In this document: positions 1-64,000 of the stretch, one piece after another
Position numbering within the stretch: position 1 is the stretch's first letter
How the letters are laid out: each line of letters opens with the position of its first letter
NCBI GenBank assembly: GCA_020891255.1
Contig: BQFW01000007.1
Location: forward strand, 1,116,001-1,180,000
DNA: 64,000 nucleotides
Source: Entomortierella parvispora E1425
Taxonomy: Eukaryota; Fungi; Mortierellomycota
Reading direction: 5' to 3'
Notes under the pieces: generated by a model
What the model was told of the DNA's origin: nothing
Seen by the model: the letters and a program-made list of their open reading frames with translations, nothing else
The model's database searches: none
Translations under genes and position numbers: made by a program

Positions 1-2042
1 ATGTCCAAGATCGAAGGACCGTATGCCTTTGTCTACTATCATGTAAGTCAAAGCTAGGCACGATGTCAAAAGAGAGAAGTACAGAGGCAAAAGCCCATTC
101 CATAACATGCATAATGGGACAGACTCTAACAACATCTGTGTTCTCGACCTTCATTCTTCTAAACACAGGCGACAAGCCAGCGTTTGTTTTTTGGAAGAGA
201 TTGTCTGGGAAGGCGATCATTACTTTGGCACAAGGAGAAGCAAGGCGAACATGGACTGGAGCTTCCCTTTCTCTTGACATCTGTCGGATACTCGTCATTC
301 CGGAGTGACTTGATGCCATTGGATGAGGTGCCTGCGGATGGAATTTATTGCATGTCCCTGAAGACTGGCACCAACGAGAAGACTCTATCTCACTTCCCTT
401 GGATCCCTTCAAGTGCCGTCGTCGATCGTCTCTCGTACAACATCTCCCTTGGCATGGTACAATTGATATTCTTGCTCAATAGTCTAATGTTGCTCAACAT
501 CGTTTTTGGAAACTGATCTTTCTTATTTTTATGGTATCCATAGCCCTTGCCATTCGGAAAGGTGAACGACACTCTTCCAACACCAGATCAGCTCCCTGAA
601 CCCTTTCCTGAAGATCTAAAGTTCAATTCCGCTCACCCCGAAGTGGTCCCGAAAATGACCAAGGACATGGAACAAGCTGTGGCAGATATGATTGAGGTCC
701 TAGGCGATTCTGTTCGCAGAAGAGTTCAGGATATCCCAAGGACAGGGTAATAGATCTCATCTCGGAACGAGAAACAATTGAAATTGGAGAAAACGAGTTA
801 TGTGGCATTTCACTAACCAGAAGATTTTCTTTTTATATTTTCGTTTCCTTTTTTTTTTTATAAATTGGACCAGCTTGATTCACGACGCTAGGGTAGGCAT
901 CTTGTTCTCTGGCGGATTGGATTGCCTCTGTTTGGCTGCTTTGGCTGATAGATTTTTACCTGAGGGCGAAGCAATCGACTTGCTGAACGTTGGATTCGAG
1001 AATCCAAGATCTGAAAAGGCAAAGGCTGCCGAAGAGGCCTTGGCCCTGAAGCGACTCAAGAAACAACAACAAATTTCACAAAAGAAGGGATCAAACTCTT
1101 CCAATTCAAGTCAAGGCAGTAACACTACCTCAGTGGAGACCCCAGTAACGGTCTCTAGCTCGAAATTCAATGTTCCTGATAGAATGACGGGATATGAGAG
1201 TTTGGCAGAGCTGCGAAGGATAGCCCCCAATAGACACTGGAACTTTGTCGAGGTCAACATCCCATTCGAGGAGGCGACGGCGCAGAGGTATGAAATCTTG
1301 GAACGGATAGCCCCATTAGAAACTGTCATGGATCTGGTAGGCTATGAACTCGTCATGTTGGACCAGGAGTTCCATGAAGAAAAAAGTGTCTGATATTAAC
1401 CAGAAACTTTTTCTTGAATTGGTAGAGTATTGCGATGGCTTTTTGGTTTGCGTCAAGAGGAATCGGTCATATCAAGGATGCAGAGGGAAAGATTTCGCCA
1501 TACACTAGTCAGGCAAAGGTCCTGCTCTCGGGCCTTGGCGCAGATGAGCAACTTGGAGGATATTCCCGCCACAAAGACCACTTTGAAGCAGCCAGTTGGA
1601 AGGGACTTATTCACGAGCTTCAATTGGATCTCGACCGGATATCCACACGCAACCTCGGTACATTGATAGCTTGTTTAATTGTTCTTTTTGAAGATTCTCG
1701 CAGTGTATGATTATCTAACATTAACGGCAAAAAAACACATATATAGGTCGCGACGATCGTATCATTTCAGATCATGGTAAGGAAGCGCGATACCCATTCC
1801 TGAGCACCAACGTGGTCCGGTTTCTCAGCAACCTTCCAGTTCATCTCAAGGTCGATCTCCGGTACCCTCGTGGTGTGGGCGAGAAGATTTTGCTCCGCAA
1901 TGTGGCTAGAGCGCTAGGATTTGAGCGGGCCAGCACCCACTGGAAGCGAGCAGTCCAGTTTGGAGCTAGGACAGCAAAGATGACAGAGAGCGGCCGATCT
2001 GAGATTGGGCAGCAAGTCGTCGACCGCAGAGCAGCCGAGTGA
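1..2042 (+). CDS. ASNSD1: Asparagine synthetase domain-containing protein (ASNSD1/YML096W-like); 5' end lies upstream of the window; multi-exon
   Basis: Spliced frames give [11 protein letters not shown]|[20 protein letters not shown] (intron 43-168), [46 protein letters not shown]|[18 protein letters not shown] and [13 protein letters not shown]. These are characteristic ASNSD1 motifs. GT-AG introns also at 457-543 and 747-873, with two more near 1337-1426 and 1658-1746. Confidence 0.9.
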
Positions 2043-2371
2043 GAGTGAGAGTAAGGATGAGAGCGAGAGAAAAGACGACGGTACAACCAAAAAAAAAAAA
2101 AAAAAAAAAAAAAAAGCACTCATGGTAATAAAAAGGCGCCAACCTTCAGAAAATACCTACACCTACAAACAAAAAAGGCGATTTTCCTACAGTGCTCTTT
2201 TCGTTCCCTTGACACCTTCAGACTCAGCTCGGTGATCTCCTTCCGTTCTGCACTCCATTCCTTTGTCCTTTTCCATTTCTTTATTTCTTTTTCTTTTCTT
2301 TCATTCTTTTCCTTTCTCCCGGCTCATTACATTCCTCCCTCCCCTCTCCTCTCCTTAATTCATTCATTCCA

Positions 2372-4084
2372 ATGTCACTTGCACAGCGGATCGCCCTCGT
2401 CACTTCCAGCGCTGGTCGCTCGTCGGGATCAGTCCGGCGAATGCATCAACATTCCCATGCACTCTCCATGCCCACCTCTTCTTCCTCTTCCCGGACAAAC
2501 TCCACTCTACTCCTCAGGAACCCAGCAGGACGTCTTACCAGACCAGCTTCCTCTGCTCTCCTGCGTCTGCCCAACTTGTCCTTGTCCTCTTGCGCTAGAA
2601 CTTCTCTCCTCTACAGCAACAACCATGCCCGAAACATGTCAACGGGCCCTGGTGCCAAAGAACAGGAAGAACCCATCCAAGGGTCCGCACCAACTTACAA
2701 ACGCCACCTCTTGATCTGCAAAGGACTCCCCGAGAAGGACTGGCCCAAGAAACCAGAAATGTCAGATCCGTACCTGAATTTGCTCTCGACCGCTGTGCGC
2801 GGACAGGAAGTCAAGGTCAACATTACAGACATTGCTTCCCACAATGAGAACACGTCGTCAAGCACCGCTCTTGGAGAGGCCTTGCCATCTGCAGGCCCAC
2901 GCTTTGATCTGGTCTTGTTCCCCGACAACGTCAGGTTTTTGAACATTCGTCCCGAGGCCTTCCGGGACTTGTCCCGGTTCATGGAAAAGAACCCCATCGA
3001 CGAGTTGCGATCCTTGATCGAGACCAAGAAGGCTCAAGAGGAGGATAGCTTCATCACAGAGTTGGTCCCTGGAAGTGGCGAAAAGGTGGCAATCGAGTTG
3101 GTCAAGGAGCCCAGCGCAGTGTTGGTCTGCATTCACGGATCCAGGGATTGCCGCTGCGGAGAGCAAGGTGGAGAGTTGTACAGGATCTTGAAGGATATGG
3201 TTCAAATGACAGGATTGACAAACTCGGTCAAGGTCTATGGTGTCTCGCACATTGGAGGACACAAGTACGCACCCAACACCATCATGTATCCTTCAGGCGA
3301 CTGGCATGGCCACTTGTCAGATCGGGATTCGAACGATGCTCAACAGATCTTGTTTGATGCTTTGGCCAACGGAGGCGTGGCCGGACGCGTACGAGAACGT
3401 GCTGCCGATCCCATCATGTTGGACAAGTGGCGCGGCCGGATGGGGATGAACAAGGAGGATCAACTGAAGCTGTATGAGGCTGCTTTGAAGAAGAAGTCTT
3501 CCCAGGGATCCGTTGGCTCTGCTGCATCCCTGTTTTCTGCACCGGGCGAGGAACTGTACGAGGACGATGGACTGAAGGAACGTAAGAATGCTTTGTCAGT
3601 CGAGTCTGATAAACCCACCACACTAACAGAAGCATCAACGTCCGCAAGCCCGCAAAAGGTCAAGATTGTGTTTGAGACTTTCCAAAAGGTCAGAACTGAG
3701 ATTGAGGCCAAGGTTGGAGAGAGGATCTTGGACATTGTCAAGGACAAGGATCCTAGCCGACATGGCGTATACCAAGCACTCGAGTGCACCTGCGGCGGAC
3801 AGCTTGGTAAGTTGGTCAAAATGACTTATTTTATGATACGCCCTACACCTGGCTGTTCTTTCGCTAACTCTCATCTCTTTATACTTTTTATCTCTTTAGA
3901 GTGCGCCACATGCCATGTCTATATTGAGCCTCCATACAACGCAAGACTCCCCGATGTTACAGACGCAGAGGAAGACATGCTCGAGTATGCGGTCGGTCGT
4001 AAAGTCGAGACATCACGCTTGGGTTGCCAGATCAAGATCCAGCCAGAGATGGAGGGCATGGTCGTCAAACTTCCTCAGTACTAG
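2372..4084 (+). CDS. Predicted mitochondrial fusion protein: sucrase/ferredoxin-like (Apd1/Aim32-type thioredoxin-like ferredoxin) domain plus C-terminal adrenodoxin-type [2Fe-2S] ferredoxin
   Basis: About 90 N-terminal residues are Arg/Ser-rich with no acidic residue, ending ARNMST (presequence-like). VCIHGSRDCRCG (C-x8-C) and SHIGGHKYA (H-x3-H). After splicing intron 3807-3899: CGGQLECATCHV (C-x5-C-x2-C), EEDMLEYA and SRLGCQI. Confidence 0.85.
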   Translation: MSLAQRIALVTSSAGRSSGSVRRMHQHSHALSMPTSSSSSRTNSTLLLRNPAGRLTRPASSALLRLPNLSLSSCARTSLLYSNNHARNMSTGPGAKEQEEPIQGSAPTYKRHLLICKGLPEKDWPKKPEMSDPYLNLLSTAVRGQEVKVNITDIASHNENTSSSTALGEALPSAGPRFDLVLFPDNVRFLNIRPEAFRDLSRFMEKNPIDELRSLIETKKAQEEDSFITELVPGSGEKVAIELVKEPSAVLVCIHGSRDCRCGEQGGELYRILKDMVQMTGLTNSVKVYGVSHIGGHKYAPNTIMYPSGDWHGHLSDRDSNDAQQILFDALANGGVAGRVRERAADPIMLDKWRGRMGMNKEDQLKLYEAALKKKSSQGSVGSAASLFSAPGEELYEDDGLKERKNALSVESDKPTTLTEASTSASPQKVKIVFETFQKVRTEIEAKVGERILDIVKDKDPSRHGVYQALECTCGGQLGKLVKMTYFMIRPTPGCSFANSHLFILFISLECATCHVYIEPPYNARLPDVTDAEEDMLEYAVGRKVETSRLGCQIKIQPEMEGMVVKLPQY

Positions 4085-4931
4085 ATCGAACCTCCTCCCT
4101 TTTTCTTGCCAACCATAGCCATGAACACCCACAAAATAGATAATTGCATCCTCCTCCCTTCCAAACCTCAGCGCTGACGACAAAAGTCCATTCCAAAACC
4201 ATAGATATCCGTATCATAAAAGGAAAGGAGGAAAAAAAAAAAGGTCGTTATGATCAAAAATTGAGAAGGGTAACCGTTTGTTCGCATTAGTGGTAAAGAG
4301 GATCATCCGCCAGAAAAACAAGAAGAATGACGCTCAATGTTTTGCCAGAGAACACACAAAAAAAAAAAAAGCAGTAAAGGGGGGACGCGTCTTGTCCGTT
4401 GCTGCCTTGTTGTTGCACAAGCCAGGTCAAACAGGAAAGGCACAACATCCTTCGCCACCCTTCCTACCAAAATCCTATCCAGAAACACCAGGAGGGAAAT
4501 AAACGAAAAAATGATGAAAGAGGAAAGAGGGGGTAGGAACCGTAAAGATGACAAACACAGGGAAGGGATCAACTCTTCTTTTTAAAATCGCGGAGGCTTT
4601 GTGCATGGGTCGGGCTTGCCTTCTTGAGGGGACGGGATAGTAATGGAAAAAAATGGCCTTTCTGTAAAAGTCGCGGAAGGACCATGACCATTCACAAGCT
4701 CAATGTGGTTGTTGTTGGTGGCCTTCTAACGGCCCTTATAAGTAGTCAGCCACCCCCCGAATAACATCAAGAACCATCCGACCAACATACATTGCAGTCT
4801 CTTTGCATTCTCGAGTGCACCACCCATTCTATTTTATTCCTTTTCCTTCTTCCCTCTCTTCAACCTTTGTAACGGATCTTCGCTCCAGCACTACCCTGTA
4901 GAGGCTCAATCCGACTCGACCTACTTACACC

Positions 4932-7104
4932 ATGGGTAAAAATAGCAAAATCATGATGGACAGTCTGTCCGAACTGGATCTCACCAGCTATGAAGAAAAA
5001 CAAAATCTTCAGCCGCCAGTTCCGCCATTAAAGAACACTGAAGTCTGGGCATGGGTAGGGACAAAAACGCGACTTTTACTCCTTCTGCAAGTCATGGACG
5101 ATTGCCCATTCTCTTTGAACTGACCAACATGGTCTTTATTTCTCATTTTTCTTGCAAATGTCCTCCCAGTACATCCAAAACGCAACGTAAGAAACTTTAG
5201 CACCGATGCCGCCCAGTCAACCACACTCGAAAACACACTCAATAACCGCCCATTTCTTTATATTTCTGTTGAATGCAGGTACTGTGGGTTTGGATGGGTA
5301 GCCTCTTCATTGATGGTGCCACTGCTGATCCAGGACATGGCCTCCAAAGCCGGGTTCGAGGCCTCGAATATCACGATCCCCTGCAATACCACGGCGCCGC
5401 ATTTCAAGTGTGTCACCCCAGTCTTTGGTCATTACCTAGAACCGGGCACCATCTCGCTCTACATCTCGTCCCTCAGTTCTATCCTCAGTTTCTTCATGTC
5501 CCTGTCCATCTCTGCTGTAGCTGATCATGGCTGTAAGTTTTTTCTTCAGGAACTGGAGTCTGCAGTGGCGCGTGAAGGAGGAAAAAAAAGGGAGGAGAGG
5601 GGTAGATCAGGGACGGTCTAGCGTTCATTGTTTTTGAATTGCCACGCAGGGGCTTTTCTTACACACACCTCCTAATAATGACCCTTGCTTTTCATTCTTC
5701 CCGATGTTTTTCTGTCTCCTCCCCCTGATAGCCTACAGAAAGTCGCTTATGATCGTGATGTCGATCTTGGGCTGCATCGTTTCGGTTTGTTTTCTCCTTA
5801 TTCAGAAACCATCTCTCTTTTGGCTCGGCGCCATCCTCTCTCCTCTGGGTTGGACATTTTTCAACATTTGTGCTGTCTTTTCACACTCTTACCTGCCTCT
5901 TTATGGTCGAGCCCACCCCGAGGTTCTGGATGCACTGGATCGAGGAGAGTCCATGTTGGTGGTCAACAAGATTGAAGAACAAAAGATCAATGACCTCTCG
6001 GCTTATTCGGTCGTCATTGCAAACATTGGAAGCATATTGATCCATGGTGTCTGCATTGGTATCTCGTTGGGAATGAAGGAGAGTGCTCTGAGTTTGGAGT
6101 TGGCAATCGCATTCACGGGTGTTTGGTGGTTGCTCTGGATGATGATTGTCTCACCTTGGCTGGAAGCTCGCCCAGGTCCACCTTTGCCCAAGGGCACCAA
6201 CTGGGTCGTGCACTCCTGGAGAAAGAGTAAGTGGGGTGATTCTGAGTGGTGATGATATGTCCGATCCATTCACTGTCATACTAACGCGTGTTTTTTTTTC
6301 TCTGCAGCCTACAACACCATGGTTTCTTTTCACAAGCTACCTGAAATCTTCAAGTTTATGATCTCCTGGTTCATTCTCTCGGACGGAATCAGCACCATCT
6401 CCTCGATCCTCTTCCTAATCCTCTATCGAGAACTCTCGTTCACACATTCGCATTCTCTTATCATCTCGGTCCTCCTCGGTCTCATGGCCTCCATCGGTGC
6501 CTACTTTTTCATGATTATCCGTCGAATCTGGTCCTTGACTACCCGTTGTATGATCCTGATCTGTCTGGGACTCTACGGACTCTTGATGGTCTACTTGGTG
6601 TGCACCCCTTATTTCACCAACAAGTTTGGACTGAGAAACGCCTGGGAGGGTTGGGCCTGCACAGTGTATATCGGAATTATTATCAGCACGTTTTATTCAT
6701 CCATGCGATGCCTGTTGTCCGAACTCTGTCCTGAGGGTGACGAGAATGAATGGTTCTCCTTGTTTCTGTTGGCCGACAAGGGTTCTTCATGGTAATGTCC
6801 AAGTCGTTTTTTTTTCTTCTTTTTCTTTTGCCCAAAGAACCAATTGACTAACAGAAGGCGATATCTTCCTTTACTTTTTTCTTTTTTTCCTTTTTTTGGT
6901 TCTTTCGTGAAAAGGCTCGGACCTGTCGTAACGGGTGCAATCTACACAGCAACACACGAGTACCGCACAGCCTTTTGGTTCCCCCTTGGCCTCATTCTCC
7001 TTGGCGGCCTGGTCCTCCTGAGCGTCGATGTTAACAAGGGCAAAGATGAAGCCAGGACATTTGCGCGAGATAAGCGCGAAAAGTATTCGTTGGCTGCCAT
7101 GTAG
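4932..7104 (+). CDS. ATG22: Atg22-family vacuolar amino-acid efflux MFS transporter
   Basis: Exons 4932-5054, 5170-5186 (microexon), 5279-5532, 5732-6226, 6308-6791, 6915-7104. Spliced protein has EVWAWYIQNATYCGFGW, ADHGSYRK, SWFILSDGIST, ELCPEGDENEWFSLFLLADKGSSWLGP and many hydrophobic helices. Confidence 0.85.
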
Positions 7105-7619
7105 AGCCTAGCGGCCAACTAGTTATAAAAGAACCTAAACTGTAGTTTCTGCACTGGATCCCTAATTACGTACCATCTATGTTGAACCTCTAATATACAG
7201 CTTCATCTACCAACCATTATGTAAGAGCAGAGAACGAGATCACAATAACACCCTTGCCACATAGAGAATGGTAGCTAACGTGCCGAGCACAAGGTTATGG
7301 AGGCATGCACGGAGAATGATATATTTACCGACACTTGTCGCTCACGGCGATCATTCAAAAGCGGCGCGTCTGTGCGACTTGCTGCAAAGAAGAAAAACGC
7401 GTCTCTTACAAGTATGAAATCTGGTATTTTCTGTTTCTTTTTATTCTTTTTATTTATTCTCCATGACATTCGCACTGAAGAGGAGTAACAAACAGATAAT
7501 CTATCGTACAAAACAGAGTGAAGGGAAGGGTTCAAAGAAAGAGGGGAGAGGGGGGGTGGATGGGTACCCTTTTTGAGGATCTGGCCGCTCTTGATCGTCC
7601 AAACATCTATCGGGGTTAA

Positions 7620-9178
7620 CTACGTACGGGGCTCAAACTCGTACGAAAACGAGGACGGGCGGTGCCTTCGTTGCGAGAAAATCTTGAAATCCTCTTCAAT
7701 CTCATCATCGCTCCCATTCATTCCACAGTCGTCTCCTATGGCGCCACGGGCGGTGGTCTTGGCCGAGGCCGTCTTTGCAGGGCCAACACTATAAGGGTAC
7801 TTTCTCTTGTTGTTGGGTCGATGATGCCGAGCCGAGTGCTCGTCCACACTGTCCTCATCCACAGTCATCATCGTCATCCTGTCATCAAATAAAGAAGAGA
7901 CCGTGGACATGGACGCGATGGAAGACGAAGTCGACAAGATCTGGGATGAAGACGGCAAGGATGCTAACGACATGGTGGGTGACGAAGGATCGCTGCTGCT
8001 GTCGCTTCCGTGACCTTCCTGCAACGATTCAAAAGGAAGGGCTGGCGTAACACCAGTCATTTCGTTGAGATCATCTCCTGAAGATCGAGCATGGATACTC
8101 AGAGGCAGCCTCTTATCCTCCACAAACACCACCTCACGCTCTGCCAATGGCTTTCGGGCCCCATCCTCGCCTCGACCATCCCCCTTGAGGACAGCGAGAA
8201 CATTTGTCGGATGCTCCTCTGCACGTGCGACTGTCTCTCCGGCTGCCGATCGACAATTTTGAAACTCGTCCATGACCGGGTACATGAGCACGTTCATCCG
8301 AGCAGTGACAACCACCACCGTGTTGGTCGGGATCTTTAACCAATCCGCCTTCTCAAACGTGAGGGGTTCCGAGGCAATGAGGACAATGTCCTCCCTCTTG
8401 TCGGCCTTCACCATCTTGTAATGACCCGGCTGAAACGATCCGAACCTTGTGCCAGAAGAGTAATAAAGACTGGCCGCTTCCAACGTTTTGGAGGAGATAT
8501 ATCTTGAACAGACAACTGAACATCCGTCCGTGACTGCAAAGTTTAACATGGAAGCCTCGCAGATTCCGGCGTCCTTGGACCACTGATTCAGTTTTTCGAT
8601 GGTCTTGAACATGGCGTCCTTCAGTTTAACATGGCAGAATGGTTCTGCCTGCAATGGGTTCGCATCCAGTTGACTCAAAAAGACTGCAAAGGCCCATTCC
8701 GAATCAGTGTTGCCATTGACGTTAAGGAAAATTGGATCTGGTAAGGACTCTTGAATCTTGCGTTTGATCTAGTGGGAGGGTAAACGAAATGAACACCAAG
8801 AGAATGAGCGTCCGAGACCATAAATGCGTATGGACACTGTCAGCACTTATTTCCTAATCCTAGGGGTTCAAAGCACAAGGGGAGAATGGAGGATGGACAA
8901 TAATAAAACCACACGCGAGGACATAAGCATGCACCCCCCAAAAAATTTTAGAAGACGCGTTTTTGTAGTGTAATCACGTATCCTTTAGAATGCCGTCAAA
9001 GTCGTCCATTCAATCCCCATCCTTTGAGGGATCGACACGGTCTACTGTTATCATTGGACACCACAACAGCCGATCAAGCGACCATAGTACGAAACAATAA
9101 CAACAACATATAACGACATTGGTGCAGGTATGGTGTCAAGCGACAAGACTCTGGCGTCATTTCTTTCCCTTCTTTCAC

Positions 9179-9210
<32 letters not shown>

Positions 9211-10513
9211 CCAAACCGGAACATCCGGGAAAAAGGAACCTACCAGGTGAAAGTCTGCAATGTGGCCATTGTGCATGAACATGAGTCGCCCATATTGCCA
9301 TGGGTGGCCTATTTTGAGTGCAATTTAGATAAAGCCAAAAAAAAGAGAGCGGGTGAGCAAGTGTCCATCTTTCTTTCATTTTTCTTCTTTTTGCATGGTA
9401 AATCTACAGGGGCTCTCTTTCACTCTTTTCTATCATCCTGCTCCCACCCCCTCTGATTCTCTCTACCTTCACGTTCTTTTTGTTCTTTGGAGATTAAAAA
9501 AACTAAAAGGTGTAAACATGGAGACTTACAATTGCTTTCCGATACTGATCCTGCAGTCGAGGCACGAACGTGTGCAAATACGAGTGGGCTCTTGATCTTT
9601 TCCGCGAGGCGGATCAGGTTCATGTTGTTCCATGCGGGAGTGACCGAGGTGAAGATGCAGGGCGCAGCTCCGAGCTCTGGGTCTGGATCGGACTCGTACC
9701 AACCTAGTCATGAAAAAATAACATGATAAAAAATCAAGGGAGGAGGGGGAAGGTCGGGATGAATGAGAAACGATCCTCGAAATCATCAGGAATCGTAGGC
9801 GTGTTCTGGCATTTGCTTTCAGAGATGTCCTGGTCTAGTGTTTCCTCTTCACAGTCAATGGCGCGATATTTCAAGGACGGGCTCGAGAATAAACAATAAT
9901 TGAGTGGTGACTCTTAAATGGTGGCGAAACCTTTGGTAGCGAATCGCATGCAGGTACAAAGGGGAGAAACAGGGAAAAAAAACCAACTAGAAACCAGGAC
10001 CACGAAACTTACCGACTCCAAATCCATCGCCTGTCAAGGGGGTAGAATAAGAGAGTAGAGAGAGTAGAAGTTGAATTCAGTTGATCAGCAGTGTGTTTGC
10101 AATGTGTTTGTAATAGACCCAACTCTACCGCCTTTGGGTTCCCTGCAGTATTACCGTTGATCGGCCTCCTGTTGTCCAGCCGTAGTCGGGAATCAAAGGA
10201 TTGATTGATGATGGAATGTGCCGGCTTGGTTAGCAGCTGGAAGGAACATGGGCAAAGCGAAAGCGGTCAGTCTCGCGAAGCAGCAACAAGAGAAAGACAA
10301 TGAAAGAGTGAAAAAGGCGGGGATGAAGGTTCAAGACCAGACAGGACGCGAAGCATCCGACTCTTTTATAATTTTTTTCTTTTTCTTTTTTTTTTTTTTT
10401 TTTTGTTCTCTTCGTCGTGTGGGGTCTGCATTCGTCCATCCATCCATGACTGGCAGACCTACATGGGCAAGCTGAATGGGATGTCTGCCCTTGTAGAGAA
10501 GCATTCGACACAT
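7620..10513 (-). CDS. DUG3: Class II (Ntn) glutamine amidotransferase, Dug3-like (glutathione degradation)
   Basis: Exons 10513-10463, 10236-10155, 10030-10013, 9703-9530, 9308-9244, 8768-7620. Protein starts MCRMLLYKG (Cys2 nucleophile), then LLTKPAHSIINQSFDSRLRLD, NGDGFGVGWY, FAHVRAST, NCHPW, MHNG, GNTDSEWAF and ASEPLTF. Confidence 0.93.
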
Positions 10514-10910
10514 GGGCGGGGTGTTGAACCGTCGGGCGTGGTTGAAGTCCAGGGTGGAGGGCGTTTGCTGGCAGCAGCGAAAAGACGGAGCTGCAAAAGG
10601 TTACAGGGTAGAAAGGGCAAGAACAAAAACAAAAGTAGGAGAGTCCAGAAGTGGGGTGATGGAAATGAATGAATGCGTTGAATGGGTCGAGAAGGAAAGA
10701 GAAGACAGAGACAGAGGAGTATGGATGGATAGAGAAAAGAACAAGGAGCAACCACATGCAGACAGGCATCGACTGAACATATCCCAAAAAAAAATTGCTT
10801 CACCCACCATTGCTCTTTCTGACTCTTCCAGTCTAATTTTTATTACTATTCAAAGGTTTTATTCGCAATAACGCTGCTAATAGTACAAGACAACGGCACA
10901 TGCAATGCAT

Positions 10911-13900
10911 TCACCGCCCACCAAACATTTGCTTCTTGCCACGCCTGGCCCTTGGAGGAGAAGGCGGAGGCGCTCCGATCCGCTCCACCATCTCCTCCTC
11001 AAATACCGCCGCTTTGGCCCGCAATCGCTTGCGTTTCTTGACCACTGGCGGATCTACTTGGATCTCTGCTGGCGTCTGTTCTCCTCCTCCACCTTGTTCT
11101 GCTCCTCCCCCTTGTTCTGCTGTCCCAGCACCTGAGGTCAATGACGAATCATTCTTGGCTGACTCAAGGTCCTCTAGGGGCTCATGGCCAAGATCTCGAT
11201 CTTCATTCGGAGCTTGTTCCGTTTCTGGGCTTTGTTCGTTTGTTCCGTATTCAGAGTAATCATGGTCCGACTCCCAGTGCAGTTTTGGCGGGGGTGATAA
11301 TGTCTCCAATCTAGGATAAAGATTCCGAACAGGTGAGAGCTCGGCCAGCGGTGTACCAACATGATCGTCGATGCTGTACTGAGAGGCCTCTTCTTTGACT
11401 GGCGTGTTAACCGCGATGGACTGTTGGTGGTCAGAGTCTACAGCGATAGGCGCCGCCCGTCTCCTCTTGACGGGCCTCTCCTCGTAATCCTCATCAGACT
11501 CTGCAACGCGGACGGAGCGTCTTGAGATTCGAGACCTGCGAATGGGCTGAGATCCCTCACTCTCACTCGAGTACTGACTTTGAGTCTGAAACCCTCCAGT
11601 GGACCTCCGTCTAGGTACTGCCGAAGGGAGCTCAATGACAGGCATTGGAAGGGAACGCCGTTGGAGGTCTCTTCTGGATCTGACTGCTCGACTTTTGGTA
11701 GCCAGCACTTTTGACCCCTCTTTGCCATCATCGTTATTGTCGCTACTGTCGCTGATAATAATGACTCTGTCCATACTCTTGAATGCCAAATGTGCTTGGT
11801 CGTGCACCTTTGGAGTAACATCTTTGTCACCGTGGTCAACTTCGCCATCATGAACAGGCAGTTTGCATTGGTCAGCCTCTTCTGGGGTCTGGTCGTGGTC
11901 AGCTTGATCACACTTCGAGTCGCCTTCCTCAAGATTCTCGTCTTTCTCCCTGCTGTCCTCCGAAGCAGCCATGGCAGCAGAATCTTCCGCTTGGTCCATA
12001 GAAACCACGGGATGCGAATCGTTCAAATCTGAAGGACAGTCGGAGGCGCTGGAATCCAGTCCTTCGTGGTTCATCAGATCATGTTCATTCTGATTGCCCT
12101 CGATAGAATCGGTTCCCAGAGAGTTCAACGGTTCATCCACAGAGTTCGATTGAAATTCAATGACGGCCGCTGAGGGTGGTGTAGCTCGTTCTTGATCTTC
12201 CGATGCAAGAGTGATCTTGTCATCCTCCATCTCGCTCCCGCAGTCATGATAAACTTCTCCGGGGACATTGGTGCTCAGAGCCACTGTGGCATCAACATCA
12301 TCAGTGTCAACGCAGGAGCCGGTCTCGTTGTGTTGCTCGCCCGGGTCGGATATCATAGACAGGGCATCAACTGTTTCCAACGAGAAATTCTCGTTCTCCG
12401 CTGTTATGGGCGAGTCCCTTGAGGTATCAGGAAGACGATTTTCATCCATTGTTGTCATAGCCGGGTCATTCGAGGTAACAGACATATTGCACTGTGATAA
12501 ACTGCCAGGGGCCGAGGACATCGTGTGAGATCCAGGAACTGGTGCACGATTGAACCATGTTTTCCAAGCCTTGTTCTCAACAGTGGCGCATTCCAAAGCC
12601 TCCTCTACTTCCTTCATACGCCGAGGTCCTGGTCGTGCACGATTCGCGAGAGTACAAAGCTCTGTCTCTAGCTGTTGAATGCGCTGTTCACTGGCAAGCA
12701 ACTTTTCTTCAAGCTCAACCACCCGATTCCTGGATTGAGTTTCCGACTGGATGGTCTCTTTGACAGTATCCTTCAGCGAGCCCAAGAGTGTGTCCTTCAT
12801 GTGCTGAATTTCTGCATGATATGCCTCTCGCTCCGTATAGAACCTTTCATTCTCGGATTGTGCCATTGCCAAAAGATCAGATTGTCGACACAACTGTTCC
12901 TGAAGTCGATCCTTCTCAGCCTGGGCGTCAGTCACCTGTTCTTGGATTACGACTAGGCGATCTTCTGCCTCGGCAAGACGCTTCATCTCTTCCTTGTTTT
13001 GGCCAAGCTTGATCTCAAGCATGTCCTTGTCTGATCGCAACATAGCCAACTGCTTCAGTTCTTCTTTCCTCTTAAGCTCCATATTTTCGAGATTTTGCTT
13101 CAACTCCTTGTTCTGCGCAGCCTGCAGCGAAGCCAACTCTGAAAGCTCTCGGATAGCCATCTCTGTAAGCTCCCGGACAGCTCGTTGTTGCGCCTCTGTG
13201 CTGTTTTGCTTGGATTGTGCAGCCTCTTCCAAGTCAAGAGTGCGCTTCTCCAACAAAGCATCGAGTCTCGGTATAATTTCATCTGCAAACTCTGCTCGAA
13301 TTGACTCTTCCATGTTGTTTGCACGAGTCTCCGACGCCACCAACTTTTCATAAAGGTCGCTGATCTGGCCGTGCAACTGTTGAACAAGGTCATCTTGGTC
13401 TGGCTGTGATTCCTGTCTGCCATTGCTCAATGTTGATTCTGCAGGTCCCTTAGAGTTGGTTGCCTCCGAGGGACTGGTGATGACGGCCCCTCTCACCATG
13501 GGTGGGAGAGATCGTGGGGTTGATACATCCATTGCGACTGAAGCGAATCGGAGGGCCTGAAGTGTTTCGTCAAAGTCCGTCTCAGATGGATTCACATTGA
13601 CAATCAATGCGACTTGTGAATTTGAGCGTCCTTCGAGAGAGCTTTGAAAGAGCTGAGTAAGCTTGCTCTGACGATAGGGAACGAGCTCAGGTTGCTAAAA
13701 TGAAAGGGAGAGAGAGAGTGTATCATCAATACCAGGAAATAAAAAGTTTTTACCTTCAAGAGAAGGATTGTATCATGATGACTATACCTTTGATTTCCTA
13801 GATTGATTTCCGCGAAGGATCTCCATACATTGGCCCAAGACCATTAAGCTTGTGTTGATGTTTCCAGCCTCCCGGAGTCTTTGTCCCGAGCTTTTTGTAT

Positions 13901-15710
13901 TTTTCATCCTCTCCGATCCAGCCAAATCGACAATCGACAGCCGTGAGACAGAAGTTTTACCCTTGGCTGCATCCTCGGACGCACTTGTCCCAAATCGAGG
14001 CGTCTTCAACACCTTGATGGTAAAGATGCTGTGACTTCGTGATGACAGACGGTTGACCAAAGTGGACGAAACTTGACGTTGCCTTAATCCTGTTTGAACG
14101 ATCAAAAGTGCCTCTTCCAGATTTCTCGCTCGGATCTCTTGCAGTCCTTGGACATACTTGTGACCAGTGCTCGGGTCCGTCATCAACTGTAGTGCAGGCC
14201 GCCGCGTATCCATCGAAGCCAGTGCAGGAGCCAAGGGCGCCGACGAGTCTGCAAGCAGATCGTAAATCTTTTCAGTGTATACCTCTGCGCATGATATCCA
14301 AACAGTATAGTCCATTCCCTCCGACAGATTAATTTCTAATTTGATTTTGAAGAGCCACAGGCAGTGTTAGTCTTGGGCATGGCTTGATTTGAAATATGAA
14401 ATATTGAACTTACCATGGGAGTCAATCAAGTTTTCTGCCCGAATTTCATCAAGATTCACTTTCAAGGTGTCTGCCATGGATGCCAAGGCCTTGTTCCTGG
14501 ATGCCAATGACTTTAAAATGCCTGGTTGTTCCGTGTGATCTTCCAGTCCTGTAGAGTCAATGATTTCAACATCCTGGAATCTGACTGGCCTGTAATGAAC
14601 AGAATCGTCGGTTTCCTGAGTAAGGGCTTCGACGGACTTGAATATGGCAGCGAGAGCGCGGGGCAAAATACCGGCTTCCCCTGGACGACTGTTGCCAATA
14701 ATCGAATGAGTCTTTCCAGAGTTGCTTACTCCATAGGCGAACAGCAAAGAGTTGTAGTTGTCCTGCTGGAGCACCGATTTCAAGAGGGGTAAGCAGGTCT
14801 CATCAAAGATCCTGGCCTGCATTGTTGTCTGATCAAAGATCTGCGTAAACTGATATCGGGTCGGCTTCTTTGTGCGTGCCTACAAATTTGAATCAGGACC
14901 TTTTGTTCAATGGACAGGGTTGGCATAAACACAAGGGGAATCAGACGCACGCACTTACGTTTTCAGGCGGTGTCATGGTGATTTCAGTACTGTCATCCAA
15001 GTGGATATAGCTTTTGCGATCCAGATCCATATCGATGTTTGATCCAGTCGATGGCCGCAGGCGGAGAAAAGTCTAGCAAGGGTTATAATGTCTGTCAATA
15101 CGTCTACTCTATTTCAGAAGCGCTCGACCTGGGGGGATCAGAGTATCAGGCCGTAGGGTATTACCTTGATAGACTCGCGTTCTGGTTCTTGAAGCGGTGG
15201 CGGCAGAGGCTCTGTTGTTGTCTTTGGACTGTTGGACACAACAGCGGGGGTATACTTTGAACCCGACACTGGCTGTGATGACGAGTTTTCGGATGCTTCT
15301 GATTCTGATGACGAGTCGGACGAGTCTTCGGACTGGATCGAGGACCCTGGCAGGGTCAGATCGCTGAGTGAGAGCCGGTTGTTGATATGCGATCCCTTCA
15401 AGGGAGAGGATGGCTCAGGTCGTTGGGAAGAAAAGAAAGAAGTTTTGCTGGAGGTGGGCGAGTGTCTGACCTGGAAAGACGGAAGACCAGGGGTGGCTCT
15501 GTAGGTCTTTTGACCCTTGGGCGATGATCTGGACCCATTATCGACATAGGTTCTCGGCGGCCTCAGAAAGACAGAGTGGCCCTTTGATTTTGGGCGAGAG
15601 TGCTGTGGGGTTGGTGGTTGAGACTGGGGATGCGAAGAGGACGAGGAAGATGAAGATGGGGATAAAGAGGATGCTGAAGATCCAGTCGTGTTTCGCGAGA
15701 GGGCTGTCAT
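10911..15710 (-). CDS. Kinesin-6 family motor (MKLP/KIF20/Klp9-like) with coiled coil and long acidic disordered tail
   Basis: P-loop FAYGVSNSGKT, switch I SSRSHSIF, switch II VDLAGSER and LVPYRQSKLT. A long insertion after GILPRAL is typical of the kinesin-6 loop-6 insert. Coiled-coil heptads follow, and a basic NLS-like KKRKRLR sits at the C-terminus. Five GT-AG introns traced; the start codon is uncertain. Confidence 0.85.
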
Positions 15711-16058
15711 GGTTGTCTTTGCCTTGACTGGCCTGGAGGGTGTGCAGGCAAACAAAAAAAGAAAAAGAACAAAGGCTGTTAGTTCACGAAAGGCAAAGTG
15801 AAGGAAGAGCAGCTACGAGGAATGAAGTGTACCGGACATGTCGGCTGTGCTTGTCCGACTTCATGGGATCGGGAAGGCAGGAATGTGCCTGGACAATGGA
15901 ATGAACAGAAGGTGGGCAAGGATGGATGGATGGATGGAATGCAATGAATGCAGTGAATGCAATGCATGCAAGGGGAACAAAAAGAAAAAAATAGAGGAGT
16001 CGTGTTTGGTGGCAAAACAAGCAATTGTTGACAAGGGAGTGCACGTGACTGATTGCTA

Positions 16059-16088
16059 GTGTGAGTGTGAGTGTGAGTGTGAGTGAGT
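16059..16088. repeat. (GTGTGA)n short tandem repeat
   Basis: gtgtgagtgtgagtgtgagtgtgagtgagtg. Confidence 0.8.
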
Positions 16089-17172
16089 GGAGAGTGCCAA
16101 GTGTTGTTGCACACAAACAAAGACTCACAGAAAGAGAGAGGCAAAGCAAAGTGAGCATCGATGGTGCAGTGGGAAACAACGGCCATTCTCTGTCCTCCTT
16201 CGCCCTCGCCCTCTTTCTCGCCTTCCTGTGACAAATGAGCAATGGCGCGAAAAGAGGCCTGTGACCAGGGCAAGAGTGCCAAAAAGCGTCCATCCGCCCA
16301 ATGATCGCAGCCAGATAGACAGACGTCCGTCTCTTCGTCCTCTTTGTCTTCTCTCTTCTCTTCTCTTCATCTTCATCTCTTTGCTTCACCCTTCCTTCCT
16401 TCATCCTTCCTTGTCCTGCTTCTCTCATTCCTTCATTCCTTCATCCCTCTCTCTCTCTCTCTCTCCTCCTTCCTCTCGTCTCTCTCATCGCCAACGTCCA
16501 GTAAAGTGAAGAACAACTTTTTTTACTTTTTCTTTCTCTTCGCATCCCGCTTCCATCCTTCTCATTGCTGCTCATCACCTTCCGAGCCTGCTCTGACCTC
16601 TCGTGGTGGACTGCTGCTGCACTTGGAGAGCTCTCTTCCTTTCTGCACCCTTTTTTCTTTCCCTCCTGCCTCTTCCCTTCCACATACCCACTTCTTTATC
16701 TCAATCAACGTTTTCCCAGTCGGGGTGTGATAAACAAGGGTGCTCTTTTTCTTCTGTGCCCTGTGTCCTTTTTGTGAGTGTGTGCATCTCTCTCACTGAC
16801 TTCTTTTTTCCTTCTTTTTCCCTCTTCCTCTTCCTCTTCCTTCTCTCCTTCAGTCTTTCCTCTTCGCCTTTACGAAGGACAAAGTCCCCCAGTCTTTTAG
16901 TTCTTCCGCCTCCTTCCTTCTCCCACGCAATTGACTCCGAACCTCCGGACTGTGTCTTCTTCGCCGCCCAGAGGAACCCCACCAAACAACCCGCTTTCCT
17001 CACCTTGTGATCGGACTCCGGCCTACTCTTTCTCTCCCAGGAACCAGTCTCTCTTTCTCTCCTTCTCTCTCTTGTTCTCGGAAAGAAACAGCCCCCTCTC
17101 TCTCCTTCTCCTCTCTCACAAACCCATCCTTCCTTCTCCGTCCGCCAAAGAAAAAAACAAAAACAAAAAAAG

Positions 17173-19147
17173 ATGGCACCCAACCCACCTCTGACAGAGA
17201 CCGAAGAGCTCTTGATTGACGCCTACACGACCATCTTGAACAAACCCTTCGAGGACAAGTACGAGGACAAGTGGCAGGATGAACCCTTTGATCGCGCCAT
17301 TGACCAGTTCAAGTCGCGCGCTCAAGAGATTGGCTTTTCCGATCCTTTTGAGCTCCTGTCCCGATTCCAGATTGAGTCCTACGAAACGATCCGAAGTGAG
17401 CTCAAGAAGGGCCCTGCCCTCTGTTTCCGACCGGGCTGGAAGAGTCCGATCTTGGAGACCACTGTGGATCTGAGGGCGTTGAGGGAGAGGACAGAGCATC
17501 TGATGGGTCCAAAATACGAAGGTCTGGAACGGATCGTCGTCTTGGACTTTTGGGCTTCATGGTAAGTCATAATTTTTTGTTGTTTTTGTTGATGTTCATT
17601 GCTGTTGTGAACTTCTCTCCCAAGAGGGGAAGAGGAGAGGTCAGAGCGAAACAAATGATATGGAAAGTGAGATGGGCGAGGTGAGGGATGGGATAGAAGA
17701 GGGGTGGATTATGGATACTCCGTTCACACAGAGTCACCGCTTGTTGCCAGTTGGGAGAACATTGACACACATGCAGTCAAAACAACAGATACACAAGACA
17801 CTTTCACTTTCTCATGGACCCAGCCTGGACCGCCGGAAAATGCACAGCTTGGGGGGAGGGCAAGGGTGCAACTATCGTTTTTACTTCATCTTTTTTATTT
17901 TATATTGTTTTTTTTTTGGTTCTTGAGCATGCTGCGCCGATGCGCGTTTCCTTCGGTCGGGTCCTGTGGCCCTCGCTCTTTCTTTCTTCTTGAGGTCGGT
18001 CTGGAGCTGGTTCCAGTTTGAGTGGGTTGATGGTTTAAAGTTGACACACAAAGAGGCAGGTCAAAAAAAAAAAAAAAAAAAAAAGGCAGTCAGGAAAATA
18101 GAGTATCGCCCATCTTTTGTCCACCGGGATAATCTGTGCACTCCAGGATGACGAATAACGACGATAAAGACACAGAGATGTTGGCCGTTTTTTTTTCTTT
18201 CTTGAACGCTCTTGTGACCTGCACCACACAGGACACAAACAGATCGCCCCGTTGTGTCTCCCCCTTTTTTTCTGCCCTTTCGCTTCCCTCTTCTTTTTTT
18301 TTTATTCAAAAAAACCCTATCGGATCGGAACTCCAATGGGGATCGGCAATTTTAGAAGGTCCCTTATGAGACAACTGCGGGGTCGAGACCGTGTCCAATC
18401 TTTTATGGTTTCTGGAGTGGACCCCAGGAGGAAGAAGGGAACCAGGTTGGAGGTTCATGAAGGATAAGAGAGGGAGAGGGTTAAAAAGCAGTAGAGTCAT
18501 TTGTATCAAAAACGGCCAAACTCAATGCTAATCATATGTCCACCCATGTCCCATTTTTTTTTTGTCTTGTCTGTTTCTCTTTGATAATAGGTGTGAACCG
18601 TGCGTTGAATCAGGACCAGTGATGTCACAATTGGCAGAGGAATACGCTGGCAGAGTCGCGTTCGTGGGCATCAACAACAACAGCATCTTTTCCACCACCA
18701 ACAAACCTCACAACATGGAACGGCTTTTGGCCTTTCTAGACGAACATCAGGAAGATTTCCGGTACACGATCCTGCTCGACAATGCAGAAGGCTTTGCAAA
18801 ACATTGTAAGTTTTTACTTTTCCTCTTTCTTTCTCTCTACCTTCTCCACTTTCTTATCGTTGCAACAAGGTTGTTCGGCGGGTTTCAATCCTGCATGAGA
18901 AACCAACAAAACCAAAAACTGATATATGCTGTGATTCTGACACTTGTGTTCCCTCTCTGTACGCGCGCGATCTCTTTTAGCCATTTACAACCCCTGTGGC
19001 TACAGAGGTATCCCATGCTGTATAATGATTGTAGATGGCGTGGTCAAGTTTGTGGGTCCACCTATGGAAGAGTTCAAAACGGCGTTGGAACAGGCATCAG
19101 ACGCCATTTACCCCAACCATTCGAGTTCTTCAGCAATGGAGCAATGA
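17173..19147 (+). CDS. TlpA/ResA-like thioredoxin-fold protein with an uncharacterised ~120-aa N-terminal region
   Basis: Exons 17173-17561, 18591-18805, 18981-19147. Spliced sequence gives VVLDFWASWCEPC (CxxC), VAFVGIN, YTILLDN and a cis-Pro loop GYRGIPC. Confidence 0.8.
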
Positions 19148-19731
19148 TCTGAAAAAAAAAAAAGAAAAGAAAAAATATTATAAAAAATCAACTAATTTTC
19201 CTATATTCGTGACAAGTGAAGATGGGATGACTCTGAATGAGCAATATGTGTAGACTGCTGGAGTGGTGGGAATTTCGCCCGCGTGCGGATTGGTTGAAGG
19301 GAACTGAGGTCCAAAAAAAAAAAATCTTGAGAGACAGAGAGCTCTTCTAGGCCCTGAGATTCTTTTGATTGCTTCTGGAGAAAGTTCGGAGAGAATTGAA
19401 AAGCTGACCACTCAAAGCGGGGCAAGGGCCTTCCCCTCGCCCTCACCTGTTGCCTTCACCCTTTGATGAATAAAGATGCAATAGAGGGCGGGATTCTCTT
19501 CCTTTTCTCATCGGCTTTTGCCTGACGGTGGAGGACAGCACGAAAAAAACAGGGCTCAGATTCGTTAGCGTGAGATTTTGAGATGCATGTTACAAACACA
19601 AAAATCAGGTCTCTACCTCTCACGACGCGTTCAGACTTCGAAATGCTATTCTTTTTATTATGTATTGTATGATGATGAATGGAGAGGAAACGCCGAGGGC
19701 AAAAAGAGGTTGTTTTTGTTGTGATTTGCTC

Positions 19732-22700
19732 CTAAGCATCATCCTCCTCCATTCTCTCCCTAGGAGGGACAACTTCTGGTCCAGTTGCCTCTGTCATTGG
19801 ATGGTCCACCCCTTCTTTGCTTTCGTTCTTGTTGATCATTATCACATCGCTGTCCTTGTCCTCTGCACTTTCCTCCACCAAGGTCTCGTCGTCCACTACA
19901 ATGGCCGTAGCCGCCGCTCCATTTTCAGAGACAGAGGCGGGATTGGTGGGAGTAGGAACAGAAACAGAAGCAGACGGCTGTGGAGCCTCGTCACTCGACT
20001 GCCCTGCTGGTGGTTGCAACTCTATCGGGTCCTTCGGCAAAAACATGGCCAGGCGACCTGCATACTTGTGCGGGAATTGATCCACAAGCTGATCCAGTTC
20101 TTTTTGAAGCTCCTGCCATTGGCTGAACTCTTCTGACGTAGGATCCACGTTTTCGATGCCAACGAGAACAAGGTTTTGAAGGCACTAGATAGGAATGAAG
20201 GAAAAAAGAAAACGATATTAGGGGTCACGGTCATCGCAAGCATGAAGATAAAAAATTAGCTTTCTCTCTCTCTCTCTCTTACCGTGATAACAGTCTTGGC
20301 TTCCTCAATCGACACAAGATTTGTCGATGCGGCTCCAGTCAACGCAGGAGCGCTAGCCTCTCCTTCAACACCCGCGCTGGGAGCAGCAGTGTCAACGGCG
20401 GAGCGGGTGGTGGGGCTAGCAGGCACATGTCGCTGCAAGACTTCTTGGATTTGTGTAAAGCTCGTCTTCATCGTCTGTTGTACCAAAGATGTCTCCACAT
20501 TCGAGAGCTTCAAGAGTTGACTTCCCGTCTTCAGACATGCCTGATTTAGGCTCACAAGGAACACCGTCCGTGCCAGGAACTTTTCCCAAAAGATGGACAC
20601 AAAGGGAGTCTGAAGCGCATGTCGAATCTCTGCATCATCCTCTGCCAACTCGGCTGTCTCGCACAAGATTTCAAAATGGGTCAGCACTCCAACAGGGACC
20701 TGCTCCATCGCCATGAGTGCAGCTACAAAGAGGAGTAGAACGTAATTAGAATCAGATAGCTGAATTCATTGACATCGAACAACTTGGGTGAATACAAAGT
20801 GAACGTACCAAGCTCTACTGCATGACTGTACTGTTTCTTTTCACCATCAAGCTTGCAGGCCAGTCGAGCAAGCGTCCAATAAGGCTCGAACCATTTCTTC
20901 AAAATTGACCGTGACGCCGCCATGTCCAAACTGGCAAACAGATCTGTGTGCATGTAGATCACAGGACCAATTCTCATAGGTGGAAGACTGACGCCCGAGT
21001 ACTGATGGGGTGCATCCAGTACCCCATATTGACAAAATGGTGAGTGAGCACCACCAAACATATCTGATACTGAAAGAGAATGAAGAAAGATGACAGTTTG
21101 TTAGTGACAATATCCCAAAATGTCCATGATGGATGATTCTTTCGGCAATTAGGGCATTACGTCTTGCTTGGGACTGTTGGCCACCCTCCACCAGATTTCT
21201 CCACTCAAAGTGGCTGCTATCCAGCTTGGACAAGATCACAGATGCCTGTGTATAGGTTGCTTCGCGTGCAATAAGCTGCAAGATATTGATGCTCTGCAAA
21301 AACACCTCATAAGGCGCCGCCCACATCAGATTCCGAAGCAAGACATCGATGGCCTGTCCAATGTTGCTCCAATGATCCATGGCCTCTGCAAAGTCTACAG
21401 GGATTAAAAGACCTGTTAATCTCTCTTTCGTCCCTTCTTTGACCAAGCTGCCTCGAACAAGGTGAGCACGAAAAGTCACTTACAAGGTGTGTTCCTGCAC
21501 ACGGTCATATTGCAAAGATAGTCGTTCAATAGCGACAGAGCCCCGGTAGCGTAAAAGTTATCGTCAGTGGTCAAGGAAGGTGTCTTGTCTGCAGTCACGA
21601 TGATCTAAATAGAAAAAAGGTTGCAAGGCACAAACTGTTAGTACCATTCAAGAACACTGCAGTGTTTTTTCCCCTTCAAACATTGTATCCTCCAAAGGCA
21701 GAACGTTACATTGGTCAAGTGAACGAGGCCATGGTTCTTCAGGAACAAGGCGCCTGACAGCTCGTTCTCTGCTTCATACGTTGCTCGACCCAATCTATTG
21801 GCAACGAAGGTAACAATGTGAGTATTCCTCTGCATGAAGCGTTTCCAAGGTCCTGAACCATCAATTACTGTCACTTACTTCACAAAGTGATCTCCAAACT
21901 TGGCAGTCTCTGGATTAGTCATCTGTCGCCAACACTCTTTCCTAAACATAGGCTGCACCGACAAGGTGTATTGCAACAGTCGATCAAGCTCCACAGGGCA
22001 CTTGAAATTCAGTAGGCAAAGAAAAATAGGGCAACAGTCAGCACGAAGAATCTGCGAAACTGTCCACATTTGTGATATACATGTCTAATACTTCATATTC
22101 CTTCTCGATCAAGTCAACTTACATGCATTCCAAAATCACCCCATTTCATGGCAGACAGTGCCCAGGAGTAGTTATGGCATGCGATCCATTCTCGATGGAA
22201 CTCTGGGGATAGCTGAGAGAACAGCAGGATAAGACCAAAGTATACCGGTAGGACCTCCCGATGAAACTGGACGTTGCTCGAGTGGTGCTGGAGGTAGACA
22301 TAGAACACGCAGAGGAGATGACGCAGGGGCTTGTGGTTCGCAAGTCTCATGTTCATATCCACGTCGCCATTTATGATCTTTCCCCAGAACACCATCATTT
22401 CCTAGAAAGAGACAAGAAAAAAAATAAGGGGCTGAGCATAATGTTCTTAAGACCTTCTCAGCCCTACGAGATAGCAGTATCGACTTGGTGCTTTACCTTT
22501 TTATCATAGTCCAAGTTGACCTTGTGAGCATCAATCTTGGTCAAGAGTTCGAGGAATGGGATCCAGTGTGGGCGGAACTAACCATTCATTTTCAAGTCGT
22601 TAGCGGTTGCACAGCAACAACAGCACAACAATTCGAATCTCAACCTACCATCATTCGCTCCTTATCCCCGCGGACAAGCTCAGTCAGAATGACAAAGTAG

Positions 22701-25700
22701 TCTGCAAACTTCCATGTCTCGTCATCATCTATATTTAAATACCATTGACAGAACGAGAGATGAGAAAAAAGGTCCAGTGTTAAAGAAGGGAACAAGTCAT
22801 TCAAAAGTAATCGACATCTTACCTCGTCTGTGCCCATGATAGAATGTATCATTCATAGGCTTCAACAGCTCCAAGAGCTTAGAGAAATGTTGGGAAGATC
22901 GCTCAGCAGCCTTGGCATCATCCCAACCATTGAAAGCCCTCTCAGAATTCAAGAGCTCAGTGTAAAACTGTCGTGCTGCATGTCGGAGCTCGCTCTCGTT
23001 TTGTTGGATCATAATCTGCATGAGCCATACATTGCTGTTGGCCAGGATTGAAGCCTGGGCGAGACGACCACAATGACCATAGTCGGAGATATTTCGGAAG
23101 AACTCCAGGCACTCAAAGGCTACGCTGTACATGGACGTTGAATCCAGAACCTAATGAAATGTAATTCAGAGTATGAATAAAAGACAGCAATTGACCATTG
23201 GACATAAAAAAACCTCGTCATGGACCATGAGGCCTACCTTGAGCAAGCCCGTAATGATGTAGTCCACTCTCTGTTCCAAGGCATCATCCTCAATCTGGAT
23301 AACGTCTTTAAGTACTTGCAAGATTGTTCCAAACTGGTCATCGTTCGCGTATCCCAAGAATGTCACAAGCGTATCCAGTAGACGGCTGCCAAGACCACTG
23401 TGGGCAGAAAAATGGATCACAATCTTGGAAATAATCGAGCTGTCCATCCGATCTTGCAGCATCTTCACAACCAAGAGCAGTGGTCGGTCATTCATTGGAC
23501 CACTGTTCATGGAGCACAAGAGCGAACTTAGATCCGTTTGAGAAAGACAAATGGTTTGATCCAATTCTGGAGATTCACTGACAATATCTTCCGCTGGAGC
23601 ATCGTCCGAGTTGGAGCTTGGAGACGACGCCCCGGAAGAGGTAGAGGTTGGCGACGTAAGCCTATTTGCATTCGAATTTGGTCCAGGGGCGCGGCCATTC
23701 AACTTCTTTTGAGTACCCTCAATGGACTTCAAGATATCGCTGGCCAAGACCAACTCCTGGACGGTCAACATTAGGTTCCGGAATGCTGGCTTTGTGAACT
23801 TGTCGCCCATCTTCTTTTGCCGTGTTTCTCCTTTCTCGTCGCTGAAATAAAACTCGATAAGGTCGGTCACATACCCATCCTGGATCATGGCCCTACACTG
23901 TGCTCGTCCCATCTGCGTAATGTTGTACATCAGTCTAAAGTATTCATCAAAGTTCCTCCAGTTTGAACGGGCATTGGGCAACAAATCCAAGAGCCTCTGA
24001 ACGACTATTTGGACCACCACGCTCGCGGCATGGTCTGGGGTCTTGACAATATCCATGGGCGAAGTGAGTCGAGGATCTGGCGACATGATCATAGTCGGTG
24101 AGGTGTGGACATAGCCGTAGAGCTCACTCTCCTGACCCAAAAGGCTGGAAAGGGCCTCAGAAATCAAGGAGATGACAGCTTCGCGGACTTGGTTGATTGG
24201 ACACTCCAACAGTATACTGCATAGCTGAGCCTGGTTCTCTGTCACTTGGTTCAAGAACTTGGCGCATCCAGCTGGATAACGAGCAAGTAATGGCACAAGC
24301 AACTTTGTCCATTCAAGCAGCTCCTGATCCACATCCCGTGCATGGATCAAGACCGTAAAGAAAAAGTCCAGGCCGTATTCCATAGAAAGGTAGTCCAGTC
24401 GACTCTCTTCGGCACCGCTTGCATCATCGTTCATCAAAGGTGTTGGAATAGACTTGTGCATGTTGAAGAGCTCCCATACAAAGTTGTAGTACAGGCGATC
24501 AAAAATAGCGAGGTCCTTGAGCAGCGTTATGTTTTCCTTGGCGACAACATCCCTGATATCCTTGGGCACTTCTCCGGATGAAACAATGGACTGCGCCTGT
24601 ACAGGACGCTCGGCGCGTTCATAGAAAAGCATGTAGGCGCTGTATGGTTTCGTCGTAGATCGGGGAGGGCTTTTCATATAGGGCGATTCGCTTTGGACAA
24701 ACTCAGGCCCTCCAAATGCTTTAGCCGGGATCTCGCTCGCATCAAACTCTTCCACTTTGGAATCGTTAAAGTGATACCATGAAGTGCTCTCGCCGTCAAA
24801 ATGAGTTGTCCTGTCATGGCTTCGATCTTTGATGTAGGAGTAGTAGTGACCAGAGTCTGCCGTGCCAGTGTGCACCAAAACACCGACGAGGTTGTATTGG
24901 AACACAGGTGTATCTTTACCAGGCATTGTGGTGGTGGATGGCGAGGTGCTCCCGCCCTCCTGTACTTGTTCCTTTTTGGTGAGGTAGTCCAATGTGTAAG
25001 GCTCCATATTCAAGCGGGTCGGGAATTCAAACCGGTCGTTGATCTTGATGCGCCTCATGGTATCCATGTCGTAGTCGAAGCGCTTAAGATGAAGGATCAA
25101 GTTCTGCGGCAGCTCTTTGATACAGGCACTATAAATGGAAGCGCATGGTACATTTAGTTTAAGGCAAAACATTGCACCAACACCTTCGCATTTCACAATA
25201 CAACCTAGAAAGGCTGGATTACCGTTTGATGGCGTCCACATGCTTGTCACAGGTGGAGCACTTGTACTTGTTGTCTACGAAAAGCAAATGGCGAAGCCAT
25301 GTCAGAGTCAGCAAGTACGCTACCAGAATAGTATTGCTTTCTTGAAAGATAGACCCACTTACCTCCATCCAAGATTTCCCCCTGGACATAAAGCTGCAAG
25401 CTCTCCTCTAAGGACTTCTTGTTCTTGACTTCACATTGGATAGAAAAGAAGCTGTCCTCGCGCTCAGAAATGTGTTCACAATCCTTGGACTTGATCTGCT
25501 GAACTAGTTTGCCTCCATATTGCTTCTTGAAGAGTTCTTCCTGGGGTGTGCCCTTCACAGTGCTCTCCAATCGATCAAAGAGAATGTTGAAGAACTCGTC
25601 CACATCCATCTGCACCGCCACGTTCATGGGGTTGCCGTCCCAGTCCTTGTAGGAATAGCAGAAGCTATGAGCGTTATATGATCGCCTCATACTCGTTTGC

Positions 25701-28700
25701 AAATGTCCAAAGAGAACCTGGAGCTGGTATAGAAGTGTGTCGTGCTTGTCAATAGATCCATCCCCTTCGGCTGGAGCATCCAGAATCCCAAAGCGAAATT
25801 CCTTGTTCATGAAGAACTGCTGAATGATTGAGTTGACGTAACAGGTTGCACCCAGATTTTGAAGACCAACATATCCACAGCGCGCTCTTTTGACGATCTG
25901 AGGGTCATATCCCCATTGACTGTCCATGTCTGGATCTATAAAGTATGGGAACGTGTAATGAGTGTTAGAAAGGATCAAAAAATAATGACTAATCATATTC
26001 TTTCTCTTTTACCTCGGACGAAATTCCTGTGGGTCCTTTCAATGACATGACGAAGGATGAATGGATTTCCCTTTGTAGCCTCTTCCAAGAAAAGCAGTGC
26101 AGAAGAGCGTGAGCCCTCGCTCTGACATTTCGCCCATATCGGTGTCAGGGATGTTTCCTCCGATTGTAAGGGGAACAGGCAAACATCAAAAACATAGTCG
26201 ATGAATGAGGTATCCACCCCTTGCTTCAATCGATTGTCTGTGCCCAATATGGCTGTTGCAACTCTAAACATTCCAATGAGAATTGTGTCTTCAATTGTCG
26301 ATGCCGCCGTCTATAATTGAACTGATTGGTTAATATCAGATAGTCATAGCTGAGGATATCCATGGTCTCATCGTTCATTTACCTCAGACGACAAGTGGCT
26401 AGTAATATTCGTCACGAGCTTCGTGTATAGAGTTCTCACGTAGTCCTCTGAGCACAGAATAGTATCCTCCCTATGCCACATCAAGATAACAGCGGAAAGA
26501 AGTCAGGGTCACGTTTCAAACAATCAACCAGACAAAATGAGCATTCACAGGCAACTCTCCTTACCTTGCAATGCTCTCGAAAAACTCGAAAAGCTCAGAG
26601 CAGTTGCTTTCATACTCTTTGGAAATTGGCAAGAAAGACTGCAAGATATCGAGGAAAAAAAGTGCAGGCGAGACTTGGTCTTGTAGGCTATCCCTAAAGT
26701 GGATATTATGAGTATGTGTACTTGCAGGATACCAACTTGACCAGAACTTAGATCTTTTCTTTTCATTGTACCTCTGCGAGCAGAACTTTCGTCCCATATC
26801 CAAGATCGTCTGACGGATTTGCACAGAGTCACTTTGGACCATAGAGACAAATATCAGCGATCGAACATCCGCTCCAGCCTGGAAGTATTGCCAACCCATG
26901 GGTCCCGTGCAGAAATACGAGATTAGGTTGGTTGCATTCAAGACGATGCTTTGGTCGTCTATATGAAAAAAGGGAGAGGGTGATAGAGAGAGAAAGTGAA
27001 GTAGAGTTAGTTTTCACTTCCAACACCAAATAATCTTGAGGTAATTCAGCTGTTTTTGTCTCTTACAAGATGTATGCTCCCCCCCTCTAGCCGCTGAAGT
27101 AAGAATCTCGGACACGAGTCGGTTCAAGAACACGGGGACAGTGAAGCCTTGGGAACTGGTCGACATCCTTGAGGCAAGATCCGCGGAGTTGGACAAACAG
27201 ACCAAAACCTTCAACATGAGTCCAAGAGCTTTCCGGGATGTGTTGCTTGAACCAGTCGATCCCAGTCCTGTATCTGCCATCAAAAGGCCAATCAAATGCT
27301 CTTGGCCTCCCAGTTCTAAGAACCGCTGGATCCATGTTTGGTGCTCAGAGTCCTAGGGACAGGTATGGAAAGTACGATAAGCAAGATGCTCCGTATCTGT
27401 TGTCGCACATTAGGCTGGAAGCTCACTTACCCAGGTCGACTGGTCTCGTTTGATCAAGAAGTGCAGGATTTGCAAAGAATAAAGAAGCAGGAATGGTGAT
27501 CTGGCATCCAAAAGCGAGTCCCAGTTCACTCCGTCCTGAAGCTCCTCAAATGACTGAAGCAGGACCGGGCTCGTGGGCAAACGAGTGACAACCTCCCATG
27601 CTTGAGAAGCGTATTTGCTATCCAACAAGAAGATCTTTCGAACACGTTCAAAGAATTCTGGCTCCAGTAACAAGTCCGTAGGGAGTCGTCTCTGCAAGAA
27701 TCCAGTCAAGCATGAGGACGGTTAATATGCCTTCTCTTTGAAGATGTATTCGCTGTAGGCTGAATCAGAAACAAGATGTAGTGGTACTTTACCGGAGCGA
27801 CAGTATCCCTTATGTAGTTTGAATTGGGCTGCTTTCTGGTGACCAGGAACGTCTGGCCATTTTCAACGCGGAGCTCCTCCAACGACCGTTGATCCCACGA
27901 TGGAAAGTAATCTTTACCTAGAGAAATTAGCCGCACTGCTTCCGCATCCGTACATCCCATGCGATCAGCAATCGTCCGCCTCAGTGAGGCCAGAGTAGAT
28001 GATGGATGAGCAGCAAATTGGAAAGTGACCTATTCATTAGCAACAATGTCAGTACACCTGGATCCAAGTACGTATCTCGAGAACCATCTACATATGAATC
28101 CGTCCGCTTACATGTCCGCTAACTTTGATGGTGAGCATCGACTCCTCATCCAGGGCCCCGTGGATTTCCGGTTGCAAAGTGCCACCAATGTTTCCACTAC
28201 TGCAGGAAGACAGGAAGGCCTTCAAGATACCGATGCATCGTTCAAAGACCAAGGACATCGCTCCGTCTCCTTGATGGCCATTGGTTCCAAGGACATCAGA
28301 AGATTGAACAAGGTAATCAACGCAAGTTTGGACAAGTCCAGAACGGAACTGATACACTTCATCTTGCGCCTCTTCTTCGTCATTGTTCTAAAGAGAGTTG
28401 GGAGAGAAGTAACGAGTTTGCACAAGGCCCTTGAACCACTATATCACAGTCAAATTATGGACATAGGTGCAAGAGCATGCTCTACCTACCTTGATCAAAC
28501 TTGATAAGAATTCGGTCGCGTGCATTCCTACAATGGGGGATTTTGCATGCAAGGCAATCTTCCAAATGAGATCCATTCCACAGAGCGGTGCCACAATAAC
28601 AAATGGATGCGGTCCCTCGTCATCGGTAATCTATAAATCGACCATTCCATTAGAAAAATACCCGAAACTTTGACGCGTGATGACATAACAACTGTAAAGG

Positions 28701-31700
28701 TCATGCACTTACGGTTGACAGCAATCGCCTGTTCCAATTAATGACTACGAAATACTGTCGAGCACATTGCCATGCCTTTGGTGTAAGCGACGGAATATCC
28801 AAGTCGGGGAGCAATTTCTCGTAGATGTACTCTGCAAAATGTTGCTCTGTAATTGCTTCCAAGCACAAGAATGCCTCATCCTGCTCTTTGGGTCCAATGG
28901 GGTCCACAATAAGGCATTTCCAAAGAGTATCAGCCAATCCAGGAGCGTTCCAATGGTTCGGAAAGGTGACGCACATGCATTTCAGGAAATCGAGTCGAAC
29001 TTTGAGCTGCATACTCCTCTGGTGCTCATGGGCGATCGAATGAGAAGAATGCAGAGCGAAAGCTAAAGAACAACATAGATGTTGATGTAAGAAGTCTGCA
29101 CGCGTACATCCAATCGTTCAATACTCAAGTGAAAGAATTACCAGCGTTGGTCGGGCTAGGCGATGGTGGAGTTCTCTTCACCGATGCCACGTACGCACTC
29201 AAGTTTGCGATAAAAAGCTCGGGAAGAGTAGCACATGTCCTCTCGTACAGCTGCAAGGTCGCTTTGTCGTTGACCGATGGAACTGTGAATACAGTGGCAC
29301 TTCCTGTTAGAGTGAATCAGTTGGTGTGATGAAAATAAAAGGGAACATTCAGAAGACTTACTAAAAATTCCCTGGACAACCTGCAGACTCCAGATGGCGC
29401 CGGGATGGTTGTCACGCAAGTCCTGCAAACACTGCTCAATCAAAGTCGCACGATCTTGTTGCAAAGGTCCCACCTGCAATCCATCCGAGAGCAGGTGGGC
29501 AATACCCATACTGACCTCCCGGTTGAGCGTTGGGGCGGGTCCAAATGAAGTGTCGTCCTTTGCATCAACAGCAAGAGTGGATTTTCTCAAGACATTCAAC
29601 AAAGTCTCGTAGGGTATCAAGGAAACTGTTCCTTCGTGCTATTGTGAGTTGGGCAAAAGAATACTGGGTAAGACGAGCTGCCTGATGTGTCATTTTTGTA
29701 TATCTTGAAGCATTGTTTTTTTTTTTTTTTTAGGCTTACCGGGTTATACTTCGAGCGCTGGACCATAGCTTGGAACAACGATCGAGCCAGATCCACTAGC
29801 TGCAGGTCCCAGCTTTCGAGCGGGACGGCTTGGAGCTTCTTGAAAAGATGCTGCAAGATCTCCTGAGGCAGTTTGCTACAAACGTCGCTCAAAACCTGAT
29901 AGACCCCATACACAATCGATCGATGTTGGTTGCCCTAAATAAAGTCGATGTATTCGAGCGAGTTAACCTACTGAAAGTACATACCAACAGGCCTAAATAT
30001 CATGGCACAAGGTCCAAACTTACTCCGACGGCTGCCCAAACCAAGTCGATGTCCTCGATTCTCAGAACCTTGGCTTGATTCAAAAACACAAGAACATCCG
30101 TGCTTCTCTGCACAATTTCCAGGTGGATGTTTGGTCCAAAGATGTATCCAACTATTTGCAGGCTCTGAAGTTTGTTGCAGAGATGTCTATTGTGCAACAA
30201 CAAGACCACGGCATCAGTTCCTGCTTTGCACCATACGTGGCTTACATGATCGCCATTCTCACTTACTCTATGGGCTTTCTGTCCTGCTCCATTTGAACTT
30301 CCATGTCAATATCCGATCTGCGACGCTGTCGAGATCGACCTTGCTGTAGATTCTGGATGCGCACAAGAACCTCTTTCAGCTCGATCAGCCCAGCAAGCCT
30401 CAAGTCCAAACGTGTAGTCTTCATCAACTTAACAGCCATCTCCAGTCGAAAGTCTGCAAATTTGACCTCGCCGAGATTGTACCGCGAGACGGGGTCGTGC
30501 GTATCAAACTCTTCAAATTGCATTCCTGGCTCGTGAATGACGCCGCTGTGCATGGCTTGCATGGGATAGTTCTCCAAAAGAAAGGAGCCGACCTGTCCGA
30601 TGATGTCCAAAACTGTTGCCTTACTCACAGATTTGAAACTATCCGCTTGATCTGGAAAGTAGGCAAGGACAGCTGCGATGAGTCTCTTTGAGAAGTCTGC
30701 GATCTTTGAAGTGTCTCCAATGATTCGAATCTACGAGAGTACAGTAGACAATAAACCTAAGTGAACTGTGCTTCGCGACCATGACATAAATAAACAGTAG
30801 CCACGCCTTCAAGAGAGTTTACCCGAGAGATTGGAGCCAACAGGAGTGACAGGTTCTGTGCCTTCATGTCCAGACGATCTGGGGTCTCCAGAGAAGCTTC
30901 GATGGCCTTCATATAAATCTCCATTCCTCCAAGCGATATGAACAGCTTCTGAAAATCCTGGTGAGAGTGTGAGATTTCCTCCGCCTGGTAGGAGAGAGCT
31001 GTCAGTATACTGGGCGATTCAACATGGCCACCATTACATCATTTGCGCAATGTTTGACCCTACCTCGAATCCATACTCTGGGGAATAGTCGTCAAACCGA
31101 GCCATCTGTGTCAGAAAATATAGAAATCAGAATCATCGAGCATCTTTTGATCAAACAAATCACATCTTTAGCAAAAGCCAAGACTGATGAAATTATACCC
31201 GTTCAGCATGAAGCAACCTCGACGGTCGCTTTGGATTTCGCTTGTATATCTCCAAATCTCCATACTCAAACATAGTCGCCAGTGCCTGGGAATACTGCTC
31301 GGGAAGGGTGCCTTCCATTTGTACAATGAGGCAGGAAAGACGAACAAATGCCTGAAGATATTCTACGATGGACGTAGTATGCGGATTTAACCTAAGACGA
31401 AAAGAACGGATCAATATATTTAATCAAACTCCGTAGCACTCGTTTTGTAAGAACAACTTTGAGTTCCTGATAGATTACCTTCGATCGGTCAGGATTTTTG
31501 TCCAGTTTCCAAGGTACGAATACTCCAAGCTCTGTTGTTTTTCTGCAGCAAATGGGACATCGGGGGGGGCGTCACCCCGCGTCCTCCATTTGACAGAAAG
31601 TTCAATGAGGTCTTTAATGTCCGAGTAAGCCGAAGAATCCTCTGAAGACCGATTAAGTAGAGTAGGAATGTGGACATCGTTAGTATCAGAGAAGGGTTGA

Positions 31701-32551
31701 GTGAACTTGTTCCTTTCGTTATTACCTTGAAGAAGTCTCGCTGTCAACTCGTCGCATGATTGTGTGAATGCATTTTGGGTAGAAAATCCGACATTGGCTT
31801 GTCCTGGATGATAGGCAGATGACTCGGCTCCAGTGTCCAGACGTATTCCGGTACCCGCGCCAGAGGCTGTTCTCATTCTCGGGGTTCGATTACGCAAGGG
31901 TCCTGGTCGACGTTTCCGCAGTTGTTCCACCTGCTGTCGAGATTTGAGATAGGGTCCGTGCTGAAGAGCCCTGTGGTATTCGGTTGTGCCCTGGGCGTTC
32001 AGGTCCTGCATCTCTTCCATGCCAGTATAATCAGAGAGGTCGTCATCTTCGTCTTCATAGACCCCAGCGTCGTCGTCGTCGTCTCCGAGCTCCTCGTCCA
32101 TTTCGTCCTCGTCCTCGTCCTCGTATTCGTCTGAGGACTGTCGAACAATGTCGCTTCCAGGACCCGAAGATTCTCCCCACCTCTCGACTGCGGCAGGAGA
32201 GCTCTCTCCCCATGTCTCTCCCACAGCAGGCTGAAGCAGCTCAGTATCCGAGTCGCTGTCGTACTCGGACGTGGCAGCCCCAACATACTCTACGTCCGAT
32301 TGTTTTGTCCCGAGAGATGCGTGCTCGATGGCCAGGACGGGGTCGCCTTCCTGGTAGGGTTGGTATGCTGGAGGGTCTTGCGACTGCAATGTAGGGAGTT
32401 TAGGACCGCTCTCGAGCGTGTTTGGTGGCTGCGCTCCAGTGATCTTTCGAGTCGGCTCTTGAAGCGAAGGGCCAAGAGTGTTGCCCTGATCCTTTTCTGC
32501 AGGTCCTTGGTCCATAGGTTTGGCTATGCCCTTTTCTGCCGCAGAAGTCAT
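19732..32551 (-). CDS. USP34: Giant ubiquitin-specific protease, USP34-like (USP9/24/34 clade), about 30 introns, roughly 3,300 aa by estimate
   Basis: Cys box GYVGLQNLGATCY, QMDVDEFF, LHLKRFDYD, His box LVHTGTADSGHYYSYIKDR, WYHFNDSKV and AYMLFYER. NLGATCY and HTGTAD are USP34-type as I recall them. I traced a continuous reading frame through GT-AG introns from 32551 to 19732. Confidence 0.88.
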
Positions 32552-33423
32552 GTCTTGTTTTTTGGTGTATAGTCGCTATTGAAAAAAAAGAAGGGTGGCC
32601 GGGTCCGGGCTGCTCGGTCCAAGGCTGCTGGAGTCTAGATATTTTGAAGCACTGTGAGAAAAAGAATGGTATTAGTCTCGGAAGAAGTTGGTCGCGGTGG
32701 CGCGGTAGAGGGGACAATGGAGACTGACAGCGGACAATGCAGAAAGAGGGGAGGGGCAATGACAAGAAATGTCTGCCGTGCTGCTCAATGCACGCGTCGT
32801 GGGAGAGTGGGGGAGAGAGGATTCACCACGAGTTGAGAGCAAGGAGAAAAGAAAATGGAAAAAATATGAAAACGAAGAATCAACGAATTAACGCGTCAAG
32901 GTGAGTGTGGCAATGGCGGGTGGCGGCACGCTCACACGTCTCGGCGGTTGTAGACTGGCGCAGGCAGTCGGGCAAGGTCAAAGGGAAGAGGAGAACGGTG
33001 TAACTATTGCGAGGAAAGGGGTAGACATGCATGAAAGGACATGCGCACAGTAATGAAAAGGACCCGTTGATGATCTCGGACGAGAATGCAAAGCTAGGGG
33101 GGACGCAAGGAAGGAAATGAACAGGTAGGAAGGAGGGAAGGAAGGATAGACAACAAGAGGGAGAGACATCTCCCAGCGCAACGGTCCCTTTGCATGGGTC
33201 GACGCGCTGGTCGACTCTTCTCTGACGCATGTCATGTCGCGGGGAAGGACCCTCGAGGAGAAGACACACAGCCAACGTGGCCCGCGGGGCCAAACCTTAC
33301 GCTCAAGAAGGTCCGATGGCTTTTAGACTGGAATGAGGGTGGGATGAAGGAGGGGCAAGCAATCAAGTCGGGTGCCAATGAGGAGGAGAGGGGAAGAATG
33401 GAGATGGGGATGGGGATGGGTGA

Positions 33424-33478
33424 GGATGGATGGATGGATGGATGGATGGATGGATGGATGGATGGATGGATGGATGGA
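33424..33478. repeat. (GGAT)13 tetranucleotide microsatellite
   Basis: Perfect tandem GGAT units read directly from the sequence. Confidence 0.95.
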
Positions 33479-34012
33479 AAGAAGTGCGAGTGATTGAGTG
33501 AGGTGAGAGGTGAGAGGGGGAGAGAGTGAGAGAGTGAGAGAGTCGTGGGTTGCAGTGAGTGTGCAGTGCAATGCAGTGCAGGTGGTCTCTTCGCTTCTTT
33601 CGCTTCTTTCGCTCCCTCCTTGCACTGCTTCTTTCTCTTTCTCTGCTTTGCCTCTTTTTTTTTTTTCATTTCTTGTGGTCTATTGTCTGCATGTAGATCG
33701 TTCCTGGACTTTCTCTCCCGTGTCTTTTCTTCCTTCTTCTTCTCTCCTCCTTCTCCCCTCTTGCTCATCTCCTCCCTTCCCTCTTCCCTCTTCCCTCTTC
33801 CCTCTTCTTTGTCTTTTCTCTTCCTTCTGCCCTCTTGTTCCCTCTTGTATCTCTCTTTCTTCTCCTTCTCTCTTCCTTCCATCCCTCTTTCTTGCACTTG
33901 TACTGTATCTCTTCTCTCTCCCCCCCTCTTTCGTTGTTGCAATTGACCCGTCTCTTATATCCGCCTATTCCCTGCGCTTCTTGCAACATCCAGTTCATAC
34001 TCTTTCTCTCTT

Positions 34013-34016
<4 letters not shown>

Positions 34017-34060
<44 letters not shown>
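34017..34060. repeat. (TC)22 dinucleotide microsatellite
   Basis: Perfect tandem TC units. Confidence 0.95.
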
Positions 34061-34064
<4 letters not shown>

Positions 34065-35117
34065 CGACTATCCACCTGTAGCACACGAACTGCAGACAGC
34101 AAAACTTTGAAGTAGTTGAGGGTAGACAAGACGTAATCGAACTTTGGCCACAGGATGGCTGACGAATAAAAAGCAGAATAGAAGCTAGGCATGTAAGAGT
34201 GAAAGGATTTGAGCATCAGAGCGGTGGAAGCAAGGCTCGGCGACGCCCTTCGGCAAAAGTAGAGCATTGCCAGAATGCTGATCTCGTTCACCACATCAAT
34301 GGTGCACATCCAATAATTGACTCTAGTGTTACGGGACTTGGGCAGATGGAGATAGCAAGTAAAAAATATCGCCTCTTTCAAAAGGTTGAGCAACAGAGTG
34401 AGAAAGAAGTACGATGAGCCGTCTTGACCAGCAAAGAGAGCGACAGCACCAGCATCAGCAGCAACAACAACAGCATCACCAACAGTGGCAGCGACAACAG
34501 TGGCAGCGGCTCATCACCCACCTGTACCTGTACCTTGCCCTTCTCTTAAGAGCACACGGTTCTTCTTTTTTCAATTTTTTTTTTTTCATGCGCCCTACGG
34601 AAACAGAGGTGTGTGGCTTTATTGTGAACCGGTTCAGCTTTGGATCTGGTCTTCATCGGTCTGCATTGAAGGAGCTATCGTGCTGCTCCATGTTGACAGG
34701 GGAGCCAGTCAATGACGCTTAAGTGGAAAGCGACATCTTACAGTGTACGTATTTTCGGAGTGTAGTATTACAGCTTCACAAGCGTCGTCGATTTGAACCT
34801 GGACAAGGAAAAGAGCTACGCCTGGGTTGTTGATTCGAAGCATCTCGTTTAAACTGACATAACCTTCCTTTTCTTAGTCGGGGTAAGGATGACTATATGT
34901 TTGAATGATTTTTGGGCAACTGACACTCTGTCCACTGAGGCAGATCTTCCCTGAACATATCGAAGTCTCTCTTTCTCCAGCTGCCATTGCTTTTTTGCCA
35001 AAACAGGACTTGCAACAGAAAAAATGTCAGGCCAATGTAACTTTCACCATCGCAATGTTGGTCACCATTATGGCTTATTATTATTATTACTACAACATAG
35101 AAACTATTAAAGGGTTA

Positions 35118-37320
35118 TTACTGCTTGCCTCCTTGCCAAGATTGACGGCCAGGCACCGCTTGCGGTGAGTGAGCAGTCGGCACATACATTGAAGGTCCTG
35201 CGAATGTGGGTGAGAGAGGAGGTGCGCCGTAGGCATGGGCACTGTTCGCGCCGTTCAGATGTGCTGGTACCGTTGGTGTTGGCATAGGTGCATACACGAC
35301 CCCTCCATTCGACATGGCCTGCATGGTGTCTGCACGAGGAGGTGCCCGTGGTTGGACACGGTTCTGGGTCATGTAGCTCACAAATTGATCTGGCACCTCT
35401 GCCAACACAGCCTCTGCCAGGGCTTCATTTCCAAACGCTCCCGCCTGGAACTCACGGAACGGTACAAACTGGACAATATCGCGGGCCATTGCCACGCCGT
35501 TGGATTTCAGGGGCTCGTCGTCTGCGTCCAGAATGTTCATGTTGTCAAAGTTTGCAGAACCCACACCAACAATAATCACAGACATGGGCAAACGGGAGGC
35601 CTGAACTATGGCCCGGATGGTGTTGTCCATGTCAGTAATCACACCGTCCGTGAGAATCAACAACACATAGTACTCTTCCATGCCTCCACGGTGCTGGTTA
35701 CAAATGGCCGCGGTCTGGTTAATAACGGGTGCAAAGTTGGTAGGTCCATACAGCTCAGAGTAAGTCAGTGCGTGCCAGTAGGCTGCAAGAATGCCATCCA
35801 CGCCATCGACCTCGGGCTATTTTGTTCACAAACAACACACGATTAGTTGAAATGATATAAGAACGGCATCATTTATCCACTCACACGTTGATAGGTGAAC
35901 GTACGTATTCGGGGTTGCCGTTCAAAGCCCAGCAATGGCTCACTTGACCATTGACACGCAAACCAAAGCCATAGCAAGGGAACTTTTTGTCCGTGTCGTA
36001 ACATTGAAGAATGTTGCCAACACTCCGAATCGCCCGAGTGTAGTCATTCTCTCCCGATGGGTTCCTGTAATGCAGCGATTGAGGGTGTCGAGGATCGCCG
36101 TTACTTTGGGTGAAATCAATGGCCACTACCAAATTCAGAGGCACACCACCCGCCAGATAGTCCAAGAAGGACGGAGGCTCAGTGACAATCATTCTTCGGA
36201 TCAAGAGATCTGTCCCAGCAGGCATAGGTGATAGGGGAAATGCCTTGGGCATGCTCGTGTTCATCAGTTCCGCAAAAGTGAAGACAGGGGTGTTGCCTAT
36301 GGTGACGTGCTCTACTTTGAGGCGGGATAACTAATGTTAAGAGGAGGGCACTCCTTTTTGAGCATGGTTTGGCATTCATTCCTTTCTTGCACTTACGACC
36401 ATTGTCCTTGAACTTTTTGACCTCGATTTTCAGCTGTCTGTGGGGATCGCCATTGCAAAGCTGGATCTCTTTGATATCAAACTCGGCATAGATTGGATTG
36501 CTCTTGGACCGCACAACGTTGGACTGATAAATAGGCGAAAAGACTCCGTTTTCAGAAGCACGATGAATGACAAAGAACGAGTTTGGGTCCGAAGAAAAGA
36601 ATCCCTTCTTAGTCAGCTTTGTCGCCTCAATGTTGAACTTGATCACCTTCTTTGACTGCGATTGCTCTTCTGCAGACACGATCACTGTTCCACGGTGAGA
36701 ATTGCGATGTTGAGGGTGTTCCAATCGACCAGCCAACGTTCTGCCTCTGCTACCGACTGAAACGAAACAAGGCTGGGGTTAGAGCTGTCGTCTTTCAATG
36801 GAAGGTAACGTGTCTGCTCCTTTTTCCGTCTTGTCATCGCCTTACTGATTTTGCCGACTTCAGTATCAAAGTGTCCAATGAGCTCCTGCGCCTGCCAGGA
36901 TGGGTTGTTCTGGTTGTCAACGTCGACAACAGTAAAGCGGATCGGCTGAATGGACTCGAAACGATAGTCAATGACGATACTCTTGACAAACTCGCACTCG
37001 AGCTTGTTAAGGACCATCTCAGTCTTGCCCACAGGCTCTTTGCACCAGGTGCGGGTCTTGGCATCCATCAAAAAGACAAAGCATTGTGGGTCAGACTTTG
37101 AGAGAATGTCCAAGTCGGCGAGACCTCTGTAGAAATGAAAAATGTGAGAAAAAAAAAAAAAAAGGGCGGAGCAACTGAACAAGAACGCGTTGCAGGGGGA
37201 TGCGTCTTTGTTTGTTTTGTTTTGGCAAAGCAAGGGGGATGGAACATACTTGCATTTGATCTTGAGCTCAAGCTTTGGTGCAGCAGGCACTTGTGGGGGC
37301 AGTGTTGGTTGCTGATACAT
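35118..37320 (-). CDS. Copine (C2A + C2B + vWA domain, Pro-rich tail)
   Basis: LELKIKCK|GLADLDILSKSDPQC, RGTVIVSAEE, LNLVVAIDFTQSNGDP, SLHY, YGFG, GPTNFAPVIN, YYVLLILTDG, LPMSVIIVGVG and RDIVQFVPFR. These are standard copine motifs. Four GT-AG introns traced. Confidence 0.93.
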
Positions 37321-37741
37321 GGAGAGGGTGTAAGAATAAGACGATTACGAGGGAATGAGGGTGGGTATAAGAGACGATGACAAGGAATGGTGGAATTAAA
37401 GCAATGAAGAATAAAACGAATGGAAGAAGAAGAAGAAGCGGAAGGTTGTGAAACTTGGCCAAAAGAGGGAGTACAAAAACAGGCAAAAAGAAAAGACAAT
37501 GGAAGCAGGCTGGGTCGACAGTTGCTGCCCCGTGAGCCGACAAAGGGATAGAAAGAAGTCTTTCCAGGAAGAAAAGAGAGCGGCCGTTTTTTTTTGTTCG
37601 AATGAAATGCAGTAAAGGTACCGGGTATTGTGTAACAACATGGGCTGCGCCTTCTCTGCAGCCAGACGGGGCGCTTCCAACGGTCCAAATCCAATTCTCC
37701 AAGCACAGCCCATTCGTTATCTCCCAGCAGCAATGACGTTT

Positions 37742-37821
37742 ATCACGTGATGCTTATTTCCAGTCATAATATATAGGTGCGAATGCGACTGCGAGTGAGC
37801 GAGTCCGACCATTTGCACGTG
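37742..37821. promoter_or_regulatory. E-box pair in the copine/elongase divergent promoter
   Basis: Palindrome ATCACGTGAT at 37742-37751 and a second CACGTG at 37816-37821, with TATATA between them. Confidence 0.4.
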
Positions 37822-38183
37822 AGTCCAATTGACAGTGGAACGAGGGAGCCATTTCCAGACTCAGACGTGTGTCCCTGGATCGAAAGATGAGGTGCAGCAG
37901 AGAGATACTGTAGACAGAAACGCGCCACCGGTGAAGGTGAATGCTGTGGGCCTGCTTGGGTGCCTCTCTCTCCCTGGTTGATCTCGCCGGTCGTGGCGAT
38001 GGTTGGCGATGCGGCCAAGAGCGCTCTCTAGATACAGTACAGTACACAGCAGCAGAAAGAGAAAGAGAAAGAGCAACGAGTGCAAAGAGGAAACAGCCAA
38101 AAGAGAACATACACACTCACCCCACCTTCGGCATTCGGCACATTCCCACTGCCTTTTTTCAATCTCCCTCGCTCGCTCGCATC

Positions 38184-38210
38184 CTCATCTCATCTCATCT
38201 CATCTCATCT
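38184..38210. repeat. (CATCT)n pentanucleotide repeat in the elongase 5' leader
   Basis: ctcatctcatctcatctcatctcatct. Confidence 0.8.
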
Positions 38211-38377
38211 GTTCTCCACTCCGCCCTTCTCTCCTTTTTTTTCCCTTTCTTCTCTCTTCCCTTCTTTCTTTCTCTTCATCCTCCCTCTTTCCGTTTTCTG
38301 TTTCCCTCATCCCCTCTAGATCTTGCTCATCTTCCCCCATTTTCAAGCTCTTGTGCAACCATTAGAATCTAGCAAAC

Positions 38378-39726
38378 ATGGCCGCAGCTGCAATCCTGGA
38401 CAAGGTTCATTTCAGCATCGATCAGCCCTTCGGCATCAGACTCGATGACTACTTCAGCAAGGGCTACGAGCTCGTCACTGGCAACCCGATCAGCTCTTTT
38501 GTCTTCCAGGAGGGTGTCACCCCATTGTCTACAAAGTACGAGGTGGCCATGTGGACCATCACCTACTTCATCGTCATCTTTGGCGGTCGTCAGATCATGA
38601 AGAACCAGGATGCTTTCAAGCTCAAGCCCCTGTTCATTCTCCACAACTTCCTCCTTACCGTCGCCTCGGGTGCCTTGCTTCTCTTGTTCATCGAGAACTT
38701 GGCCCCTATCCTGACCAGACACGGTCTCTTCTACGCCATTTGCGACGACGGTGCCTGGACCCAGCGTCTCGAATTGCTCTACTACCTCAACTACCTGGTC
38801 AAGTACTGGGAACTCGCCGACACTGTCTTCCTGGTCCTCAAGAAGAAGCCCCTTGGTACGTTCAATTGACAATTGAATGCCTACACTGGCGTTTGTTTCT
38901 CTTTCATTCGGCTTTTCCTTGACTTGGTCCTATTTTGTGAACCCCCTTGTTGTTCTCCGCCGCGGGATCAAACATCACCCACCCTTGGAACACGACCACG
39001 ATCTACTACCACCACTTTCGACCCCGGAACATTCAACATAACCGATTTGGAATAGCGGATCGTGTGGGGAAACAACCACAATGGACGACCACGGATGGAC
39101 ACCATTGGACGCCAGACTGCATGCAGCGCACCGGAAACAACAACGCGTCTAATATCTCTCAGGGATGCACGCGACCGAAAGACAGAGATGGCCTGTGAAC
39201 AGTGAACTAACTTGCCTCTGACTACTGTCCCCTTGTCGTTCCTGTAGAGTTCTTGCACTACTTCCATCACTCCATGACCATGATTCTCTGCTTTGTCCAG
39301 CTCGGTGGCCACACCTCGGTCTCTTGGGTTCCCATCACCTTGAACTTGACCGTCCACGTTTTGATGTACTACTACTACATGCGCTCTGCTGCCGGTGTCC
39401 GCATCTGGTGGAAGCAGTACTTGACTACCCTCCAGATCATCCAGTTTGTTCTCGACCTCGGCTTTATTTACTTCTGCGCCTACACCTACTTTGCCTGGAC
39501 CTACTTCCCCTGGGCTCCCAACGCTGGCAAGTGCGCTGGTACTGAGGGCGCTGCTCTCTTTGGCTGCGGACTCTTGTCGAGCTACTTGTTGTTGTTCATC
39601 AACTTTTACCGCCTCACCTACAACGCCAAGGCCAAGGCCGCTGCTAACAAGGTCCGCGGCACTAACATGACCCCCAAGACTGTCAAGTCTGGATCTTCAT
39701 CCAAGAGCAAGAGCAAGCACATCTAA
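38378..39726 (+). CDS. ELO/GNS1/SUR4-family fatty acid elongase (MAELO-type)
   Basis: Exons 38378-38855 and 39248-39726. KYWELADTVFLVLKKKPL|EFLHYFHHS (HxxHH), HVLMYYYY, TTLQIIQF and C-terminal KSKHI dilysine ER signal. The N-terminus MAAAILDKV..DQPFGI matches my recollection of Mortierella alpina MAELO. Confidence 0.95.
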
Positions 39727-40419
39727 GGGGGAGTTCTTCGTATGTGTGTGTTTGTTGTTGTTTAAAGGTGGCGGAGAGGAGGGAAAGACGATCGTTTCGA
39801 CCATGTCAGCCCCCGTTTACCTTGACCGTTTGCCTTTTTTGCCCTCTTTTCATCTTTAGTCATTTTTTTTTCATGTTCCATCCTCCCCTTCTCCTCCGCT
39901 CGTTCATTTTGTCCTTTTTCTCCTTTCTTCATACTAGAGTACTTGTTTTCTATAGATACCTTCTCTCTCCAAAATGATCAAACTTGCGAAATACAGCCCT
40001 GATATGATAGACCAACGTGCAAAGTGGGGAGTGAGAGGGGTAAGGGTAAGGGTAGGGGTGAGCAGCAAGATAACAGGCACGCGAGAATGAAATGTTGTTG
40101 TTACGCCAACAGTCGTAAAATTAGAGTCGGAAACCAAGTATTTTTAGGTGGAAAGAAAGAGACCCTTTGGAGTTTGGACGTTTCCCTGTCTCTTGACTTT
40201 CTTTTTTTTTTCTGCATGTAACACGCTCATTGTCGCTGCATCCCTTTGAATCCCCATCTTTCCTCTTTTCCTTCCCTCCTTTCTTCTTTCCCACTCTCTC
40301 TCATCTCTCATACACCGACCCTCCTTCTCCACATCTTTCCGACCCTGTGCCAGAGCGGACATACCTACTCGCTCTTTTTCCGCTCTATTGCTCTTTTTTA
40401 TTCCACCCACTTTCCCAAA

Positions 40420-42303
40420 ATGGAACGCGATCCGTTCCTTCTCGGCCAGGAACAACGTTTTCAAGAACAACAACAGCAACAACAACAGCACCCACACTAC
40501 CAAGAACAGCCCTATGGACAACACACCCACCCACATCTCATGAAGGATGGCAGCCTCACGGACGAACAGGCCTTTGCTTTGATGCACCCACACCAACCAC
40601 ACTATCCTTCTTCTCCGCCTCTTCCTCACCATCATCACCAATTATTGCCTGGAGCTACAGGAGGCGAATCAGGAGGCGGTGTTGTCCTCGTCGGCGGCGG
40701 TGGCGGTCCTAACAGCAATGGTACAAGGTCGGAATCAGGAGGTTATCGCCTTCCCGACATCAGAGCCGGGGCCCCTCTCTCCTCCGCCTCTACGGCCTCC
40801 ATGATGAGTCCTCCTCGATCCGGTCTCACGCTGGGGTACCCTTCTCCCATCCCAGCAGGGGCGACAATGGGCAGTCGGAGTGAGAAGGGAGCTGGATCTG
40901 TGGTGAATTATCCGTTGGACCAAGGGGCTTACTATGCCCCTTATTCTCCTCCGCAACAACACCAACAACAACTTCAGGCCCAGGCACTCTCAATACAGTC
41001 TTCCGGCTATTCGCCCTATCTGCACTCACAGCAACATCCAAGCCCCTATGACGAGACGCCCTTTGGGTCACACTATTCGCTTGTCAGCGGGAGCAGCAGC
41101 AGTGTTGCAGGAGGCTATCCAAGACACCAACAGCAACAATATGCAATGCAGCCATTGAAGGAGAAGGGAAGCACGGGTGGCCACAGCAGCAGTGGACATG
41201 GACACTATACCCAGGCGCCTTTGGTGGACTTGAGTGGCTCCCCCACGCCCATCCTTCGATCTGCTTCCCTCAAGATGGAAAAAGCCTCTGGAAAAAATCA
41301 AGAGGGCAAAGAGGATGACGAGACATCCGAGGCCATGGCGCACAGGGACAGTTCGGATGCTTTGTCAAAGGGTCAAAGGAACCAGGACATTGATCAAAGC
41401 AGCGATGATGACGATGAAGAAGAAGGACAAGAACGCGGTGCTTCCAGGAGAAGGGACAGCAAACGGTGCTGGTGTTGTTCGAAACGTCTTTGTGTCTACT
41501 TGACGTTCTTGATGGTGATCCTGTTGGCAATTGCGCTGTATTTCCTAGTGCCAAGAGCGCCTGGCTTCAGCTTCGTGACCGTGACCTCGATGGGAGACCC
41601 CGTCGTGTCCAAGAATCAATTCCAGGAACCATTCTCCATCCAAATTAGCGTCGACAACACTGAAAACTACCTTCCTCTTCGACTGAATTCCATAGGCATG
41701 AGTGTAAGTTATCTGTTGACTCTTCTACCATGTCATGTCCCTTGTCATTCGTCGTTTCCTGTGGACTAACAAAACTCGACTTCTTTTGTTCTTTCTCGCT
41801 CTCTCTAGGTCTGGATGAAGATTGACATGACAAAGGTCGGCAACAATGACGATCTCCCTTCAGCGTTCACCCTCAAAGCCAAACAAATCCAAACCATCTC
41901 AGTCCCCATGGTGTTCGACTATACCTCGCTCAAGATCGACACCAACAGCGACGGTACCTTTCAACAACTGATCACGTCCTGTACACCTGTCGCAGCGGGC
42001 GGCACTCCTGTAGGACTCAACTTGGTTTTTGGTGGACAACTCTATGTCTGGGGCTTGTCCTGGGTTTGGAAACCTCAGTTTAGCTTCAACACCCTGAATA
42101 TCCCCTGCCCTATCAATGCTAAAGACCCAGCCACACTTCCGCTGCCTTCTTCTCCTGCCTCTCCTTCTCAGGCACTACCATCGACGGCTTCGGTCACAAG
42201 GCCTGCTGCTAGCGGTGCTTCCTCGGCGGCAGTCGCAACGGCATCAGCGCAAGGTTCTCGTGCAACCGCCTCTGCAACTCCTACACAAGCTGCCCATTCA
42301 TAG
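40420..42303 (+). CDS. Type II single-pass membrane protein with Gln/Pro/Gly-rich cytosolic N-terminus and probable LEA_2-like luminal beta domain
   Basis: ATG at 40420, intron 41704-41808. One TM helix (LCVYLTFLMVILLAIALYFLVPR) is preceded by the Cys cluster RCWCCSKRLC. It is followed by ISVDNTENYLPL and a beta-rich segment, then a Ser/Ala/Thr tail. The LEA_2 call is by motif impression only. Confidence 0.6.
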
Positions 42304-42348
42304 AACGTTGGAAAGTCGCGACAAGCCACGCCCTTTCTTTGCCTGTTT

Positions 42349-42380
<32 letters not shown>

Positions 42381-42679
42381 TTGAACATTAAAGAACACCT
42401 TGGTTTTGGACAAAAAAGAATGTCAGAGATCAATGATCCAGAATCGTTTGCTTGGTTATTTCTTGGAATGCAAAGAGAAAGAAAAGTCTTCACAAGAAAG
42501 AAAAGACAATTTCAGGCATGCGAAAGATATTGCTGTTGATTTCAGTTCTTTATTATTTTTTGCTGCTGCTTTAGCTTTTGAAGATCCTTGTCTATGAAGA
42601 AATATGGGGAACGTCTTCGAATCTCGTCTGATCATGGACCGTCTTTGACAGCGCAGTACCTCCCTCCATTGCTTCCGTC

Positions 42680-45600
42680 TTAACGGGTGTGATTGGGGTT
42701 ATAGAGCAAGGCAGTCTGTAAGATCTCTTTGAGATGTTTTGAGACCACGTCCGAGGTAGTTCTGACAGTCAAACGGTACATCTACAGCGAGGAGTTTTCA
42801 GCGGAAAGGGGAAAGAGTTGTTAGATTAACCATCCATTTGAGAATAAAGTCAATTGGAGCATGAAAGGCCAAAAAAAAAAAAAAAAAAAAAAGTATAACT
42901 CCACTTACATCTGTCTCCTTGTTTGGCTCCAAGCGCAGCAAGCATCCGACCTTTCCACTCATCGATGTGTTAAACACTCCTGTCGCCACAAAATTGCCAG
43001 GCTTGGGATCCACATTTTCACAGATTCCAAGACGGTTGTTCACTAAGATGGATCGTGCCTTTTCCAAATCAATCCTGTCTGGTGCCACCTTGATCACCTC
43101 CTGAACCTCACGGGGAGGACCTCCAATCTGCTTCCATCTTGCAAAGAAATCTGCGCTCGATAGCTGAATCGGCTCAATAAACCGCGTCAGCGTCACTGGC
43201 AAGCGAAGGTAAATACTTTGTGTCGATCCTGCATGGTACGAGATCCTGATCATAGGCACCTCGGTCACAATCTGCTGGCATTCCAAAGAGTACAACTGCT
43301 GAATCTGAGTGGAAGGTCCAATGGATGTTGCCAGCGTATGCGAAGAAGCGACGACTAAACCCTCTGGCGAATCCACCGTAACTGTGAAGGATCCCAATTG
43401 CGTATGAGTCTTGTTGCCGAAATACATGGCCAAACGTCCGAGATGTCCGTGGTACTCAGATTTGATGCCAATCTGCAGAATGCTATCCTCGTAAAGTACA
43501 CCGTCGGATCCATCCCGAAGGCGGTTGTACCACTTTTCGGATCCTGGGGCCAACTGATCCTTCCAGCTCAATCCAGCAGGCTTGGAAGAGGCAGACGCCG
43601 CTGATGATGCCGCTGGTGTGCTGGATGCACCTCCATTGGCAGCTGAAGCGGCAGAACCATCCTCGCCTTCACCGCCAGCGGTGGTGCCCAGGCTGGCATT
43701 GCTCACACCCGCCACCAGATCGTCCACACTTCCATTTTCGTTCCTCTCCTTGGCTGCCAGCAGATTCGCAGGCGTCTTTTCGTTCGAATCCTTGCCTCCA
43801 ATGTTCCAGGTGCGCTTATCCTCGGTCTGGCCTGTCTTCTCGTTCAATCTCGAAAGCAAGGCCGACTCTCGCTCAGGGAACTGAGGCATCTCCTCACAGA
43901 CTGTCTGCAAAAGGTCGTCAGTTGGCATGGTTGCGATAGCCATGTACTCGCAAGCACGTTGCTGCAGCTCCGCATCTAGCACATGTCGGTACTGGTTGAA
44001 AACGGCCAAGATAGCTCCCTTGATTTCAGGGAACAGGTTCACAAACTTGATATAAGTGGAAAGCAAGAGAGCTCTCGTCGCCAGAGAGCACAATCCAAAC
44101 CGAGCATGGAGTGTGTTGAACTGCTCAATGGGCGAGCATCCTGGCAGGTTGGCAATCAAATGTCCATACTCTCCAAGGATATAGCCTCCGACCTTCAACA
44201 TGTTCTCGTGGCAATGAGGTGATCGCATGTAATGCAGCACCATCTTGGCCGAATACTCCTGCAGGTTCTCGTGGTTGGTCACAATCTGGACCACTCTGTA
44301 CCAGACTTCCTCTCCGACATGATCACCGGCAGAGCTGATCAACTGCAAGATCACATCCACATACCACGAATGCTCAGTGGCGTATTTTTCCGTCATGATG
44401 GCGATCTTAAGCACCATTTCCTCACGCAGCGCATAGTCTGCGATATGCAGGTAGCGAATCAACTCCGAGACAATGGTTTTTGCGTTCGAGACATCACACA
44501 TGCTGTAAAGGAGATCCAGTCCACGACGACGCACACTGATATCCTTGTCCCGCAATGATAAAATGATGGTCTCCTCATGCTTCTTGATCTCATCCAGCTC
44601 ATCCGTAACAGCCGCCAAATGGGCCATGGTCTCCAATCCCAGGTAACGGACATTGGTTTCTTTTGAAAGGATGAAACGAGCGAGGATAGTGGTCGCCTGT
44701 CGAACAATATCTGATTCACAGTCCAAGTGGATGGCCAAGTTGATAGCCTCAAACAAGATGGCGTTCTGGGCATTGTTGTGTTGGACATTCCTTGGTGTCT
44801 CCAAAGAGTTGTTGATAATGGTCTGAAGAACGTTGTGGAGCATCTCTGCCATATTGGGGTCCTCTGATCATAGGAATAACAAGATGAGGATAGTCAGTTC
44901 GCCTGCTGGGGGATCAGTTATAATTTTTTGATTTCGGCCGAGAAATGAACGAACCTGTTGGAGGGAAGTATTGGAGCAATCTGAGGAGCTTGACCTGGAG
45001 CCATGGAATTGGAATCTTGTAATAAACATAGTCTGCAGAAAAGTCGCGCTCCACGATCACCTGCAACGTCAAAAAAGAGTGCTATTTAGAGCATGCCTCA
45101 TGAATATAAAAGATGGACTGGCACGACATGAAAGGAGCTCATTTTGACATACCTTGTGGAGGCGCATGATAGCCTTGGGTATGGCCATCATAAACGACTC
45201 TGGGTATTGTTGAGCAAGAGCAGTGACCAAGCTGGTCACGGACAGACAAACACCCAGATCATAGTCGTCAATGATGTTGGTGATACGCTCTGCCCAGTCA
45301 GGGGCAGGAATCACGTCCGGATGCTTCCTGAACAAACGCAGCATGGTCAAGGCTGCCTTTTTCTTGACAAAACTCTTGGAGTTTCTATTGTTCATTGGGG
45401 TCATTCAAAAAGACAAAACGATCAGCCATGATTAAAAATAGGATCACAAAAATGATAATAAAAGTGAGCACTTCTGTTCCATCCTTTTCTCGATATCGAA
45501 CGGTGGGAAGATGAAGGCCCGTTGCGTCTTTTGAAAAAAAGATGGGCTACACTTACGGAGAGACGAGAAGTCGGTGCACGTCTCCTGCCAGAGACTCGGC

Positions 45601-46307
45601 CATTTCCCTGCCTCCAATGTTGGCAATGGCGTGAAGAGCAAGGCAGTTGTGAATCTCGTTGTTGTCCTCCAGGTCCTTGCGGATCGAGTTTACGACCAGG
45701 CGTACCAAGTCGCTGTTCTCGTGCATCAACAGTGTAATTCCGAGATAACCCTAAAGTTGTAGAAGAAAGTCAACAAACCTGTTAGCGACAGGTCCACTCT
45801 TTTTTGCAGGTAAGGAACCTAGAAAGCCCTTTGAATCAAGAGACGACACGGTAAACAAGCTGCCCTTACAATTTGCTTTTCGCTATATTTTGTGCTCGAG
45901 ATGAGTCCAACGGCCTCCATGTGTCCAAAGTCGATGTCCCATCCGAGGATATACATGTAAAGCAACTTGCAGACGTATTTCTTCTTGTCGTAGCCGCTAA
46001 GGCTGCCCTCTACAGAAGTAATTCGATAGAAGCCAGAGGTCAGCTCATGTTGGGTCCATGTTGCGCAAAAAAGGGAAGAGTGCGAGGGCGTGTTTGTTAC
46101 CCTTGAACTTTGTGCGGATGTTGGCCATCTCCTTGTTGATTCTCTTTTCCTCGAGCTCACGGACGCGGCCTAGGTATAAGCATTAAGAAGGCGGGTTTGA
46201 GTGGTTGGTCCTGAAGCTGAAAGGATTCGTCATTACATTCTCGAGGGAAGCAAGGACGTACAATTGCGGATGTCCGCAATGAACACGGTCAGTCCTCGCA
46301 TAGACAT
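42680..46307 (-). CDS. APL3: AP-2 adaptor complex alpha subunit
   Basis: [89 protein letters not shown], and ear-domain GVLYED and CLLRLEPN. The last exon (MYRLTVRTT...) ends at 42680. Confidence 0.96.
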
Positions 46308-47344
46308 GATGGAAAGATTGTTCCTGGCGAGGATAGGTAGAGATGGTGGTGTGTGGGGTAAGGGGTAGGATGGAAGATGCCCAGAGCCGGATGAACAAGC
46401 GAGCTTATCCTGCTAAAAACGAGAAAGAGATGGGATGGAGAGAGAAGAGATGATGTCCAGGAGATGAATGTGAGAGATGAGAGCAAAATGGTGGATGGTG
46501 GAGAGTGGAGAGGGAATGGAGTGGTGTGATAACGTGGAATAAATTTATCGCGAGTATTTATATTTATTCCCACAATTTTAGTCGGATGTTTTATTCGTAG
46601 TTCTAGGATGGTCCTTCTCTGTGACAAGCAGTAAACGGGCTGCAGCAGAAGCAGAGACCACCCATGTACTCTGCCTACTACGCTCCAGAGAACAGGTTAA
46701 AGACGACGTAGACGACTTCATATTTTTGTTCGGCTCGCGAGTGTTCCCTGCAAGCCGCGCTGGTCGGACGACCCACAGAAAAAAGCGAGAGCACCTACCA
46801 TTGAGGTCGGGTCGGTGCTGGACGCAATACGATCGCGACTGCTGTTGGCGGCAGGCAAGGGCCACTCTCGCCCAGCTGGGCGAAGCGAAATCGCTGGACA
46901 AGCCAAGAGAAAGAAAATAAGAGGAGATGGAGAGACATGGTCCAAGCCCGCACCACGCCCGTTGCACCCAACCGAAGGACCAAGGTGGTTGGTTGCATCC
47001 AATCCGGCACATGTGCAGAAGCACCCCAGGCTGTCCTCACACACACGCGCAGGGAAAGGCCCCCCACGCACTCGGCACAAAGCTTATTGTCGTCCCCCGC
47101 ACAGAACAAAGTGACACGGTCCGCTCCTTTTCTCCTTTTCTCTCTTTCCTCCTCCACACACAATAAAAGACAATCGGGGTTTCCTCCTGTCCCTCTACTT
47201 CTCTTCTTTCTCTCTCTCTCTGTCTCTCTTTCATTTGAATTCATTCCTCTGTTCATTCACACGCCTGCTCATTCCTCTGTCCTTCTTTTCTCTTTCTTTT
47301 TCCCCTCTCTTTCTCACTCTCACTCTCCTGTACCAATACCAACC

Positions 47345-48742
47345 ATGGCCCCCACCAACATTGCAAACCTCGTGGTCGTCGTCACCGGCTGCGATACCGG
47401 TTTTGGGTCAGAGATCGTTGAGGATCTCTACCAGCGCGGCGGCTATACCGTCTACGCCACCTGCTTGACTGAACAGGCCGTTACCAACTACAATGCCAAG
47501 CAGTCCTCTCGCCTTCGTGCTCTTCAGGTCGATGTCACCAAACAGGACGATGTGAACCGACTTCGGGCTCAGGTCGAGGAGGAATGTCCTCAGGGCGTGT
47601 ACTGTGTCTTGAACAACGCCGGTAGGAACGACAGTCTAGACAATGGCCATTTTTTATAGAGTCCGTTTTCATTAACATGCAAGGGATATATGTGGTTTAG
47701 GTATCTTTGGCGGTGGATTCTTTGACTTTGCTTCCGAGGACAGCTTTCAGGTAAAGATGCTTGCAACGGAAAACCAGTTTTTGCTTTAGCGCGTATATTA
47801 CTGTTTTTCATGAGCACGAAGTGCAAAGGCTTCAAAAAAACGAAAATTGGTGGCGTGCGTTGACTTCTGTCACTTTTTACTTTGACGAGATTCTGGCATC
47901 GAGAGATCCAGGATACAGCACTGCATCCAAAAGATACCCGGATCATGTCTACAATCCTTGACATGTCCCACACCTCCAACAGCAAACACATACACTCCTT
48001 GACTACTTTTTTTTTGTTGGGGTTTGGAACATTGAACACTCCGACCACAGGGTTACGAAGATCTAGACTGGCATCGACTAACCGTGTTCGTTGGGTTTTT
48101 TTTTCTTGTTCATAGAAAATGATGGATGTCAACTACATGGGTATCATTCGCATCACCAAGGCTTTGCTCCCAAGCTTGCGTATTTTTGCAAAGTCTCGCC
48201 ATTCCGCTCAGGGAAAGCACTTGCCTCGCGCTCGTCTTCTCAGCATCACCTCAATTGCCGGTCGTGCCAACCCTCCCGGCCACGGAGGTTACAACGCTTC
48301 CAAGCACGCGGCCGAGTCTATTCTGGACACTATTCGTGTGGAGTTGGCGCCCTGGGAGATTGATGTGTGCATGCTGGAGCCTTTCTACGCCAAGACCCCC
48401 CTTGTGGCGGCTGCCCATTCCGTTTTGGAACGTGTCTGGAAGGAATCTGATTTGCCCACCCAAAAGATGTATGGACCCAAGTTCATCCAGGGTGTCAAGG
48501 CTCACTCTGAGGACCTCTACAAGCGCTCGATGCCCTCCAAGTGGGTTGTGGATGCTGCCGTGAATGCGATCAGAAAACAGGCTGGTGCCCAGAAGGCCAG
48601 AATCTTGATTGGATTCTGGTGGGTGGGCATCTTGATCCGCATCCAAGAGTCATCACCTTCTTGGCTGGTGGATTTCTTCACAAAGAGAATTATGAAGAGA
48701 ACTGGAGCCTGGCCTAACGATCCTTTCATGCTCAAGAACTAA
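47345..48742 (+). CDS. Short-chain dehydrogenase/reductase, SDR9C-like (RDH/17beta-HSD6/BDH1-like)
   Basis: Exons 47345-47621, 47701-47750, 48116-48742. VVVTGCDTGFG (TGxxxGxG), LQVDVT, LNNAG, MDVNYMG, ITSIAGR and YNASK (YxxxK). Confidence 0.9.
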
Positions 48743-48834
48743 TAGCTTTACTATCGCTCGTCCCCATTTGATTACAAAAATATACCTCCACCTCCATTGA
48801 AAATGCTAGTAAATTCCTTCATTTTATTTTTATT

Positions 48835-49378
48835 TTACTCGATCTTGGCCAAGATCTCAGAGTCACGGAAAAGAATGAACTCCTCGTTATCGACCTTGAC
48901 GGCGGATCCACCATAGGCGGGCAAGAGAACCTTGTCACCCTGCTTCAACTCGGAGGGGATGACCTTGCCCTCGGAGGTGACCAAGCCCTTTCCGACGGCG
49001 ATCACAAAGCCCTCGTTCAAGGACTCCTGGGCCTTCTCGGGAATATAGAGACCAGAGGCGGTCTTTTGCATGGGCTTGATACGCTGAACGAGGACGCGAT
49101 CCATCATGGGGATGACGGACTTTGAGAGCTGGGGCATGCGGAAAGCCTAGAAGGAAAAATGTGAACATGTTAGTCATATGGAGGAGCCGAGTTGGTGGGG
49201 GAATTGTTTGGCGAGCTGTTTGGAAAGGGGCGGTTCTTCACCGCGAAAGTGCAGAAAGGAGAATCAGGTGAGAGTGGTGCACAATGCAAGTGGCGTTTCC
49301 ATTGTGAAATGAGAGCGAAGAAGAGCAGAGAAAGAAGACGAGAAGAGGTAAGGGGGGAGGAGGGGATTGCTTTACCAT
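48835..49378 (-). CDS. HSP10: Mitochondrial co-chaperonin Hsp10 (Cpn10/GroES)
   Basis: PMMDRVLVQR, TASGLYIPEKA, VIAVGKG, GDKVLLPAYGG and LFRDSEILAKI. The first coding exon is only ATG (49378-49376), with intron 49375-49147. Confidence 0.96.
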
Positions 49379-49622
49379 TGTGAAAGTGATGTGGGAAGGA
49401 GTGAAGAGTGAGTGGTGAAGAGAGGATGGAGAAACAACGAGAGAAAGAGAAGGTGCGAGACTCTTTCCCTCTGTGTGTGTGTGTGTGCCTGGATCGGATG
49501 CTTGTGAAAAGAAGCAGTCACGCTCCCCCGGCGGGTGGACAAACAATCAATGCACAGTACATGTGCCGCCTCGTCTCTCATTCTCTCATCCATCCCCTCT
49601 TCACATCACTTATTCATCCATA
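49379..49622. promoter_or_regulatory. Compact bidirectional promoter of HSP10/MRP17
   Basis: Divergent start codons only 244 bp apart. Purine-rich and pyrimidine-rich halves, with a (TG)n tract near 49471-49487. Confidence 0.65.
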
Positions 49623-50565
49623 ATGGTCTTTTACGAGCTCTTTTGCATCTCCAGAACTCGTCTGGTTGAGGTACATTTATCAGTCCCGACCTGCATCCAC
49701 CCTTAATGACAATCAGGAAGACAGTCAATGTCGTCACAGTTGGAAACCCGATCTATTTCGCAAATCAGCAACAATGCCCTGCACTGGACATGATCCGGAT
49801 GTCATACTCCCAGAGCAAAGGAGCAAGGTCCAAGCTGATGAGTGATAGCTTTGCATTCACCGTTTGTAATGGTCCGAAACTGATCAGAGTACTCCCGACA
49901 GCCTCGATCTCTACGTCAATCCATCTTGACTGTACAACCAGTGACAGGTTGTCAGCACCTTGGGATAGACTTGCGACCCATTTGGAATCACCACAGGAAG
50001 ACTAGAGCGACCTTCTCTCTAATGCACCCCATGATATCACTCGTACCATTACAACAAGGGCGATCCGACACTACCAACGCCCCTCCTCCTACAATCGTTT
50101 GGAGCAGAGATCACTAACGCCCATAATACCTTCTCTTCCTAGGCCAACATTAAGGACTTGGTCAAGCAGACCTCGCTTATTGTCATGAACAAGGGAGGCG
50201 TTGTCAGGAATTTGAAGCCTTTTGGAGAGAAGCAATTGCCTTACCGCATCAGGAAACATCAAGAATATCATGTCCAAGGATAGTATGTTTTATTTTTGTT
50301 CTTGACCCTTCTCTCTGAATCGCCCATCGTTTTCTCTTTGCGGGACCTATAGGACCTTGTACCCGTACAATTTACTTATATTTTTTTCTCTACCATCTTC
50401 CCTAGTCAATGGCTGATGCAATTTGACGCTAACCCTACAGTGGTGAATGAGCTCAACAAGAGGCTCAAGGTCGATCCTCGTGTGCTCCGTCATGCCGTTA
50501 TTCGTCTTGGCTCTAAGCTTGAGGATGTCGTGGCCTCGGCCGAAAAGACCGGATCCAGGGTTTAA
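49623..50565 (+). CDS. MRP17: Mitochondrial ribosomal protein bS6m
   Basis: Exons 49623-49670, 50143-50282, 50406-50565 give 115 aa: MVFYELFCISR..., GGVVRNL, KQLPYRIRKHQEYH, WLMQFDANP and LKVDPRVLRH. Confidence 0.9.
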
Positions 50566-50761
50566 TTGTCCTTCAACACATCAGTCTCTCTCATTCGCAC
50601 ACATACTCTGTCAATTGTACAAAATAAATGAATCAACTTATCTAGAATCAAGAAGACGGGATGTACAAGGTCATCGATTTAATGTTCCAGGTTTTAGTTG
50701 GTTTGGTCCCACGTCTTTTTTGTTTTTTGTTTCTTTTCATATTTTTTTTGAATAAGAGACT

Positions 50762-52654
50762 CTACGTCAACTTGGAGGCCTTCTCATACAAAGACTCAAC
50801 TACGTTGGCCATGTTCTTCATCGTATCCAAAGCGCTCTCGTACGTCTTGTCAATAGGAGTTTCCTCAAACACAACCAAGCATCCTGCACCCTGGTCCAAC
50901 ACACCGTGGAATGTCTTGTCCAAGATCATTTGCGACAACTTGACTTCGACCTGCTGTGCTGGAAGCTTAATAATCTCGGCAATATGGGAAATCTCTACAC
51001 GCGAGAATGGTTCAATCACACGGACCAAGTTCTGCTCCAACAACTTATCATACAGCGAGGCGAGATGATTCCTGATAATGGGATCATTGCCCAGCTCTAA
51101 ATTGAAAAGTTGAAAACATGTCAGTCCAAGTTGCTTCGACAAAGAATGAGACCCAGTCAGCTGAACGTCTCAGGTATGAGCAATGGTTTACCTTCACGGT
51201 AAGTAGCAAGCGCCTGCTCAAACTCCTGCAATGAACGGTTCTGGTGAGCCACCGCAATAGCCTTCATAGCCTCAACCTCTACACCACGGTACTTGAGTGC
51301 AACCTTGCTGTTCAAGATTGCCTGAATATCATCCGACTATATTGACCAGATAGGAAGATAGGAAGACAGGAGATTAGTTTCACTTGGTCCCATTATCCAC
51401 GATAGCTCTGCTGCTACTTGAACCCAGACTTCAAATCAAAAGGAAACGACACTTACCAAGTTCAACATGACTTTGCAAAGCAACATGTATTTCAAGGCCA
51501 AAATAGCCCTGGGGTCATCCAATGACGAGTATCCCTCCAACGTTTCATAAAAGTACGAGAATCCAGTCTTGTAGTCCTTCTCCTCTGCGTGCAAGATTCC
51601 AGACTGCATGTCCAAAGCTGCCTGAAGCAAGGGGGGGCAGTAGATCGCGTTGGCTGAAGTACGCGCAGATGTGAGAGCAGCCTATGTTTTCAGTCCAATA
51701 GTTGCCATCAGTACTAATCCGTCAAAACATCTTGCATATCCAAGCGTCTTTGAAACAGAAACAAAGGTGTAAATCACCCCAACATCCAGGGAAAGTTGGT
51801 GCCATACCTTTGACTTTGGCAGATTGCGCAATGCGTGGCAGACACGACTCTCCAACAACTGAACCTCGACCAACACCATCTTGTCGTCCAACTTCTTCAG
51901 CTCCTTGAGCAGAGTCGCCACCAATGCCAACGAATCACTGTACATTTTGTTGTCGAGGTACAAAGCAATCAAGCGGGTCTCCAGTGCCTGCTTCAAAAAG
52001 ATGCGCTTTTCCTGAATTGTCCATTGGATCGTCTGCTTGCACACATCAATTTGGAGTGGAAGCGTGTTGGGGATTTCTGAGAAGTAGTCGATCAATGTAC
52101 GGACTAGAAAGAAGAAGAAAATCTCCTGCGTTAGACATCCTCGTGTGTTCTCGATGTGCGACTTGTTGGATACGCAGTAGAGCAGCACATACTAATCTTT
52201 GCCGTCTTGGCTTTAGGGATAGATGTGATCAAGGTGCGAGAGTCGTGGATCAAAGCTGCAAGCTCGTTGGGCCGGCTACAAGAATTTGAAGGTTATCTCA
52301 TTAGGAAACTGAGTCTGCTAGCAACAAAAGGCAATTTTTTCAACACGCAGGTATGGTCACTCACTGGAGATCGCGGTAACATTGAGCGAGCTTCAAGAGA
52401 GCAACTTCCTGATCGCCTCTTGCAGTAGCATCTATTATTTTTTTGGAATGAATTCATGTTAGTCTCCTGCCTTTGTGTTCTACTTCCATGACGAAACGCG
52501 TGTCCTTTCATGTTGTTTGGGCATGGAAGGATTGGAGAACGAAGAACATGCCTGTGCCTGCAGCAGCGAGGATGCTCTGGTAGAGGGGAATGGCCTGTTC
52601 AGGCGAAGTCTTTTGAACCTCCTCGGCCTGGGTGATGGAAGCGACGGAGGGCAT
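50762..52654 (-). CDS. RPN6: 26S proteasome lid subunit Rpn6 (PSMD11)
   Basis: [70 protein letters not shown] and PCI-domain [17 protein letters not shown]. The first intron is GC-AG. Confidence 0.96.
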
Positions 52655-53049
52655 AGTCTTGGCTAAGTTGGTTGCGAGAGGTAGTTGACGAGTCGAGCAA
52701 GGAAAAGAAGAACAATGAAAAGAATAAAGAGACGCGCAATGAATGCGAATGAATGAACAGGGACGGGCAAAAGATGTGCTTCCAGCGCCTGCAAGACGGA
52801 CGCGCTCTTGGGACGTAAGCCCGCCGCGGGCCCGCTGGGTGACGTCACCTTTTTTTCTCCAAGGGGAGGAACCACGCATGCACTTCTTTTCTAACCCTCA
52901 CTTTTCCTTGCTATTCAACTCTTTGACCATCCCTGCAGGAAACACCACCATCACCTCACCCTCAAGCAACTCCAGGAACAACTGCATCCAACCTGAAACA
53001 AGAAGCACCTCCACCCAGACTTTCCATTTGAAAAATACAGGCATCCACC
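52655..53049. promoter_or_regulatory. Bidirectional promoter of RPN6/RPN7 with central palindromes
   Basis: Divergent ATGs at 52654 and 53050. GGTGACGTCACC (CRE core TGACGTCA) lies at 52838-52849, next to the GC palindrome GCGGGCCCGC at 52826-52835. Confidence 0.7.
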
Positions 53050-54551
53050 ATGGCTGAAGAGGTTCCCAAGATTCCCAGCATTGAGCTGTCACAGAACCGC
53101 TTTCTGCTGACCAGCGGTCCCAAGGAGACCCACGCTCAAGCAAAGGAGGCCATTTTGCAAAAGATCAAGGAAGATAGTACGTAGGATAAGGCGCATCTGG
53201 GGGCCCTGGTGCTCCATCACGCTCGATCTGTCACAAGATCCTGGGATGTATATCACAAATGAGACGCGTCCCTGATTTTTTTTTTCCTTTTTTTTCGCGA
53301 CTTTTCCTCTGTTTCTCCAATAGACATGGCTCCATTCTATGAGCTCATTTGCGAGGAACAAGGATGGACTGTTGATACGGAATTGTTGAACAAGATGAAG
53401 GCTGAGAACGAGGAAGTTCTCAAGAAGTTGGACGAAAAGCTCAAGGATGCAGAGGAGAACTTGGGCGAGACAGAAATCTCGGACACACTCCTTGCTAGGG
53501 CCGAGCACTTTGCAAAGATTGGCGACAAGGTATGTTGGCAGAGACCTCTGATGTCTATAATCCTGAGAGAGTCACGGCCTGCGGTATACAGCAGTGTACT
53601 CGTCGTCTGACTTTGCATCCTTCCTTTTCACATATAGGAGAAGAGCTTGACAGCATACAGAGTCGCCTTTGAAAAGACGGTCGCCTTGGGAACTCGTCTG
53701 GATATCTTGTTTGCCAACATTCGTACAGGATTCTTTTACCGTGATAACGACTGTGTGAGCCGAAACATTGAGAAGGCTCGCGCCATGATTGAGGAAGGAG
53801 GCGACTGGGACCGCAGGAATCGTCTCAAGGTCTATGAGGGCGCCTACTTGATGACGATCAGAGATTTCAAGGGCGCCGCAGATCTGTTCATTGCCACGTT
53901 GTCAACATTTACGTCAGTCGAGATTATGGAATACAAGGACTTTGTCACATATGCTGTCTTGTCCAGTGTATTGGCATTGAAGCGCGTGGATATTAAGAAC
54001 AAGGTACAGTATTACCTTGGAAACGTTTTACTGCCAAGAAAAGCTGGGATATCATGAACAATATGACTGATAGAACCTTCGTTTTTCTTTCATAGGTTAT
54101 TGACTCTCCAGAAGTTTTGGAGGTGTTGCACGAGATCCCCCATTTGGAGGATTACCTCCGGTCGCTCTATGCTGGAGATTACGCCAAATTCTTTGTATCG
54201 TTGGCTGCTCTCGAGACCTCGGCGATGAAGCGCTCTTGGGTCTTGTTCCCCCACTACCGTTACTATGTCCGTGAGATGCGTATTCGTGCGTATGCCCAGC
54301 TGCTAGAGTCATACCGCTCATTGACGATGCAGAGCATGGCCCACTCATTTGGCGTGAGTGAACAGTTTATTGACAAGGATCTGTCCAAGTTCATCTCTGC
54401 TGGCCGTCTCAACTGCGTCATTGACAAGGTCAACGGTATCGTCGAGACCAACCGCCCAGACGCAAAGAACGCCCAATACCAACAGGCCATCAAGCAGGGC
54501 GATATTCTACTGAACCGCGTCCAGAAGCTCAGCCGTGTCATCAACGTTTAG
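53050..54551 (+). CDS. RPN7: 26S proteasome lid subunit Rpn7 (PSMD6)
   Basis: [59 protein letters not shown] and [17 protein letters not shown]. Three GT-AG introns. Confidence 0.96.
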
Positions 54552-54759
54552 ACAGAAAAAAAGGGGGTTGGTTTTCGCCAACCAAGAAACTATTAAAGAC
54601 AAAAAGACACCATGTAACTAATTTTTGAAGGTATTGAAAAAAAAACTGTATTTCATGCCAAACGATGACAGTGATTTGGGAGGGATTTCTACATGAATGA
54701 GGCAGAGAAGTAAACATAATATTGCTTTGTTTGGTATTGCAACAGTTTTTTTTTTTTTT

Positions 54760-56214
54760 TTACTGCTGTGCGCACTGCACTCCTGGGCCATGTCCTCCAT
54801 TTTCATCGTCATCATCGTCACCAAAGTGCCCTTGTTCAGCTCTTGCTCTCTGGCGGGGATCCATCTCTGTCAGGTTGACCTCTTCAACCACAGCTGTCTT
54901 GGGAGGCTCAGGCAGAGCAGCCGCTGGAGGCAAGATGGAGCGCAGCAACTCAATCTGCGTGGGATCCGTCCAGTTGGCGTTGGGGAAATCAATCTCGAAC
55001 TGGACATAGAGGTTTCCGAAATCGTGGTGCCTCTCCGTAGGCATACCTTGGCCCATCACAGCCTTCAACTCACCAGGTTTGATAACCTCGCCAGGGAGGA
55101 TATCGACCACCAAGACACGATCGTCCAAATGAGGAATCAGGATCTTGCCTCCTGCCAACGCCGTTACCAAGTCGATCTTTGCATTGAAGAACAGGTCGTC
55201 TCCGCTGCGCCTGAATCGCTCGTGTTCCTTTTGTTCCAGAATGATGATAACGTCTCCGGGGACCGTTCCGGGCGCTTGATCTCCCTCGCCGCTAAAGACA
55301 ATCTTGCGGCCATCCTTCATACCACGATCGATATGGACCTCGAGCACCTTGCGAACCGAAGTCACCTTCTTGCCGTTGCAGTGTTTGCACTTGTCTTTTT
55401 GATTGATAATCTCGCCCTCGCCCCGACAGTCAGCACAGGGCTGTTGGATCTGTTGCATCATCGGTCCCATCTGTCTCAACATGACTCTATAGCCCTGACC
55501 GTTACAGGTTGTGCAAGTCTTGACCGCTCCTTCTTTACCACCACGACCCTCACACTTGTCGCAGATCTCGTTCTTTTGAAGTGCCAGCTTGGAAGTCTTG
55601 CCCTTGTAAAGATCCTCCAAGGAAACCTTCAATCCGTGGGCGACATCCTTTCCACGACGAGGACCTGAGGATCGACCGCCACGACCGCTACCACCCATGC
55701 CTCCACCAAAGAAATGCGAGAACAAATCCTCGGGTGAAAGACCGCCCATGCCTCCAGGGCCGCCTTCTCCAGAGAGTCCAGCCTCTCCATATTGATCATA
55801 GACGTGGCGCTTCTGGGAATCCGAGAGAACGTCGTAGGCATGACTGATCTCTTGGAACTTTTCGGATGTTTGACCTCCGGTCTATTACAAAGCAATGGAA
55901 GCAAGTTTGGGTGAGAAAGATAAACGATGGTCACACTTTTTTAGGAACTGCGGTGAAGGAAAAGTGAGTTTGGGCAAAGTCTCCCTGAGACCGGAGTTGC
56001 TCTCAGAAGAGAGCTGGTCTGTGGTGAATTAGATACTACCACAGGAAGTTGGCCAGGAGAAGGAAAGGACAGGAGGCACTTGGCGATGAAAAGAATGGCC
56101 TACCTTGTCTGGGTGGTACTTCAGGGCCAACTTTCGATAGGCCTTCTTGAGGTCGTTATCGGAGCAGGCGGGGTCAACGCCAAGGGCTTCGTAGAGCTTT
56201 GTTTCTTTGACCAT
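54760..56214 (-). CDS. YDJ1: Type I DnaJ/Hsp40 co-chaperone (Ydj1/Mas5)
   Basis: [17 protein letters not shown], a G/F-rich region, four CxxCxGxG-type zinc repeats and C-terminal CaaX motif CAQQ. One intron. Confidence 0.96.
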
Positions 56215-56426
56215 GGTATGATTGTTATAAGGAGGAGGTGGAGAGGGGATGAAACTAGGGAGGATGTGATAAGGGAGAAGGGAGAAGGGAGAAAGGACAA
56301 GGGGAGAGGTAGTTGAGCGAAGAGAGAAAGGAAATGGAAATGAAAGAGAAGAAAAACAGAAAAAGCGAATGGCAAAGGGGGACATGGGCAGCCCCTCGCT
56401 GCCTTTTTGAGTGCACACAAGCATTA

Positions 56427-56498
56427 CACGTGACCTTCTAGATGATTCGTGGGCAGTCACCGCTTTCCGCTGATTGGCTGAAGTAGTTTTGCCACCAA
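56427..56498 (-). promoter_or_regulatory. Candidate stress-response element cluster upstream of YDJ1
   Basis: CACGTG at 56427-56432. HSE-like TTCtaGATgaTTC at 56436-56448 (1 mismatch). CCAAT on the minus strand at 56473-56477. PACE-identical GGTGGCAAA on the minus strand at 56488-56496. Confidence 0.5.
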
Positions 56499-57021
56499 CT
56501 CCATCCCAGGTCCAGGGCGAAGCGATCCTCAGGTCCGCAGCGGGGTTGGTCCCACCCAGCCAAGCGGCCAGTTGTGTACGCACGCTTCTCACACGCGTCC
56601 AATTGCGCACATGGTCTAGATCCCTCTATTGTCTCTGTCAGCAACGAGGCGGACTTGGTAAGCGAGGCAAGCTCTTTGTCCTATCGGTTTCTTGGTTGTG
56701 GCTCGATGCCTCCCTCTGCAGAGGATCCCTTCATTCTCAGTGCACCTCTAACAACCACAACCCTGGATGGAAGCCTTTGCTCCGCAAAGTTGAATTTGTT
56801 TGTTCTCCGAGGCAAGCGGTATGTGGGCTGTGGGGAGCATACTATGTATGCCATTCCGAGCAGATGCGTTGCCTTTTGAGCTTAGAAGAGATGTGGATCC
56901 GTCCTGCGGAGTAGTATCATGTAGATCAACTCTTTAAACGAGGAATGAAGAACTGGAAACCCTGGATTTGACATTGCTTGTGATTATTTATATTATTTAC
57001 AAAATAAAGGCATGAAAGAAA

Positions 57022-59006
57022 CTAGTTGCCTTGACCTGCAAAATGGTAGTAAAGGGGAACGCACACACAGACGTTGAGCACTCCAACGACCGCAATTATG
57101 ACAAAGGTCCATTTTTCTCCTTTCGTGAATCCAGTCGACGCCGCAGCGGTGGATCCATGGCCACGTGGCTTCCGGCCAGGATGATGAATCCCCTGGTGAG
57201 TACCTTCAAGTCCAGCGATAGTAGACGACGACGACCCACCTTCCTCGCCCTGTGTTTCCTCTGGCAAAAGTCTCTGCTGAGCGGATTCGATATCCCCTCT
57301 GTAATAAAAATCCTGGTCCGTCTCCTCCTCCTCAGCCAATTGCTCGATCATGGTACTCCGAAAGGAGGGCGGGATGCTGACCCTGTCCTCGATCTCTCGA
57401 ACCACTGTCGCCACGCCTTCGATCACCACTTCAACCTCATGCATGCTGGTCAGAGCTTGATGTTGATCCAATCGCTTCATGGCCTTGCGTAGCGATCGCT
57501 TGCCAAAGAGCGATAAAGTCAAGATGCAACAAACAATAAAGATTCCATTCATGACCAAAATCACAACGTTTTTGGTCTCCAGCTCTGGGTTGTCGATTCC
57601 TGAAAGACCCTTGAGCAACGATCCAATCCAGATGCCGATACAGGAGCCAGGCAGAACACCCACGCAGGTCGCCCACACTACCGTCCACAATCGAATAGAG
57701 GTGATTGAGAAGAAGTATGTGATCAGATTGAACGGAATAGGTGTCAATCGCAGCATGACAACAATCTTCCATCCTATAATAACAAAACACGCGAGCAAAA
57801 AAAAAAGAGAAACACACGAGTCAGCAAAATTAACAAATATCTCAATTTGTATACTGAAAACCCAGGAACTACTGCCATTACCATCGTCCTTGATGACTTG
57901 GTCCAATGCGCCAAACTTTGGATGCTTCGACATCATACCCTTCACCCAGTCATAAAACACATAGCGGCCGAAAATAAAGGACCCCACTGCTGCAAAGACA
58001 TCGCCAAGCAGGACAATCAGCAGGGCCAAAGGGAACGGTTTGAATAAGAATCCAGCGCCAATGGTGAAGAGTGATCCAGGCAGGAATAGTGTACACGCGA
58101 CAGTGTAAGATACAACAAAGAGGACAGCTCCAATCCTCTTGTGCTGGTCAATGTACCTACATAAAGTCGTTTTCGGTTAATTATACTGCCCTAACTTTGG
58201 AACGCCACCAATATGAAACCTGAGAAACCAACGGCAGTTTGAAGGGAAAATCTGCTTTACCGAAGGATATCCTTGATGTGATCCTGGACACGGAACACCG
58301 TGAAGGACAGAATGATCAAGGTCAAGAGAGTTGCCAAGAGTCCTGCCTTGATGTAGGTTTGCCGGGTCCATGTCCTTGGGTGAAGTCCGTTTTTGTGCGT
58401 CCATTCGATCCAGGTCAAAGGTGGTTCTCCTCCCAGTCGTCTTGATGTGCTATGAGACGAAGGAGGGACTGGTCTATTGTCGTTATAATGGCCGTCATTG
58501 GATCCTGTCCGGATCAAGGGTGCCTGCTCGTTATGGTAGTGCTCGTAGTCGTCGTCATCGTCCTCATATCTCCTGGGAGGTGCCCGTTCAGAAAAGGGGC
58601 GAAACTCTTCCAGGGAAGCCCTTGATCCACTCTCTTGAGGTGCATTCCTGGTTTCGACGAGGAATTCATCCCCGTGCTTTGGTGCGTCGTCAGCTTTGCC
58701 ATTTTGACCCACCCCAAGTTCTGTATCGATTAGTGCCCAAGGACTTTGCGAGTCGTCTATCCGCAAATCATCCTGCAGAGCTGAATTGACACGGCTTTGC
58801 TGATTGACCTCAAAATCAGGCTCAGTTTGTCCAGGGGAGCTTTGGACAGGTGCCGACTCCATGGCCTTGGCATTGTTGTCAGCCGGCTGTGCAGCAGGAG
58901 TCTCTTCGACTTTTGGGTCAGGCTTGGGCTGCACTGCGGAGGCGGCGGTTTGTCCACTAGCCCTGGACTTCGAACTATTGTTGCTTTTTGACTTCTTCTT
59001 GGCCAT
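57022..59006 (-). CDS. TVP38: Tvp38/TMEM64-like DedA (VTT/SNARE-associated) membrane protein with long disordered N-terminus
   Basis: Exon 1 ends 58261 and exon 2 starts 58156. LFLPGSLFTIGAGFLF, GSFIFGRY, GWKIVVMLRLTPIPFNLITY and GVLPG are DedA-family motifs. Confidence 0.8.
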
Positions 59007-60118
59007 TGCGATTGAGCTCTTTGGCTAAGTAAAGATTAGAATGAGTCTGCTGTTGAACCAGACTCAATAAAAGAAAGATGGTGGTGGGTCGGCCGTGAGG
59101 TACAGACAAAGTAAGTGAAAGAGGGCAAAAGATACGTGGAATGGTCGGGTAGGGACAAAAAAAGAGGGGAGAAAGGGGTCAGTCAGCTGCAACGGTCCGT
59201 GGGGTGTACCAGGGGAACAATGTAGCAAGAACAGGGGTTTAAATGAAAGGAAGACAGAATGAATGTGAGAAAAGAAAGAAAGAGAAGGAAGGAAGAGGAA
59301 ATGGACACGGGGCAGGTGAGGAATGAGTGAGTGCCCTTGACGTGAATTCTCTTCATGCATGCGACCCACCAACCAACCAACCACAGAAACAAAAACCTGT
59401 CCTGTGTGGAGCAACGTGAAAGTCGACTGCGTCATTTTTGCAGATGGGCAGTTGCTAGTCTCAGCCCGTCCACCGATTCAACCTGCACCCGGAAACCTGT
59501 TCTGTGTAACCACCATTCCTCTTTGCGACGATCTACAACAGACCTGCCAGACGCGATCTCCCTGTTCTTGTTGTTATTTTCCTCCCTCTTGCTACCTGGC
59601 TCTTGGGCGCGCACTGCCAGTCGTCGATGTCGTGTCGTCACTGTCAGTGTACCCAGAGAACACGCCACCTTGCTGAAAATTCCGTGTGTGCATTGGTGGG
59701 TGACGTTTTAAACTCCAGGCGAATTTGGCGGCAATCCTTGAGGAACAACCTTCCAGTGAGTGCAGTGGCATGTTATCTGGATCTAAAATTGACTCTATTG
59801 GGTGCCCTTTCTGGGCCATGCACAGCTTCCTCAACATCCACCGCACCTCTCAATGTCTACTAGAGCTTTCGATGCCAGTGAATTTTCGTTGTCGTTAGTA
59901 CCCGTGCCAGTGTATCCTATGTATCCAGTACGCGACTACTCCCTTCCTAGAAGTCCCAAACTCTGCCCACTGCTAATAGTGTCGAGCAGATGCATCCACT
60001 TTCAACACGCTTATCCACTTGTCAGAAGAGATTTTAGGATATAACTCGTGCATGGGCACGCTCTTCTCCAAATCAGTTTTATTTGCCTCCAAAAAATAGA
60101 GTCTCAATCCGTGCTTGT

Positions 60119-62342
60119 CTACGCCACGACCATGGCTGTGGATGGCTGCCCATTCACGCGGGGGTCGCGTGTCGACGATGACGATGATGATGACGAAGGT
60201 GCATAGAGCTGACTAGCCCGATGGAACGCGTTCTGGATGAACTTGCTAGATCGCCGACGGCCCGTGGTTAGGATCCCTCCTTCTGCTGCTGCTGCTACTT
60301 CCTTTTGCTGCTGCTCCTTCTTTCGCAAACGTTGTTGTTCTCGATAGTCATCTAAATAACTGTTTTTGCCGCCAGCACCAGAGTCCCCCTTCTTATCCTT
60401 GGATGCTCGCACAGCCATGTCTGGATCAAGGTGCCCCACAGTTGGATGTTGCTGTGAGAGTTCTCGCTGTGCTTCTTGGCCTAAAACGTAAGGCATACCA
60501 CTGGCCGTACCATTGGATGGCTGATGACGATGACGGAACACTCTTGATGGTGGAGTCACGTCGTCATTATGTCTGTCGTCGTCATCGTCGTCCAGGGGAC
60601 CACCCTGGGAGATAGGAAGACTGACAATCAACCGCTCAGAAAAATCCAGCGACTGTCGCCCACGGCGTTCATTTTCGAAAGTGATGGCATCCTGTCCGTT
60701 GCCGTCGTTATCGAATGTCCTGTTGCCTCTTTGCACGGTGGCACCTTCAAATACGGCTGCACCATTTCGAGCAGATGGTCGAACAAGCTCCTCATTTGAA
60801 TGCGAGGCTGCACTTCCAGCCGCTAGAGCCACTGCGCGCCTCGAGGCATATCGGTCAAATCCGGCAACTGGACTGGTTGGCGTCAAAGGAGGTTGATAGG
60901 AAATCTCGACGGGAAGAGCTCCAGAGCTTCCTGAGGTCATAGATGTAGTCGAGGCTGTATTCGAATGCAAAAGAGTTATTGGCTCTGAAAGGATATTCAT
61001 GGTATATCTGTTGGCTGGGGCACTGGGTGAAGGCGAGGCTTTCAGAGATTGTCGGAGGACAACACGAGGGTTGTAAGAGTCTTCGCTTTTTCTTTGACGG
61101 AGATATTCCTGTGCCTTAGACCAGTCCTTGGGAGGCGCAGGGGAACCATCGTTGCTGGTGGTCAGTCCCTTTTCGTCCTCATCTATGGCTGTGCTGCTGG
61201 TCGCCTCGAGGATGTTTAGGCTAGCAGTACTGTTGTTGTTGGTCTTGAAGGGATCCATGAGAATCATACTGGGGCTGTTGGGGTTGATCGATGGAAGCGC
61301 TGGGGCGGTATTTCTCAGAACGGGCGATGATTCGGTAGTAGAGGGGCTTTCGTTCCCGTAAAAAGGATTGAGGTGGCGATATTTTTCTGCTAGGAAAGGC
61401 TCTTGATCCATGGACATCTTTGCATGACCCCCTTCGACGCCACCAACGGATTGGGAGGGTCCAACATGGGTGAGGATACTCTGTCGGTTTGCATAGGCCT
61501 GCGTGACGTGCGCCATGGAGTTCCTAGGATTACTGCTCCCCAAGGATCCAATGCCTGCACCTGAAAGTACCGATCGACTCCCTGTCGGTGTTGGGTAAGA
61601 ATGGATGCTACTATCGTTGCTATAGGCAAAGATGGCTGTGGTTTCTGGAACAGGGGTGTTGGATCTAGAGTATCCGTGTCCCACTCCCGACCCTGCACTG
61701 TCATCTTCGGATGCATTTCCGCCGTTTCCTATTTCTAGTCAAGTTGAGGGGAGAGAGGAATAAAAAAAGACAGAAGAGAGAAAGCAGGGATCAGTCAGGC
61801 GTTCTTGAGCTCAGTTACTGCCATTTTTTTTTTCGGTTTTTATGAATAGGGAACGCACCCTCTGCAAGTAAACCATTGCTCGAAACGAGAGAGTTGAACG
61901 AGAGAGGTCCGGTGGAATTCTTTTGCTGCTGCTTTTCGGGATCGTGAATCATGACCACGACAGTCTTCGGGCCGTCGCCATCAATATCAGATGCTGGGGG
62001 CAATTGCTTCTCCTTTTCCTTCTCCTCCTTTTCCTTCTCCTTCTGTTCCTCTGCAGATTTATTCTTGCGCGAAATGTAGTAGGCTGCAACAAAGGCTATC
62101 AGGACCAAAACACCGATGACGATGCCGAGGGCAATGAGTACTGTTTGAATGGTTGAATTGACCTCGATTTGAGGAGTGCCGCCACCGCCATCGCTGCTTC
62201 CAACGCCCGCGGGTGGCGAGAACTGTGAGGGATCGCCGGCACTGGGGTCAACAAGAGTTGGAGGGATATCGTCTGGAAAGATGGTCCCTGGGATAATGGA
62301 AGACACATCTGGAGGAACTGAGGTCGGTGTTGGTGATGCCAT
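60119..62342 (-). CDS. Orphan single-pass membrane protein (short Pro/Ser/Thr-rich N-terminus, one TM helix, long disordered cytosolic tail)
   Basis: An intron at 61858-61729 (GTGCGT...TAG) joins the 184-aa and 521-aa ORFs in frame. TM helix VLIALGIVIGVLVLIAFVAAYYI is followed by basic SRKNK. No recognised family motif. Confidence 0.7.
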
Positions 62343-63439
62343 GGTGTGTATGTTTGTATAGGTAGGCAATATTAGGGTAAATGTCGTTTGGATGTTGAGT
62401 AGTTCAATTAGTGAAAATGTAACGGTGTTTTGATAGGCGTTACCAGGAAGGAAAAAAAAAAGAAAAGTAGAAAGAAGACAACCAGGATATCAACTTCACT
62501 CGCTCGCCCTGAAGAGTGTACCTGGCTATGCACGCAAGGGAAACGAGAAAAAGGAAAGAAGCATCAAGACAAAGAGGACGTGGTCAGTTCAAGAGCCATG
62601 ATAGGTGAAAACGAATGGTCTCTTCAGGATCCCATGGCGTCTACTTTTTTTTTAGCGGTTATCTTTTTTTTATCCTCGACCCAAAAACTCGCACCACCTC
62701 GGAAAGGAGAGGGAGGGAGGCAGATAGAGGATGAAAGGGGGACAACCAGAACGGATGGTAGGCTGAAGGAGATGTAGGAGGAGGAAGGGATAGTACAGAA
62801 AGGGGGACCAAAAGAGAACGGGGGGTGGAGATGCCAGCCGACATTTCGGGATAAGCAGACCAGAGCGCGGAGGCATGAAGTTTGCACTTGCCTGAACGGC
62901 ATCTTCGCTCAACTTTACGCGTTGAGGTGCAACAGAATTGTGACAGCATCCATTGACGGACATAGCGCACGGTGGTGAATCAGGGCTGTTTGTGGCACAT
63001 TTGGCCATTTTGAGTGTTCCGATGTGCAATTGCAAACACTGCAGGAAGGGCTGTTTCGATCAAGATTGAAAGTCAATCCGTGTGAGAAAGAAAGAGAGCA
63101 GAAGAGCAAAAGAACAATGGCCGCGGACACAAAGAGACAGACAGAGAGACAGCGTGAGCGTGTGCACTGTCTGTGGTTCACAGAAAGAGAGTGCACCCTG
63201 TCGATCTCTGCTCTTTCTTGCTCTTGCTTCTTTTGCTCTTGCTCTCTCGCTCTCTTTCAGATCAACGCATGGCCCGCTCGCTCGCTCGCTCTCTCCGCCA
63301 CCAACCGAGTCTCTTTCTCTATTCTCTCTCAGCCTCCACCATGCCATACCGCACCACACCACACCACACCACCCACCCAAAGAAAGCAGTCCGAAGTGCT
63401 CCTTTCCTCCCGTCTGCAGCCAACCCAAGGCCAAAAAAA

Positions 63440-64000
63440 AAAAAAAAAAAAAAAAAGTCAGAGCACAGTTCCTGTGTCATCATCGTCTCTTCCCTCTCCG
63501 TTCTGATCAAACTCTCCGCCCTCTCTCACACCCCCCTTCTCTCTTTCCCTCGCATCGTAACGCATCCCTTCTCCCTCCCTCTCCTTCCGTCTCTGTGCCT
63601 CTGCCAATCAACTCTAAAGGAGATTTCCGTCTGTCCGTTCGCGCTCTGTCTTTGTCCTCTCGTCTGTCCTCTGTTTGTCATCCGACCGCCCCTCCCTCCG
63701 TCCCTGTTTCTCACTCGCTCGCTCTCTGTCTCTCCCTCTCTCTTCAAGTAAGTGTGCATGGCAAAATTAGACTTTTATTTTATCTCCTCCTGTTGCGAGA
63801 TCGCTGTCTGTCCGTCCCTGTCTCTCGGAAGCCGATCGATCGGGCAGCGATCGCACGTACATACACAGAGTGTGGGAGACTCGTGCATGCCGCCCTCCCC
63901 TTCTTTGTCTGCCCATCATGTCCCGTCGGAAGGGGAATAGGGATGGACGTCTTGTGCACGCACACCTCTGAGTCCTGCCCTGATTCTTGACTTTGTTTGT
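63440..64000 (+). other. Probable 5' leader (with 5'UTR intron donor) of a plus-strand gene continuing beyond the window
   Basis: Pyrimidine-rich tract like the leaders of other genes here, followed by a consensus donor GTAAGT near 63748. No coding exon is visible. Confidence 0.35.

What the first reader, a model, noticed from the sequence alone, without database searches (positions are those of the whole stretch)
2372..4084. Two-cluster ferredoxin fusion: Apd1/Aim32-type bis-histidyl [2Fe-2S] domain joined to an adrenodoxin/Yah1-type domain behind a mitochondrial presequence
Seen: one ORF carries a presequence-like N-terminus, C-x8-C plus H-x3-H (VCIHGSRDCRC...HIGGH), an acidic/Ser linker, then C-x5-C-x2-C...RLGCQI with the reductase-binding acidic helix EEDMLEYA. 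Established: yeast Apd1 and Aim32 hold a 2Cys-2His [2Fe-2S] cluster and are stand-alone proteins with unclear partners. Yah1/adrenodoxin is a separate 4-Cys low-potential carrier reduced by Arh1. Inference: the fusion could be an intramolecular electron wire (Arh1 to adrenodoxin domain to bis-His cluster) and a Rosetta-stone clue to Aim32's redox partner. I know of no description of this architecture but cannot confirm novelty without a search.
Basis: partly seen in the sequence, partly recalled or inferred. Interest (0 to 1): 0.8.

Follow-up and report, generated by a model that had tools for sequence, protein, structure and literature searches.

The report
Aim32-type iron-sulfur protein fused to ferredoxin
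This fungal gene really does join an Aim32/Apd1-type iron-sulfur domain to a mitochondrial-type ferredoxin in one protein, but the same fusion is found across many fungal lineages and sits unstudied in public databases, so it is a testable clue to Aim32's partner rather than a one-off.

Summary
Window 2372-4084 (+) is one gene of a Mortierellaceae-like fungus. The 570-codon ORF hides an in-frame 93-nt intron (3807-3899). Only after splicing (539 aa) does the ferredoxin motif read C-x5-C-x2-C.

The protein has four parts:
- a 96-residue N-terminus free of acidic residues, presequence-like;
- a Suc_Fer-like domain (Pfam 6e-28) with C253-x8-C262...H293-IGG-H297;
- an acidic linker;
- an adrenodoxin-type domain. 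Exon 2 alone matches yeast Yah1 at 3e-14.

The architecture is not unique. I found 59 proteins carrying both complete cluster motifs, from about 11 Mortierellaceae genera, at least nine chytrid genera, Calcarisporiella, Dispira and all three Basidiomycota subphyla. All are labelled hypothetical or auto-named. My paper searches found no description.

Linkers are short or acidic and unlike presequences, which favours an intact two-cluster protein over a cleaved precursor. Related fusions add a FAM210 membrane domain (chytrids) or lipoyl synthase (one genome).

Not resolved: electron flow from the ferredoxin domain to the His-ligated cluster is inference. I could get no RNA evidence, no inter-cluster distance and no answer on a separate YAH1.

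The parts
2372..4084 (+). Whole gene: two exons (2372-3806, 3900-4084 including the stop) and one intron; spliced product 539 aa
   Evidence: The start Met and the 'MS.A.RI' N-terminus are conserved in orthologues.
2372..2659 (+). Presequence-like N-terminus (aa 1-96): no Asp/Glu; 11 Lys/Arg and 29 Ser/Thr in the first 95; poorly conserved in sequence but not in composition
   Evidence: Mitochondrial targeting is inferred from composition only.
2678..3328 (+). Suc_Fer-like (Apd1/Aim32-type) domain, aa 103-319
   Evidence: Pfam PF06999, 6.1e-28, 98.6 bits against a cut-off of 34.9. In an orthologue model the second half has the thioredoxin-like ferredoxin fold (1f37 Z 13.8, 5abr Z 13.5).
3128..3157 (+). 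C253-x8-C262, the two Cys ligands of the His-ligated [2Fe-2S] site
   Evidence: invariant in alignments A1, A2 and A4
3248..3262 (+). H293-I-G-G-H297, the two His ligands
   Evidence: invariant in A1, A2 and A4
3392..3655 (+). Interdomain linker (about aa 341-428), net acidic, with no R-x-(F/Y/L)-(S/A) processing-type motif
   Evidence: About 73-92 residues in Mortierellaceae, against about 22-36 in most other fungi listed.
3527..3580 (+). Conserved linker motif SLFSAPGEELYEDDGLKE (aa 386-403), specific to Mortierellaceae
   Evidence: consensus lines of A1 and A2. A relative's contig diverges right after it, at 3581.
3656..3806 (+). First part of the adrenodoxin-type ferredoxin domain (aa 429-478), with first Cys ligand C474 (3791-3793)
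3807..3899 (+). Phase-1 intron, 93 nt, in frame and stop-free (GTAAGT...GCTAAC...TAG)
3900..4081 (+). Second part of the ferredoxin domain: C480 (3902-3904), C483 (3911-3913), acidic helix EEDMLEYA (3968-3991), C521 (4025-4027), C-terminus ...KLPQY
   Evidence: phmmer against solved structures: Yah1 2mjd 3.2e-14, Etp1fd 2wlb 1.1e-10, FDX2 2y5c 3.1e-10

Best explanation
This is a nuclear gene for a mitochondrial two-cluster iron-sulfur redox protein. An Aim32/Apd1-type module is fused at its C-terminus to an adrenodoxin/Yah1-type 4-Cys [2Fe-2S] ferredoxin domain. The Aim32/Apd1-type module consists of a cluster-less first ferredoxin-like half plus a thioredoxin-like half. The second half holds a 2Cys/2His [2Fe-2S] site.

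Shown here: the gene structure, both domain identities, conservation of all eight cluster ligands, and the wide spread of the fusion in fungi.

Inferred: the protein is imported by its long basic, hydroxylated N-terminus and stays in one piece. The ferredoxin domain is reduced by the Arh1-type NAD(P)H-ferredoxin reductase through its conserved acidic helix. It then passes single electrons downhill to the higher-potential His-ligated cluster, which reduces an acceptor that is still unknown. On this reading, Aim32 in budding yeast is the split form and would take electrons from free Yah1.
For: One gene: uninterrupted frame. The intron is conserved in position and phase. Orthologues of 54-67% identity occur in about 11 Mortierellaceae genera.

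Domains: PF06999 at 6e-28. Exon 2 against Yah1, Etp1fd and FDX2 at 1e-10 to 3e-14. An orthologue matches the same ferredoxins. Fold matches reach Z 20 for adrenodoxin-type and Z 13.5-13.8 for thioredoxin-like ferredoxins.

Ligands: C-x8-C...H-x-G-G-H and C-x5-C-x2-C...C are invariant over 42 diverse fusion proteins. The E-E-D-M-L acidic helix is also conserved.

Ancient, selected fusion: 59 proteins carry both full motifs, from chytrids to Basidiomycota. On a tree of the Aim32-type domain the fused state needs 10 changes, against 49 in shuffles.

Intact rather than cleaved: linkers are short (about 22-36 aa in most lineages listed), net acidic, and lack an R-3 processing motif.

Precedent for a ferredoxin fused to its client: Etp1, ferredoxin/Cox15 (PMC11408685).

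Thermodynamics (from memory, not tested): Apd1 Em about -164 mV (Stegmaier et al. 2019, abstract) against roughly -270 to -350 mV for adrenodoxin-type ferredoxins.
Against: - No transcript or protein evidence. The run search returned no RNA run holding the stretch, and the four runs laid showed no spliced form; the one long matching contig kept an unrelated intron.
- Targeting rests on composition alone.
- No coordinates were available, so no inter-cluster distance. The good model (pLDDT 90.7, pTM 0.71) superposes on Atlas models of the same family only over the Aim32-type part, so the domain orientation is not settled.
- Pfam Fer2 falls below its cut-off in Mortierellaceae orthologues (15-20.4 bits against 21).
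- The acceptor is unknown.
- Cleavage cannot be excluded, because Etp1 is reported to be processed (from memory).
Confidence: 0.55

Rival explanations
1. Precursor polyprotein. The fusion is imported as one chain and then cut into a free Aim32-type protein and a free ferredoxin, as reported for S. pombe Etp1. The fusion would then serve co-expression and co-import, not an intramolecular wire.
For: Etp1 is a ferredoxin/Cox15 fusion (PMC11408685). Its ferredoxin part was crystallised as residues 516-618. Its processing is from my memory of Bureik 2002 and Schiffler 2004. A related Suc_Fer-like/lipoyl synthase fusion has a presequence-like linker ending in RGY|AT, so cleavable fusions may exist in this family. 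Mortierellaceae have an unusually long linker.
Against: The linkers of the ferredoxin fusions are net acidic, lack R-x-(F/Y/L)-(S/A) motifs, and are only about 22-36 residues in most lineages listed. The Mortierellaceae linker carries a conserved acidic motif rather than a presequence-like stretch. Chytrid versions add a third, membrane domain after the ferredoxin, which fits a tethered assembly better.
Confidence: 0.17
2. The ferredoxin domain is the organism's only housekeeping mitochondrial ferredoxin (the Yah1 orthologue) and has merely become attached to one of its many clients. The fusion would then say little about a dedicated Aim32 pathway.
For: In S. pombe the general ferredoxin is carried this way (PMC11408685). 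I could not show a separate YAH1 in any Mortierellaceae genome (searches were uninformative).
Against: The fused domain is divergent: 36-38% identity to Etp1fd and FDX2, and Pfam Fer2 below cut-off in Mortierellaceae. It carries a lineage-specific insert before the cluster loop. It ends one residue after ...LPQ, whereas the solved Yah1 chain runs 11 residues further. A protein serving Fe-S assembly, heme a and CoQ synthesis would be expected to stay closer to Yah1/FDX2 (inference).
Confidence: 0.15
3. The two clusters do not form a wire. The His-ligated cluster would be a labile, sensing or transferable cluster, and the ferredoxin domain would serve its assembly or repair rather than through-transfer to a substrate.
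For: His-ligated [2Fe-2S] sites are often labile or regulatory (general knowledge). Aim32 has been tied to redox quality control rather than to a defined reaction (PMC8482512). Mitochondrial ferredoxin supplies electrons for cluster synthesis (PMC11126956).
Against: Apd1's cluster was described as a stable proton-coupled electron-transfer centre (Stegmaier 2019, from memory).
Confidence: 0.1
4. Artefact: two neighbouring genes read through by chance, or a mis-assembly.
For: None beyond the general risk with raw ORFs.
Against: Zero stops in frame against 15-17 in the other frames. The same single-chain architecture appears in dozens of independently assembled genomes. There is no room for a promoter or UTR between the domains.
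Confidence: 0.02

Closest known systems
S. cerevisiae Aim32 (mitochondrial) and Apd1 (cytosolic), Pfam PF06999 Suc_Fer-like
   Same: Same Pfam family at 6e-28. Same C-x8-C-x30-H-x-G-G-H ligand motif. Same two-half layout, with the cluster in a thioredoxin-like second half (PMC11126956; fold in an orthologue). Presequence-like N-terminus, as in Aim32.
   Different: Carries an extra C-terminal adrenodoxin-type ferredoxin domain and a long acidic linker. It has no Apd1-type C-terminal targeting tripeptide and ends ...LPQY. I did not resolve whether the Aim32-type part is closer to Aim32 or to Apd1.
Yah1 / FDX2 / adrenodoxin (mitochondrial [2Fe-2S] ferredoxins)
   Same: Four Cys in C-x5-C-x2-C-x37-C spacing, an acidic interaction helix, and the adrenodoxin fold.
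   Different: Not free-standing. 36-38% identity to Etp1fd and FDX2. Insert 'DPSRHGVYQALE' before the cluster loop in Mortierellaceae. The chain ends right after ...LPQY, without the further C-terminal residues of Yah1. Pfam Fer2 is below cut-off in Mortierellaceae orthologues.
S. pombe Etp1 (Cox15-ferredoxin fusion)
   Same: A mitochondrial-type ferredoxin sits at the C-terminus of a protein that uses it (PMC11408685, best fold match). This is a direct precedent for reading the fusion as a partner clue.
   Different: The N-terminal partner is a soluble Fe-S protein, not the membrane enzyme Cox15. The linker is not presequence-like. Processing is unknown.
Uncharacterised fungal 'Suc_Fer-like + Fer2' proteins in public databases (e.g. 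Podila verticillata MVEG_09494, Powellomyces hirtus, Kwoniella, Tilletia, Rhizoctonia)
   Same: Same architecture and the same eight ligands. The window's gene is an orthologue of the Mortierellaceae set.
   Different: Mortierellaceae have a linker roughly 50 residues longer, with a conserved acidic motif. Spizellomycetales add a FAM210 domain.

Membership tests
Apd1/Aim32 family (Pfam PF06999, Suc_Fer-like) | Match to the family profile above the curated cut-off | tested here: met
   98.6 bits against 34.9, E 6.1e-28, residues 103-319
Apd1/Aim32 family (Pfam PF06999, Suc_Fer-like) | C-x8-C-x(n)-H-x-G-G-H ligand motif (CX8CXnHX3H in PMC8482512) | tested here: met
   C253, C262, H293, H297, with 30 residues between C262 and H293. 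Invariant in 42 fusion proteins.
Apd1/Aim32 family (Pfam PF06999, Suc_Fer-like) | Thioredoxin-like ferredoxin fold of the cluster-binding half | tested here: met
   Tested on an orthologue model (Calcarisporiella, pLDDT 90.7), not on the window's own protein: 1f37 Z 13.8, 5abr Z 13.5 over residues 119-215.
Apd1/Aim32 family (Pfam PF06999, Suc_Fer-like) | Bound [2Fe-2S] cluster with bis-His ligation (EPR, Mössbauer) | not testable with these tools
   Needs recombinant protein
Aim32 specifically (mitochondrial member) | Mitochondrial localisation | not testable with these tools
   Composition only: no acidic residue in the first 96 aa, 11 basic residues in the first 95. No targeting predictor was available.
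Adrenodoxin/Yah1-type [2Fe-2S] ferredoxin | Pfam Fer2 (PF00111) above the curated cut-off | tested here: inconclusive
   The window's two exon pieces give no hit on their own. Mortierellaceae orthologues score 15-20.4 bits against a cut-off of 21. Chytrid and Calcarisporiella orthologues score 30-38 bits.
Adrenodoxin/Yah1-type [2Fe-2S] ferredoxin | Significant similarity to solved adrenodoxin-type ferredoxins | tested here: met
   Window exon 2: Yah1 3.2e-14, Etp1fd 1.1e-10, FDX2 3.1e-10, adrenodoxin about 2e-9. Orthologue P0002: 3.5e-16 and below.
Adrenodoxin/Yah1-type [2Fe-2S] ferredoxin | Four Cys ligands, C-x5-C-x2-C...C | tested here: met
   C474, C480, C483, C521 after removal of the intron. 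Invariant in A3 and A4.
Adrenodoxin/Yah1-type [2Fe-2S] ferredoxin | Adrenodoxin fold | tested here: met
   Tested on orthologue models: 2wlb TM 0.88, 8rmd TM 0.92; 3hui Z 20.4, adrenodoxin 7m8i Z 18.5.
Housekeeping Yah1 orthologue | Being the genome's canonical mitochondrial ferredoxin, with no other copy | not tested
   Three attempts to find a free Yah1 in Mortierellaceae were swamped by bacterial ferredoxins or found too few candidates.
Etp1-type ferredoxin-client fusion | Ferredoxin domain at the C-terminus of a partner protein | tested here: met
Etp1-type ferredoxin-client fusion | Post-import cleavage between the two parts | not testable with these tools
   The linker lacks presequence-like composition and an R-3 motif, which argues against cleavage but does not test it.

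The most novel reading that the evidence does not exclude
The Aim32-type domain is an obligate client or partner of the mitochondrial ferredoxin, and this link is ancestral in fungi. Budding-yeast Aim32 would be the split form and would work with Yah1/Arh1. The other fusions seen here point to a membrane-associated, ferredoxin-driven pathway. They are a FAM210 inner-membrane domain after the ferredoxin in Spizellomycetales, and lipoyl synthase in place of the ferredoxin in one basidiomycete-like genome. That pathway might feed or service lipoyl synthase, a known ferredoxin client in humans (PMC10462841, PMC10470009).
Probability: 0.25. Interest if true: 0.7.

Novelty: new variant of a known kind. 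Interest (0 to 1): 0.5.

Why it matters
[quoted passage not shown] A conserved, pan-fungal fusion to a Yah1-type ferredoxin gives a concrete hypothesis that yeast genetics and in vitro assays can test: Arh1 to Yah1 to Aim32. It follows the same logic that links Yah1 to Cox15 through Etp1.

The fused protein would also be a compact natural system holding a 4-Cys and a 2Cys/2His [2Fe-2S] cluster in one chain, useful for studying intramolecular and proton-coupled electron transfer. The gene itself is ordinary for its lineage. The value lies in the uncharacterised subfamily.

Tried and rejected
- Transcript evidence. The single run search returned DNA or unknown runs only. Four runs with the same species label were laid on 2100-4400 (2,301 letters). 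They gave only one divergent relative's DNA contig and no spliced form.
- A free Yah1 in Mortierellaceae. The ferredoxin-domain query found only 19 candidates, all fusion fragments or bacterial. The Atlas search on that part returned phage ferredoxin clusters. A profile of 20 ferredoxin domains returned 7,998 hits, and the 120 listed were almost all 106-residue bacterial-type ferredoxins, the few named ones alphaproteobacterial. The question stays open.
- Inter-cluster distance. The tools give no coordinates. The second (Calcarisporiella, 42 sequences) was good, with pLDDT 90.7 and pTM 0.71. Atlas models of the same family superpose on it only over the Aim32-type part, so I make no claim on domain packing.
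- Literature. Stegmaier et al. 2019 (JACS) is not held. Searches for Aim32+Yah1, Suc_Fer-like/PF06999, sucrase plus ferredoxin-like, and Mortierella+adrenodoxin found no description of the fusion. This covers open-access papers only.
- Lipoyl synthase link. I checked whether lipoyl synthase lies next to the Aim32-type gene in two sister sequences of the lipoyl-synthase fusion. One contig ends at the gene, and the other is a short assembly with an unrelated LRR domain. Uninformative.
- Rejected: two separate genes, or a chance ORF.
Full report
**What is in the window.** An ORF of 570 codons runs from 2372 to 4084 on the + strand. Its frame has no internal stop, while the other two forward frames have 15 and 17.

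Reading the DNA shows a canonical fungal intron inside it, at 3807-3899. It has GTAAGT at the 5' end, a GCTAAC branch site and TAG at the 3' end. It is 93 nt long, a multiple of three, and free of stops, so it was read through as 31 spurious residues.

After splicing the protein is 539 aa and the ferredoxin motif reads C474-GGQLE-C480-AT-C483...C521. Three independent lines confirm the intron:
- All nine annotated orthologues aligned lack the 31 residues.
- The annotated Podila verticillata gene has one 109-nt intron, not a multiple of three, at the same position and phase.
- A contig from a related strain replaces 84 letters here with 101 unrelated ones, while keeping the flanks about 87% identical. 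In the linker, by contrast, its replacement (68 letters for 71) keeps the frame.

**Domains.** Pfam places a Suc_Fer-like domain (PF06999, the Apd1/Aim32 family) at residues 103-319, with E 6.1e-28. It carries C253-x8-C262 and H293-I-G-G-H297, the ligand motif described for Aim32 and Apd1 (PMC8482512; PMC11126956).

The C-terminal 110 residues are an adrenodoxin-type ferredoxin. The product of exon 2 alone matches yeast Yah1 (2mjd, 3.2e-14), S. pombe Etp1fd (1.1e-10), human FDX2 (3.1e-10) and adrenodoxin. The full-length Linnemannia orthologue matches the same set.

Pfam's Fer2 model is a weak detector here. The window's pieces give nothing. Mortierellaceae orthologues score 15-20.4 bits against a cut-off of 21. 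Chytrid and Calcarisporiella orthologues pass at 30-38 bits. This explains why the precomputed annotation lists only PF06999 for the Mortierellaceae proteins.

Structure prediction of orthologues agrees. In a high-confidence model (pLDDT 90.7, pTM 0.71), residues 239-346 match adrenodoxin-type ferredoxins at Z up to 20.4. Residues 119-215 match the thioredoxin-like ferredoxins of Aquifex (1f37, Z 13.8) and Azotobacter (5abr, Z 13.5).

**N-terminus and linker.** The first 96 residues contain no Asp or Glu, and the first 95 hold 11 Lys/Arg and 29 Ser/Thr. Orthologues share this composition but not the sequence. This is what a mitochondrial presequence looks like, but I could not run a targeting predictor, so localisation is inferred.

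Between the conserved W-R-G-R-x-G motif and the first ferredoxin strand lie 73 residues, with 11 basic and 12 acidic. They include a motif conserved across Mortierellaceae, SLFSAPGEELYEDDGLKE.

**How common the architecture is.** The organism is a member or close relative of the Mortierellaceae. The 35 best hits, at 54-67% identity, come from Linnemannia, Mortierella, Podila, Benniella, Gamsiella, Dissophora, Lobosporangium, Actinomortierella, Entomortierella, Haplosporangium and Lunasporangiospora. All are labelled hypothetical or auto-named.

A profile search of 1.84 billion cluster representatives, followed by my own domain and motif scan, found 88 proteins matching both domains. Of these, 59 carry both complete ligand motifs in the same order. 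Named examples:
- Chytrids: Powellomyces, Polychytrium, Quaeritorhiza, Chytriomyces, Entophlyctis, Cladochytrium, Phlyctochytrium, Gaertneriomyces, Fimicolochytrium.
- Mucoromycota: Calcarisporiella.
- Kickxellomycotina: Dispira.
- Basidiomycota of all three subphyla: Tremella, Kwoniella, Cryptotrichosporon, Phaffia, Rhizoctonia, Clavulina, Rhodotorula, Ceraceosorus, Tilletia.

The ESM Atlas holds two mainly basidiomycete clusters of 91 and 101 members with the same pair of domains.

On a tree of the Aim32-type domain the fused state is strongly clustered: 10 changes against 49 in shuffles, and at least 4 forced by well-supported branches. A large clade of 59 unfused sequences stands apart. 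Unfused relatives include Balamuthia ('Aim32'), Mycoemilia, Spiromyces, Volvariella and Galerina.

So the fusion is old, probably ancestral to much of the fungal kingdom, with later losses or splits. It is not a peculiarity of this genome.

**Is it described?** Searches of the open literature found nothing on this architecture. They covered Aim32+Apd1+ferredoxin, Aim32+Yah1, Suc_Fer-like/PF06999, Apd1+bishistidinyl, sucrase plus ferredoxin-like, and Mortierella+adrenodoxin. The key Apd1/Aim32 paper (Stegmaier et al., JACS 2019) is not held, so I cannot exclude a remark there. The Aim32 paper I could read mentions neither Yah1 nor Arh1.

**How it most likely works.** All eight ligands and the acidic helix E-E-D-M-L-x-Y-A are conserved across 42 diverse fusion proteins, so both sites are under selection.

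The closest precedent is S. pombe Etp1, where the mitochondrial ferredoxin is fused to the C-terminus of its client Cox15 (PMC11408685). By the same logic, the Aim32-type domain is a client or partner of the ferredoxin.

Published potentials would make transfer from the 4-Cys cluster to the His-ligated cluster downhill. They are about -164 mV for Apd1 and about -270 to -350 mV for adrenodoxin-type ferredoxins. I recall these from memory and did not test them here.

I therefore favour an intact protein in which Arh1-type reductase reduces the ferredoxin domain, which then reduces the His-ligated cluster. The final acceptor is unknown. Confidence in the architecture is above 0.9. Confidence in the mechanism is about 0.5.

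**Rivals.**
- *Cleavage into two proteins after import.* This is possible, since Etp1 is reported to be processed (from memory). But the linkers of the ferredoxin fusions are acidic, lack R-x-(F/Y/L)-(S/A) motifs, and are only about 22-36 residues in most lineages listed.
- *The fused domain is the only housekeeping ferredoxin.* I could not test this. Its divergence, its lineage-specific insert and its short C-terminus argue against it.
- *Chance read-through of two genes.* Excluded by conservation.

**Side observations that bear on function.**
- Spizellomycetales chytrids carry a third domain after the ferredoxin, FAM210A/B-like (PF06916, 4e-11). In animals this family is mitochondrial inner-membrane (general knowledge). 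It suggests a membrane-tethered version of the module.
- In one genome (GCA_022963135.1) an uninterrupted 791-codon gene joins the Aim32-type domain directly to lipoyl synthase (LIAS_N plus Radical_SAM). Its linker looks like an internal presequence ending in RGY|AT.
- Lipoyl synthase is a ferredoxin client in human cells (PMC10462841, PMC10470009).
- The lipoyl synthase link is a lead from one genome only. Two attempts to extend it failed.

**Limits.** I have no RNA evidence, no localisation test, no coordinates and so no cluster-to-cluster distance. Atlas models of the same family superpose on my model only over the Aim32-type part. I had no access to the rest of this genome to look for separate YAH1, ARH1, AIM32 or APD1 genes. 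The scan's own notes hold nothing on this apart from the same stretch.

**Verdict.** I rate it as a new, uncharacterised variant of a known kind, of moderate interest.

Noticed in passing
P0036, P0037, P0054 (Gaertneriomyces, Fimicolochytrium, Powellomyces); no window coordinates: Spizellomycetales chytrids have a triple fusion: Suc_Fer-like, then Fer2, then a FAM210A/B-like domain (PF06916, E 4e-11 to 3e-10), with about 230-265 residues after the last ferredoxin Cys. It suggests a membrane-anchored form of the two-cluster module.
   Followed up: partly
L001:6001-8376 (+), record JALCUU010000041.1 of GCA_022963135.1 (protein P0119): One uninterrupted 791-codon gene joins a Suc_Fer-like domain with an intact C-x8-C...H-x-G-G-H motif directly to lipoyl synthase (LIAS_N plus Radical_SAM), with no ferredoxin domain. 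Its linker is Ser/Thr/Arg-rich and ends in RGY|AT, like an internal mitochondrial presequence. Seen in a single genome.
   Followed up: partly
P0074 (Rhodotorula dairenensis, 764 aa): A DUF1996 domain (PF09362, 5e-85) precedes Suc_Fer-like plus Fer2 in this gene model. This could be a merged gene model or a further fusion.
   Followed up: no
window 3527-3580 and about 3740-3775: Two Mortierellaceae-specific features: a conserved acidic linker motif, SLFSAPGEELYEDDGLKE, and an insert before the ferredoxin cluster loop (about 7 extra residues, within DPSRHGVYQALE). Both are absent from the chytrid, basidiomycete and bacterial sequences aligned.
   Followed up: partly
window 800-2042 (+): The upstream neighbour is a split, intron-containing gene with asparagine synthase domain pieces (PF00733, 2e-5 and 7e-5). 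It ends about 330 nt before the start codon at 2372. An A-run at about 2093-2115 and a CT-rich leader lie between the two genes.
   Followed up: no
window 23166-25250 (-), 42798-44852 (-), 57022-58029 (-): Other genes recognised in the window: a ubiquitin C-terminal hydrolase (UCH plus DUF3517), alpha-adaptin (Adaptin_N plus the two C-terminal adaptin domains) and a VTT-domain membrane protein. Long ORFs at 7620-8678, 10911-13607, 31475-32551, 40246-41769 and 60119-61684 gave no Pfam match.
   Followed up: no
literature: PMC7140478 against PMC11408685: [quoted passage not shown] The Shy1 paper and the PDB title for 2wlb describe Etp1 as a ferredoxin/Cox15 fusion. The review's wording appears to be a slip.
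   Followed up: partly
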